A stretch of 64,000 bases of DNA from Macrostomum lignano (GCA_002269645.1 NIVC01003354.1:38634-102633), one strand, 5' to 3'. Shown: positions 1-64,000, counted from the stretch's first letter. Made by a program: numbers and translations. Notes: a model not told the origin generated them from the letters alone.

Positions 1-1845
1 CCCCACCCTCTCTTCTCCTTCAAACCCTCTCCTCCCCTTCAGACCCCACCCTCTCTTCCCCTTCAGACCCTACCCTCTTCTCCTTCAAACCCTCTCCTCC
101 CCTTCAGACCCCACCCTCTCCTCCCCTTCAGACCCCACCCTCTCCTTCCCTTCAGACCCCACCCTCTCCTCCCCTTCAGACCCCACCCTCTCCTCCCCTT
201 CAAACCCTCTCCCCCTCTTCAGATCCCACTCTCTCTTCCCCTTCAGACCCCAGCCTCTCCTCCCCTTCAGACCCCACCCTCTCCTCCCCTTCAAACCTTC
301 TCCTCCCCTTCAAACCTTCTCCTCCCGTTCAGACCCCACCCTCTTCTCCCCTTCAGACCCCAGCCTCTCCTCCCCTTCAGATCCCACCCTCTTCTTCCCT
401 TCAGACCCCACCCTCTCCTCCCCTTCAGACCCCGCCCTATCCTCCCCTTTCAGACCCCAGCCTCTTCCTCTTCAGGCCCCACCCTCGTCTTCCCTTCAGA
501 CCCCAACTTCTCCTCCCCTTCAAACCCTCTCCTCCCCTTCAGACCCCACCCTCTCCTCCCCTTCAGACCCCAGCCTCTCCTCCCCTTCAAACCCTCTCCT
601 CCCCTTCAAACCCTCTCCCCCCTTCAGATCCCACTCTCTCTTCCCCTTCAGACCCAAGCCTCTCCTCCCCTTCAGACCCCACCCTCTCCTCCCCTTCAAA
701 CCTTCTCCTCCCCTTCAGATCCCACCCTTTTCTTCCCTTCAGACCCCACCCTCTCTTCTCCTTCAAACCCTCTCCTCCCCTTCAGACCCCCCCCTCTCTT
801 CCCCTTCAGACCCTACCCTCTTCTCCTTCAAACCCTCTCCTCCCCTTCAGACCCCACCCTCTCCTCCCCTTCAGACCCCACCCTCTCCTTCCCTTCAGAC
901 CCCACCCTCTCCTCCCCTTCAGACCCCACCCTCTCCTCCCCTTCAAACCCTCTCCCCTCTTCAGATCCCACTCTCTCTTCCCCTTCAGACCCCAGCCTCT
1001 CCTCCCCTTCAGACCCCACCCTCTCCTCCCCTTCAAACCTTCTCCTCCCCTTCAAACCTTCTCCTCCCCTTCAGACCCCACCCTCTTCTCCCCTTCAGAC
1101 CCCAGCCTCTCCTCCCCTTCAGATCCCACCCTCTTCTTCCCTTCAGACCCCACCCTCTCCTCCCCTTCAGACCACGCCCTATCCTCCCCTTTCAGACCCC
1201 AGCCTCTTCCTCTTCAGGCCCCACCCTCGTCTTCCCTTCAGACCCCAACTTCTCCTCCCCTTCAAACCCTCTCCTCCCCTTCAGACCCCACCCTCTCCTC
1301 CCCTTCAGACCCCAGCCTCTCCTCCCCTTCAAACCTTCTCCTCCCCTTCAGATCCCACCCTCTTCTTCCCTTCAGACCCCACCCTCTCCTCCCCTTCAGA
1401 CCCCGCCCTATCCTCCCCTTTCAGACCCCAGCCTCTTCCTCTTCAGGCCCCACCCTCGTCTTCCCTTCAGACCCCAACTTCTCCTCCCCTTCAAACCCTC
1501 TCCTCCCCTTCAGACCCCACCCTCTCTTCCCCTTCAGACCCTACCCTCTTCTCCTTCAAACCCTCTCCTTCCCTTCAGACCCCACCCTCTCCTCCCCTTC
1601 AGACCCCACCCTCTCCTCCCCTTCAAACCCTCTCCCCCCCCTTCAGATCCCACTCTCTCTTCCCCTTCAGACCCCAGCCTCTCCTCCCCTTCAGACCCCA
1701 CCCTCTCCTCCCCTTCAAACCTTCTCCTCCCCTTCAGACCCCACCCTCTCCTCCCCTTCAAACCTTCTCCTCCCCTTCAGACCCCACCCTCTTCTCCCCT
1801 TCAGACCCCAGCCTCTTCTCCCCTTCAGACCCTACCCTTTTCTCC
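1..1845. repeat. Pyrimidine-rich minisatellite, ~23-24 bp unit (cccttcagaccccaccctctcctc), with larger re-duplicated sub-blocks
   Basis: Unit visible throughout. A variant block containing gccctatcctcccctttcagaccccagcctcttcctcttcaggcccc recurs near 430, 1175 and 1405. Confidence 0.97.
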
Positions 1846-1964
1846 TTTCCAGTCTCACCTTGTAGCCCTGCTAATTCAACTTTAACTATACTCGTACTTT
1901 TCAGAAGAAGTGATGAAGAATTTCTCTCCTTTTTCTCTTCAGAATGTCCTCGCACCGGTCTTGT

Positions 1965-2830
1965 GGTCATTCTACGTGCCGTAGCGACTGGTCGCAGCAA
2001 CCATAGCTCTCTACCAGGAGACCCTTGCCGCCGTAGTGGCACCTGACGTACTGTCCGACCTGTTCAACACGACCTCGGGATGCTGCAAGGCGACACGCTT
2101 GCGGCCTACCTTTTCGTGTTGGTGCTCGATGGGGTGCTACGGAGGGCCCTGCCAACAGATGAGGACAGCTTCCGCTGTCGCTCCTGGGTTACGCCGACGG
2201 CCTGGCGCTGCTTGCCTCTTCGGCTGAGGGAGCCCAGCGCATGCTAGACAGCCTTGTGGCAGCTGCGGCATCGGTCGGGCTAGCGGTGAACATCGAGAAG
2301 ACGCAGGTGATGTGTGTACCTGCGGAGCTGCCAGGATCAAAATCACCTGCTGGGACGCCCGACGATCGTGCAGCGGCTCTACCTCGCTGCACGCGCTTCA
2401 CGTACCTAGACAGTCTTGTGCCCAGTGTCCAGGAGGACTTGGCGCGACGCAGGGGCCTGGCCTGGGTTGCCTTCCGCTCCATCCGAGTTGTCCTGTAGGA
2501 CGCCGCGCTGCCAGACTGCTGCGATCACCTAGCGAGAACCTCCGCAGGCAAAGACTTCAACTGGCGGGCCACACCATTCGGCGGAGGCTTACTGTTCTCA
2601 ACCAGTGCAGGACGTCCTGCTACTCACGATGCAGGGCCCCTGGCCGCGAGGCTACGGCCGGGCGAGCCGCTACGCGGATTGCCTGCTGGATGGCGCTGGG
2701 GTGATCGGCCAGGAATGCTGTTGCCGCCTTCAGAGAGCTCGCACCGAGAAAACTGATCTGACACCGCCTCCATTGTGAACTGTACTCTGTTGAGTCCCCG
2801 GCGGTTTGCCTTGTTGTTGTTGTTGATGGT
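1965..2830 (+). mobile_element. 5'-truncated, decayed RTE-clade non-LTR retrotransposon (C-terminal half of reverse transcriptase)
   Basis: Translation across frameshifts gives RLVAATIALYQETLAAVVAPDVLSDLFNTTSG, then LLGYADGLALL..AEGAQRMLDSL..ASVGLAVNIEKTQVM (YADD catalytic motif mutated to YADG, codons from 2181). It continues with LRRQRLQLAGHTIRR and LLLTMQGPWPRGYGRASRYADCL (RTE-type C-terminal motifs) and ends in a (gtt)n tail near 2812-2826. Confidence 0.88.
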
Positions 2831-3804
2831 GCATATCGCGTACTCACGATTCAAAAGTTTATGCTTCTTACTGTTTCACTGATTTAATTCCGAACCTACC
2901 AAGCCAACTATTTACTTTTAATTCCGTGTACTTTTCTTGTGTTTTAATTTTTACCGTTTGGTGTCAAAGCTATTTATTGCGTGTAATATTGTCGCAAAAT
3001 ATTACGCGGCAGTAGCTAAATACTGGGTGTCCGCTGTTCTGCATTACAACTATATAGTACTTCCGCATGTACTGACGTAACATTGCGCCAATAATTTTAC
3101 ATTGCGTGGCGCCGAAACCAATCTGCTGTTGAATGCTACTAGCATAATAGCCGTTTGAATCTCTTGAAATACATTGAAATGCCATGCTGTAGTATTGCTT
3201 TTGACGATCCAAACGAGACTGGCCAGACTCCTCACTGATCCATATGCTTCTCAAGCAAGGTATATATGGAAAGCATGTATACCTTGGATCACTCATACGA
3301 GCTAGAACCAAGGAATGTAGGTCTAACATTTCAATAAAAGTTCTTGATATAATGGAATGCAATAAATGCCAACCGGGGTCATTTTTTTACTTCCACTTTC
3401 CCCGAGTTTGACCACTTTTTCTGCTACAGGCGTAAGCTAAACCAACGCAAAATACTAGCCTGAATAAAAAACAACTCACTTCACAACCTTCACCTTAATC
3501 TTTCTTTCTGCCACTGCTGTGTCTTGCAATACTCATAAAAATCCTGTGACTTCGCTTCACAGGTGTTGCTTGAGAAACATATGGCGTCCAAATTGAATTT
3601 GCGCAAGTCTCTTACATCGTCAAAAGCAATACGTCTGGTACCAATTATTTGTGCCGATCAAGCTTCCTAGAGAATGCTTTGTTGATAACTGCATGTCCCT
3701 GTCTTGAAGCTTGCACGCTGTGTTTAACCATTATTTTGTCGGTGTACAACGTGCAACTGATCAGACGAATAGGTGGTAAATTCCTTAAAATCCTGATAGA
3801 GGCG

Positions 3805-4060
3805 GAGCTGTTGGGGAAGAGGCGGCAAGCAGCGGAACTGTTGGGGGGGAGAGGCGGTAGACAGCGGAACTGTTGGGGGGGGAGAGGCGGTAGACAGCGG
3901 AACTGTTGGGGGAGCCGCGGTGGGCAGCGGAACTGTTGGGGGGAGAGGTGATAGACAGCAGAACTGTTGGGGGAGCCGCGGTGGGCAGCGGAACTGTTGG
4001 GGGGAGAGGTGGTAGACAGCGGAACTGTTGGGGGAGCCGCGGTGGGCAGCGGAACTCTCC
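3805..4060. repeat. G-rich minisatellite, ~31 bp (cagcggaactgttggggggagaggcggtaga)
   Basis: About 8 degenerate copies visible. Confidence 0.93.
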
Positions 4061-4849
4061 GCTGGACGGACGGACTGTGCGCAGCACAGTCCCTGTCTCT
4101 ACTGCCGCCGCCGCCTCTCAATAAATGTAAAATAGGAGTGTTATAGTTCATTTATTAATGCTCCTTGACCTGCAAAAATTATACGGTTGCTAGGCAGTGT
4201 CGTAACACAGGACATGCGTTTTTCTGTAAAGTAATAATAACCCCACCATTAATATAGACAGTTGGTCGTGTAAACGAATGATTTGAAAGTTTAGTCTATG
4301 TTTTACAAAATGTCTCTATGAAAACTCATCTTCCTACTGACAGTAGAGTTTGCAAAAATCAGTTCTTGGAAGAATGCGACATTTTCGTGAAAATATTTAA
4401 ACTGCTATATTGGGCCTATGACAGATTTTTATTGAGAAACTATCGTCATTTCCACAGAGAAAGATAAACATGTGAAGCTTTCGTGAAGATTACATCTTCA
4501 TACTACGGGTGTCAAATTTTCCTGTATTTGACTGAACGTACGTGCATTTAGTCATAGTCGGGGAAGTGCTTCAACCATTTCTCAGGTTTAAATCGGCTGC
4601 CGCTTGCATATGTACATCACATGTAAATGAACATGTGGTAAATCTGATGAGGAACTATGCACACATGCGCGAGTTGCCCCGGAAAGAGCTGAGATTGATA
4701 GATAATGAAAAATCAGTAGGAAAGAGAATGAGGCTGCGTGACCACCCACCCCATTATCCTGTCTTTCCGTTGCATGGCAGCACGTAATTAAATGTGTCAA
4801 GTGTACAATTGATTCAATCGATTACTCGTTTATACGCAAAGCATCGAGA

Positions 4850-5795
4850 GAGTTTTTAATTGCATCCAAACTTTCTGACTAATGCCTTCGTGTGTTCCAA
4901 AGAAGGAGACACTGATTCATGGGGTGTGTACATTGACAAATGCAGTTGCAAGTTGCGTGCAAGTTTGTTGACAAAAAGCAGAGCGGAACAAAGATTGTCT
5001 ACGTGATTGACACTTCGGGCCAGGCGGGCTGTGTCAACGTTACTCGAATTCGCCGAGGCGGCGTTGGAATAAGTGATCCAAAAGCCGGTTTGCATCGCCA
5101 ACTATTCGTCTTTTATGGGCGGCGTAGATCGCCTGGACAGTGGACTCCAGCCGTACCATCCGAACAGGAAGACGCAGAAAGGTTTCAGAAGCTCGGTTTT
5201 CACATCATCCTCCTTCTAGTTCGCAATGCTTGGATCGTTTATCAGAATGCTGGAGGAACAAAGAGCTTCCTCAGCTTCCTGGAAGTTGCGATCAAGAATT
5301 TGATTGAACAATCTGGGCCAGGCAGACGTTGCGTTTCGGTTCGGGTCGGTCGAGCACCCGCCGCAGCCGGGCACATTCCAAGCAAGTCGGGCCAGGTTGT
5401 TGGGCAAAATCGACCGAGGCGTCGATGCCGACAGTGTCAAAAGAAGACAGTGTACGTCTGCTCGCAGTGTCCTGGCGTCCCACCATACTGTGTCTTGTGA
5501 ACTGCTTTGGCACGTGGCACAATAATTAAAGAACCATTATCATCTTCTAAGGTGTTGGAAAGCTTTGAATGCTTTTGAAATTTGAATAAAACTTTCCCGC
5601 TATGTTTGCTGGTTTGTTACTGTTGTTACTGTTAATACGAGCCATCTTTGAAAGGTTTGTTTGCTTTACTTCTATTATTGGTCGAGTTCGACCCATAGCC
5701 GACTGGAACGGTGGGAAGATCGAGAATTTGTGCGCTGGCCATAGATAGTTGTAAGTGGTCAAAAACGACCTTCCCGACTTCTTAAGGTTTTAACC
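4850..5795 (+). mobile_element. piggyBac-family transposon remnant (3' part of transposase, frameshifted, probable right end)
   Basis: Contains VACKFVDKK..IVYVIDT and IANYSSFMGGVDRLD (piggyBac YN..MGGVD motif, ~5095-5140, different frame). Followed by FQKLGFHIILLLVRNAWIVY and a C-terminal Cys-rich domain RRRCRQCQKKTVYVCSQCPGVPPYC..NCFGTWH. The likely terminus ggtcaaaaacgacc...cttaaggttTTAA is at ~5757-5793. No matching left end found. Confidence 0.85.
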
Positions 5796-6122
5796 TTAGT
5801 AGTAGTCCAGCTGCATTATTACCTTAAATTACCCTTACGACCTGCTAACTGCAGCTTTCTGTTTTGTATCCATGCAGCACTACTAGCCTTCTACTCACTA
5901 GCCTGCATGTTTAAATGATTAATAAAATCAAAGTAGGACTACTGGGTTATGATTTTCACGTGACAAGTATCTAAGCTGCAGATACTACTACTCGAGAATG
6001 AATGATTGAATTTCTAGTTATTACAAAGCGGGATCGGGATCCGGATGGTCTATCCCGGGATTTTTTAATCCCGGACAATTGTGATCGCAGGATTGTATCC
6101 CTACGACATGCATGATCATGCT

Positions 6123-6382
6123 AGCTATTGCGCAGCGCATCTGATTACGGCTGTTCAGTCCAAGGACTGGAAGGTCGCCACACACTACCCTCAATTACAT
6201 GATGTATCCCAGCTAATGTCGGCACCCATTTTACAGCTGGGTGAACTTAAGCAATGTGGAGTTAAGTGACTTGCTCAATGACACAAATTGTTCCAGTGGG
6301 ATCGGGAATCGAACCCCCGGACCTTCAAGTCGTGAGTTCAACGTACGCTGCTCTAGCCACTAGCATAGCTAGGCTACAACCC
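6123..6382 (-). mobile_element. tRNA-derived CORE-like SINE, copy 1 (diverged)
   Basis: Same sequence family as 21778, 32499 and 50392. The minus strand has a B box (ggttcgattcc) and a gtgtcattgagcaagtcacttaactc..cagctgtaaaatggg core resembling the MIR/CORE domain. Confidence 0.85.
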
Positions 6383-7829
6383 ACCTCTACGAATCGGTAA
6401 ATTCTATAGGCCTAGTCCGAAAAGCCACGAATTGTATCCTGCGTATTCATGTACATGATGTAGTACATCTAGGTCTTTGTTCCAAGCGTAGGAGTTGCTA
6501 GTACCTAATGTATATAGCTCGCAGACTTACACTGTGTACAAGTACATGTACCTTATCGATTATAGGCAGTCTATGTAGCGCAATCTCAATTTCAATGTTT
6601 TTTTCAGACAGGTTTTTCTTTCGAAGAAATTTCTCGAACCCGATCAACGCGAGTCTTAGTATTTGCTAAGGATTTCGACTTTTGACGACTGTACAAGCCG
6701 TTTTATTTTCTCTACTTTTTGTGTACTACATCTATAATTCGTGATAAGAATCTTCCAGATTTCGCAGCTGGCCGCCATGAAAGTTTCAACGTCTGAGGTC
6801 CAGGATTGGCAATCCCGACCACTGATCGACAGACATCTTTGCATTCATACATTGCATTGCATTACATTGTAATATTATCACCGTTGACGATTCTTTGCAA
6901 TTGCAAATTGATCATGATTGTTTAATTACATGTATATTTCTACATATTCTAGCTCTTTATTACTTCAGGAATCTCATGCAGCTTATAAAAATATAGTTTA
7001 AAAAAGCCTCGGTTATTCCAGACTCGGTGCCGGGCAGGAATGATTTTGAACGGGAATGAATTCCGTGCCCGCTATAGCTTCTTCTATATATACATGTACA
7101 TGCAAATAGTTTATGCCTTGGCTCCCTCAAAATGCTGTCAACACAGCTTTCAGTGGGGGGGGGGTAGTGCCGTGACCTGGGCTGCATGAAAAACACCTAT
7201 GCAACCCTCGTGGTGCTCTCTCGTGGTGCATATCCTACACGGGACTTGTTGAATTCGGCTCATACTCGGTGATCTTCCACTCTGTTCTTCAGCTTCTATT
7301 CTATGTCCTGCGACAGGCACTCTCACTACTAACAATTAATACCAGGACTCATGGTAAAATAACCAAACAGACAGAAGGAACAAAGAGTTGAATGGCTAAT
7401 GCCCACCATTTTTCCTGCTGCTAAACAAAGTAATTTATTTCGTAATATAATTTTTGTGCTAGTGAGTTATTTTAATTGCTTGGCAATGCAACAGTTCCTA
7501 GTTTTTAGGCTATGCATTTCTTTTTATAAGTGCAAAGGATTTGAAGATGGAAACATCAGAAAGTAGGCGCATTATTTTCAAGACACACTAGGGCAACGTA
7601 CTGGTATGATATAAGAAATATTGGAAAATAATTTATAGTCCAATATCAAACTACTTTACTTTTATCGATAACTCGTAGCATTGAGCATTAGTTTACTAAT
7701 TAGTATATTGTAAAGAGGAAATGCAAAGCAGTAAACAGTGTGAACATTTGATGGAAATCCGTCTGGCCAGCCGCTCCAGTGACCGAGAGCCGCTGCTTGT
7801 TTATGGCTGTAAAGCCCGGTTTCATTTCC

Positions 7830-8505
7830 CTACACTCCCCACGTTTCTGGAAATCCCCTAAACTCCCCACGTTTCTGGAAAGCCCCTACACTCGCCACGT
7901 TTCTGGAAATCCCCTAAACTCCCCACGTTTCTGGAAATCCCCTACACTCGCCACGTTTCTGGAAATCCCCTACACTCCCCACGTTTCTGGAAAGCCCCTA
8001 CACTCCCCACGTTTCTGGAAAGCCCCTACACTCGCCACGTTTCTGGAAATCCCCTACACTCCCCACGTTTCTGGAAATCCCCTACACTCCCCACGTTTCT
8101 GGAAATCCGCTACACTCCCCACGTTTCTGGAAATCCGCTACACTCCCCACGTTTCTGGAAAGCCCCTACACTCCCCACGTTTCTGGAAATCCGCTACACT
8201 CCCCACGTTTCTGGAAATCCCCTACACTCCCCACGTTTCTGGAAAGCCCCTACACTCGCCACGTTTCTGGAAATCCCCTACACTCCCCACGTTTCTGGAA
8301 AGCCCCTACACTCCCCACGTTTCTGGAAAGCCCCTACACTCGCCACGTTTCTGGAAATCCCCTACACTCCCCACGTTTCTGGAAAGCCCCTACACTCCCC
8401 ACGTTTCTGGAAAGCCCCTACACTCGCCACGTTTCTGGAAATCCCCTACACTCCCCACGTTTCTGGAATCCCCTACACTCCCCACGTTTCTGGAAATCCT
8501 CTACC
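7830..8505. repeat. Minisatellite, 28 bp (ccacgtttctggaaatcccctacactcc)
   Basis: About 24 near-identical copies. Confidence 0.97.
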
Positions 8506-8663
8506 CTTCCCGTGCATTCATGGAGTTAATTATACAAGCGGATTATTTGGAAGCGGAAAGGCAAAACACTAAAACAATATAAACAGTATTGAAAACATGA
8601 TCTTAAACGTATGCTACTTGTTCCTCGAAACCATAACGAATTCAATATTTTCTCTCTCTTCTA

Positions 8664-8795
<132 letters not shown>

Positions 8796-9198
8796 CTAAA
8801 CAAGATTGGGAATGGAGATTCAAATCTCGACTTGAAATCTTCGATTTTCAAAAAAATGTTTGGACATGTTGAGCCAATATCGACAATATTAACTGACAAG
8901 TGCACTGAAGGTCTAAGTTGAGTAAAACAATCACAATCGAAAAACACTCACTGAACTTGTCGCGCAGCATTAGCCGTACGTCTTCACGGAGGCATAGTGT
9001 GGTTTTTTCCACAACTTTTTCTTTCTTGTTGAAGTATTGCTGCGAAAGAAATATATGCACATGTCTAGATTTCATGACTTGAAAAAACAATTTAAATTAA
9101 AAGGGCATTCCAGATGACATGATTCAGTTACTAGTAACTAAAATGTCAAAAATGCAGAAGAGATAAAAATAAAAGTATGCTTCCCTAAAAATATTTCA

Positions 9199-9453
<255 letters not shown>

Positions 9454-9814
9454 TTAAACCTGCCATTTGGGACTGCTACGATCAATAAAACTACGCAAAT
9501 CTCAATTATTGACCTTTATTCAATAGTGTACTACTAGGAGTTCCAGGAACGTGGTTGCGCCTCAAAAATAGACTCCAGGTCGTGAGCTGTTTGTCCGACA
9601 TTTACTGAAAAAATATGCATAAAAATGATTTCCCGGCATTTAGACCCTCAGATTCTTGAAATTCACCTACACCAACAGCATACATGTGCAACCTTGGAAA
9701 TCACCCCGCCGTTTCTATTGGCAACACACACATGTAAGTCGCTATTGGCTGAGAGCAATCACGTGGCTACTATTCCGTCCAATGGAACTTACCACGTTCT
9801 GAAACTACCCGACT

Positions 9815-10215
9815 GCCCACATTCTGGAACTTCCCCACCCCTCACATTCTGGAACTTCCCCACCCATCGCATTCTGAAACTTCCCCACCCCTCACGGCCT
9901 CACATTCTGGAACTTCCCCACCCCTCACATTCTGGAACTTCCCCACCCCTCACATTCTGGAACTTCCCCACCCCTCACATTCTGGAACTTCCCCACCCCT
10001 CACATTCTGGAACTTACCCCACCCCTCACATTCTGGAACTTCCCCACCCCTCACATTCTGGAACTTCCCCACCCATTGCATTCTGGAACTTCCCCACCCC
10101 TCACATTCTGGAACTTCCCCGCCCATTGCATTCTGGAACTTCCCCACCCCTCACATTCTGGAACTTCTCCACTTTCCATATTCTGGAACTTCCCCATTTC
10201 CCACATTCTAGAACT
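9815..10215. repeat. Minisatellite, ~25 bp (cacattctggaacttccccacccct)
   Basis: About 16 copies. The unit is related to the 28-bp array at 7830. Confidence 0.95.
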
Positions 10216-13200
10216 TCTTAGTGCCTAGTGATAATCTAGCAGTACGAGCTTATAATATTTTAAGTATTATAAACCAAAACTTGTTATTTTATAGAAAAAG
10301 GTAGGAATTAAAAAAATAGGCCTAGGCAATAAAAAATAATTAAACAATAATTTAATGTTTTTTAAAGTTATATTTAAATCAAATAAAAAAAAGAAAGAAG
10401 TGTTATATAAAGCTAGAATTAAAACTTATAGGTCTTTTGATAGGCTTAAAATTAAACCAAATTTGAAAAAATAAAAAATAGATTTTAGCTGCTTAACTTG
10501 TTTAATTAAACAAATCAAAATTAGCTTTAAATTATATTAGGCCTAACTTAGATTAGATTTATAACCTTTGTGTACCAAAGAGGCTTCTTAGCTAGAATAT
10601 TTTTATAATAGGCCTTATAAATATATATAATATTAATAATCATACAAAATTGGCCTAAAATATAAATTTAAAATTATCAATGATATAAGCCCAACTGCAA
10701 TAAATTTTCATTTATTTATATTAAAATAGGCTTTGTTTATTGATAAATCACTTTCCTGGAAATATCACATTGTTAAATTATATTTGTTTTAATATATGAA
10801 TATTAAAAATATCATGCATATTTTATATATTTTATATATTGTCATTTTGTTTTAAATTAAATAGCAAAGGAAATTTTAGCATAAATAGGAGACAGCTAAA
10901 GATTAAACCAAATAAATTGTGATAAGTTTCCTTGTCTTATTCCTTTCTTTCCTTGCCTTTGAGCTTTAAAAGTTAGAAATGGAACTCAATCAGCCTCAGG
11001 GCTTATATCTGCTCATGCTACTTATTTCAAGTAGTAGGTAAGCCTAGTGATTTAGAAGTAGCCCCAAGATTGGAAGAATTTAATCCATTCCTAGAAAACA
11101 AGGTATCTAGATTTAGAATCTAAGAAATTGCCTTTAGGAGGCAGAAATCCTATTATAGGGTAGGCCTAGAGTAATCCTAGGGTCTAAGAAACCCACCTTA
11201 GGGTAGAATACCTAGCAAATAAGCTGTGACCTTCTGATCTTGGGAACACCCAGGACTGAGAGAATAAAATTCTTTAGAGGAGTATAAGGATAGACAATAC
11301 CATAAGACCACTCAGGCCAAAAATATAGTATAGGCCTATGTACATACACTACTAGTAGATACATAGAGAGTAGCACAGACAAAAAGAGATCTAGTTAGAC
11401 TGTGTGGACGCATTAGCAGAACAACTGAGAGGGGCAAGTCATGGCAGACTAGGAGCTGAGCCTAATGGCCTGCAAGTCAATTAGAAATGTATCATTTAGT
11501 GTTACACTTTGGCTTTGGCCATAGCACAAGCGCTCAGTAGGCTGATGCAGGAGAGCCAGCACCAGAGGATTTTACTTGCCGCAGCTGTGGCTTCTTAGGC
11601 AGTGGCCAAGTAATATCTAACAGTGTTTATGGATAGTGCAGCTAAGCAAAGGAATACCAGCACGAGTCATTAGGTCCTTAGTTGGCTTAATATCAAGGTA
11701 GTGCATGCTTTGTCTGTTGATGGTTGCCGAGTAAAGAATAAATGCGGAATTCCAAATGGCAACTCTGACATTATGTCCAGTTTCATTCATCTAGGCCAAT
11801 GACCTTATCCCAGTAAAAGGCTATCTATGGCAGAGCTACTCTAGATAAATATATGCATTGCCAATAGATAAACTTGGAGGCCTAGTAACTGGTATTATAA
11901 TAAAATCAATGGGAAAAGATTACTATTAGGCCTAATTACATTATATTTTTGGTGAGGGCCTAGCCTAATTTAATTTAAGCCTTTTAATCACTAGGCCCTT
12001 GCTTAAAATATATAATTATAATTGAGACAAGCCTAGCCCTAGACCAATCTTAAAGTTGTCAAAGCTTTACAAAATTGACAAAATAAAAACTTTATATTTT
12101 GTATAAAAATGTACATTGTCATTAGGCCTAGAGTCCTAGACATTATTGTAGGCTATAATGTGTAGGCCTATCAATAATATTATTATGTTTCAATTTTAAT
12201 CTAGCATTTGAAATTTTGCAGCACTGATAACTAAGCAACATTATTGGCTTAAATGTTAAGCAATGCTTGTTTTGTTAAGTGTCAGTCATAGGTCAGGAAC
12301 ACAATGGCATATCAGGCTTTTAAGGCCATTTATATTATCGAAATATCACATATTTAATACTATAGTGTGGATCACATCAAATCTTATCAAAACCAAGCCT
12401 TAGGGGGGCTAGTGACAGGGTCATCTATATTTATAGTCGATAACCTTTTTAGTACAGTGGATAGAGGCTTTTTAGTGGATTAGTGTACTAATAATACTAG
12501 TGCTAGTGGTCGTGGATCGTAGTGGATTTTTAGTTTGAAGCTTCGCTGCGCATTATAAATTCTTTCATAGAAAACGGAATTCTAACCCGTATTCTATAAC
12601 ACGGTAACATGTTACAGCTCGATAGACATCGGGAGTTTTTCATGTTATATTGCCGATGTTTATGGAAAACATAGGTGATTACCGATACCCGTTTACCCTG
12701 GTGAAAACACGACGCGAGCTACATGTACGTGTGTATACAATCTTTCGGCACTGTCATTCGTACTGAAAAAAAGGGGTTAGAGCTTTAGTATGTACGAGTA
12801 TATAGGATTTGCTGGTGTAGCGCTCGACTGTCAGTAGTGGCTGTAGGTAAAACGTCGTCAGCATATGATCAACTGGATTCATGGCACCCTGCAATGTCAG
12901 TCAGTAGAATTAATGAGGAATGTTTAATTGGATCTCTCTAAACTAAATTGCCTCCAACAATTTGAAAATAAGCACTGATCGTCAGCTAGTGTGGCTCAAT
13001 GGCAGAATCAGGGGCTAAATTCTCTGTTGAGCTGTTTTCTCCGTTGATCGATGGATATATTAAACGCGAATGTGGCCAAGTTTTATTGAACGATAAGTGC
13101 GTACCAAATACAACAACTTTTAGCCCACAAAGAATTGCAGTTCTGAAATTTTACGTCGTATATAGAGAGGCTTATGGTTCTTTCGGTAAAAATTGTACAT

Positions 13201-15384
13201 ATGCATGTAATTAAGCCACCTAATGTCCTTGAACCATGAATGCATTCTGTTCAGCACGCACATGTACATGTCAGCATGACTATACGGCTATTACTTAATA
13301 GTTGTTCACGTGTCAACGCGCATGGCCAGGCCGGGCATCAAGAAAAAGTGCCTCATTGAACACTTGGGTATCGTGAAGCTTTTCATTATTAACCAGTTTA
13401 ATCCCGTACTGACCGTAGGACCTACTCGTAATGTTACTCCTTGCTTTGACTAGCTAGTGATTATTTGCTGAACCGTACATGTATTATTCTACAAAAAGGA
13501 TGGAACCATGCAGGAAACTAAGTTAGCTGAAGACCTGCAAAATTAACAATAATGGTTTGACCGTCCTAAATTTCATTCAATCTCAGCTGAGGATTAAATC
13601 TTCGGCTAGGGGAAATTCGAAAATCTAAAGTGAATGAGATTTTCAAGCTTTTTGAGCAAGGTTACTGTGTAGAAATCAGACAGGCCTTTTTGGGTGCTAT
13701 TGACTTGGGAATTAGGGTAGAATAGTAATAAGGAGCGGGGCAATTTTTCCCATTATTCCTAGATCAAGCTGCTCACGAGAGATTAGGAAAATAATGTATT
13801 TCATATTTCAAATGCGGCTTAGGGCATGCCGATTATGTCTGGGCAAGCCAAACACAAGAGAAAATGAATTTCTACCACATGCAAAAGCAGAGGGCCGAAG
13901 CTTATAGCGCTGTTTCGTGACTCAAGTGCGCCGTTTGCTGATGACATCGATAGCCATAGCTTTTATCCAGATTGAATTTGCAGGGAATTTGCCGGTGAAG
14001 GCCGGATCCGATTGCCATTTCTTATTAGTGTAGTTTGGAGAGAAGTGTTGAGTTGCTATAAAATGGCAATGGCAAATCGGGTATTAGATGTCACGACCTA
14101 AAAGCAGGCATTCTTACACTTACATAGCTACTCATGTCTAATTGATGCCTTAGTTCTAATTGATTAGAAACTGAGACCTGCTCAATTAGTCTGATGCTTC
14201 CATGCAATGCAATTAGGCCGTACACCGTACATCCAGCTCGCATGGCTTATAGCAATTTCAACATTGAGTTTGTCGAAACTCGTGTTGCATTTCATTTTTG
14301 CATCGCGTCTATATTGCAAAACATATACTACACTTCAACCGAAAAATAACACCGCTAAAAGGCATTCCTTGTTTCGTCTATCATTTTTGCTTCAAACGGG
14401 AAAGGTCAATGAGTACGGGCCGACTTTAATTTCAAGGGCATGTCTGCTCTAAAAGCAAAATCACTCACAACAAAAGCAGAATGACGTGTGCTACGACAAA
14501 ACCCTGTTTAGCATTGTACAAAAAAGCAAATCCTTACACAAAATTCGTTTTGAAAACACAACTGTATAATTGAAAGTTGGAGTTCTTCAATAATATACCA
14601 TTGCAATCTCGATTCTGGCAAAAGTGACTTCAATCGTGGCAAACTCATACATAAAATATAAACCATCCGGCAAATATGCCTGTGTCACCTGTGAGGCACT
14701 ATTGTGAGTCAGCGCGGGGTCCATAGCTCAGCAGGAGTTCGTACTATTACCGGTTCTCTTTATGTCGAGGTCTTTTGTCACTAAAACTAAAGTCACTTTT
14801 GACAAAGTTGAATGCATCACGGTTGAACTGATTCTGCTGCACGATTGGCCACAAGGTTAATGTTTTGTGTATGGGCGAGGCACAATTGATGTCACTTTTA
14901 TTGAAATGGTATACTTTCGCAAAATTTGATCTCCAGAAACTTGATAATCAACCTTGCACGAAACGCATGCCAGGGCATTTTGCAGCAAAAATCGGGGAAG
15001 GCCTCCAGCGAAATTTTTACGATTTGCGAATGCAACGTCCTGCTTTTAGTTGTCCTTGAGCAGAATCCGGACAGCTCCGCGTAGTCAGCCAGCAGGCAGT
15101 CAACGAAATGCCTCGAGTGCACACCCGAGTGCTGTCTGGTAGGGAGGCCTGCTGCCTGAGCAAGCAGCTCGATCTTGAGCAGTATGACTCGGCGCGGATT
15201 ATGCATTTTTCAAAGCTGTTTGGGGCCCGTAGACGACAAAGTATATTGAAGGTAAATGACTAGAACACATTGAAAATCATTTTAGTGGAACTTGTACGTT
15301 CCCTAGAAAGGCTCAATTCAGGGGTTGGCAAAGTTTTTTTACATCAAGGGCCAAATAGAGAACCTAGCGCATGACTGCGGGCCA

Positions 15385-15890
15385 GAGGAAGTGAGGAGGA
15401 GAAGGAATAGAGAAGAGAAATAAGAGAAAGGAGAGAGCGGAGAAGGAGAAGGGAGGAGAGGAGAAGAGAGGAGAGGAGAGGAGAGGAGAAGAGAGGAGAG
15501 GAGAGGAGAAGAGAAGAGAGGAGAGGAGAGGAGAGGAGAGGAGAGGAGAGGAGAGGAGAGGAGAGGAGAGGAGAATAGAGGAGAGGAGAGGAGAGGAGAA
15601 TAGAGGAGAGGAGAGGAGAGGAGAGGAGAGGAGAGGAGAGGAGAGGAGAGGAGAGGAGAGGAGAGGAGAGGAGAGGAGAGGAAAGAAGATGAGAGGCGAG
15701 TAGAGGAGAGGAGAGGAGAGGAGAGGAAGAGGAGAGGAGAGGAGAGGAGTGGAGAGGAGAGGAGATGAGAGAGGAGAGGAGAGGAGAGGAGAGGAGAGGA
15801 GAGGAGAGGAGAGGAGAGGAGAGGAGAGGAGAGGAGAGGAGTGGAGAGGAGGTGATAAGAGAGAGCTGAAAGAAAGAGAGATGAGAAGAG
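15385..15890. repeat. (GAGAG)n purine microsatellite
   Basis: Direct inspection. Confidence 0.98.
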
Positions 15891-15909
15891 ACAAACCTTA
15901 ATTACAATT

Positions 15910-16530
15910 GTCGCCGGGCGGGAAAGCGCTGGGTCCGGACGAGGTGCCCATCGAGGTATTGCGCATCCGCTGTGTGGCCAGTGAGGTCGCCAGAGAGTAG
16001 TGAACCGGCTGCGTGCTCATCGGCGAGGAGGCGCCCAACGAATGCACCACGGAATACATCGCAGCTAATTCCTCAGAAGCCGCGCACCATAACCTTGAGG
16101 AGTATCAGGGCATCTGTCTTCGGTCGTGGAGTAGTGGCGCAAATTCTGGCTTTTCGCTGAGGCATTGAAGAGGCGCGGATGCTCTAGCAGCTCCTGATTG
16201 TTATCTTGGGAATTCGCAGGCATACAGATTTACAGATTCGTAGATTATGTATTCGTCGGTGGATAAAAATGTAGGCTCACGCTCCCAATGGTGGTACCAA
16301 ATCAGCTGGTTTCCGCCATCATGGCGATGTACTGTGACATGAAACTGCGTGTCAACACCGGACGGCCCATCGAGACCGTTCTGCTTGACAGTAAACTCGC
16401 TCGAATAGCCAAATCAAGCTGGTCTACAACTCGTCGACTTCAAGATCGGCGACAAACGAATTCCAACATGGCACTGTATCAGCGTCCAAGTGACCTGTTG
16501 TGCCATCGGCGACTCCAACTGGTTTTAGGC
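15910..16530 (+). mobile_element. Decayed, internally deleted RTE-clade retrotransposon fragment nested in the hAT element
   Basis: SPGGKALGPDEVPIEVLRIR (KAxGPD pre-RT motif), VPNQLVSAIMAMYCDMKLRVNTG and NMALYQRPSDLLCHRRLQL (RTE C-terminal motif), interrupted by stops and frameshifts. Confidence 0.75.
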
Positions 16531-17006
16531 TTCTGTCAATGGTCTTTACTTCTGTCAACTAACTAATCCTTGCCACTATCCCCAGCTCCATCAACAGTAT
16601 TCAGGGCCTCGCGACTATGGCAATTTAATAATTATTTAAACACAAGAACTGACACAGCATTTTTTTTTGATTTAAGTTACTGATCTCTGGTTCAATTTTC
16701 TCAATTTACTTCAATTTATTATTTAGTTCAAGTGCATCGATAGCAGAATCAAAGCAAGTAAGTGGTTAGCTTTTACATTCAGGACTGATTAGCAGTTTAC
16801 AACAGATGTATTCATGCAACAGCAGACACTAGGATTGAAGTAAAAGGCGAGAAGATGCTTAGATGAAGGTGCGATCAATATAGAGTTTTCTGTTGTGTTG
16901 AGATTATAGGAATAACTAGTGGATTTGAGGAAGCGGAATAACTTTTCAACATGCATATGTCTTTCACGTTTCAGTTTCTGGCTTTCAGAATTCAGTAACC
17001 ATGATG

Positions 17007-17324
17007 TTAGTGGTGATGGTCGTCATGATGGTGGTGATCGTCGTCATGATGGTGGTGATGGTCGTCATGATGGTGGTGATGGTCGTCATGATGGTGATGA
17101 TGGTCGTCATGGCGGTGATGGCCGTCATGGTGGTGCAGGTGATGGTCGTCATGGTGATGGCTGTCATGGTCGTGATGATGGTCGTCGTGGTGGCGATGGT
17201 CCTGGCTTTGGCCGTTATTGGCTAGGTCGAAGAGCATCTTGCCAGTACTGATGGCGTCGGCTTTGGTTAGCAGGGCAGCGGCGCTCATCAGGACGACTGC
17301 CAGAAGTGCGAAATACGAGCCCAT
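17007..17324 (-). CDS. Secreted histidine/aspartate-rich peptide (105 aa; signal peptide plus poly-His/Asp tail), putative metal-binding protein
   Basis: MGSYFALLAVVLMSAAALLTKADA is a hydrophobic signal peptide with an A-D-A cleavage site. The last 64 residues contain 40 His and 19 Asp in DDHHHHH-type units with mixed CAT/CAC codons. Intronless CDS. Confidence 0.72.
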   Translation of the reverse strand: MGSYFALLAVVLMSAAALLTKADAISTGKMLFDLANNGQSQDHRHHDDHHHDHDSHHHDDHHLHHHDGHHRHDDHHHHHDDHHHHHDDHHHHHDDDHHHHDDHHH

Positions 17325-19267
17325 TGCTTGCGGGTGGTGCCAGTGATACCGTGGTACCCTCGTATCTATCAGATTCGGAAATTAGCTCAAATGCTGCTGC
17401 AGCTCTCACTTAAACTGCTGCGCTCGAGACTCAGCCCATCGAACCGGTCTGCACAGTCAGTTTTGTCTGTGTAAACAACCCTGGTGTTAATGCTGCAATA
17501 CGTCCATGGCAGCATTGGGAACGAAACTGTCTTCTTAAACAGATATTTATTTTATTGTCAATGCATTTCAGCGCAGAATTTAATAGAGGTTTTGCTGTAG
17601 GCTGACTGTAGTTAAATGTACTTTTTTAGATCAAAAGACTTTAAGAAGCAGCACACAGAACTGATGTCCCCGATTGCTTAGTTGTATACGTGGGCATGCA
17701 AAACAATTGGACAACAACAACACATGATTTTGTTCATGAATTCGTACGCACCGCGCCCGTCAGACAGTGGCTATTTATGAACAGCTGTGTGTTTTTTGTA
17801 GACGTCTTACATATGATATGTCGCACTTTGACAGTAAAAGCTATAGTGCAGTACATGTAAATGGGCGGATATACTCGTAAGTGGGCCGGATTGCCATTGT
17901 GAAGTTTCAAAGGACCCGAGGGCCGGATAGAGAGGCTTCGCGGGTCGCGTGTGGCCCACAGGCCGGAGTTTGCGGACCCTTGGCTAAATTGATGGCTTTA
18001 ATTTTTACAGTGAATAATACAAACATATTTTTTGGCTAGGACTACGCGTGAGTGGTGACCTTAGCTTTACTCGTAGCTTCTGTGACCATCTAATGTCAAG
18101 GAAATCAGCCCTAGGCAGCTGCTATTCGTCGATTATTTACTTTGCATCGAAACTAGCGACTCACCCGTTCCATGCGCTACATGTAATACCAACGGGATTG
18201 AATAGACAAATGTACTATTACGCCATCGACTTCCAGACTCTCAGCCTGTCCCGGATCTCGCGGTACTCCGCTAACTAATAAATAAAAAGCGAGCTGACGG
18301 CCACGCATTGCCGCGTTGGTCATGCTGTTTTGAGCCCATTAGGCACTCGCCATAGTGGAGTAGTGGAGTATCTCACACACCACAGCCTCTCTGGCCGCGA
18401 AGCCAGCCGTCCCTGGGGGACTGCGATTATCAAATTCCGCTCGTTTTCTTGCTGCTCCGTTGCTGCCGCTCCCGTCTGTAGCTACTGGCTGGTACATGCG
18501 ATTATTCGCTTAGAGAATCAAGCGGAGATCGAGTAGCTGCATCAATGCCGGCAGGTGATCCCCTTGGGGATTTTTGTCGAATCGACGCTGTAATTTCTAG
18601 GGGAAAACGAACCTTGTTTAAGCGTGTGCTGAGTAACAAAGTAAGCCTGCCGAACTACATTTTGTTTTTTGTTGCAATTCTAAGATGTCAACAACCCAAG
18701 TCGAGAGATGGCAAATCAAGACAGAGGAAATTCAAAACACAGGACAACAAATTCAAACTGATATTTTGTTTTATTTTTCTACAGATCATTTTAATTCATC
18801 CCAGAATATTCAGACACATAAACATAAATGATACTCATCATGAAATTCCCACCGAGAAAAGGACGGAGAAATATTCGCGAGTTGCAGAAAACGTACAGAT
18901 ACAAATATCGCAACCCTAAAATAGTATACATAAACAAAATTAAATGAAACAATGCTTTACCGTTTTAGCAGACTCTGAAATTTTAGTTTTCATCACTTAA
19001 GATTGGCAAGATAATTTTCTGCACACACAACGGCTGTCACTAAAAGGGTCTTTTCTTGTCACCGAAACAACTGCAAGCAATCCCTTCGCAGACAGCGGAG
19101 AGGTAAGCAACTTTGATACGTACGCAGGCAAACGCTCATGCAGGGTGCACATCGGCCCTGAAGTTCTTCATCGCTATGGGATGTACATGTACATACACAC
19201 TAATCTTAAAGGATTGACTCTTGTGGGCAAAAATTTAACGGCTACGGCTCCCCCGCAGCAGTCCCGG

Positions 19268-19915
19268 CATGCATGGAGATGGCACCGCGGCTTCTGATCC
19301 TGTCCCCATCATGCATGGAGATGGCACCGCGGCTTCTGATCCTGTCCCCATCATGCATGGAGATGGCACCACAGCTTCTGATCCTGTCCCCATCATGCAT
19401 GGAGATGGCACCGCGGCTTCTGATCCTGTCCCCATCATGCATGGAGATGGCACCGCGGCTTCTGATCCTGTCCCCATCATGCATGGAGATGGCACCGCGG
19501 CTTCTGATCCTGTCCCCATCATGCATGGAGATGGCACCACAGCTTCTGATCCTGTCCCCATCATGCATGGAGATGGCACCACAGCTTCTGATCCTGTCCC
19601 CATCATGCATGGAGATGGCACCGCGGCTTCTGATCCTGTCCCCATCATGCATGGAGATGGCACCGCGGCTTCTGATCCTGTCCCCATCATGCATGGAGAT
19701 GGCACCGCGGCTTCTGATCCTGTCCCCATCATGCATGGAGATGGCACCGCGGCTTCTGATCCTGTCCCCATCATGCATGGAGATGGCACCGCGGCTTCTG
19801 ATCCTGTCCCCATCATGCATGGAGATGGCACCGCGGCTTCTGATCCTGTCCCCATCATGCATGGAGATGGCACCGCAGCTTCTGATCCTGTCCCCATCAT
19901 GCATGGAGATGGCAT
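19268..19915. repeat. Minisatellite, 42 bp (atgcatggagatggcaccgcggcttctgatcctgtccccatc)
   Basis: About 15 near-perfect copies. Explains four overlapping repeat ORFs. Confidence 0.98.
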
Positions 19916-21518
19916 TATCCTAACCCTGGATTTCTAAATTCTTTCGGACCTGCTTTGCTAGTATAAAAGAAACTTTAAAACGGTAGAAACTTTAAAGTAA
20001 AATAAAAGTGCAAAGAAGAGAACTGTATTGCAGAAGCAATTTATTTAATATCGTTGATTAATTATTATTTAAATCCCTTTGTTTAGGTGGGTGAATATTA
20101 ACAGTGGGCTACCCGAAGCTTAAAAAATACCTGCGCGATTCGCAGCGGCTGTTTGGGGCTTCCCGAATTTTTATCGTTAGAACACACAAGAAAGAATGTT
20201 AGGAAAATGAACGCATATTATTGAGATAGCGTGTGCGGCAGGACAAAAAGCACAAAGCGGAACACAGAGGGCCATAGTTAATGCCTTTATAGAAAGGGCT
20301 ACCGCCCGCTAATTCGCAAGTTAATCCCTATTTTTCAATATTGATTACAAAGCATAAATTTTGCGTAGAAGGGAAAAATACAGAGAAAAAGAACAATGCT
20401 TACGAATGTATTGAATTCTTTGCTTCATTTTCTGAGAGTAGGCTAGAGCTACTGCCAACGGGCCAGATCACCATACTGCTCTATTATACTGGACCTCGCG
20501 TTCAATATGACAGTTCCTTGATACAGTACGAGTGGCTCACAGATGACAGAAATGGGGGGATAGAAAATAAACACGATGGGAGGAAACTTCAGATTCAAGA
20601 ATCTCGCGAAAGTTTGCACAATTATTTTGTTTACGAGTGTATGAACAAAGATGAATAGAATGGATACTATATAATTTCTTAATAAATTACTTCTTTTTAA
20701 AAATTTACCTCTTGACTATCAAGCAATGACTGTTCTTCAAGCTTAAAAGGAATTCAAACGTCCATCTGGTGTAGATTAGCAATCCGTTCTATTCCTTCTT
20801 CCAGATGAGGCACTGGATTTTTTCTTAGAAATTGTCAGCAATCCTTCAGAGCGCCTTCAGCGACGCTCGCTAAAGGACATACCGTGTGCGACAAGCAGCC
20901 TGCTGCTGCTCACGCATGCATAGCAGGGGCAAAGCAGAACCACTTCAGAAGCAATAGAAAGATAATTTCTGCCTTTTTGTAGTATCAAGTGCAAAAGAGC
21001 TGCAATTTTGATTTACATTCATTCACTTTGTGGATGCCGCATTTTAGTATTTTAGTAATACGCACTTACCGTATAAATATTGAGAGAACTATGACTGTCA
21101 GTTAAGAGCTGGATATAAGTAAAATATTGATTATAGAAGCCGATAAGAACAGTGAGATGGAGGATGATGGGACGCTGTGATTTACAACAGCAGTCGCATA
21201 ACCTGCTGGTCGAATAAAAGCAACTGCTTACTGTAGGTAGGCCATGCACTTTAAATCAAATAGAGCGAAAAGCAAACGGATTTGACTTCGTGCTCGCTTT
21301 TTTTAGTGAAACTGTTTACTAAAGCCGTCTTCAGTCAATTCGGAATTTCCTTCCAGAAAGTTTCAGCCATTTCCAATCAATCACCCTGATTGCAATGTAA
21401 ATTCTCGGGAGGTGAGGAGGGTGAACTCTCTAGGACGTTTACCCTGAGCATGAGAATTGATCTTGAAAATCACTCAGTCGTCCTTTACAAGTAAACACAA
21501 ACAGATCCAATCCCACGT

Positions 21519-21675
21519 CTGTCGCTATTGGTTGAGAGCCAGTCACGTGACAACTGCTTCGTTCAATAGCGACGCACATGACCTTGGAAACCACACAGTC
21601 GTCCTCACAATAATATACGCGTGCCTGTCGCCATTGGTTGAGAGCAGTCACGTGACTACTGTTTCGTCCAAAAGC
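21519..21675. promoter_or_regulatory. Duplicated CCAAT-box plus E-box module (ATTGG-N9/10-GTCACGTGAC) x2
   Basis: ctgtcgctattggttgagagccagtcacgtgac at 21519 and ctgtcgccattggttgagagcagtcacgtgac at 21625. Function not demonstrated; could be transposon subterminal DNA. Confidence 0.35.
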
Positions 21676-21777
21676 CCGCGCGTGTCTTATCAATAGGTGC
21701 GGTTAATTCTGAATGGAATATTTCAAGAATTGTGTAATGGGCACGGAATTTTCTAAACGGAATGATATAATTAATAA

Positions 21778-22038
21778 GTGCAACCGACAGCTCAGCCGCA
21801 GCCATTGCGCGGCGCATCTGAAGGCTGCGTACGGCTGTTCAGTCCAAGGACTGGGGGGTCGCCACACACCCTCAATTACCCCAGCTAATGCTGGCACCCA
21901 TTTTACAGCTGGGTAAACTGAAGCAATGCAGAGTTAAGTGTCTTGCTCAAGGACACAAATTGCTCCAGTGGGATTCGGGAATCGAACCCATGACCTTCAA
22001 GTCGTGAGTCCGACGCTCTGACCACTGGGCTACAACCC
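21778..22038 (-). mobile_element. tRNA-derived CORE-like SINE, copy 2 (most complete head)
   Basis: The minus strand reads ggggttgTAGCCCAGTGGtcagagcgtcggactcacgacttgaaggtcatgGGTTCGATTCCcg (Pol III A and B boxes). It is followed by gtgtccttgagcaagacacttaactctgcattgcttcagtttacccagctgtaaaatggg (CORE-like). Confidence 0.9.
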
Positions 22039-22422
22039 CCCTCAAAACGGAATACAGGGACGACCCGCAACCGTTCCCATCCTTTCTTGCGTACTATCGA
22101 ATATAGCTATAACTGCGAAGACAAATCCAATTTACTAATCCAGAGTGATAAGAACTTTGAAAAACCTTCAGAGAAAGATTTAAAATAAAAGGAAGAAATG
22201 GAGACAAAGAGGACACAAAAAGTACACAGACTGGGTGGAGACGGCAATTGCAATTCAAACAGGCTTCAGTCGATATCCAGTCAGCTATCCAGAACAGTAA
22301 AAATAAATATTTCAGTTAGGATACGTCGCAGGGAAAAGCAGCTTATCAGAGCTGGAGCCCGGCTGAAGCTGGGGATGCTGGGGCTCGAAGTTCGTGGAGA
22401 CAAGGGGCTGGCGGCTGGCTGA

Positions 22423-22611
22423 TCACTCGGCGGGCTCGTCCGCCAGCAGCATGGAGTAGAGCTGCTTGTCCGCCATGCAGCCCTTCATGAACTCCTCGCG
22501 GCACAACACGCCGTCGCCGTTGTCGTCCATCTTGTCGAAGATCTCCTCGGTACGAGCCTCCGGGCTCATGTCTACGTTGGACTCGTCTGCGCCCAGCATG
22601 CTGTAGATTGC
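22423..22611 (-). CDS. ncs-2: Neuronal calcium sensor (NCS-2-like), coding exon 3 of 3 (EF-hand 4, stop)
   Basis: Acceptor ctgcag|GCA. Translation AIYSMLGADESNVDMSPEARTEEIFDKMDDNGDGVLCREEFMKGCMADKQLYSMLLADEPAE*; 189 nt, phase 0. Confidence 0.93.
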   Translation of the reverse strand, partial: AIYSMLGADESNVDMSPEARTEEIFDKMDDNGDGVLCREEFMKGCMADKQLYSMLLADEPAE

Positions 22612-22689
22612 CTGCAGAGATTGCCGGTTCGGGTTCGGGGTTGTAGGCAGGATTCGAGTCCCCAGTACTCAACTGCATGGGACAGTAAG

Positions 22690-23345
22690 ATGCTGGGCAC
22701 TGGGATTGCTAGAATGCTGGGCACTGGGATTCTGAGCACTGGGATTCTGAGCACTGGGATGCTGAGCACTGGGATTGCTAGAATGCTGGGCACTGGGATG
22801 CTGAGCACTGGGATACTAGGATGCTGAGCACTGGGATTGCTAGAATGCTGGGCACTGGGATTGCTACAATGCTGGGCACTGGGATTGCTACAATGCTGGG
22901 CACTGGGATTGCTACAATGCTGGGCACTGGGATTGCTAGAATGCTGGGCACTGGGATGCTGAGCACTGGGATGCTGAGCACTGGGATGCTGAGCACTGGG
23001 ATGCTGAGCACTGGGATGCTGAGCACTGGGATGCTGAGCACTGGGATGCTGAGCACTGGGATGCTGAGCACTGAGATGCTGAGCACTGGGATGCTGAGCA
23101 CTGAGATGCTGAGCACTGGGATGCTGAGCACTGGGATGCTGAGCACTGGGATGCTGAGCACTAGGATGCTGAGCACTGGGATGCTGAGCACTGGGATGCT
23201 GAGCACTGGGATGCTGAGCACTGGGATGCTGAGCACTGGGATGCTGAGCACTGGGATGTTGAACACTGGGATGTTGGGATACTGAGCGCTGGGATGAGAT
23301 GGCAATGGGATGGCAATGGGATGGCAATGGGATGGCAATGGGATG
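22690..23345. repeat. Composite intronic minisatellite: 15-bp (gggatgctgagcact) and 24-bp variant, then 11-bp (gggatggcaat)
   Basis: Direct inspection; NCS intron 2 near the acceptor. Confidence 0.95.
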
Positions 23346-24149
23346 GCTGGAGCACATGGTTGCTGTTCAAGCTTTTCAGTATGTCAGTGCTTCATACATA
23401 CGACACCTTTTGCTCTCTCAATCCCTCATTCTTGCATGCCTCTACTAGCTAGCGTGCTCAAAGACTCTGGCGTGCTCAAATTTAATTGCATCCCAACTTG
23501 TGCAGAGCTGAGCCGATTTCGCTGCACCGTCGAGAGAGAGAGAGAGAGAGAAAGAGAAGGCGAAGAGGCGGCTAATCCCCCACGCTGCGAGTACTCAGAC
23601 CCGTTGCCAGGACCGCTTGAGCTCGGTACGAATTTTGGATTGGAAAGAAAAGGAAGCCGATGAAGCTGATTGAAACTGAAGGATTCTGGGGCTGTCTGAC
23701 GAATCGATTCTGCTTGCATGCATTCCTTGCTCATCCCCGCTTGTACCTTCTGGCTCTGGGCTTCGAAAGATGCCCGCCTGCAGTCAGCCTGTCAGCCAGT
23801 CCCGCATAAGCTCTGACAGCCGGCGCGTACCTAAGAGGCCGGATTATTTTCGGGGATTAAACTCCCAACACCTGCTCAAGCCCGCCTGCCAGGCAGCTGG
23901 CATGCCTCACTGATTGCGCCCCGTTAGCTCCCGAATTATCCCAGCAGTCTGTTTCTCTGAGTCTTTTATGGCTTGTGTTGGCCCGCGATGCAGAAACACG
24001 CGCCGACTGCTTTGTGGTCTGTTGGTGAGCGTTTCTATGGAATCTGTACAAACTGTGCGGCAGTGAGCGGCCTGGCCTGCATCCGAGTGACAGCTTCATT
24101 GCTTATTTTGTCTTGCGGGAGTCTTGATAGGCGCTTGTGGTAGGGTCTT

Positions 24150-24430
24150 TTCAGCGCCATGTGCTACACTCCTTGTGGCGCCATGCTATTCTTCTTTGTG
24201 GCGCCATGCTATTCTCCTTGTGGCGCCATGCTATTCTCCTTGTGGCGCCATGCTATTCTTCTTATGGCGCTATGCTATTCTTTTTGTGGTTTCATGCTAT
24301 TCTCCTTGTGGCGCCATGCTATTCTCTTTGTGGCGCCATGCTATTCTTCTTTGTGGCGCCATGTTATTCTCCTTGTGGCGCCATGCTATTTTTCTTGTGG
24401 CGCCATGCTATTCTCCTTGTGGCGCTGTGT
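24150..24430. repeat. Intronic minisatellite, 22 bp (ttgtggcgccatgctattctcc)
   Basis: About 12 copies ending ~15 nt from the NCS exon 2 donor. Confidence 0.95.
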
Positions 24431-24446
24431 GCTAAAAAAGCCTCAC

Positions 24447-24719
24447 CTTGATGATCTCGACCATCTCAGACCGCTCAATGCTGCCGTTGCCGTCAATGTC
24501 GTACATCTGGAAGGCCCACTCCAGCTTCTCCTGGGGCTTGCCGCCAGAAGTGATGTTGATGGCCAACAGGAATTCTTTGAAGTCAATCTTGCCAGAGTTG
24601 TCTTTGTCGAATGTGCGGAACACGTGGGTGCAGAACTCCTCGGCATTGCCGTCTGGGAAGAAGCCGGAGTACACCTCGATGAACTTCTTCTTGCTGAGCT
24701 GGCCTGATGGACAGTCACG
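24447..24719 (-). CDS. ncs-2: Neuronal calcium sensor (NCS-2-like), coding exon 2 of 3 (EF-hands 1-3)
   Basis: ccctcag|CGT ... AAG|gtgagg; 273 nt. Translation [91 protein letters not shown]. The CP motif in EF1 and canonical DxDxxGxI loops are diagnostic of the NCS family. Confidence 0.96.
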
Positions 24720-24814
24720 CTGAGGGTAAATGGGGTTGAGAATGTCTTTGTTTCCTGTTTGCCTGCCAGAGAAGAAAGGAGAACGGGTAGATTCAACCGT
24801 GATAAAGGGAAAGT

Positions 24815-25830
24815 CAACCGGGAATGAGGGGAGAATCAACCGGGAAAGAGGGGAGAATCTACCGGAAAGGGGGAAAGTCAACCGGGAATGAGGGGAGAAT
24901 CAACCGGGAAAGAGGGGAGAATCAACCGGGAATGAGAGGAGAATCAACCGGGAAAGAGGGGAGAATCAACCGGGAAAGAGGGGAGAATCAACCGGGAAAG
25001 AGGGGAGAATCAACCGGGAATGAGAGGAGAATCAACCGGGAAAGAGGGGAGAATCAACCGGGAAAGAGGGGAGAATCAACCGGGAAAGAGGGGAGAATCA
25101 ACCGGGAATGAGGGGAGAATCAACCGGGAATGAGGGGAGAATCAACCGGGAATGAGGGGAGAATCAACCGGGAAAGAGGGGAGAATCAACCGGGAATGAG
25201 GGGAGAATCAACCGGGAATGAGGGGAGAATCAACCGGGAATGAGGGGAGAATCAACCGGGAAAGAGGGGAGAATCAACCGGGAATGAGAGGAGAATCAAC
25301 CGGGAAAGAGGGGAGAATCAACCGGGAAAGAGGGGAGAATCAACCGGGAATGAGGGGAGAATCAACCGGGAATGAGAGGAGAATCAACCGGGAAAGAGGG
25401 GAGAATCAACCGGGAATGAGGGGAGAATCAACCGGGAATGAGGGGAGAATCAACCGGGAATGAGGGGAGAATCAACCGGGAATGAGGGGAGAATCAACCG
25501 GGAATGAGGGGAGAATCAACCGGGAATGAGGGGAGAATCAACCGGGAATGAGGGGAGAATCAACCGGGAATGAGGGGAGAATCAACCGGGAATGAGGGGA
25601 GAATCAACCGGGAATGAGGGGAGAATCAACCGGGAATGAGGGGAGAATCAACCGGGAATGAGGGGAGAATCAACCGGGAATGAGGGGAGAATCAACCGGG
25701 AAAGAGGGGAGAATCCACCGGGAATGAGAGGAGAATCAACCGGGAATGAGGGGAGAATCAACCGGGAAAGAGGGGAGAATCCACCGGGAATGAGGGGAGA
25801 ATCAACCGGGAATGAGGGGAGAATCAACCA
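24815..25830. repeat. Intronic minisatellite, 22 bp (gggaatgaggggagaatcaacc)
   Basis: About 45 copies; NCS intron 1. Confidence 0.97.
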
Positions 25831-26659
25831 GGTAGAAGGGGGAGAATTGACCGAGGAAGTTTGGGATCAAGACTTCCAGGCAAGAGGACAGTTTTTCCAT
25901 CACGAGAACGAAGTACCTTAAAGAGCAGCCGTGTTTGTCAATCCAGCTGGTCTGACTAAACACCCAAAAAGTGCACCCTGGTAGCCATACTGCCCCGGCC
26001 CTGTCAAAACACAGGGCCATCTTCACCGGGCAGTATTCTTCAGCTGAGCCAGTCTCCAACCGGCCGCATCTATAATACACTCACTTACACTTGCTCTGTC
26101 AATCACTTCCCAGCTTCAGCTTTTGGTCTAAATTGTGAACCCATTCCACTTTACTGCCCTTTACTCCTCTGCGCCTCTCCGCCTCTCGCTTGCGTGAACC
26201 CGCAAGTGGCCCCTTCGGAGCCTCGGAGCTCTGCTCTCAAGTACCTCCTGCCTTCCCCTTCCTCCTGCACAGCCGCAGCAGTCCGAGCTCTCCTGCCTAC
26301 TATGCGCTCCTCTACCAGATCCATCGCCTCCCTTGCCTGCCCAACTGCCTGCCTTTTCTCTCTTTCACTCGCTCCAGACCTCAGGACTCGAACCCTTAAT
26401 TAATGGGGCACGCAAGGCGGCATGGAGATGGGGGGAGGGGCTCAGTGCCAGCGAAGCGAGTGCCGACTGAAAAAAGCAAAATTGGAAGCGAGTGAGGGAG
26501 GGAAAAGGAGAAAGGTTTCTGCGGAAGAGATTGACTGGGTTGTCAGGACGGATGGTTTCTCTGGGACGGGAAGGCATTGCAGCCAAATGCTGGTTCGGAT
26601 GCTGATGCCGTCAGTTTGTTTTTACCGACTTAAGCTTTGCGAGAGATCCGAGAGGCGTA

Positions 26660-27420
26660 GCGGGCGCCAGCTGAAGGGATCTGGGAGTGTGGTGGGGCGC
26701 CTGATGAAGAATCTGGGAATTTGGTGGGGCGCGGGGCGCGCGCTGAAGGATCAAGGAATGTGGGGCGCGGGGCGCCAGCTGAAAGTATCTGGGAGTGTGT
26801 TAGGGCGCCAGCTGAAGGGATCTGGGAGTGTGGTGGGCGTGGAGCGCCAGCTGAAGGGATCTGGGAGTGTGGTGGGCGTGGAGCGCCAGCTGAAGGGATC
26901 TGGGAGTGTGGTGGGGCGCGGAGCGCCAGCTGAAGGGATCTGGGAGTGTGGTGGGGCGCGGAGCGCCAGCTGAAGGGATCTGGGAGTGTGGTGGGGCGCG
27001 AAGCGCCAGCTGAAGGGATCTGGGAGTGTGGTGGGGCGCGGAGCGCCAGCTGAATGGATCTGGGAGTGTGGTGGGGCGCGGAGCGCCAGCTGAAGGGATC
27101 TGGGAGTGTGGTGGGGCGCGGAGCGCCAGCTGAAGGGATCTGGGAGTGTGGTGGGGCGCGGAGCGCCAGCTGAAGGAATCTGGGAGTGTGTTGGGGCGCG
27201 GAGCGCCAGCTGAAGGAATCTGGGAGTGTGGTGGGGCACCAGCTGAAGGGATCTGGGAGTGTGATGGGGTGAAGGGATCTGGGAGTGTGGTGGAGGGAGG
27301 CCAGCTGAAGGGATATTGGAGTGTGATGGGGTGAAGGGATCTGGGAGTGTTGTGGGGCGCGAGACACCAGCTGAAGGGATCTGGGATCTGCGGTGGGATG
27401 GGGCGCCAGCTGAAGGATTC
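26660..27420. repeat. Intronic G-rich minisatellite, ~40 bp (gcgccagctgaagggatctgggagtgtggtggggcgcgga)
   Basis: Homogeneous core with degenerate edges; NCS intron 1. Confidence 0.95.
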
Positions 27421-27616
27421 TGAGAGTACGGTGGGGTGCCAGCTGCAGAATTTGGGTGCATCAGAGCTCACTCTGAGGGAGCTGGCCTCTGTAAGTCAGA
27501 GCATGTATTCGATAATGAGTGCTGCATAACTTGTGCAAGGTACCCCTCAATGGATTTATGCTACAACGATCATGCAGCTGACATTTACGGAAAAAAGGCA
27601 GAAAAATTCCACTCAC

Positions 27617-27730
27617 AATAAAACCACGATACCACTGCTTAATCTGCTTCTTAGTAAAGTTGGTGTTTGACATCAGAAACTGCATATCCTCCTTCGGCAA
27701 CTTCTTCCGGGGTCCAATCGAGTTGCCCAT
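27617..27730 (-). CDS. ncs-2: Neuronal calcium sensor (NCS-2-like), coding exon 1 of 3
   Basis: [38 protein letters not shown]|gtgagt; 114 nt. Gly2 is a candidate myristoylation site. The joined CDS is an intact 191-aa protein whose motifs ([36 protein letters not shown]) match the NCS-2 subgroup. Confidence 0.93.
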
Positions 27731-28454
27731 GTCTTCTTGGCTTAACTATGGAAGAAAGGCTTTTGAGAGCTGAGTAGTTGGCGCTGTCTGATTTACCTGC
27801 TAGCGCAGTGCTCGCTTTCACCGCTAGTGCACTGGCGAACTTAATGCTAGGCGCTGGGGGAGCCGCTCGCTAACTTGGGATGCAGAGAACTGGGCAGGCA
27901 CTGCTAAGGCTGCACCGAGCGGAGACGAGAGGATAGAGAGCAGGCCGGAGGGGAGGTCGCAGGACGGAGCGAGACGGAGAGACGGATGCGGTGAGCAAAG
28001 AGGCTGGATGCGTGGGAATGATGAAGAGTGGGGAAGGGAGGCCGATACCTCCCGTTTATGGAGGCTTGGCCGGGAGAGAGGAGATGGGGGTGAGAGGTGC
28101 AGGCCGAAGCAGTGGCTGAGACGGGAAGGAGAGGCATGGAGATGGAGAGAGCAAAGGGAGAAGAAGCTCAGGCTCAGAGAGTCAGGCCAGTGAGAGCTTG
28201 AGGCTTTCAGCAGCAACCTTCAGCCTCTGTCTCACCCTGGCGCCCGATTTCCCAGCCTCTTCCGCATCCCAATCCGGCCAGTGGGGAGTGCGCAAGACGG
28301 GTACGGGGATGAGGGGACGAGAGTTCTCATCCTCATTCCGCCAGCCCGCACATGAAGCTGCGACCGACCAGCGCAGCTCTCCCCAGCACGGCGCCTCTCT
28401 CTCTTAACTTCCCCACAGCGACCAAGGGCTTCTGCTTTGTGAACGACCACGCGA

Positions 28455-28459
<5 letters not shown>

Positions 28460-28545
<86 letters not shown>
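28460..28545. repeat. (GA)n microsatellite
   Basis: Direct inspection. Confidence 0.98.
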
Positions 28546-28547
<2 letters not shown>

Positions 28548-29919
28548 TGAGTGAGTGGTGTGATCCGACCTTTCTAACCGCGGGGCAAAATGTGGATTTT
28601 AAGGAACCGGGCTCAGGGCACAAATGAGGTTCCGCATTCATTCCTTTCTGCTTCTTCCCTTCCTTCCCTCTCCCTCACCGACTCAGCAATTCACAGCAAA
28701 GTCGCTCTCAGATGCATTAGCATACTTATCCCCGGCGCCCTCGCCCTCTTCAGCCGTTATCCGTCGCTGACTCACTCGCTTCCACTTCAGTCTCGCCCCA
28801 CTCCCATTCTCTCAGGCCGCATCCCATGCGCCCAAATCTCCCCTTCTTCCTCCTCCTCCGCCCCCCTGTTGCAAGTTGATTAATCCCAATAGGCTGGGTC
28901 TCCCGTTTCGAAAGCAGCTCCTCTTTAAGGTAACGTAAAAGATGATGTAGAAAAAACAGCAATTTGTTAATTAGGAGGCAAGGAACCGGCCTGTTGCTCC
29001 CGGCTACCAGAGGGAAGCCCCCACTCTCTGCCTCAGTCTTTGCCTGTCTCTGTCTGCCTCTCAGTCGGGTGGGTCTTCGGGAAACACAACAGGCGAACTA
29101 CTCGAGAATCGATGTAGAAAAATCGGCTCATCATCGAACTAAGCAAAACATCGTCTCGTAGCGGCTTAGCGGCCATATTTAACACTGTAGCAAGAGCGAG
29201 CCCCTGGGTGAAAATTCTTCTTTGACACCTACCCACTATGAGCCCCCCCCCCCTACGCTTAATCCTTCAAAATCGATGCTTCGCTACCCCCCCCCCCAGG
29301 CAGACACTACCGGGCTGTAGGGCATTGATTTTGGGCCGACGACAGACACGCTTGATTGAGGGGAGAAGCAGCCCGGCTCGGGGTAGCAACGGCGGAGAAC
29401 GACAAATTCGGCGACAAAAAAGAGAAGAACACGAATGACAGGAGGTGTGCAGTCTTTAAATAGGCGCGAGTCCACCCCGTTTCTAAAATTTTCCTCATAT
29501 TGCGACTCTTTGGCCCGAGAATTTCCCAACGGGAAACCGAAGAGCGAGCGCGGACGGGGAGACTTTAGTCCACCAGCAGCAGCAGCAGCAGCAGTGCCTC
29601 TTCCTCGTGTGCCTAAAGGGTGGGGATTTCCTGTGTTTCTTCCCAATCCTTGAGAACTACTCAGACCCCGACAGGGATCGGGGGGGGGGAGGGGCTGCTT
29701 CCTGAGGCTTTTCAGTCCGGAGAGGAAGTTAAAAAAAGCTGAAATAGACTGGCTGGGCCCGGGCTAATTCTGTCACTTGAATAGCTTGTGGGATTGAAGT
29801 ATAAACAATTGAAGCTTAGGTCTGCGATTCAGATGCGTGCTCTGAGGAGAGATGGGAGAGACGGGATGGGAAGATTATAGTAGCCAGGTAGAGGCAGAGG
29901 TAGAGACAGTAGGGAAGAG

Positions 29920-30890
29920 ACATGTGAGAAGAGACAGTTGAGAAGAGACAGGTGAGAAGAGACAGGTGAGAAGAGACAGTTGAGAAGAGAGATTGGGAAG
30001 AGACAGGTGAGAAGAGACAGTTGAGAAGAGACAGGTGAGAAGAGACAGTTGAGAAGAGAGATTGGGAAGAGACAGGTGAGAAGAGACAGTTGAGAAGAGA
30101 CAGGTGAGAAGAGACAGGTGAGAAGAGACAGGTGAGAAGAGACAGTTGAGAAGAGACAGTGAGAAGAGACAGGTGAGAAGATACAGGTGACAAGTGACAA
30201 GTGAGAAGAGACAGTTGAGAAGAGACAAGTGAGAAAAAACAAGTGACAAGTGACAAGTGACAAGTGAGAAGAGACAGGTGAGAAGAGACAGGTGAGAAGA
30301 GACAGGTGACAAGTGACAAGTGAGAAGAGACAGTTGAGAAGAGACAAGTGAGAAAAAACAAGTGACAAGTGACAAGTGACAAGTGAGAAGAGACAGGTGA
30401 GAAGAGACAGGTAAGAAGAAACAGGTGAGAAGAGACCGTTTGAGAAGAGACAGTTGAGAAGAGACAAGTGAGAAGAGACAGGTGAGAAGAAACAAGTGAC
30501 AAGTGACAAGTGAGAAGAGACAGGTGAGAAGAGACAGGTGAGAAGAGACATGTGAGAAGAGAGAGGAGAGAAGAGACAGGTTTGAAAAGAGAGATGAGAA
30601 GAGACAGGTGAGAAAAGAGAGATGAGAAGAGACAGGTGAGAAAAGAGAGATGAGAAGAGACAGGTGAGAAGAGACAGGTGAGAAGAGACAGGTGAGAAGA
30701 GACAGGTGAGAAGAGACAGGTGAGAAGAGACAGGTGAGAAGAGACAGGTGAGAAGAGACAGGTGAGAAGAGACAGTGAGAAGAGACAGGTGAGAAGAGAC
30801 AGGTGAGAAGAGACAGTGAGAAGAGACAGGTGAGAAGAGACACGCGAGAAGAGCCGGGAGCAGAAACAGGTGAGATTAGGCAAGTAAGAA
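29920..30890. repeat. Purine-rich minisatellite, 14 bp (gagaagagacaggt) with (gacaagt)n sub-runs
   Basis: Direct inspection. Source of three long Leu/Ser repeat ORFs. Confidence 0.96.
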
Positions 30891-32467
30891 GGATACAAGG
30901 TGGGGGCCAGTATGAGTGCATTAAAGTCAGAAGAGAAAGCGCAGAATGAATGGAATTGCAACCCTCGCCCTGATCACCCCAGATCGAGCTGAGCAACTGC
31001 AGCATACGAAGGCGCAATACATGATATTTCGCACCAATTGGCGAGCAGTCGAAGAAGAGCGACAATTAATGTAGCTATCCGCTCTTGGGCCTCTGAGAAC
31101 TGGGACCAAGGGCGGCTGCTCAGCCAGCTCAGTGATGGGGCTCATTAATTATTGATACGCATACTCAGGCCGCTGGGCGCTGGCCCAGCAAGCTAAAAAC
31201 TCTCATCTCCTTGTATTCAGGTTCTCGTCTTCTCATTTGCCTCGCCTGTCTGTCGTCTCTACTCGAGTCATTCTCTGTTTTGGTGCGTGGGATTTCTGGC
31301 TTAGCGAAAATACGAGATTATCTCTCCCTCTGTCTCTCTCTCTCCACGGACTCGGAGCTGGGTTGAGGGGCGATATTCGATATAAATAGAAGGGAAAATG
31401 CATATAAGACAGAGACAGGCTTACAGCACCAGCAAAGGCAAGAGACGCAGCCGCGTAAAAACGGGTTCTAGTTGGCGATTTTCGCGCGTGTTTTTTCTTA
31501 TTGCTCAAATTCCCGACGCGCTGCTCACTATATTTAGATCTTTCATTTTATTAAGAGTTCTTCTTCGAAAGTAGGAACTGTTGAGTCTCGGGCAGCCCGC
31601 CGCTTGCTTCATAATTGGCCCCGGCTGAACTCAAGCGCCGATCAGCCACCCTCGGGAGCCCTCTCACCTCCTGCTGTAGTACTCTAGTCTCTTCTATAGA
31701 AACAGCAAGAGGGGGGTAGGGAGGAGAGCAAAAGGAAGGCCAGGGCCTCGCGAAAGTCATAATTGAATTGGACAATCTAATTCCCATTCGAGACACGGGG
31801 CTAATGAGTAGCCAGTTCTGTTTCAGGGGGCCCCGGCCGAACGAGTTCTCTGAAAAGAAAACCTGGACGGCAGCCAGAGAATCTCTGAAGAATCGCAACC
31901 ACTCTAACTCACTCTGAGGCCATCCCATGGGGAATGAAAATCGGGGGCTGGGGGGAGGGGGAGAGGAGAGGGAGAAAGCGAATGGCAAAATAAAGGGGGC
32001 AGTGCAGCGCTGGATCAGTGCTCCGCTTTCCTAATCCACCCATCCCGCCCTTCACGCTCCCCTCGCTCATCAATCCATCCATCCCTGGTGGTCCCAGTCG
32101 CTGATCTGCACTGTTTAACCAAAGGAACTGTCTGTTTTAAAGCTCCAGCCTACATGCTGTTTGCATGCGGTGCTGTACATCTGATTAAAACAATAACAAA
32201 AATAGAGCTTCTAGAAATGTTGGGATTAAACAATGAAAACGCTCGGCTTGGCGTGCAGAAGTTAATTCTGGAAGCAGGCATGACTAGGATCTGGGCAGTT
32301 GGATATGACAAAATCTAAATTGAAGCAAAATGCACAGTTAAGTACTTTATGCTTCTTTAAAGCTTAAGAATTTCGTTAGGAGTGATTACTTCTGGAAACA
32401 AAATTAATTTCCGGCTTTTGGCGCAGATTCGAATTTGAATTAACGAAACAACCTGACTGTGCGTTGA

Positions 32468-32753
32468 AGTTTTATTACACCGGCCCCAATGTGCAGATGT
32501 GCAACCGACAGCTCAGCCGCAGCTATTGCGCGGCGCATCTGAAGGCTGCGTACGGCTGTTCAGTCCAAGGACTGGGGGGTCGCCACACACAGCCTCAATT
32601 ACCCCAGCTAATGCTGGCACCCATTTTACAGCTGGGTGAACTGAAGCAATGCAGAGTTGTCTTGCTCAAGGACACAAATTGTTCCGAGTAGGTCGAGAAT
32701 CGAACCCCCGACCTTTTAGTCCTGAGTCGCTCTAACCACTAGGCTACAACCCC
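32468..32753 (-). mobile_element. tRNA-derived CORE-like SINE, copy 3 (longest 3' end)
   Basis: Near-identical body to copy 2. The minus-strand 3' end reads gcacatctgcacattggggccggtgtaataaa. Confidence 0.9.
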
Positions 32754-33827
32754 GACAATACAAATTCCGACCACAAAGTTCTGGAAAAAACTCTAAAAGA
32801 CATATTCGAGAGTACTAAAATGATTAGACTATCATTTTTGCAAGCGAGATAGTAAAGACGGATACATGAGCCGTCCTGGTAGTAGCGGAAAGGTTATTTG
32901 GGAGGATATTAGGGATGCGGCCGCGCCTCTCTACGCTGAGTCCGGCATAAATATTTCAGGCGGCTTTTCTCTCCCACTTCTCTCCGCATCCTTCTCCCCT
33001 GAGCCTCCAGAGCCCTGGGTCCGATGCTCCCCCCCCCCCCCCCCCGGATCGGCCTGGCAGCTGGGCTCGCCATCTGCGGGCTGAAGCTGGGAGACGCACA
33101 GGGAGGGGAGAACACGCCGTTGGGATCAATGGCCGGTCTGCCGCGGCCGTGGATGCGCCACAAAACATCGCGCACGGGAACGTAGAGGAGGGGAACTGCC
33201 GGCTAGGAAGAGGAAGAGCTCTAGGAAGAGTGGGTAAAAGACTTGGAACGGATGGGAATCTGGGGATGGGAGGCTGCGGAAGTGCTGAACGCAAGCTAGG
33301 TGTGTCTGGAGCTCGTCTTCCTGCAATTCCTCATCCCTTTATCCTTTCTGCAGCGCCACACATCCCATGTCCCTATCTGCGGCTCACCCTAGCCAGCCGC
33401 CTGCTCAGCCCTCCAGTTATACGGCAGTTTTTTCCGCATCAATACGGAGCTACATGTACTAGAAGATAGCTTTGACTTTCTTTATACTATCAGTAGCAAT
33501 TACCGCATTTTTTCAGTTTAGCCAGCTACGCACAAAACAATGACAGGCAGTCCCCAGCGGGAAGAGCTCGGATTCACTTGCTGGCCCTGGTGGAGAAGGA
33601 GGCTGGGCGGCGGTGCAGCTGGATGCGCATGAATAATTACGGATCCCTTTCGAGTCTGGCCCGGCCCAGTTGAGGTAAATCAGATTAGTCCCATGTTCGC
33701 TGGCGGGTTGGCAGCCTTATGGAAACTATTTATACACGTAGAGACGGGGGCGAAGATAGAAAGTCGAAATAAATGAAGAAGGTTGGAAAGCCGGCACATG
33801 TAGCGGATTTGTGGAGGGCTGCACGAG

Positions 33828-36800
33828 CAATTCAACTCCAACTAGGACACCTGGATTGTTGCAATTAGACCCCAATTGGGACACCTGGATTGTTGCAATT
33901 AGACCCCAATTGGGACACCTGGATTGTTGCAATTCAACTCCAATTGGGACATCTGGATTGTTGCAATTAGACCCCAATTGGGACACCTGGATTGTTGCAA
34001 TTAGACCCCAATTGGGGCACCTGGATTGCTGCAATTCAACTCCAACTAGGACACCTGGATTGTTGCAATTCAACCCCCATTGGGACACCTGGATTGTTGC
34101 AATTCAACTCCAACTAGGACACCTGGATTGTTGCAATTCAACCCCCATTGGGACACCTGGATTGTTGCAATTCAACTCCAATTAAGACACCTGGATTGTT
34201 GCAATTCAACTCCAATTAAGACACGTGGATTGTTGCAATTCAACTCCAATTAAGACTCGTGGATTGTTGCATTTCAACTCCAATTAAGACACGTGGATTG
34301 TTGCAATTCAACTCGAATTAAGACACCTGGATTGTTGCAATTCAACTCGAATTAAGACACCTGGATTGTTGCAATTCAACTCCAATTAAGACACGTGGAT
34401 TGTTGCAATTCAACTCCAAATAAGACTCCTGGATTGTTGCAATTCAACTCCAATTAAGACACCTGGATTGTTGCAATTCAACTCCAATTAAGACACGTGG
34501 ATTGTTGCATTTCAACTCCAATTAAGACACCTGGATTGTTGCATTTCAACTCCAATTAAGACACCTGGATTGTTGCAATTCAACTCCAATTAAGACACCT
34601 GGATTGTTGCAATTCAACTCCAAATAAGACACCTGGATTGTTGCAATTCAACTCCAATTAAGACACCTGGATTGTTGCAATTCAACTCCAATTAAGACAC
34701 GTGGATTGTTGCAATTCAACTCCAAAAAGGACACCTGGATTGTTGCATTTCAACTCTAATTAAGACACGTGGATTGTTGCAATTCAACTCCAATTAAGAC
34801 ACCTGGATTGTTGCAATTCAACTCTAATTAAGACACCTGGATTGTTGCAATTCAACTCCAATTAAGACACGTGGATTGTTGCAATTCAACTCCAAATAAG
34901 ACACCTGGATTGTTGCATTTCAACTCCAATTAAGACACGTGGATTGTTGCAATTCAACTCCAAATAAGACACGTGGATTGTTGCATTTCAACTCCAATTA
35001 AGACACCTGGATTGTTGCAATTCAACTCCAATTAAGACACCTGGATTGTTGCAATTCAACTTCAAATAAGACACCTGGATTGTTGCATTTCAACTCCAAA
35101 TAAGACACGTGGATTGTTGCAATTCAACTCCAATAAAGACACCTGGATTGTCGCAATTCAACTCCAATTAAGACACCTGTATTGTTGCAATTCAACTCCA
35201 ATTAAGACACCTGGATTGTTGCATTTCAACTCGAATTAAGACACGTGGATTGTTGCAATTCAACTCCAATAAAGACACCTGGATTGTTGCAATTCAACTC
35301 GAATTAAGACACGTGGATTGTTGCAATTCAACTCCAATTAAGACACCTGGATTGTTGCATTTCAACTCCAATTAAGACACGTGGATTGTTGCATTTCAAC
35401 TTCAATTAAGACACGTGGATTGTTGCAATTCAACTCCAATTAAGACACCTGGATTGTTGCAATTCAACTCCAATTAAGACACCTGGATTGTTGCAATTCA
35501 ACTCCAATTAAGACACGTGGATTGTTGCAATTCAACTCCAATTAAGACTCGTGGATTGTTGCATTTCAACTCCAATTAAGACACCTGGATTGTTGCAATT
35601 CAACTCCAATTAAGACACCTGGATTGTTGCAATTCAACTCGAATTAAGACACCTGGATTGTTGCAATTCAACTCCAATTAAGACACCTGGATTGTTGCAA
35701 TTCAACTCCAAATAAGACTCCTGGATTGTTGCAATTCAACTCCAATTAAGACACCTGGATTGTTGCAATTCAACTCCAATTAAGACACGTGGATTGTTGC
35801 ATTTCAACTTCAATTAAGACACGTGGATTGTTGCAATTCAACTCCAATTAAGACACGTGGATTGTTGCAATTCAACTCCAATTAAGACACGTGGATTGTT
35901 GCATTTCAACTTCAATTAAGACACCTGGATTGTTGCAATTCAACTTCAATTAAGACACGTGGATTGTTGCAATTCAACTCCAATTAAGACACGTGGATTG
36001 TTGCAATTCAACTCCAATTAAGACACGTGGATTGTTGCATTTCAACTCCAATTAAGACACGTGGATTGTTGCAATTCAACTCCAAATAAGACACCTGGAT
36101 TGTTGCAATTCAACTCCAATTAAGACACCTGGATTGTTGCAATTCAACTCCAATTAAGACACCTGGATTGTTGCATTTCAACTTCAATTAAGACACGTGG
36201 ATTGTTGCAATTCAACTCCAATTAAGACACGTGGATTGTTGCAATTCAACTCCAAAAAGGACACCTGGATTGTTGCATTTCAACTCCAATTAAGACACGT
36301 GGATTGTTGCAATTCAACTCCAATTAAGACACCTGGATTGTTGCAATTCAACTCTAATTAAGACACCTGGATTGTTGCATTTCAACTCCAATTAAGACAC
36401 GTGGATTGTTGCAATTCAACTCCAAATAAGACACCTGGATTGTTGCATTTCAACTCCAATTAAGACACGTGGATTGTTGCAATTCAACTCCAATTAAGAC
36501 ACGTGGATTGTTGCATTTCAACTCCAATTAAGACACCTGGATTGTTGCAATTCAACTCCAATTAAGACACCTGGATTGTTGCAATTCAACTTCAAATAAG
36601 ACACCTGGATTGTTGCATTTCAACTCCAAATAAGACACGTGGATTGTTGCAATTCAACTCCAATAAAGACACCTGGATTGTTGCAATTCAACTCCAATTA
36701 AGACACCTGGATTGTTGCAATTCAACTCCAATTAAGACACCTGGATTGTTGCATTTCAACTCGAATTAAGACACGTGGATTGTTGCAATTCAACTCCAAT

Positions 36801-39800
36801 AAAGACACCTGGATTGTTGCAATTCAACTCCAATTAAGACACCTGGATTGTTGCATTTCAACTCGAATTAAGACACGTGGATTGTTGCATTTCAACTTCA
36901 ATTAAGACACGTGGATTGTTGCAATTCAACTCCAATTAAGACACCTGGATTGTTGCAATTCAACTCCAATTAAGACACCTGGATTGTTGCAATTCAACTC
37001 CAATTAAGACACGTGGATTGTTGCAATTCAACTCCAATTAAGACTCGTGGATTGTTGCATTTCAACTCCAATTAAGACACCTGGATTGTTGCAATTCAAC
37101 TCGAATTAAGACACCTGGATTGTTGCAATTCAACTCGAATTAAGACACCTGGATTGTTGCAATTCAACTCCAATTAAGACACCTGGATTGTTGCAATTCA
37201 ACTCCAATAAGACTCCTGGATTGTTGCAATTCAACTCCAATTAAGACACCTGGATTGTTGCAATTCAACTCCAATTAAGACACGTGGATTGTTGCATTTC
37301 AACTCAATTAAGACACGTGGATTGTTGCAATTCAACTCCAATTAAGACACCTGGATTGTTGCAATTCAACTCCAATTAAGACACGTGGATTGTTGCATTT
37401 CAACTTCAATTAAGACACCTGGATTGTTGCAATTCAACTTCAATTAAGACACGTGGATTGTTGCAATTCAACTCCAATTAAGACACCTGGATTGTTGCAA
37501 TTCAACTCCAATTAAGACACGTGGATTGTTGCATTTCAACTCCAATTAAGACACGTGGATTGTTGCAATTCAACTCCAAATAAGACACCTGGATTGTTGC
37601 AATTTAACTCCAATTAAGACACCTGGATAGTTGCAATTCAACTCCAATTAAGACACGTGGATTGTTGCATTTCAACTTCAATTAAGACACGTGGATTGTT
37701 GCAATTCAACTCCAATTAAGACACGTGGATTGTTGCAATTCAACTCCAAAAAGGACACCTGGATTGTTGCATTTCAACTCCAATTAAGACACCTGGATTG
37801 TTGCAATTCAACTCCAATTAAGACACCTGGATTGTTGCAATTCAACTCCAATTAAGACACGTGGATTGTTGCAATTCAACTCCAATTAAGACACGTGGAT
37901 TGTTGCATTTCAACTCCAATTAAGACACGTGGATTGTTGCATTTCAACTCCAATTAAGACACGTGGATTGTTGCATTTCAACTCCAATTAAGACACGTGG
38001 ATTGTTGCAATTCAACTCCAATTAAGACACCTGGATTGTTGCATTTCAACTTCAATTAAGACACGTGGATTGTTGCATTTCAACTTCAATTAAGACACGT
38101 GGATTGTTGCAATTCAACTCCAATTAAGACACCTGGATTGTTGCAATTCAACTCCAATTAAGACACGTGGATTGTTGCATTTCAACTCCAATTAAGACAC
38201 GTGGATTGTTGCAATTCAACTCCAAATAAGACACGTGGATTGTTACAATTCAACTCTAATTAAGACACCTGGATTGTTGCAATTCAACTTCAATTAAGAC
38301 ACGTGGATTGTTGCAATTCAACTCTAATTAAGACACCTGGATTGTTGCATTTCAACTCCAATTAAGACACGTGGATTGTTGCAATTCAACTCCAAATAAG
38401 ACACCTGGATTGTTGCATTTACACTCCAATTAAGACACCTGGATTTTTGCAATTCAACTCCAATTAAGACACCTGGATTGTTGCAATTCAACTCCAATTA
38501 AGACACCTGGATTGTTGCATTTCAACTCCAATTAAGACACGTGGATTGTTGCATTTCAACTCCAATTAAGACACGTGGATTGTTGCATTTCAACTCCAAT
38601 TAAGACACGTGGATTGTTGCAATTCAACTCCAATTAAGACACCTGGATTGTTGCAATTCAACTCTAATTAAGACACCTGGATTGTTGCATTTCAACTCCA
38701 ATTAAGACACGTGGATTGTTGCAATTCAACTCCAAATAAGACACCTGGATTGTTGCATTTCAACTCCAATTAAGACACGTGGATTGTTGCAATTCAACTC
38801 CAAATAAGACACGTGGATTGTTGCATTTCAACTCCAATTAAGACACCTGGATTGTTGCAATTCAACTCCAATTAAGACACCTGGATTGTTGCAATTCAAC
38901 TCAAATAAGACACCTGGATTGTTGCATTTCAACTCCAAAAGACACGTGGATTGTTGCAATTCAACTCCAAAAGACACCTGGATTGTTGCATTTCAACTCC
39001 AATTAAGACACCTGGATTGTTGCAATTCAACTCCAGGACACCTGGATTGTTGCAATTCAACTCCAATTGACACCTGGATTGTTGCAATTCAACTCCAATT
39101 AAGACACCTGGATTGTTGCAATTCAACTCCAATTAAGACACGTGGATTGTTGCAATTCAACTCCAATTAAGACACCTGGATTGTTGCAATTCAACTCCAA
39201 TTAAGACACGTGGATTGTTGCATTTCAACTCCAATTAAGACACCTGGATTGTTGCATTTCAACTCCAATTAAGACACCTGGATTGTTGCAATTCAACTCC
39301 AATTAAGACACCTGGATTGTTGCAATTCAACTCCAATTAAGACACGTGGATTGTTGCAATTCAACTCCAATTAAGACACGTGGATTGTTGCAATTCAACT
39401 CCAATTAAGACACCTGGATTGTTGCAATTCAACTCCAAATAAGACACGTGGATTGTTGCATTTCAACTTCAATTAAGACACGTGGATTGTTGCATTTCAA
39501 CTTCAATTAAGACACGTGGATTGTTGCAATTCAACTCCAATTAAGACACCTGGATTGTTGCAATTCAACTCCAATTAAGACACGTGGATTGTTGCATTTC
39601 AACTCCAATTAAGACACGTGGATTGTTGCAATTCAACTCCAATTAAGACACCTGGATTGTTGCAATTCAACTCCAATTAAGACACCTGGATTGTTGCAAT
39701 TCAACTCCAATTAAGACACGTGGATTGTTGCATTTCAACTCCAATTAAGACACGTGGATTGTTGCAATTCAACTCCAAAAGACACCTGGATTGTTGCATT

Positions 39801-42800
39801 CAACTCCAATTAAGACACGTGGATTGTTGCAATTCAACTCCAATTAAGACACCTGGATTGTTGCAATTCAACTCCAATTAAGACACCTGGATTGTTGCAT
39901 TTCAACTCCAATTAAGACACGTGGATTGTTGCAATTCAACTCCAATAAGACACCTGGATTGTTGCATTTCAACTCCAATTAAGACACGTGGATTGTTGCA
40001 ATTCAACTCCAATAAGACACGTGGATTGTTGCATTTCAACTCCAATTAAGACACCTGGATTGTTGCAATTCAACTCCAATTAAGACACCTGGATTGTTGC
40101 ATTTCAACTCAATTAAGACACGTGGATTGTTGCATTTCAACTCAATTAAGACACGTGGATTGTTGCAATTCAACTCCAATTAAGACACCTGGATTGTTGC
40201 AATTCAACTCCAATTAAGACACGTGGATTGTTGCATTTCAACTCCAATTAAGACACGTGGATTGTTGCAATTCAACTCCAATAAGACACCTGGATTGTTG
40301 CAATTCAACTCTAATTAAGACACCTGGATTGTTGCAATTCAACTCCAATTAAGACACGTGGATTGTTGCAATTCAACTCCAAATAAGACACCTGGATTGT
40401 TGCATTTCAACTCCAATTAAGACACGTGGATTGTTGCAATTCAACTCCAATTAAGACACCTGGATTGTTGCATTTCAACTCCAATTAAGACACCTGGATT
40501 TTTGCAATTCAACTCCAATTAAGACACCTGGATTGTTGCAATTCAACTCCAATTAAGACACCTGGATTGTTGCATTTCAACTCCAATTAAGACACGTGGA
40601 TTGTTGCATTTCAACTCCAATTAAGACACGTGGATTGTTGCATTTCAACTCCAATTAAGACACGTGGATTGTTGCAATTCAACTCCAATTAAGACACGTG
40701 GATTGTTGCATTCAACTCAATTAAGACACGTGGATTGTTGCAATTCAACTCCAATTAAGACACGTGGATTGTTGCAATTCAACTCCAATTAAGACACCTG
40801 GATTGTTGCATTTCAACTCCAATTAAGACACTGGATTGTTGCAATTCAACTCCAATTAAGACACCTGGATTGTTGCATTTCAACTCCAATTAAGACACCT
40901 GGATTGTTGCATTTCAACTTCAATTAAGACACGTGGATTGTTGCAATTCAACTCAATTAAGACACCTGGATTGTTGCAATTCAACTCCAATTAAGACACG
41001 TGGATTGTTGCAATTCAACTCCAATTAAGACACGTGGATTGTTGCAATTCAACTCCAATTAAGACACCTGGATTGTTGCAATTCAACTCCAATTAAGACA
41101 CCTGGATTGTTGCATTTCAACTCCAATTAAGACACGTGGATTGTTGCATTCAACTCCAATTAAGACACGTGGATTGTTGCAATTCAACTCCAATTAAGAC
41201 ACCTGGATTGTTGCAATTCAACTCCAATTAAGACACCTGGATTGTTGCAATTTCAACTCCAATTAAGACACGTGGATTGTTGCATTTCAACTCCAATTAA
41301 GACACCTGGATTGTTGCAATTCAACTCCAATTAAGACACGTGGATTGTTGCAATTTCAACTCCAATTAAGACACCTGGATTGTTGCATTCAACTCCAATT
41401 AAGACACCTGGATTGTTGCAATTCAACTCCAATTAAGACACCTGGATTGTTGCAATTCAACTCCAATAAGACACCTGGATTGTTGCAATTCAACTCCAAA
41501 AAGACACCTGGATTGTTGCAATTCAACTCCAATTAAGACACCTGGATTGTTGCAATTCAACTCCAATTAAGACACCTGGATTGTTGCAATTCAACTCCAA
41601 TTAAGACACCTGGATTGTTGCAATTCAACTCCAATTAAGACACCTGGATTGTTGCAATTCAACTCCAATTAAGACACGTGGATTGTTGCATTTCAACTCA
41701 ATTAAGACACGTGGATTGTTGCAATTCAACTCCAATTAAGACACCTGGATTGTTGCAATTCAACTCCAATTAAGACACCTGGATTGTTGCAATTCAACTC
41801 CAATTAAGACACCTGGATTGTTGCAATTCAACTCCAATTAAGACACGTGGATTGTTGCATTCAACTCCAATTAAGACACCTGGATTGTTGCAATTCAACT
41901 CCAATTAAGACACCTGGATTGTTGCAATTCAACTCGAATTAAGACACCTGGATTGTTGCAATTCAACTCCAATTAAGACACCTGGATTGTTGCAATTCAA
42001 CTCCAATTAAGACACCTGGATTGTTGCAATTCAACTCCAATTAAGACACCTGGATTGTTGCAATTCAACTCCAATTAAGACACGTGGATTGTTGCATTCA
42101 ACTCCAATTAAGACACGTGGATTGTTGCAATTCAACTCCAATTAAGACACGTGGATTGTTGCAATTCAACTCCAATTAAGACACGTGGATTGTTGCAATT
42201 CAACTCCAATTAAGACACCTGGATTGTTGCAATTCAACTCAATTAAGACACGTGGATTGTTGCAATTCAACTCCAATTAAGACACCTGGATTGTTGCAAT
42301 TCAACTCCAATTAAGACACCTGGATTGTTGCATTTCAACTCCAATTAAGACACGTGGATTGTTGCAATTCAACTCCAATTAAGACACCTGGATTGTTGCA
42401 ATTTCAACTCCAATTAAGACACCTGGATTGTTGCAATTCAACTCCAATTAAGACACCTGGATTGTTGCATTTCAACTCCAATTAAGACACCTGGATTGTT
42501 GCAATTCAACTCCAATTAAGACACCTGGATTGTTGCAATTCAACTCCAATTAAGACACGTGGATTGTTGCAATTCAACTCCAATTAAGACACGTGGATTG
42601 TTGCATTTCAACTCCAATTAAGACACGTGGATTGTTGCATTTCAACTCCAATTAAGACACGTGGATTGTTGCAATTCAACTCCAATTAAGACACCTGGAT
42701 TGTTGCAATTCAACTCCAATTAAGACACGTGGATTGTTGCATTCAACTCCAATTAAGACACGTGGATTGTTGCAATTCAACTCCAAATAAGACACCTGGA

Positions 42801-43975
42801 TTGTTGCAATTTAACTCCAATTAAGACACCTGGATTGTTGCAATTCAACTCCAAAAAGGACACCTGGATTGTTGCATTTCAACTCCAATTAAGACACCTG
42901 GATTGTTGCAATTCAACTCCAATTAAGACACCTGGATTGTTGCAATTCAACTCCAATTAAGACACGTGGATTGTTGCAATTCAACTCCAATTAAGACACG
43001 TGGATTGTTGCATTTCAACTCCAATTAAGACACGTGGATTGTTGCATTTCAACTCCAATTAAGACACGTGGATTGTTGCATTTCAACTCCAATTAAGACA
43101 CGTGGATTGTTGCATTTCAACTCCAATTAAGACACATGGATTGTTGCATTTCAACTCAATTAAGACACGTGGATTGTTGCATTTCAACTCAATTAAGACA
43201 CGTGGATTGTTGCAATTCAACTCCAATTAAGACACCTGGATTGTTGCAATTCAACTCCAATTAAGACACGTGGATTGTTGCAATTTCAACTCCAATTAAG
43301 ACACGTGGATTGTTGCAATTCAACTCCAATTAAGACACCTGGATTGTTGCAATTCAACTCCAATTAAGACACCTGGATTGTTGCAATTCAACTCCAATTA
43401 AGACACGTGGATTGTTGCAATTCAACTCCAATAAGACACCTGGATTGTTGCATTTCAACTCCAATTAAGACACGTGGATTGTTGCATTCAACTCCAAATT
43501 AAGACACCTGGATTGTTGCATTTCAACTCCAATTAAGACACCTGGATTTTTGCAATTCAACTCCAATTAAGACACCTGGATTGTTGCAATTCAACTCCAA
43601 TTAAGACACCTGGATTGTTGCATTTCAACTCCAATTAAGACACGTGGATTGTTGCATTTCAACTCCAATTAAGACACGTGGATTGTTGCATTTCAACTCC
43701 AATTAAGACACGTGGATTGTTGCAATTCAACTCCAATTAAGACACGTGGATTGTTGCATTTCAACTTCAATTAAGACACGTGGATTGTTGCAATTCAACT
43801 CCAATTAAGACACGTGGATTGTTGCAATTCAACTCCAATTAAGACACCTGGATTGTTGCAATTCAACTCCAAATAAGACACCTGGATTGTTGCAATTCAA
43901 CTCCAATTAAGACACCTGGATTGTTGCAATTCAACTCCAATTAAGACACGTGGATTGTTGCATTTCAACTTCAAT
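33828..43975. repeat. Large satellite array, 34-bp monomer (ggattgttgcaattcaactccaattaagacacct), roughly 300 copies, degenerate left edge
   Basis: Continuous head-to-tail monomers with no spacers. Recurrent variants cct/cgt and gcaatt/gcattt. Diverged monomers at 33828-34190. Confidence 0.99.
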
Positions 43976-44892
43976 TAAGTTGGTAAAATCTCAACGGCAC
44001 ATCGTGAACATAAATCTACGTTGTATTAGACTTTTAAAACGCAAAAAAGAATTGCAAATTACGTTTAAATGCCACAGTCAGCACATTTACTACATAGCCA
44101 GTTCTTTTTTATGCGACGGACAATGCAACACTTGGCTATGCTGGCAGAGCTGCAGAAGTCTTTGCAGCACTTGGCAATTATGCCGGTTGCGCTTTCTTCG
44201 CACACCTGGCTAGAAGAAACGCAATGTGCAGGCGGATCCAGAATGCCAGTATATACGTGTAACGCAAGAACCCTCACCCCCCAGACGTAGTCATAAGTGC
44301 CCGCGGTTCCGCTGGATTGTTTGACTGAACACCGGTAACCCTTCTTCGCTATGCCTAAGGCTCTCCTATGCGTCTGCGTGGGGCCGCCGGCCAGCCAATT
44401 CATCAAGGGGGTCTGATAGCCCATTTTGGAAGTGATTTACCAGGCCGCGGCCGCACCCACACGCAGGGCCAATCGCATTTTCTGCTCCAGCCAAGTCGAG
44501 GGTAAATGCCGCCGGTTGAAATGCTTTTGGCAGGCAAGCCCGAAAGAGGTTGGGAATGAGGATTTTATGAAGGGGAAGAAGGTACCCGAGCGGCGCGGGA
44601 AGCCGGGGTCACAAAAATAAAATTGCTGCTGCGACTGAAAACTGTGCACAGCGCCCGAGTAGGCCAACTATGGGGGCGCGAATATCAATTTTTTTCGAGC
44701 GAACTTTTTTTCCGCCTGGCGATGTACTTTTTGCATGCGGTGGCCAAAGCTTTGCTCAGTTTCGTTGATGAAGGCTGATTATAAATCTAATATTTGTCCA
44801 GTCTAGGAGGTTTATATTGTTAACTTACAAAGTAAATTGGTCGAAATTGGAAACCAGTGGCAAAGTATAAGTGAAAAAAACTGTGTAGAGCC

Positions 44893-45370
44893 ATGGGAAG
44901 CAAGTGAGAAGCAGTGGGAAGCAAGTGAAAAGCAGTGGGAAGCAAGTGGGAAGCAGTGGGAAGCAAGTGGGAAGCAGTGAGAAGCTAGTGGAAAGCAAGT
45001 GGGAAGCAGTGGGAAGCAAGTGGGAAGCAGTAAGAAGCAAGTGGAAAGCAAGTGGGAAGCAGTGGGAAGCAGTGGGGAAGCAGTGGGAAGCAAGTGGGAA
45101 GCAAGTGGGCAGCAAGTGGGGAAGCAGTGGGGAAGCAAGTGGGAAGCAAGTGGGAAGCAGAGAGAAGCAAGTGGAAAGCAAGTGGGAAGCAGTGGAAAGC
45201 AAGTGGGAAGCAAGTGGAAAGCAAGTGGGAAGCAGTAAGAAGCAAGTGGAAAGCAAGTGGGAAGCAAGTGGGAAGCAGTAAGAAGCAAGTGGAAAGCAAG
45301 TGGGAAGCAGTGGGGAAGCAAGTGGGAAGCAGTGGGGAAGCAGTGGGGAAGCAGTGAGGAAGCAGTTAGA
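44893..45370. repeat. Purine-rich 10-11 bp minisatellite (gggaagca(a)gt)
   Basis: Direct inspection. Confidence 0.95.
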
Positions 45371-46744
45371 AGCCACTCACTAATTGCTCAATTAAAGATA
45401 GCTCTCCAAATATCTGGACAAGTATGAATATTCATTCATTCAGTAAAATATGGATCATCTTTTAGAGTATTGACCACTTTGACTGCTGAAGGAACAATTT
45501 TATTTACGATTTAGTCCACCTCTTAATATGGCACCTTTATTCCCTAATTCGGCGCCACTATATCTCTCGATTTGGCGCCCTATCTGCCTATTTTACGCTG
45601 TATTTAGCGCCCTATCCGCTGATTTCTGACGCTACCGAGCCCACTAGAAATCTGACGACCTACCAGGGCGCCAAGTTTATCGCCCATCGCACCGGAGCCA
45701 CCAAATTGCAGAGGCTCGGTCAGGCTGAGACTGGTCAGCCATCCCGGATGCGTCATTGCCTTTATTGCAAGAGTGATAAGGATCCTGTATCCATCTACAA
45801 GATTCATCCGGCTCACTAAACTTATCTGGGCAGTCAATCGTACAATTCCGCCCGGTTTTTTTAGTCATAAAGCCGCTTCTTACCTATGCAGAATAAGCGC
45901 CAGTTCAGAGCGGAAAGTCAACCTTCTTAAGAGTTTTCCAGAACTTCATCGTTTAGCCCAGACCTCCGCTGGCTCCGGCCTGGCTGCCTGCCTGTCTGGG
46001 ATTTATTGACAGACAGAGGGGGAGGCCAAGAGCAATTGAATTTTGAAAAGCGACCGACCGTCCAGCCTGGGCCAGTTGATGGCTGGCACCACACCGCCTC
46101 GATCGGCGCAGCCTCCCCAGCGGACAGACAGCAGGCAGGTCAGAGCGGAAGCGGCGGGGACAATGCAATGAATTCTGGGCCGACTGATTGCGGCAGTTGC
46201 TCAGCGGCACGCGGCTCGGGCGATCACGAAAGGCCTAAAAAGCCCCATTCATAATTCTTATATCCAGACTCCTCCAAAAAACCTATTTTAAAGTCGCTGC
46301 CACATAAGCTTTAAAAAGTCGAAGCGAATTCAATGGCGCCAAGCAAAAAAGGTAAGACACGCGGTTAATAGTTATATGTGTTGTCTTTTTTATTACTAAA
46401 GTTATGACAGTATACAATTATAGCTTGGGCTTACCAAGGGCTTCTGCATTCGTGGCTTAGATACATTTGGTACTTTTCATGAAGCTATGCGCGTGCAAAC
46501 CAGTCAATCGACAAAAGACAAAAAAGAGTGATGTGTTCGTGTAAAAATGCTCATTTCACTAGAAAATTGTCATTTGAGACTGCGTTTGCACGTACTGAAC
46601 ATTTTGTTTATTGTTGCAATAAAAATTTCAAGTGGCTGTTTCTCATTGGAGTTAAAAATTATTATCCAAAAATCGATATTAATCACATCTAACTTTGTGC
46701 TTGAGCAGCAGTTTATGATCCGTTCTTTCCTCCAGTCAGCCAAT

Positions 46745-47020
46745 TAAATAGCAGCACAGCTTCACTCTCTTACCACTTCGATTGCCAGCCAGCCAATCAG
46801 ACAGGGCACAGCTTCACTCTCTTACCACTTCGATTGCCAGCCAGCCAATCAGACAGGGCACAGCTTCACTCTCTTACCACTTCGATTGCCAGTCAGCCAA
46901 TCAGACAGGGCACAGCTTCACTCTCTGCCCCTTCGGTCCCCAGCCAGCCAATCAGACAGGGGCACAGCTTCACTCTCTGTCCCTTTGGTTCCCAGCCAGC
47001 CAATCAGACAGGACACAGCT
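46745..47020. repeat. ~50-bp tandem repeat containing cagccaatcagacagggcacagcttcactct (about 5 copies)
   Basis: Direct inspection; each unit carries a CCAAT box. Confidence 0.9.
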
Positions 47021-47439
47021 TCATCATTCGCCTCATTAAATACACGATCAGGAAAGTTTAATCTGTAAGCACTCAACAAAGAGAATAACTTTCGATATCT
47101 GTTGCAAGTGAACTCGAAGTGAAGGAAATGAACAAAAAAAGGGAAACAGTCACTTGCAGGCAAAATCAAATGACAGTCGGATTTGCAACAATTACAACAC
47201 CAAAAACGGGCTGCCTGCACAGTACGTGTATAGGCGCACTTGTGTGCCGCAAATCAATGCGGGAAGATTTCATTCCATCTTTGCCTTCGGTCTAACGATA
47301 GCGAGTTTGCTTTAGCTAAACGAGTCTGGATTTAACTGCAATTAGCAGCGATGGCTTCAGCGAGGGGAGACGGATACAATTGCGATATTATAGTTGAATT
47401 GAGTCCAAGCCATTCTTGAGCAATTAGCAGCCCTCGAAC

Positions 47440-48253
47440 TCAGGCTGTGAAGTTTGCTGGGATGACGCCCGGATTAACCTCGTTGCCGGACTTAGGGAAG
47501 AAAAAGATGATGGAGAGCATGATGGTGAGAACGTAGATTAGGAAGAACAATCGGTCCAAGACCAGTGCCACGGAGCGCCACTCCTGCACCACCTTATTGA
47601 CCTTCTCCCGGTTCTCGTGCAGCTTCTGAATGTAGCGCAGCGCCTTCACAATGTCCTGCACGTCTTTGGTCAGCATGTTGATGCGCCGCCTCGTGGCCGC
47701 GTCCAGCATCCCGCCTGGGAAGATCAGATCTTCCCCGCTGGGGAATGAGAGCAGCTGGTGCTGCTGGTGCTGGTGCTGGTTGTGTTGATGCTGCACCCTA
47801 CTCTGCTGCCTGTGCAGGCACTGAGCCAGTACATCATCGAACTCTTGAAAACCAGCACCTCCTCCGCCGCCGCCTCCTCCAGATCTCGACGTCCCAGCGG
47901 CATCGTTAACCGGTCGTCGACGATCTGACGGCGATGCCGCCGCCGCCGCCGCCGCCGCCGCCGCGGCCATGGTAGGAGGGCGCGTAGTGCGGCGATGAGT
48001 TGCCGGCGTGTAGCGAATAGCCCGGAGATGTGATGGCGGAGGCTGAGGCTCCAGTTGGCTGCATCGGCAGGTCCTCGTAGCAGCGGGAGCCGCCAGCGTC
48101 CCCGCCGCCGCCGACACCGCGCCGCTGTTGGCGACGATCAGAATTTCCAGCCGGCGTAGAGTTCGCCCTGGACGCCGAGGGCACCAGGCCGGAGGCCGGT
48201 GGCTTCCGGTTGAGGTTGACGAACAGCAGGCGGGAGCCGTGCTGGATGGCGAG
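47440..48253 (-). CDS. Anion-selective-type nAChR alpha subunit, exon 7 of 7 (M3-M4 loop, MA helix, M4, stop); one apparent frameshift
   Basis: Acceptor ctctgcag|CTC (LAIQHGSRLLFVNLNRKP...). The C-terminus is in the +1 frame: DIVKALRYIQKLHENREKVNKVVQEWRSVALVLDRLFFLIYVLTIMLSIIFFFP, with the canonical EW..VA.VLDRLF M4 signature. Confidence 0.9.
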
Positions 48254-48283
48254 CTGCAGAGGTGGCCGGTTGGGACTGTGAGT

Positions 48284-48890
<607 letters not shown>

Positions 48891-49514
48891 CAAATGACAT
48901 GTCAGAGACATAAGCATTACATCTACCCCACTCTCTCTTAAAAAGTCCAATAGCAGACAAGAAAAGCAGAGCCTATTAAGCACACCATCAGAGCTTTACC
49001 CGACTGTTGACCAGGGGTTGGGTGGCTTAGCAACAAGGATGGTATCTGGCCTGAAATTACCCCCCTCCCTCCATAAAACCCAGGAGACGAAAATAGAAAA
49101 GCAAGCAAAGGCAGCAATTGTTGCTCCAGATTTGAATGATCGATCAGAGATGGCCGAACTCACGGATGCCCCGGGAAGGAAGGCCGGCCTGCAGAAGCTG
49201 CGGCAGAGCAAACAGACCGGCATGAAGTCAATGAACTTAGCCAAACTTTCTCCCGATCTCATCAGTTTTGTCTTGTGTTTTCTCTCGCATGTCAATTTTC
49301 ATCGGTTTATCCCGGTGAAAGCCGGGGAGGCCCAGCTCGAGAAGCGGAGGCTGAGGATAAGCTCAGCTTAATCTGTAGCGAAATTGCCGCATTTTTTGTG
49401 TTTCCCTGCGGTTGAATATTCTTATACCAGCTGGAGAAATTAGTCACGACTAAACTGGCGCATTGAAACCGTTTTGAGAAGTGAGCGGATGAGGCTGCTA
49501 AGACTTTTAGGTGA

Positions 49515-50030
49515 TGTGAAATTCTTCAAGCTTGTGAACTTTCGACTTAGTGAATTTTCAAGTGTGTGAACTTTCGACTTAGTGAATTTTCGAGTGTGTG
49601 AACTTTCGAGTTTGTGAACTTTCGAGTATGAGAACTTTCGAGTTTGTGAACTTTCCAGTTTGTGAACTTTCGAGTGTGTGAACTTTCGAGTTTGTGAACT
49701 TTCCAGTTTGTGAACTTTCGAGTGTGTGAACTTTCGAGTTTGTGAACTTTCCAGTTTGTGAACTTTCGAGTTTGTGAACTTTCGAGTATGAGAACTTTCG
49801 AGTTTGTGAACTTTCCAGTTTGTGAACTTTCGAGTGTGTGAACTTTCGAGTGTGTGAACTTTCGAGCTTGTGAACTTTCGAGTGTGTGAATTTTCCAGTT
49901 TGTGAACTTTCGAGCTTGTGAACTTTCGAGTTTGTGAACTTTCGAGTTTGTGAACTTTCGAGTTTGTGAACTTTCGAGTTTGTGGCTTGTGAATTTTTGA
50001 GTTTGTGAATTTTTGAGCTTGTGAATTTTT
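49515..50030. repeat. Intronic minisatellite, 16 bp (gtttgtgaactttcga)
   Basis: About 30 copies. Confidence 0.95.
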
Positions 50031-50253
50031 GAGCGCGTGAAAACTTGTCTTTCGGTGGCATAAAATTTTAAAATTATGAACCGCCCTCAGCTCTGCTTAT
50101 TGATGGACACTGCAAGAAGCATCTTTACATATCGGCTCCACTTCACTGAAAGCCCATCATCATCAGTAAATGAAATTTTGAAGGCTGATTTACACCACAA
50201 TGCCTAGTCGTCCTTTGAATTAAGCAAAAGCCAACTAAACAGCCCGTTCTCAC

Positions 50254-50372
50254 CTTCTTAAGCCAGTAGGGCACCTCCTGCCGGTTGTCGCCGCGGAAGT
50301 GGAAGTTCACCACGATCACGGACAGGAAAGTGGACAGGGTGATGATTCCCATGTTCAAGCAGTAGTACTGGC
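50254..50372 (-). CDS. nAChR exon 6 (M3)
   Basis: actttcag|GC CAG TAC...AAG AAG|gtgaga; 119 nt. Translation GQYYCLNMGIITLSTFLSVIVVNFHFRGDNRQEVPYWLKK. Confidence 0.93.
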
Positions 50373-50391
50373 CTGAAAGTTTTAACCGGAT

Positions 50392-50608
50392 GCATTTGAA
50401 GGCTGCGTACGGCTGTTCAGTCCAAGGACTGGGGGTCGCCACACACACCCTTAATTACTCCATCGCACCCATTTTACAGCTGGGTGAACTGAAGCAATGC
50501 AGAGTTAAGTGTCTTGCTCAAGGACACAAATTGTTCCGACTGGGTCGAGAATCGAGCCTCCGACCTTCCATTCGTGAGACCGACGCTCTAACCACTAGGC
50601 TACAGCCC
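50392..50608 (-). mobile_element. tRNA-derived CORE-like SINE, copy 4 (3'-truncated, abuts the exon 6 acceptor)
   Basis: Same family as copies 1-3. Head on the minus strand: gggctgtagcctagtggttagagcgtcggtctcacgaatggaaggtcggaggctcgattctc. Confidence 0.88.
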
Positions 50609-51338
50609 CTTTGCTCCATAAAGGGACGTAAAAAAACAATAGAGCTGAATTTAGCTGTGCTTATCTCGTGCGTGAATGAAAAACGAATAGGTTCAGACAA
50701 AACTTGTAAAAATGGTGGGGTCTCTCACTACCCAGGACTCGATCCAAGGACCTACAAGCTAGCATGTAATCCGGTCTATTTAGACTGATTTTCTTCTCCT
50801 AATACACCAGCCACTTAACAGGTAAATCTGCAACCTGAGCCAAGTAGTGTTTACCCCCCCCCCAGGGCCTCATCGCCAACCGCTGGACTGTTCGAATCCG
50901 GGCTATTTGCGGAGCCAGGCAGAAATCCTGGAATCCAGCCGGAGGCCGAACCACCAAAGTAATCCCAGGGCAGTAGGAGGAGAAGCAGGGAGTTCAGAGC
51001 GTCATTAATCACCGCTGCTGGTCCCTCATCTCTCTCTCTCTTTCACTATTTTAGTAGAAGGTAGCTAGTGCAGATTTCGCATTCAGAATCCCAGCATTAA
51101 TCACTGGGGGGGGGGGGGGGCAGAGACCTCGGCCGGACCCGATAATGCGCCCAGAATAGAGGGAGAAATAGAGGGCCAGCAAAGGGGACTTCGTACTCTA
51201 GGAGCGAAATGATAGACTGCCAGGCTTATGTATATGCGCGCGTGTATGCTCGACTATTCTGGCCAAGCTATTATTATCAATAATTGGCAAAGAAGAGCTG
51301 TCCGGCAGGCAGTCGGTAAAGTGCGCCGAGTTGTCAAA

Positions 51339-51416
51339 GGTTACGGCGAGGGGGGGGAGTAGCGCAGCGGTAACTCCCGCGCCAAACGGTCCTGGGTTCG
51401 ATTCCGTGCGTAGCCA
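51339..51416 (+). other. tRNA-like 78-nt element (rearranged pseudo-tRNA or Pol III-type RNA)
   Basis: GGTTACG (51339-45) pairs with CGTAGCC (51409-15). Contains an A-box-like TAGCGCAGCGG and a B box GGTTCGATTCC, but no recognisable anticodon arm and a mismatched T stem. Confidence 0.45.
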
Positions 51417-51614
51417 CATTAATTTTACAACCCTTGAGGGCCAGCCTTCAGAGAGTGTGCATGTCTGACGAGGAGAGAAGTCAGGCTGAGTGTGACACCG
51501 CGTGAGCGCGTCCTCTTGGCTGGCTGCATGTGGCCCAAAGCACCTCTGTGACCAGGTAACTAATGAAGGTTATGGCGAGTACCTGAAGCACCAGACAGAT
51601 TTCTGTGGACTCAC

Positions 51615-51701
51615 CAATCAACGGAAACGAGTCTGATGCCGATGGAGTCTGCTTCTCCAGCAGCAGCATCAATAGGAAGAAGGCAACGAATATGTTCATG
51701 C
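51615..51701 (-). CDS. nAChR exon 5 (M2 and M2-M3 loop)
   Basis: ccgcag|GC ATG AAC...ATT G|gtgagt; 87 nt. Translation GMNIFVAFFLLMLLLEKQTPSASDSFPLIG. Confidence 0.94.
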
Positions 51702-51714
51702 CTGCGGATGGGAA

Positions 51715-52095
51715 GTGTAGGGAATGGGATATGTAGGGAATGGGATATGTAGGGGATGGGAAATGTAAGGAATGGGATGTATAGGGAATGGGATATGTAG
51801 GGAGTGGGATATGTAGGGGATGGGATATGTAGGGGATGGGAAATGTAAGAAATGGGATGTATAGGGAATGGGATATGTAGGGAATGGGATATGTAGGGAA
51901 TGGGATATGTAGGGAACGGGATATGTAGGGAATGGGATATGTAGGGAATGGGATATGTAGGGAATGGGATATGTAGGGAACGGGATATGTAGGGAATGGG
52001 ATATGTAGGGAATGGGAAATGTAAGGAATGGGATATGTAGGGAATGGGATATGTAGGGAATGGGATGTATAGGTAATGGGATGTATAGGGAATGA
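51715..52095. repeat. Intronic minisatellite, 16 bp (gggaatgggatatgta)
   Basis: Fills most of intron 4, beginning ~12 nt from the acceptor. Confidence 0.96.
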
Positions 52096-52207
52096 GAAAT
52101 TTAGGGAAACTCAGAGAATAAAGAAAAGGGTAAAAGTAAGAAAATGAAAATCCTGGAAATAGTCAAAGTATAGGAAATTGTGCAGTCAAAGTCCCACAAT
52201 GCCTCAC

Positions 52208-52487
52208 CGAGCACCATCTTGGCCGGGGTCTCCGGAGGCAGCCAGAACAGGACCAGGGTCAGCGAGGACAGCAGGAAGCAGGGCAGGATAAGGATGAAAG
52301 TGTAAAATGCGGTAGACCGGCGAATCCAAATCCAGAATGTGATGTCAACGTAGGGCTCCGGGCAGCAGGGGTACACCTCCTCGTTGTACTTGGCCTTGTG
52401 GCTTAGGATTGTCCACTCGGGACTGTCGATCATCTCTCCAGGTCGAACTTCGTCATGTTGTGATAATACGAGATGTTCACTCGCCAG
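52208..52487 (-). CDS. nAChR exon 4 (loop F, loop C with vicinal Cys, M1, M1-M2 linker); one apparent frameshift near 52438
   Basis: ctcccgcag|C TGG CGA GTG AAC gives (G)WRVNISYYHNMTKFDL. After a 1-nt shift it reads EMIDSPEWTILSHKAKYNEEVYPCCPEPYVDITFWIWIRRSTAFYTFILILPCFLLSSLTLVLFWLPPETPAKMVLG|gtgagg. Confidence 0.93.
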
Positions 52488-52544
52488 CTGCGGGAGTTGA
52501 GCATCGGACTCAGAATTTAAATCCATTTCCCTTTTTGTCTCCGT

Positions 52545-53402
52545 TCTCACTGTCTCTTGGCTAGATCCACTAAATCTATCCTCACTGTCTCTTGGCTGGA
52601 TCTCTTCAATCTATTCTCACTGTCTCTTTTTGCTGGATCTCCTAAATCTATTCTCACTGTTTCTTAGCTGGATCTCTTCAATCTATTCTCACTGTCTCTT
52701 GGCTGGATATCTTCAATCTATTCTCACTGTCTCTTGGCTGGATCTCTTCAATCTATTCTCACTGTCTCTTGGCTGGATCTCCTAAATCTATTCTCACTGT
52801 CTCTTGGCTGGATCTCTTCAATCTATTCTCACTGTCTCTTTTTGCTGGATCTCCTAAATCTATTCTCACTGTCTCTTGGCTGGATCTCTTCAATCTATTC
52901 TCACTGTCTCTTGGCTGGATATCTTCAATCTATTCTCACTGTCTCTTGGCTGGATCTCTTCAATCTATTCTCACTGTCTCTTGGCTGGATCTCTTCAATC
53001 TATTCTCACTGTTTCTTAGCTGGATCTCTTCAATCTATTCTCACTGTCTCTTAGCTGGATCTCTTCAATCTATTCTCACTGTCTCTTGGCTGGATATCTT
53101 CAATCTATTCTCACTGTCTCTTGGCTGGATATCTTCAATCTATTCTCACTGTCTCTTGGCTGGATCTCTTCAATCTATCCTCACTGTCTCTTGGCTGGAT
53201 CTCTTCAATCTATTCTCCCTGTCTCTTGGCTGGATCTCTTCAATCTATTCTCACTGTCTCTTGGCTGGATATCTTCAATCTATCCTCACTGTCTCTTGGC
53301 TGGATATCTTCAATCTATTCTCACTGTCTCTTGGCTGGATCTCTTCAATCTATTCTCACTGTCTCTTGGCTGGATCTCTTCAATCTATCCTCACTGTCTC
53401 TT
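52545..53402. repeat. Intronic minisatellite, 35 bp (ttggctggatctcttcaatctattctcactgtctc)
   Basis: About 24 copies. Confidence 0.97.
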
Positions 53403-54164
53403 GGCCTTCTCCCATATCCTCTTGGATTCTCAAGTCAGTTTAATCTTGTCTCACTATCTCCTAGCTCCATCTCTTGTCTATTCTCCCTGCCTCGAAGTCT
53501 CATATCATGCTTCTAATCCCGCCCCAAATTCTCCCTATCTGCACGACCCTCAATCATATCGAAGCGTCAGCTCCCTTATCCCAAAACACTCTGTCCGCCC
53601 CATCTCCGTCTCCCCAGCGCAGCAAAACGAGTCGCAGTGGCAGCGATGCACGGCCGAGACAAAATCAGATTACTCAATCAGAATTATTCAATCTCTCTGT
53701 CGCTCCTCAGACTAAACTAGATTTCTTAGCGACGGGCCGCCGGCAAGCCGTTTAAGCCTGTACAGCCGAGCTCTGCTCGAATCGCTAAGCTAAAGAAAAG
53801 CTGGATTCTCAATTTGACCTGGACAGCTCAGCCTCAGGCAGCTCCAGGATCCTCGCCTGATGCCAAGGAGAGCTGGGGGCAAAGGCAGGAAGGGCCGCCT
53901 GTCCTGGGGGGGGGGGCTGGCATTTGGAGAGCGCAAATATTTGACTGGCAGGAGTCGACAAGGGCCCACCCAGCTCAGGAAATGCCCTCTTGTGAGCGCG
54001 CTCTGACACCTTCTATTGTGCTTTAGGCGCCTATTCATTATTATGTACACAGTAATCGCGACTGGGGAGTGCGAGGCGTTAGTCGGGGAGGGGGGGTTAC
54101 ACGCGAGAACTGCTGTTTGGCACTTGCAGTCGCTTGCGTGAGGAGCACGGAATTTTAGTGTGAG

Positions 54165-54630
54165 AACACCTAGTCACTCAGGACATTAGCTCTGAGAACA
54201 CCTAGTCACTCAGGACATTAGCTCTGAGAACACCTAGTCACTCAGGACATTAGCTCTGAGAACACCTAGTCACTCAGGACATTAGCTCTGAGAACACCTA
54301 GTCACTCAGGACATTAGCTCTGAGAACACCTAGTCACTCAGGACATTAGCTCTGAGAACACCTAGTCACTCAGGACATTAGCTCTGAGAACACCTAGTCA
54401 CTCAGGACATTAGCTCTGAGAACACCTAGTTACTCAGGACATTAGCTCTGAGAACACCTAGTCACTCAGGACATTAGCTCTGAGAACACCTAGTCACTCA
54501 GGACATTAGCTCTGAGAACACCTAGTCACTCAGGACATTAGCTCTAAGAACACCTAGTCACTCAGGACATTAGCTCTGAGAACACCTAGTCACTCAGGAC
54601 ATTAGCTCTGAGAACACCTAGTCACTCAGG
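54165..54630. repeat. Intronic minisatellite, 32 bp (gagaacacctagtcactcaggacattagctct)
   Basis: About 14 near-perfect copies, followed by a related ~38-bp triplication sharing ctgagaacac up to ~54708. Confidence 0.97.
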
Positions 54631-54731
54631 GCATAAACGCGCTCACATTGAGGCTAAGCCCTGAGAACACTCGCTCACATTGGGGCAAAGCCCTGAGAAC
54701 ACTCGCTCCCGTAAGAAAAACACCGACTCAC

Positions 54732-54905
54732 CCATCGTAGGTCCAAGGGCCGAACTTCAACCAGCAAACCTGCTTGTCGAATGGGAAAAACTTGATTTTA
54801 ATCTCGCAGGCGCTCTTGTAGATGGCCATTGGGTGCCACTCGACCAGCCCGGTGTAGTGCACCTTTGCTGCGACGTCCCGCCTCTCCTCTAGCCGTTCAT
54901 CGGCG
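54732..54905 (-). CDS. nAChR exon 3 (Cys-loop)
   Basis: ttccgcag|C GCC GAT...GAT GG|gtgagt; 174 nt. Translation (Y)[58 protein letters not shown], containing the C-x13-C Cys-loop and loop B W. Confidence 0.96.
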
Positions 54906-54944
54906 CTGCGGAACAGAGAAGTGACGATTTGGGTTGCGACGCTT

Positions 54945-56085
54945 GGGTTTTGAGGCTTGGGTTGTGAGGCCTGGGTTGTGACGCCTGGGTTGTGAGGCTT
55001 GGGTTGTGAGGAATGGGTTGTGAAGCTTGGGTTGTGATGAATGGGTTGTGAGGCCTGGGTTGTGAGGCTTGGGTTGTGAGGAATGGGTTGTGAAGCTTGG
55101 GTTGTGAGGAATGGGTTGTGAGGCTTGGGTTGTGAGGCTTGGGTTGTGAGGAATGGGTTGTGAAGCTTGGGTTGGGAGGAATGGGTTGTGAAGCTTGGGT
55201 TGTGAGGCTTGGGTTGTGAGGAATGGGTTGTGAGGCTTGGGTTGTGAGGCTTGGGTTGTGAGGCTTGGGTTGTGATGAATGGGTTGTGAGGCCTGGGTTG
55301 TGAGGCTTGGGTTGTGAGGAATGGGTTGTGAAGCTTGGGTTGTGAGGAATGGGTTGTGAAGCTTGGGTTGTGAGGCTTGGGTTGTGAGTAATGGGTTGTG
55401 AAGCTTGGGTTGGGAGGAATGGGTTGTGAGGCTTGGGTTTTGAGGCTTGGGTTGTGAGGCCTGGGTTGTGAGGAATGGGTTGTGAGGCTTGGGTTGTGAG
55501 GCCTGGGTTGTGACGCCTGGGTTGTGAGGCTTGGGTTGTGAGGAATGGGTTGTGAGGCTTGGGTTGTGAGGAATGGGTTGTGAGGCTTGGGTTGTGAGGA
55601 ATGGGTTGTGAGGCTTGGGTGGTGAGGAATGGGTTGTGATGCTTGGGTGGTGAGGCTTGGGTTGTGAGGAATGGGTTGTGAAGCTTGGGTTGTGAAGAAT
55701 GGGTTGTGAGGCTTGGGTTGTGAGGCTTGGGTTGTGAGGAATGGGTTGTGAAGCTTGGGTTGGGAGGAATGGGTTGTGAGGCTTGGGTTTTGAGGCTTGG
55801 GTTGTGAGGCCTGGGTTGTGACGCCTGGGTTGTGAGGCTTGGGTTGTGAGGCCTGGGTTGTGACGCCTGGGTTGTGAGGCTTGGGTTGTGAGGAATGGGT
55901 TGTGAGGCTTGGGTTGTGAGGAATGGGTTGTGAGGCTTGGGTTGTGAGGAATGGGTTGTGAGGCTTGGGTGATGAGGAATGGGTTGTGATGCTTGGGTGG
56001 TGAGGCTTGGGTTGTGAGGCTGGGTTGTGAGGAATGGGTTGTGAGGCTTGGGTGGTGAGGAATGGGTTGTGAGGAATGGGTTGTG
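54945..56085. repeat. G/T-rich 14-15 bp minisatellite (gggttgtgaggctt / gggttgtgaggaat)
   Basis: About 75 units. It produces the spurious 503-aa ORF that runs into exon 3. Confidence 0.96.
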
Positions 56086-56621
56086 AGAAATTAGTTGAGG
56101 GAGGGCAATTAAGCTTGGAGTTAAGGTCTGTGTGCATGCAGTGCAAGCATCTATTAAACTTCAGCTGGTGCCATTCAGTACAACCCAGAATGCGCGGCTG
56201 AAAGTGCTCCGATTCGGAAAATTCCGAATGAAGCTTCAAATACGGGAGTTGCCGCAGAAGAAAAGACGAACGAAACAGCTTGCGACAGAGTGAGCGAGCG
56301 AGTCAGCACTGTACTCTGGGGTGGGCGCCCAAGTGTGGCAGAGTCAGCTCAAGTGACAGGAAGTTTGCGCAGAAATCTGTGCTTTGCCACACCCCCCCCC
56401 AAGAGAGTTGGCCGGCTATATTGCACTGAGCAGCGCTCAAAGCAGTTCTCTCCCGGCTCTGTGGGCTCCGGCGATGGCAGTTTTAGCGCTCCGAGTCGTG
56501 AAAGAGGGCAGAGGAAGAGAAAGAATTGAGCTGCCGCCGCCTGCCAGCCCTCTATCTCAGCAATTTTCGCTTGAAGAAGCCGCAACCTCCCGGAGCCTTG
56601 CCCAGGGTCGCGTCTCTGACT

Positions 56622-56655
<34 letters not shown>

Positions 56656-56849
56656 AGACCGCCAAATTTCCTGAAGACGCGTGCATGACAGACACGACAG
56701 CTCCGGCTGGGCAGCACTGGGGACAGCTTCTCGCCCAGCTATGCCAAGTCAGGAGAGATGGCTGATAAAAATCTGTCTATCTATTATGGCTGACGTTCAG
56801 CTGATATTGGGACAGCTGTGCTGAGATATCTGTCTGCTTCAGCTGGGTA

Positions 56850-57478
56850 TAAACTGGACTCATCACTGCCGCTGACTCTCATCTCCCCAAACTGGACTCA
56901 TCACTGCTCTCATCTCCCCAAACTGGACTCATCACTGCTCTCATCTCCCCAAACTGGACTCATCACTGCCGCTGACTCTCATCTCCCCAAACTGGACTCA
57001 TCACTGCTCTCATCTCCCCAAACTGGACTCATCACTGCCTCTCATCTCCCCAAACTGGACTCATCACTGCCTCTCATCTCCCCAAACTGGACTCATCACT
57101 GCCTCTGAATGATGCCGCAGCTCTCATTCACTGGCACAGACTCTCCCATCCTCATGATGCCGCAGCTCTCATTCACTGGCACAGACTCTCCCATCCTCAT
57201 GATGCCGCAGCTCTCATTCACTGGCACAGACTCTCCCATCCTCATGATGCCGCAGCTCTCATTCACTGGCACAGACTCTCCCATCCTCATGATGCCGCAG
57301 CTCTCATTCACTGGCACAGACTCTCCCATCCTCATGATGCCGCAGCTCTCATTCACTGGCACAGACTCTCCCATCCTCATGATGCCGCAGCTCTCATTCA
57401 CTGCACAGACTCTCCCATCCTCATGATGCCGCAGCTCTCATTCACTGGCACAGACTCTCCCATCCTCATGATGCCGCA
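56850..57478. repeat. Two abutting minisatellites: 32 bp (ccccaaactggactcatcactgcctctcatct) then 45 bp (atgatgccgcagctctcattcactggcacagactctcccatcctc)
   Basis: Direct inspection; switch at ~57107. Confidence 0.95.
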
Positions 57479-57947
57479 AAGCAGTTTCCAACTTTGTCAT
57501 GAATCGCTGAATAAAGCAGAATCGTCATCAAGTTTTCCTCCATCTGACTGCTCTTCAAGACATTGCTCAGACAGCAACGCTGGCTTCTGCTCTTCCAAGG
57601 CTGCCACCAAACCCGGCAAAACAGCCAACAAAATCCTGCGCTGCCCAGCGCGCAGTCGTACAACACAGCCTGGTGTGTAAGCCAACCACAATGCTGAATA
57701 AATGCATGAGAATCAGCCAACTACGAGTATCTGTGCTGCTCCATTTGCCTATCTTCTACGTATCTCTCCCGCTAACTCCGCTGGATTGTGGCGAGTGGGG
57801 GAGGATGCTGAGGTCATATTTTCAAGCCGCATAGCTACTCCCGGCTCATTAATGATTCATGCGCGGAGAGCAGCTCATGCAGTTCTCAATAGGGATACTG
57901 AAAGCGCCATCGCTGGCCCCAAAGCCTCCCAGTCAGCGGTCACTTAC

Positions 57948-58057
57948 TAGTTGTATAGCGCAATGTCGGGTAGCCAGATGTCCTTGGTGGGTATGTGTAC
58001 AAACATGATGCCATCCTCGTCTTCGGGCTCCCAGCGCAGATGGTAGTCGGTCCACTC
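57948..58057 (-). CDS. nAChR exon 2 (loops D and A)
   Basis: taatccgcag|GAG TGG...AAC TA|gtaagt; 110 nt. Translation EWTDYHLRWEPEDEDGIMFVHIPTKDIWLPDIALYN (W.D..L.W and IW.PDI.LYN motifs). Confidence 0.96.
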
Positions 58058-60982
58058 CTGCGGATTAGGAATAGGAGATTGCGGGTTTAGATAGAAATTC
58101 TAGCAACTAAATTTTGTTTGGGATAAGCCTGCATTATCGGCTTCCAAGTGTCAGTGTGGAACTATTGCTCCCAAGAAGTTCTGTCCGAGATGGGACTGTG
58201 TAATCGAATGCATGCATAATGACACAGTGTCTGATGAAGGGATTAATGCATCAAAAAGATGCTGCGCGGAAGTCCGCTGTCCAGACCAGACGCCTACTAG
58301 AGAGAGAAAAAACAACCATCTTTGCACTTGTTCCGACTTCAGATCCGTGGCACAATTACTAGGGGGGGGGGGGTATTATGCTTCACCCATCACGCGGGTG
58401 AAGGCGAGAGATAGAGAGAGATGCTCAGCTCAGGACAGTTCGCGGTAGTTCCCGCCAGCCAAGTGTGAGATCCAGCGCACTGGGGGCAGTCGGTCAGCGG
58501 TGCAGGGTGTGAAAGAGAGAGCAGAGTGGGGGACAGTAAGCGAGCGAGCTCGATCGCCGCCTGCCAGCAGCCAAGGCGCCCACAGGCATGCAAGCGGTGG
58601 CCGGAGAGGAAGAAAGATGCCAAAAAAGCGGGGCGGCAGCAGCAGCCGAGGGCCGGGGGGCACGCGAGAGTGCAGCAGCAGCTGCACGCGGACTCCCTCC
58701 TCTAACCGAACCCTCCGACATTGTGGCCTGACAGTGTCTCCCAGCCAGCCCCAACACAGTCCCGTGGGCGCCACCGGGTCCGGCAGACGCCCCATCACGC
58801 CTTCATTCATTTCCTTCGCCTTCCCTCTCTCGGCTCCATTCTTCTCTTGGAACCCGTCCTCGCCTCTCACTCTCACTCTCTCTCTCTCTCTCTCGCGCCC
58901 CATTGGCGGCACTCGACGAACAGCGAACGGAAATCCAATTATGACTTCATTAGGACCAAATGGCCCGCCGCAGCGGGAGTCTCCGCTAGGGCGACACCCC
59001 GCTTTTATGCGTGTTGGGCACCACGTCAAGCCTGTCTACATCTCTCTATCTATCTGTCTCTATCTGTGTATCGAGGGGGGGGGGTGGGATTGCGGGGAAA
59101 AAGTAGGGAAAAATTTTCCTCTCACAAGGGATGATGATTTCGCGCCCCAGCGGCGTGTTTCTCCGGCGCCGTCTGCCTCTCTCTCTTGCTCCGTCCAACT
59201 TTCCTTTATTTCCTCAAGCCCTCCCCGGCTCTCTTGTCAACCGCTATCCCCTCACTTTTCCCAATTGATTATTCCTCGGGGCGGACATCTGCAACTGCCG
59301 AGGCTTATGGCCTCCAATAATGCCAAAAGTGATAGAAATGAGGTTGGGACAAGACCTGCACGCCCAGACCTGCCAGCAAGCTTTACTTGAGGATTTAGAT
59401 TAGAAAAAACCACCCACTTCTTAACCCAACCACTTGGCCAATGCAGACTCTCATTCTTCATCAGTTTGTTTCCTGATCTACACCGAAGCCTCGGCTCTTC
59501 CTACGCCCCCCCCCATGGCCAGACTCCGGCGCCGCCGCAGCTTAGATAGATGATGAAGATATCAGCTGGCCCCAGAATCTGTCAGGTGTGCGCTGCCTGT
59601 GTGTATTTTGCAGCAGAGAGATCCCACGGACCAGGTGGGAGCGAGAGAAGTAAGAAAAAAGGCCCTGGTCATAGTCGTGTAAACACGAACCGGCAACGCA
59701 CAGTTGACTGCGTATGCAGGCTTCGGAGTGCCTGCCTGTTCGAGCGTTCTCTGAACCTCCCTCTCTCCCCCCTCTCTCTCCCCTATCGGCTTCCCGAATT
59801 GCAGCAACTTCTTCTGTATTTTTAATACAGCCGCTAGGATCTTGATTACGATATTAGAGCGTTGGCTGGGGGGGGGGCATAAAACTATTATTAAAATGTT
59901 CAGCTTAGACCAGATTGGTAGCGCAGAGCAGAGAGCGAGTGGATTTGGATTACTGCACCCCCCTGTTCGGGGAATGGTAGGGACTCAGAATTGGCTTCTC
60001 AAAACGGAGTCCCCTCGGCCTGTACTGGGCATGCATGCAGTTCTGAAGTTACTTATTTTTTTGTAGCGAAGTCTCCACAAAATCCAGTTTTCCTTATTAG
60101 TTTCCAACTGCAGTCTCTCTCGCATTCATTCATTTTACACCCCCTTATACGAGCGTTCAATGGTGCAAGCAGTGTTGCCGGGAGCCTTCATTCTCCCAAA
60201 TTACCGATCACGCCCTGTCTGTCCGTCCGTCCGTCTCTCTTTCTGTCGCACAGCAGGTCCCGCTGACACACAAAAGCCGCCCACTGCATTAAGGGGGAAG
60301 CATTCAACTTGAACTTGACAACCGTCTCCCGCGCTCTCTCAATGTATTTCTGGCAGCTTTTTTGCTGCAACAAACACCCGCCTCTGTAGAAGCCTCTCTT
60401 CTAGAGGAAAGAGCAGTTGTTTGTGAACTGAGCTTTTGCTTCCTGACTCCATGCTGCCGCGCATGCGGATGCACGTATGGCTGTAGCTGGTGTGGCGCGT
60501 AAACCGCTTAGCATTGTGTCAGGATGCTTTGGAGTTAGGGATGAGTAAAAAGGCATGTATCTCCCTTATACCTGGCTGCTGTGTATGCTGTGAGCTCATT
60601 TCAACTAGTCATTAAGCTCAGAGTATGCATAAAGATACAGTGAGCAATCAGTTAGAGCAATAGGCCATGAGGCATTGCACTATTGAGAGCAGGCACAGCA
60701 AGAGCTGCTGACAGAATTGATGAAAGCAATTTGAAATTTGCCAGCATGCAGAACCGGCGCACTGTTCGTCAAAAATAACTACAGCGGGCCTGTCTGTCAG
60801 GTCTATTACAAATTTATAGCAAACTGACAATTGCAACAGCGGTTGTTCAGAGATGCGATAGAAGAGAGCAGAGCCTCACTTCTTGATAAGATAAAGATGA
60901 AGTACTGATCTCAAGAATCTTTTGCCTTGTCGTCACTTTTCCGCACTTTCTGTCAGCTGCTTTCCCTACTTGTTTTTTTCAG

Positions 60983-61094
60983 CCCTCACCCTAACCCTCA
61001 CCCTAACCCTCACCCTAACCCTCACCCTAACCCTCACCCTAACCCTCACCCTAACCCTCACCCTAACCCTCACCCTAACCCTCACCCTAACCCT
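60983..61094 (-). repeat. Interstitial telomere-variant repeat, strictly alternating (TTAGGG TGAGGG) x ~9 on the minus strand
   Basis: Plus strand (ccctca ccctaa)n. Confidence 0.95.
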
Positions 61095-61594
61095 AGCTGA
61101 GGAGTATCATAAGAGCCCCGGTGAAAAGGGGAACTGAAGGAATCTGAGCCGTTTTGCCTCATCCTCGGCAGCTAACAGGTAACCCTATAGCCAGTCGATT
61201 TTCAATCTTTTTTAGCAAACTACCCTTAATAAATTGAGCCCTGCCGCCTGGAGACAAAATTTGAGTCAAGCAAGCCAGTTCAATTCGCACTGAAGCTTAA
61301 TAAAAGATGCGATTAAATTCAATGGGAAAGGAATCATCTATCTGGTCGCCTGATTTGTTTTAATCAGAGGCGAGTTGCGCAGTTTTAATTTGATTAATTA
61401 AGAGGCTGGTCTGTGCTGTGCTGCTCCAATTTCCTTTTTTTGGCAAAATTGAAAGCTGAAACAGGAGCTGCCAATTTCTACGAGGCTGTAAAACAATGAA
61501 CCGGAAAGTGAGGCTTCGATTGAAACTCAGAAAAGAGGAGAGGAGAATGAATAGAAGGTAGAGTAAAGAGTTCAAAAGGGGAGTAGAACGATGA

Positions 61595-61800
61595 GAGGGG
61601 AGAGTAGACAATTCTGAAGGGAGAGTAGACAATTCAGAGGGGAGAGTAGACAATTCTGAGGGAGAGTAGACAATTCTGAAGGGAAAGCAGACAATTCAGA
61701 GGGGAGAGTAGACAATTCAGAGGGAGAGTAGACAATTCAGAGGGAAGAGTAGACAATTCAGAGAAAGGGGTAAAGAATTGGGATTGGAGAGTAGAAAATT
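61595..61800. repeat. Intronic minisatellite, ~20 bp (gggagagtagacaattcaga)
   Basis: About 8 copies. Confidence 0.9.
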
Positions 61801-61956
61801 CAGAGAGGAGAGTAGAGCGATGAGAGGGAGAGTAGATAACTAAGAGGAAGAGACGAGACAGGACAGTAAAGAGGAAAGTATAAGTAGGCTATAGGTGTGA
61901 GACCTGAATAACATGCAACGAGCTAAATTTGAAAGCAGAATGTAGCGAGCACTCAC

Positions 61957-62303
61957 ATAAAGCGATATCATGCTAGTGGTGAGAACCTGCTCCATCTCAT
62001 CCAGATCGAGAATCTGTACCAGCCTGAGTCCGAACTCAACCGTGACCTGCTGGATCGGTATAGTCGACGAGTTTGCGTGCTTTTCCTTGCGTCGCTCAAT
62101 TTTAGGCGTGCCGTACTAGGCGGGTCGGCGTCAATCACCGGCCGGCTCTTCTTGTCGTAGTGCTGCAACAGCTGCTTGATGAGGTTCTTCTCCGCCATTT
62201 TCATCTGCGGCTGGCCGAGCGCCGACACGGCTGTTAGAATTGGCTGCCTCGGCGCCCACTGGCACAGCAGGAGGAGAGCTGCGGGCAGGAGGCGGGAGGC
62301 CAT
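61957..62303 (-). CDS. nAChR exon 1 (signal peptide, N-terminal helix, beta1-2); one apparent frameshift near 62111
   Basis: MASRLLPAALLLLCQW...AEKNLIKQLLQHYDKKSRPV. After a 1-nt shift it reads TPKIERRKEKHANSSTIPIQQVTVEFGLRLVQILDLDEMEQVLTTSMISLY|gtgagt (V.FGL.L.QILDLDE..QVLTT motif). Confidence 0.9.
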
Positions 62304-62679
62304 CGAGCTTGCGCCAATCGATATTAGTTGGGATTGAGGATTAATCGGGGGTCAAAGAGCGATGGAGCATTAGCAGCGAAGTCTGCTTTGTGAAACTGAG
62401 ACTGAGACTGAGAGAGAGAGAGACCTAACCAATCTGTAATAGAAGCTCGCCTTTCAAGGAAACAGCAGCAATCGATGTTAGTTAGTGCCGCCTGCAGCTT
62501 AAACAGCATCTGGGTGTCGCTTTCGCGCCCATCTGCTCGATAGTGGGGGGGGGAGATTACCACCGACAGGACGTAGCCAGGGAGTGAATTGATTCTGCAG
62601 CTGATGCCGGATCCTTACGCTAGGAGAGGAGCGCCTTGTGAGATTACTGTAGACTTTCGTCGCTTTGTTGAGCCTTTAG

Positions 62680-64000
62680 ATATGTCTGATGTCTGGTTTC
62701 GTGTCTTTAGATCTGTCTGATGTCTGGTTTCGTGTCTTTATGATATGCCTGATGTCTGTTTTCGTGTCTTTAGATCTGCCTGATGTCTGGTTTCGTGTCT
62801 TTATGATATGCCTGATGTCTGGTTTCGTGTCTTTATGATATGCCTGATGTCTGTTTCGTGTCTTTAGATCTGCCTGATGTCTGGTTTCGTGTCTTTTGAT
62901 ATGCCTGATGTCTGGTTTCGTGTCTTTAGATCTGCCTGATGTCTGGTTTCGTGTCTTTATGATATGCCTGATGTCTGGTTTCGTGTCTTTATGATATGTC
63001 TGATGTCTGGTTTCGTGTCTTTAGATCTGCCTGATGTCTGGTTTCGTGTCTTTATGATATGCCTGATGTCTGGTTTTCGTGTCTTTAGATCTGCCTGATG
63101 TCTGGTTTCGTGTCTTTATGATATGCCTGATGTCTGGTTTTCGTGTCTTTATGATATGCCTGATGTCTGGTTTCGTGTCTTTATGATATGCTGATGTCTG
63201 GTTTCGTGTCTTTATGATATGCTGATGTCTGGTTTCGTGTCTTTATGATATGCCTGATGTCTGGTTTCGTGTCTTTATGATATGCCTGATGTCTGGTTTT
63301 CGTGTCTTTATGATATGCCTGATGTCTGTTTCGTGTCTTTATGATATGCTGATGTCTGGTTTCGTGTCTTTATGATATGCCTGATGTCTGGTTTCGTGTC
63401 TTTATGATATGCCTGATGTCTGGTTTCGTGTCTTTAGATCTGCCTGATGTCTGTTTTCGTGTCTTTATGATATGCCTGATGTCTGGTTTCGTGTCTTTAT
63501 GATATGCCTGATGTCTGTTTCGTGTCTTTATGATTATGCCTGATGTCTGGTTTCGTGTCTTTATGATATGCCTGATGTCTGTTTTTCGTGTCTTTAGATC
63601 TGCCTGATGTCTGGTTTTCGTGTCTTTATGATATGTCTGATGTCTGGTTTCGTGTCTTTAGATCTGTCTGATGTCTGGTTTCGTGTCTTTATGATATGTC
63701 TGATGTCTGGTTTCGTGTCTTTATGATATGCCTGATGTCTGGTTTCGTGTCTTTAGATCTGCCTGATGTCTGGTTTCGTGTCTTTATGATATGCCTGATG
63801 TCTGGTTTCGTGTCTTTATGATATGCCTGATGTCTGGTTTCGTGTCTTTATGATATGCCTGATGTCTGGTTTCGTGTCTTTATGATATGCCTGATGTCTG
63901 GTTTCGTGTCTTTATGATATGCCTGATGTCTGGTTTCGTGTCTTTATGATATGCCTGATGTCTGGTTTCGTGTCTTTATGATATGCCTGATGTCTGTTTT
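62680..64000. repeat. Minisatellite, 32 bp (atgtctggtttcgtgtctttatgatatgcctg), running off the window end
   Basis: More than 40 copies upstream of the nAChR start codon. Confidence 0.97.

What the first reader, a model, noticed from the sequence alone, without database searches (positions are those of the whole stretch)
15311..17990. hAT transposon enclosing a secreted His-rich peptide gene (candidate animal Pack-TIR)
Seen: imperfect 14-bp TIRs (11/14), a 7/8-identical 8-bp TSD and Charlie-type subterminal GGGCC motifs bracket 2664 bp. The interior holds a (GAGAG)n run, an RTE fragment and an intronless ORF with signal peptide and poly-His/Asp tail, plus several hundred bp of its own 5' and 3' flank. 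Established: 8-bp TSDs and CAGGGGT ends are hAT hallmarks, and gene capture by TIR elements is common in plants but uncommon in animals. Inference: either the element captured and mobilises a host effector gene, or a short MITE was later colonised by a retrocopy. A minus-strand AATAAA at 16715-16720 and an A9 run at 16660-16668 weakly fit the retrocopy model.
Basis: partly seen in the sequence, partly recalled or inferred. Interest (0 to 1): 0.85.

Follow-up and report, generated by a model that had tools for sequence, protein, structure and literature searches.

The report
Old hAT transposon relic around orphan ORF
A decayed cut-and-paste (hAT-type) transposon copy in an invertebrate, probably flatworm, genome does enclose a small open reading frame for a possible secreted histidine-rich peptide, but nothing available here shows that the transposon captured or moves that gene, so it is an ordinary, unproven candidate of a known kind.

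Summary
The sequence features are at the stated coordinates. There are 11/14 inverted ends (15319-15332 and 17969-17982), a 7/8 8-bp target-site duplication, an (AGGAG)n run, and a 105-codon minus-strand ORF whose His/Asp tail is a 21-bp minisatellite. TIR plus TSD with hAT-type YARNG ends is expected about 0.05 times per 64 kb by chance. The pair is the only reciprocal best partner within 8 kb. Both ends are enriched in GGGCC motifs, and the ends match published hAT TIRs at 12/16 and 14/16. I therefore judge one old non-autonomous hAT insertion probable (about 0.75).

The "RTE fragment" is not confirmed: Pfam and PDB sequence searches found nothing.

The Pack-TIR reading could not be tested. 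The window holds no second copy of the ends or the cargo and no parental copy. The genome is absent from every searchable collection. The peptide has no homologue among 1.84 billion representative proteins.

Gene capture by hAT elements in animals is already documented (370 Pack-TIRs, 208 of them hAT, mostly single-copy and produced without transposition). At best this is a new member of a known kind. Interest is low to moderate.

The parts
15311..15318 (.). Left target-site duplication GCTCAATT
   Evidence: It matches the right copy at 7/8.
15319..15385 (+). Left terminus of the hAT-type element. TIR CAGGGGTTGGCAAA at 15319-15332, with subterminal GGGCC motifs at 15348 and 15379.
   Evidence: It matches the published hAT TIR CAGGGGTCCCCAAACT at 12/16 and the Mar TIR CAGGGGTAGGC at 10/11 by eye. 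GGGCC enrichment p=0.003.
15386..15880 (.). Purine-rich tract with an (AGGAG)n microsatellite (TRF 15429-15851, 84 copies, 89% matches)
15902..16450 (+). It shows only short RT-like motifs across shifting frames with stop codons. Its identity is unconfirmed.
   Evidence: Translations. No Pfam hit, no PDB hit, no other copy in the window.
16660..16720 (-). Possible 3' processing signals of the ORF transcript: AATAAA (16720-16715 on the minus strand) and an A9 run (16668-16660), 47 nt apart
   Evidence: This is pattern only, with no expression data.
17007..17324 (-). Intronless 105-codon ORF (coordinates include the stop). It has a signal-peptide-like N-terminus MGSYFALLAVVLMSAAALLTKADA|IS, a 20-residue linker, then a His/Asp-rich tail.
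   Evidence: GC3 is 0.70 against 0.75 in the nAChR exons. Three of 71 non-repeat ORFs in the window pass the same crude signal-peptide criterion. No homologue was found.
17010..17182 (.). 21-bp minisatellite (8.1 copies, 82% matches) that encodes the His/Asp tail. It is open in several frames on both strands.
17325..17869 (-). Upstream region of the ORF inside the element. It is AT-richer, carries several upstream ATGs, and shows no recognisable promoter.
17870..17982 (+). Right terminus. Two exact GGGCCGGAT subterminal repeats (17883, 17920), GGCCC at 17953, an internal weaker copy of the terminus (17881-17921), and TIR TTTGCGGACCCTTG at 17969-17982.
   Evidence: It matches CAGGGGTCCCCAAACT at 14/16. 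GGGCC enrichment p=0.0003.
17983..17990 (.). Right target-site duplication GCTAAATT

Best explanation
The interval 15319-17982 is one old, now immobile, non-autonomous hAT-type DNA transposon copy. Its termini resemble those of Buster/Charlie-like families, and it inserted once, duplicating an 8-bp target (GCTNAATT).

Only about 67 bp on the left and about 113 bp on the right still look like transposon termini. The 2.5 kb between them encodes no transposase. It is a patchwork of three parts:
- a 0.5-kb (AGGAG)n microsatellite;
- about 0.7 kb of unrecognisable, possibly retroelement-derived, sequence;
- a 1.3-kb segment carrying an intronless 105-codon ORF.

The ORF would give a signal peptide followed by a His/Asp-rich peptide, presumably metal-binding. 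Its tail has grown by expansion of a 21-bp minisatellite, which is typical of this extremely satellite-rich genome.

The ORF is a passenger that lies inside the relic. There is no evidence that it was copied from a host gene or that the element has carried it elsewhere. If it did enter after insertion, the route best supported by the literature is transposition-independent filling of a break inside a short MITE, not mobilisation.

Shown: the anatomy, the TIR/TSD statistics, the motif enrichment, and the absence of copies and homologues. Inferred: single insertion, age, passenger status, route of entry, and peptide function.
For: - The TIR (11/14) plus TSD (7/8) with YARNG ends is unique in the window and absent from 8 simulated windows. 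About 5.75 unconstrained chance configurations occur per simulated window, so I estimate about 0.05 constrained ones.
- The two ends are each other's only partner with TIR >=11/14 and TSD >=7/8 within 8 kb. The next candidates reach only 8/14.
- Both ends are enriched in GGGCC/GGCCC, at p=0.003 and p=0.0003, while the interior is at background.
- GGGCCGGAT is repeated exactly twice, only in the right end.
- The ends match the TIR CAGGGGTCCCCAAACT of lizard hAT-HT2/hAT-N families at 12/16 and 14/16 (table read, PMC3014272). They also resemble the Buster-family MITE Mar, CAG(G/A)GGTAGGC (PMC3517528).
- Non-autonomous hAT copies of 1-2.5 kb are normal.
- No transposase or other Pfam domain is found in any frame.
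- The ORF has a 15-residue hydrophobic core with A-x-A before the predicted cleavage site, and GC3 of 0.70, close to the host exons at 0.75. Only 3 of 71 comparable ORFs look like this.
- The tail is a 21-bp tandem array, in a window with 50 TRF rows.
- No parental or second copy lies within -15 kb/+46 kb.
- Most animal Pack-TIRs are single-copy and arise without transposition (PMC8277862).
Against: - No second copy of either end exists in the window, so family membership cannot be shown.
- The two ends do not align significantly beyond the 14-bp TIR.
- The TSD lacks the central TA (NYYTARRN / nnnTAnnn) reported for CAGGGGT-type hAT families.
- The GGGCC motif and the TIR pattern were chosen after the sequence had been seen, so the p-values are optimistic.
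- The ORF has no homologue anywhere. Sixty per cent of it is a repeat that is open in many frames, so it may not be a gene.
Confidence: 0.5

Rival explanations
1. There is no element. The 11/14 inverted match and the 7/8 flanking match are coincidence. The ORF is an ordinary, lineage-restricted host gene or pseudo-ORF in unique DNA, perhaps with an unrelated transposon fragment (the GGGCCGGAT-containing right end) nearby.
For: - Sixty-eight inverted pairs of at least 12 nt occur in the 2.9-kb region, many of them longer than this one.
- About 5.75 TIR+TSD configurations per 64 kb arise by chance.
- The ends do not align significantly overall.
- No other copy exists in the window.
- The TSD does not fit the family's TA-centred preference.
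Against: - With the hAT-type YARNG constraint the chance expectation drops to about 0.05 per window, with 0 in 8 simulations.
- The left end independently shares the GGGCC enrichment of the right end, p=0.003.
- Both ends match a published hAT TIR at 12-14 of 16 positions.
Confidence: 0.2
2. This is a true, transposition-competent Pack-hAT family. A non-autonomous hAT acquired the peptide gene with its flanks and has spread it to several loci, mobilised in trans by an autonomous hAT.
For: - The complete ORF, with about 0.5 kb upstream and 0.35 kb downstream, lies between the ends.
- Multicopy hAT Pack-TIRs exist in frog and alligator (PMC8277862).
Against: - No second copy of ends or cargo is in the window.
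- Only about 1.4% of animal Pack-TIRs are multicopy.
- The imperfect TIRs and mutated TSD indicate an old, inactive copy.
- No hAT transposase is in the window.
Confidence: 0.07
3. A short MITE of about 200 bp was later split by a retrocopy of an intron-containing peptide gene, together with other insertions (microsatellite, retroelement piece).
For: - The ORF is intronless.
- On the minus strand, AATAAA at 16720-16715 is followed by A9 at 16668-16660.
- A 12/13 direct repeat with one indel, TCAGTTCT(T)GTGT(G), lies at 17664-17652 and 16652-16641, flanking about 1 kb. I read this by eye.
Against: - A9 is short, lies 47 nt beyond the signal, and is separated from the repeat by 7 nt.
- The implied 327-nt 5' UTR contains several upstream ATGs.
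- Eight-mer direct repeats are expected by chance at this scale.
- No parent gene is available.
- A retrocopy does not explain the microsatellite and the 0.7-kb unidentified block.
Confidence: 0.1
4. The ORF is not a gene. A 21-bp minisatellite that happens to be stop-free reads through to a chance ATG with a hydrophobic stretch. This question is independent of whether the element is real.
For: - The repeat is open in at least four frames on both strands.
- Nearly all long ORFs in this window are tandem-repeat read-throughs.
- No homologue exists in 5.8 billion or 1.84 billion proteins. The single borderline hit looks compositional.
- The ORF is not on record as a called gene.
Against: - The N-terminal 40 codons are unique sequence.
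- They have a canonical hydrophobic core plus an AxA site, A at -3 and G at +4 around the ATG, and host-like GC3.
- Only 3 of 71 non-repeat ORFs look similar, and one of those is a real transmembrane exon.
Confidence: 0.3

Closest known systems
Non-autonomous hAT elements with CAGGGGT-type TIRs (Buster/Charlie-like), such as hAT-HT2N/hAT-N4 of Anolis carolinensis (TIR CAGGGGTCCYCAAACT, 0.7-1.5 kb) and the Drosophila MITE Mar (TIR CAG(G/A)GGTAGGC)
   Same: An 8-bp TSD. A TIR of 14-16 bp starting CA(G/A)GGGT, with 12/16 and 14/16 identity to the lizard consensus. No coding capacity for a transposase. A length within the reported range.
   Different: The TSD GCTCAATT/GCTAAATT lacks the central TA of these families. 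No family consensus, copy number or cognate transposase could be obtained. The host is a spiralian, probably a flatworm, not a vertebrate or insect.
Animal Pack-TIRs (Tan et al. 2021, Nat Commun, PMC8277862)
   Same: Two termini of one TIR element flank 100-5000 bp of non-transposon sequence. hAT is the commonest carrier (208 of 370). Most cases are single-copy relics.
   Different: The defining parental copy at >=90% identity elsewhere in the genome has not been found. It is absent from the -15 kb/+46 kb covered by the window, where 57% of published cases have theirs. The cargo here would be a whole small gene with flanks rather than a gene fragment.
Plant Pack-MULEs / transduplicating TIR elements
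   Same: The concept is the same: host sequence carried between TIRs.
   Different: A different superfamily (Mutator, 9-bp TSD), usually multicopy and carrying gene fragments. No evidence of amplification exists here.
Small secreted His-rich metal-binding peptides (for example histatins and bacterial Hpn-like proteins). The comparison rests on my own knowledge only.
   Same: A signal peptide followed by a His-dominated, low-complexity tail with acidic residues.
   Different: No sequence homology was detected. The resemblance is compositional only, and the function is untested.

Membership tests
hAT superfamily (non-autonomous copy) | 8-bp target-site duplication | tested here: met
   GCTCAATT against GCTAAATT, 7/8, directly abutting the TIRs. 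The chance of >=7/8 for a fixed pair is about 4e-4 (my calculation).
hAT superfamily (non-autonomous copy) | Short TIRs beginning YARNG | tested here: met
   CAGGG... and CAAGG..., with 11/14 identity between the arms. They match the published TIR CAGGGGTCCCCAAACT at 12/16 and 14/16.
hAT superfamily (non-autonomous copy) | TSD preference of the Buster/Charlie-like group (nnnTAnnn / NYYTARRN) | tested here: not met
   The central dinucleotide is CA on the left and AA on the right. Four of 6 constrained positions fit NYYTARRN. This is a preference, not an absolute rule.
hAT superfamily (non-autonomous copy) | Both ends belong to one repeat family with other genomic copies, and a cognate hAT transposase exists in the genome | not testable with these tools
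   No other copy is in the window. No Pfam transposase domain is in 13.3-18.3 kb. The genome is absent from the collections.
Pack-TIR (criteria of PMC8277862) | Internal sequence of 100-5000 bp flanked by two pieces of the same TIR element, each covering >=10 bp of the consensus terminus | tested here: inconclusive
   The interior is 2636 bp between 14-bp TIRs. No family consensus exists against which to score the termini. The shared GGGCC enrichment supports a common origin.
Pack-TIR (criteria of PMC8277862) | A unique parental copy of the cargo elsewhere in the genome (>=90% identity, 80-120% length), not itself flanked by TEs | not testable with these tools
   None is found within the 64-kb window. 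The rest of the genome is unavailable.
Pack-TIR (criteria of PMC8277862) | The cargo is not a retrocopy of a multi-exon parent | not testable with these tools
   The ORF is intronless, with weak poly(A)-like signals. No parent is available for comparison.
RTE-clade non-LTR retrotransposon (interior fragment) | Recognisable reverse-transcriptase domain | tested here: not met
   There is no RVT or any other Pfam hit at E<=0.1-1 in any frame. There is no RT among the PDB sequences at E<=10.

The most novel reading that the evidence does not exclude
A multicopy Pack-hAT family in a flatworm-like genome that carries a complete, expressed gene for a secreted His/Asp-rich peptide with its own regulatory flanks, and has spread it to several loci. 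This would be transposon-driven amplification of a whole functional secreted-peptide gene in an animal.
Probability: 0.06. Interest if true: 0.6.

Novelty: new member of a known kind. Interest (0 to 1): 0.25.

Why it matters
If the cargo proved to be a duplicated and mobilised host gene, it would add a rare whole-gene, possibly multicopy, example to the catalogue of animal Pack-TIRs. It would come from a phylum not prominent in that catalogue, and would show a route by which small secreted-peptide families can expand. As it stands, the locus is an ordinary decayed hAT relic with heterogeneous filling. The concept is already published. Its main value is as a worked example that TIR plus TSD alone (about 6 chance configurations per 64 kb here) is not enough to call a Pack-TIR.

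Tried and rejected
1. Other copies in the window. Blastn of 15250-18050 at word size 9 found only self hits and the internal 21-bp repeat. Blastn-short at word size 7 on both ends gave nothing better than E=3.5. A degenerate TIR pattern matched only the two known sites, against 0.83 expected.

2. External copies. A 19-mer from the right end was scanned against JGI metagenome contigs. It gave 10 hits, all GC-rich bacterial coding sequence with no flanking similarity, so they are chance matches.

3. Exact-protein look-ups of the peptide and of two long window ORFs found nothing on record.

4. Homologues of the peptide. None were found in the 5.8-billion word-indexed search. The exhaustive search of 1.84 billion representatives gave one borderline hit (E=6e-4, 38% identity). 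It is a His-rich protein with an unrelated N-terminus, and I judged it compositional.

5. First attempt to identify the organism, with the nAChR C-terminal exon: no hits. A stitched 304-aa nAChR query then gave best hits of 57-60% to Paragonimus, Cichlidogyrus and Spirometra, closely followed by nemertean, annelid and mollusc sequences. The host is therefore a spiralian, probably a flatworm, and the species is not in the database.

6. RT/RTE identity of 15.9-16.5 kb.

7. Rfam and ARAGORN found only an unrelated tRNA-Val.

8. Literature searches for flatworm His-rich secreted peptides and flatworm hAT MITEs found nothing specific.

9. I considered that the right end might be a complete tiny MITE on its own. 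It contains an internal weaker copy of its terminus, but no left-type TIR is nearby, so I rejected this.


Full report
**What is in the sequence**

The stated coordinates are accurate.
- GCTCAATT (15311-15318) precedes CAGGGGTTGGCAAA (15319-15332).
- At the far side, TTTGCGGACCCTTG (17969-17982, reverse complement CAAGGGTCCGCAAA) is followed by GCTAAATT (17983-17990).
- The arms match at 11/14 and the flanking octamers at 7/8.

The order between the ends on the plus strand is as follows.
- About 67 bp of terminal sequence.
- A purine-rich tract with an (AGGAG)n microsatellite (TRF 15429-15851, 84 copies).
- About 0.7 kb of GC-richer sequence (15.9-16.6 kb).
- An AT-rich stretch (32-39% GC, 16.6-17.0 kb).
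- A 105-codon ORF on the minus strand (17007-17324).
- About 0.55 kb of upstream sequence.
- About 113 bp of terminal sequence.

The minus-strand AATAAA (16720-16715) and the A9 run (16668-16660) are present.

**Is the TIR/TSD more than chance?**

As a bare inverted repeat it is not. The 2.9-kb region holds 68 inverted pairs of at least 12 nt, and this pair is not among the 25 longest. Local alignment of the two ends is not significant in the inverted orientation (113 of 500 shuffles reach the score). It is marginal in the direct orientation (AGGGCCrrATAGAGA, 11 of 500).

I then counted every pair of positions up to 5 kb apart with at least 11/14 complementary arms abutted by at least 7/8 matching octamers.
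- The window has 13 such pairs.
- Eight Markov-1 simulations of the window average 5.75. This configuration alone is therefore worthless as evidence.
- Requiring the hAT signature YARNG at both ends leaves exactly one pair in the window, the candidate, and none in 8 simulations.
- From the unconstrained rate I estimate about 0.05 expected per 64 kb.

The pair is also the only reciprocal partner within 8 kb. The next best candidates have 8/14 arms.

Independent support comes from the subterminal motif.
- GGGCC/GGCCC occurs 69 times in 64 kb.
- It occurs twice in the 72-bp left end (p=0.003) and three times in the 113-bp right end (p=0.0003).
- It occurs only twice in the 2.5-kb interior.
- GGGCCGGAT occurs exactly twice in the whole window, 37 bp apart, in the right end.

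These p-values are optimistic, because the motifs were chosen after the sequence had been seen. Together, I rate a single genuine hAT-type insertion at about 0.75.

**Comparison with published hAT termini**

Lizard hAT-HT2, hAT-HT2N1-3, hAT-HT3N2 and hAT-N4 have TIRs CAGGGGTCC(C/Y)CAAACT and 8-bp TSDs. Their TSD patterns include NTCTAGAN, NYYTARRN and NTNTANAN (PMC3014272).
- The left and right arms here match CAGGGGTCCCCAAACT at 12/16 and 14/16.
- Bat and bug Buster2 non-autonomous elements carry CAGGGGTGGCCAACCT (PMC4298943).
- The Drosophila Buster-family MITE Mar has CAG(G/A)GGTAGGC and a TSD consensus of nnnTAnnn (PMC3517528).
- The TSD here has CA/AA at its centre, so it does not fit that preference. 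It fits 4 of the 6 constrained positions of NYYTARRN.
- The same table shows non-autonomous hAT copies of 0.3-2.5 kb, so 2664 bp is unremarkable.

**The interior**

No Pfam family is detected in any of the six frames of 13300-18280, so there is no transposase.

The "RTE fragment" could not be confirmed.
- By eye, one frame reads ...GKALGPDEVPIEVLR... and later ...EYQGICLRS.... Another frame reads ...VPNQLVSAIMAMYCDMKLRVNTG.... These are reminiscent of non-LTR reverse transcriptases.
- I therefore call it unidentified, possibly retroelement-derived, sequence.

**The ORF**

The ORF encodes MGSYFALLAVVLMSAAALLTKADA/ISTGKMLFDLANNGQSQ followed by about 65 residues that are almost only His and Asp.

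Points in favour of a real coding exon:
- The N-terminus has a 15-residue hydrophobic core and Ala at positions -3 and -1 of the likely cleavage site.
- The ATG has A at -3 and G at +4.
- GC3 of the unique first 40 codons is 0.70, against 0.75 in the exons of the neighbouring receptor gene and about 0.4 GC in the flanks.
- Under a crude criterion, only 3 of 71 ATG-ORFs of at least 60 aa outside tandem arrays look signal-peptide-like. One of those is a true transmembrane exon.

Points against:
- The His/Asp tail is a 21-bp minisatellite (17010-17182, 8.1 copies) that is stop-free in at least four frames.
- Almost every long ORF in this window is a tandem-repeat read-through.
- The peptide has no homologue in the 5.8-billion-protein search.
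- The exhaustive search of 1.84 billion representatives gave only one borderline hit, which looks compositional.
- No gene with this product is on record.

I put the probability that it is a real, lineage-restricted gene at roughly 0.6-0.7. "Effector" is speculation.

**Host and context**

A nicotinic-receptor alpha-type gene lies on the minus strand from about 62.3 to 47.4 kb, with satellite-filled introns (Cys-loop exon and YPCCPEPY). A stitched 304-aa query finds its best matches at only 57-60% identity in the flatworms Paragonimus, Cichlidogyrus and Spirometra. Nemertean, annelid and mollusc proteins follow closely.

The source is therefore a spiralian animal, probably a flatworm, whose genome is not in the protein or contig collections. 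This is why the decisive genome-wide copy search could not be done.

A scan of metagenome contigs with a right-end 19-mer returned only bacterial chance matches.

**Pack-TIR or not**

Tan et al. (PMC8277862) report the following.
- They define Pack-TIRs by two termini of one TIR element around 100-5000 bp that has a unique parental copy elsewhere at >=90% identity.
- They found 370 in 100 animal genomes, 208 of them on hAT elements. That is about 2 per 10,000 TIR copies.
- Only about 1.4% are multicopy.
- Most arose by transposition-independent gap filling.
- 57% have the parent within 15 kb.

Here the geometry criterion is met. The parental copy is absent from the -15 kb/+46 kb that the window covers, and the rest of the genome cannot be searched.

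The retrocopy alternative has only weak support.
- The A9 run lies 47 nt past the AATAAA.
- A 12/13 direct repeat lies near the right places.
- However, the implied 5' UTR is 327 nt long and contains several upstream ATGs.

**Verdict**

The physical observation is largely right, and the hAT assignment is reasonable. The claim that matters, capture and mobilisation of a host gene, is untested and a priori unlikely.

The most probable reading is an old, immobile non-autonomous hAT copy with heterogeneous filling that happens to contain an orphan ORF.

The kind of thing proposed is already known in animals, so even the favourable outcome would be a new member of a known kind.

Noticed in passing
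window 33827-43979: A 10.15-kb tandem array of a 34-bp unit (GCAATTCAACTCCAATTAAGACACCTGGATTGTT, about 300 copies, 94% matches). It gives a flat 38% GC plateau in the composition profile.
   Followed up: no
whole window (e.g. 24-1845, 7828-8511, 19268-19914, 24785-25829, 29902-30875, 54929-56091, 62674-64000): An exceptional density of mini- and microsatellites (50 TRF rows at score >=100). Nearly all ORFs of at least 150 aa are read-throughs of these arrays on one or both strands, so ORF length is no evidence of a gene in this genome.
   Followed up: partly
window 47440-62258, minus strand: A nicotinic acetylcholine receptor alpha-type gene (Neur_chan_LBD and Neur_chan_memb, YPCCPEPY loop C). 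It has at least 8 exons separated by satellite-filled introns. The best protein matches are only 57-60%, to flatworm receptors. One intronic 28-bp minisatellite is in frame with the Cys-loop exon, forming a 503-aa pseudo-ORF (54728-56239).
   Followed up: partly
window 21966-22041, minus strand: A tRNA-Val (anticodon CAC) gene about 4 kb from the element (ARAGORN; Rfam 33.1 bits).
   Followed up: no
window 60983-61094 and 48286-48890: A perfect 12-mer array CCCTCACCCTAA x9.3, a variant of the TTAGGG-type telomeric repeat at an interstitial site inside the receptor gene region, and a (CTAA)151 array.
   Followed up: no
window 17881-17921 vs 17918-17982: The right terminus contains an internal, shorter and weaker copy of itself (GTGGGCCGGAT...AGTTTCAAAGGACCCGAG against GAGGGCCGGAT...AGTTTGCGGACCCTTG). 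This is either a subterminal repeat or a partial terminal duplication.
   Followed up: partly
window 50625-50655, minus strand: GCTAAATTCAG..TTGTTTTTTTACGTC resembles the right TSD octamer followed by the start of the left end (E=9.5 in blastn-short). It is probably chance.
   Followed up: no
window 4940-5500, plus strand: A 186-aa ORF ending in a Cys-rich motif (CRQCQKKTVYVCSQCPGVPPYC). By eye it recalls the C-terminal zinc-finger of piggyBac-type transposases, but it has no Pfam hit.
   Followed up: partly

Follow-up and report, generated by a model that had tools for sequence, protein, structure and literature searches.

The minus strand of Macrostomum lignano contig NIVC01003354.1 carries an open reading frame (ORF) of 105 codons (ATG to TAA, 17007–17324) in which a signal-peptide-like leader and a short unique spacer run into a tail rich in histidine and aspartate. 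We give a nearly even chance to the reading that this ORF is a young, species-restricted, single-exon gene for a secreted His/Asp peptide of M. lignano, and transcription, translation in the His/Asp frame, secretion, metal binding and a role in the organism are what we infer for it. All positions are counted within the window, the whole stretch of 64,000 nucleotides (64 kb) that was analysed. The features on which the argument draws are the following.

17253–17324, minus strand: start codon and 24-codon signal-peptide-like leader MGSYFALLAVVLMSAAALLTKADA (from sequence and heuristic score)
17202–17252, minus strand: unique 17-codon spacer ISTGKMLFDLANNGQSQ (from sequence)
17010–17201, minus strand: 64-codon His/Asp tail with the unit DDHHHHH, encoded as GAC GAC CAT CAC CAC CAT CAT (from sequence and Tandem Repeats Finder, TRF)
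17007–17009, minus strand: TAA stop of the His/Asp ORF (from sequence)
16992–17006, minus strand: in-frame CAT CAT GGT TAC TGA (HHGY and a second stop) after the TAA, the degenerate 3′ edge of the array (from sequence)
17382–17384, minus strand: closest in-frame upstream stop, TAA, 19 codons 5′ of the ATG (from sequence)
16715–16720, minus strand: AATAAA, a candidate polyadenylation signal 290 nt 3′ of the stop (weak, in an AT-rich flank)
17010–17182, no strand assigned: 21-nt minisatellite array, 8.1 copies, 82% matches, 9% indels (TRF)
16985–17167, minus strand: coding sequence (CDS) of 60 aa, MTAITMTTIT...NIMVTEF, in the second open minus-strand frame of the array (from a public gene index)

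The ATG at 17324, which has G at both −3 and +4, is preceded by no other ATG within 115 nt, being the first one downstream of 17439, and the ORF that it opens exceeds all others at the locus in length. Judged by our own heuristic rather than by SignalP, the leader has the n, h and c regions of a classical signal peptide, with small residues at −3 and −1. Its h-region, FALLAVVLMSAAALL, spans 15 aa and is too short for a transmembrane anchor, and candidate cleavage sites of the AxA type lie between TKA and DA or between ADA and IS. The tail consists of 40 His, 19 Asp, two Arg and one each of Ser, Leu and Gly. The first-pass annotation had described the same architecture (a 24-aa signal peptide, then a short spacer, then a tail of 64 aa that includes 40 His and 19 Asp) and had noted the HHGY that continues in frame beyond the TAA (17006–16992); both descriptions are confirmed from the sequence. 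The predicted mature peptide comprises 81 aa (~10 kDa, calculated pI ~6.1, zero Tyr), with a calculated net charge of ~+21 at pH 5 and ~−17 at pH 8.1, the pH of seawater, and the unique tryptic peptide of the His/Asp frame is MLFDLANNGQSQDHR.

Evidence for coding rests on the 41 unique codons ahead of the repeat, where it is of reasonable strength. We scored the 197 ATG-initiated ORFs of at least 40 aa in the window with a signal-peptide heuristic that requires an uncharged hydrophobic core followed by small residues at −3 and −1. The leader ranked first with a score of 40.3, ahead of a genuine transmembrane exon of a nicotinic acetylcholine receptor (nAChR) at 39.8, and the remaining ORFs scored 27 or less; across 200 dinucleotide-preserving shuffles, ~0.2% of ORFs equalled the leader. 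Codon usage was scored as a log-likelihood trained on only 869 codons from genuine M. lignano genes and compared with a null of GC-matched, stop-free 41-codon windows from the non-genic parts of the window. Leader and spacer together reach +15.5 bits in the His/Asp frame, a score attained by only 0.28% of null windows, and the five other frames give −15.4, −11.8, +1.6, −8.0 and −11.7. By codon position, the GC content of leader and spacer is 0.59/0.41/0.71, and third-position GC (GC3) in the same frame is 0.71 in the leader versus 0.56 immediately upstream and 0.35 downstream. The signal-peptide and codon statistics are correlated, because Ala, Leu and Val raise both.

These figures bear on a second reading to which we assign a considerable probability, short of even, namely that the locus is a minisatellite without coding function, which may be transcribed at a low level, and that the 105-aa frame is a chance ORF. 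Under this explanation a stop-resistant CAY/GAC repeat happens to adjoin a flank rich in GC and poor in stops, whose translation resembles a hydrophobic leader. That the leader appears coding-like in exactly the frame that enters the His/Asp tail, with both the codon score and the signal score in the far tail of their respective nulls, argues against such an accident, as does its possession of the first ATG in 115 nt. The same shuffles also lend the explanation support, since 42% of shuffled 64-kb windows carry at least one ORF with an equally good leader, and someone scanning 64 kb for interesting features could well meet such a leader by chance.

The repeat itself contributes little to the case for a gene. 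Four of the six frames across the array are open, and an open frame across the repeat is therefore no better than chance; no single-step mutation turns a CAY or GAC codon into a stop. Wrap-around alignment to the unit shows degenerate units at the 5′ end and four near-identical last units with one base differing, which is a signature of recent slippage and speaks for the non-coding explanation. Successive units measure 5, 5, 7, 8, 6, 7, 7, 7 and 7 codons, each change being a multiple of 3 nt, and we give this regularity little weight because triplet-structured repeats slip by multiples of three without selection. In a neighbouring neutral array at 22714–23273 the frame does change internally, with HPSAQ giving way to IPVLS. 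Within the His/Asp array, GC3 of the His/Asp frame is 0.62, with CAT more frequent than CAC, well below the 0.80–0.92 of genuine exons in the window, which again favours the non-coding explanation. Between-unit substitutions, counted as 4, 5 and 9 at the three codon positions, were considered as evidence of selection and rejected, because register shifts among CAT, CAC and GAC mimic synonymous and His-to-Asp changes.

The first-pass annotation had treated mixed CAT/CAC and GAC/GAT codons as an argument against a neutral repeat. The mixture is present for His (CAT 23, CAC 17) and nearly absent for Asp (GAC 18, GAT 1), and the argument built on it does not hold: the order of CAT and CAC is set by the unit CAT CAT GAC GAC CAT CAC CAC, and the mixture belongs to the duplicated 21-nt unit in a minisatellite-rich genome. 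The pattern excludes a pure trinucleotide microsatellite, yet it is typical of a 21-nt minisatellite. The proposal of a secreted peptide keeps the support of its architecture, of a leader that is coding-like in that frame only and of a gene call on the same strand, and loses that of the codon mixture.

The surroundings of the array are equally repetitive. The window contains 62 TRF rows, dozens of minisatellites among them, and its long ORFs are all repeat-derived, with other minisatellites yielding ORFs of up to 503 aa, which favours the non-coding explanation; 15% of the M. lignano genome consists of simple or tandem repeats (PMC5730564). Head-to-tail units, recent near-identical copies, several open frames and repeat-rich surroundings were all found for the array, as for a minisatellite, and these features do not exclude a coding minisatellite, with which they are compatible too. 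A gene for an nAChR subunit occupies 47440–55000 on the minus strand, with introns packed with minisatellites (for example 54929–56087 and 52544–53405). In its cytoplasmic-loop exon (47440–48117) there are runs of Ala, of Gly and of His/Gln, which shows that genuine M. lignano exons can contain low-complexity repeats.

Across 25 kb around the locus, the public gene-position index lists two genes only, a calcium sensor (NCS2) and the 60-aa CDS in the other open minus-strand frame. The product of this CDS starts with MTAITMTTITCTTMTAITAM, ends in NIMVTEF and is indexed on three M. lignano contigs, and an exact-product look-up in the records returned no match for the 105-aa His/Asp product. The GenBank annotation combined RNA-seq transcript models (StringTie, TACO and TBONE) with TransDecoder ORFs, and it dropped non-coding and repeat-overlapping transcripts (PMC5730564). 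As the index calls are sparse and intron-aware, a GenBank rather than an ab initio origin is indicated for the 60-aa CDS, and we infer that it stems from this RNA-seq-based annotation, which would imply a minus-strand transcript model. The survival of a same-strand CDS in an annotation that discarded non-coding transcripts counts against the locus being a non-coding minisatellite.

The index entry also raises the question of which frame is used. We regard it as very unlikely that the indexed 60-aa Thr/Ile/Met-rich peptide, which starts inside the repeat, is the true product and that the His/Asp frame is untranslated. Besides being on record on three contigs, this peptide has the ATG context ACCATGA and a third position of G or C in 7 of 7 codons per unit, matching the GC3 bias of M. 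lignano, and over the array its codon log-likelihood is +22.2 versus +6.4 for the His/Asp frame under the same 869-codon training set. That high score, however, is one 7-codon unit counted eight times, and a hexamer-based scorer would favour the Thr/Ile/Met frame regardless of biology, because all codons of the unit end in G or C and the genome is GC3-rich. Moreover, the peptide has no targeting signal, only its seven C-terminal residues are unique sequence, it is not in the protein cluster collection, and on an mRNA that begins upstream of 17324 a scanning ribosome would reach the His/Asp ATG before that of the peptide. We conclude that the 60-aa CDS probably arose as an artefact when a hexamer-based caller chose between ORFs in a GC3-rich genome; the database entry probably either has the wrong frame or does not merit the status of a CDS.

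A further explanation, to which we assign a very small probability, assigns the ORF to a larger gene, as its first exon or as a pseudogenised piece of it, with either the ectodomain of a LIV-1-type ZIP transporter or a downstream NCS2 exon in view. ZIP7-like transporters are generally known to carry a stretch rich in H and D after an N-terminal signal peptide. The NCS2 gene, which shares the strand of the ORF, is 5.1 kb upstream, and 38.8% of M. lignano genes are trans-spliced (PMC5730564). A regular-expression search of all six frames of the 64 kb found no ZIP motif of the HExPHE or HNF type, however, and ahead of the TAA and TGA that stand in frame the repeat offers no GT donor. Within ~3 kb Pfam found no domain, and no ZIP protein was among the matches of any search. 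An origin as exon 1 of a ZIP transporter was accordingly rejected, as the window holds no ZIP motif and no Pfam Zip domain and no splice donor precedes the stops.

The upstream NCS2 gene has three exons on the minus strand (27730–27617, 24719–24447 and 22611–22426); the rebuilt protein matches M. lignano PAA51809.1 (BOX15_Mlig005148g1) exactly and is 93% identical to its Protopolystoma counterpart. The PAA51809.1 locus on NIVC01003354.1 (assembly Mlig_3_7, GCA_002269645.1) agrees with the window at 100% identity over 12423–37730. The gene exists in at least three near-identical copies on different contigs, together with an older paralogue at a locus here called L003 (90% identical protein, 81–86% identical exon DNA). 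The DV1 assembly is partly redundant owing to duplicated chromosomes (PMC5730564), and the NCS2 copy number agrees with this known redundancy. Divergence between the near-identical copies is very uneven, with ~0.06% beside ~2.5% within 6 kb.

The second genome copy of the locus, on NIVC01001503.1, shows zero differences over window positions 15679–17607 (1.9 kb), two differences across 15679–19181 (~3.5 kb) and ~2.5% divergence at 13238–14802. Because the copies are identical around the ORF, this comparison says nothing about selection.

Several other elements of the window were recorded. A 10-kb satellite at 33827–43979, upstream of the calcium-sensor gene, comprises ~300 copies of the 34-nt unit GCAATTCAACTCCAATTAAGACACCTGGATTGTT at 94% identity, and a perfect 12-nt repeat, CCCTCACCCTAA, runs for 9.3 copies at 60983–61094, an internal position, and includes the telomere-type hexamer CCCTAA. 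A tRNA-Val(CAC)-like sequence lies at 21966–22041 on the minus strand (Rfam, 33 bits; ARAGORN), and its neighbourhood, which translates as APILQLGELKQCRVKCLAQGHK, occurs again at ~6069–6266 and at 50390–50788, both on the plus strand, which suggests a dispersed tRNA-headed SINE-like element and not a working tRNA gene. An element of 75 bp at 19115–19187 recurs with ~80% identity at L003 8950–9023 and 26412–26485, in both flanks of the paralogous NCS2, and is probably a short dispersed repeat. Candidate reverse-transcriptase fragments at 16267–16563 and 2241–2495 and a piggyBac-like C terminus at 4940–5497 were discarded for want of Pfam support.

Searches for relatives of the ORF returned no homologue. 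A word-indexed search of 5.8 billion proteins gave no homologue of the 105-aa ORF at E ≤ 0.01, and an exhaustive HMMER search of 1.84 billion representatives gave no true homologue, its single match (E = 6e-4) being a bacterial-looking, His-containing sequence that we read as compositional. For the same query, Pfam yielded sub-threshold noise only and PDB nothing. The 64-kb window holds no paralogue of the ORF; the older NCS2 paralogue locus has neither a His/Asp run nor a tblastn match in the 10 kb downstream; and the Protopolystoma NCS2 contig has nothing downstream of NCS2 but is too short for a comparison of synteny. No His-rich protein of Macrostomum came to light in searches of the literature. 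That homologue, paralogue and syntenic counterpart all went unfound is in keeping with a non-coding minisatellite. Cs1 of Clonorchis, however, combines a signal peptide with acidic tandem repeats and has no orthologue in Opisthorchis (PMC6091968), so missing homologues are not decisive for secreted repeat proteins of flatworms, and reproduction-related genes evolve fast within Macrostomum (PMC7336406). The check that had been proposed, for paralogues or orthologues with a conserved leader, thus found none and points neither way.

The first-pass annotation had further suggested that the peptide was truncated by a recent stop. Read by eye, the repeat unit does resume past the TAA as CAT CAT G, and the same TAA stands at 17007–17009 in the second genome copy. 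Deriving TAA from CAT or CAC needs two substitutions, an alternative origin being a 3-nt insertion. TAA is the least leaky stop codon, and readthrough would add five codons. The case for a recent stop is weak, and little depends on the age of the stop.

Points in favour of a gene include the top leader score, codon bias in one frame, the first ATG, the longest ORF and a same-strand CDS. If the ORF is such a young gene for a secreted His/Asp peptide, its reading frame would open with a cleavable signal peptide encoded by unique sequence and continue into a 21-nt coding minisatellite. Cleavage of the leader near residue 22–24 would release an intrinsically disordered His/Asp polyampholyte of 81 aa and ~10 kDa, whose charge is predicted to switch sharply around pH 6. 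From the chemistry of His clusters and carboxylates, its His clusters, with Asp as co-ligand, would be expected to chelate Zn, Ni, Cu or Co, and the tail would lengthen and shorten as the 3′ end of the array slips in frame. The roles that had been put forward for it, as a component of mucus or adhesive, a chelator or an antimicrobial, are guesses from composition, with no homologue in protein searches, Pfam or PDB. We also consider, as an unlikely scenario of gene birth, that the minisatellite expanded beside a fortuitous leader within the M. lignano lineage, after NCS2 duplication, and so produced a new secreted metal-binding peptide with a length adjusted by slippage; its mRNA would hold two overlapping frames, His/Asp and Thr/Ile/Met, and one or both of them may be translated.

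Were the His/Asp gene real, it would add an unannotated or wrongly framed secreted gene to a genetically tractable flatworm model, and it would present a case in which hexamer-based ORF calling in a GC3-biased genome misses the true frame of a coding repeat. Its product would be a natural His-tagged peptide for studies of metal handling or pH-switchable secretion, and the locus a candidate for the recent origin of a gene from a minisatellite. Should the gene prove not to be real, the locus would serve as a warning that in so repeat-rich a genome as that of M. lignano an ORF derived from a repeat and preceded by a plausible leader is to be expected approximately once per two 64-kb windows.

Known systems share parts of this architecture. 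Within flatworms, Cs1 of Clonorchis sinensis resembles the ORF in its signal peptide, short unique region, acidic tandem repeats and lack of a sister-genus orthologue (PMC6091968). Its unit, by contrast, is 21 aa (63 nt) and not His-rich, and secretion has been demonstrated for Cs1, which was cloned from cDNA, whereas the M. lignano ORF is known from sequence alone. Eggshell and vitelline precursors of trematodes are likewise low-complexity secreted flatworm proteins. Vitelline protein C of Fasciola is His-rich, and Macrostomum has no separate vitellaria. Eggshell precursors rely on Tyr/DOPA for quinone tanning, and an eggshell role fits poorly because the mature M. lignano peptide has no tyrosine. 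A proline-histidine-rich protein serves as a vitellocyte marker in Schistosoma (PMC6505934).

In LIV-1-subfamily ZIP (SLC39) transporters, as in the ORF, a signal peptide is followed directly by an H/D-rich stretch, which is disordered in these transporters. The resemblance is confined to this N-terminal ectodomain, as the window lacks a ZIP transmembrane domain and the HExPHExGD and HNFxDG motifs, and the ORF ends in TAA and then TGA.

Human histatins (HTN1 and HTN3) are secreted, short, His-rich, metal-binding and antimicrobial, with a charge that depends on pH, and the predicted peptide is akin to them in secretion, shortness, His richness and pH-dependent charge. Histatins are, however, cationic (Lys/Arg-rich and Asp-poor) and encoded by multi-exon genes of the vertebrate SCPP cluster, and no homology to them was found. 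A flatworm host, a peptide that is anionic at neutral pH and the lack of homology all place the ORF outside the histatin/SCPP group. The Hpn and Hpn-like proteins of Helicobacter pylori, of 60–100 aa and about half His, are disordered and serve in the storage or buffering of Ni and Zn. The ORF product resembles them in small size, His content, disorder and expected metal chemistry, but Hpn is a cytosolic bacterial protein that lacks a signal peptide, carries Cys and Gln motifs and is not built on a 21-nt repeat, and HMMER and Pfam found no homology.

Plasmodium HRP2 shares with the ORF an N-terminal secretory signal, a His-rich, Asp-containing tandem-repeat tail, an expanding coding minisatellite and restriction to particular species. 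Its repeats are rich in Ala (AHHAHHAAD type), whereas the M. lignano tail contains no Ala, and neither the protein searches nor Pfam gave a match to HRP2 or HRP3. His-rich proteins of the HRP2 kind bind haem and metals (PMC2999593); an HRP2-like role in haem binding was rejected, having no basis in a free-living worm that does not feed on blood. Secreted or metal-binding His-rich repeat peptides are thus well known from HRP2, histatins and Hpn, and the M. lignano ORF would be an unrelated new member of this assemblage.
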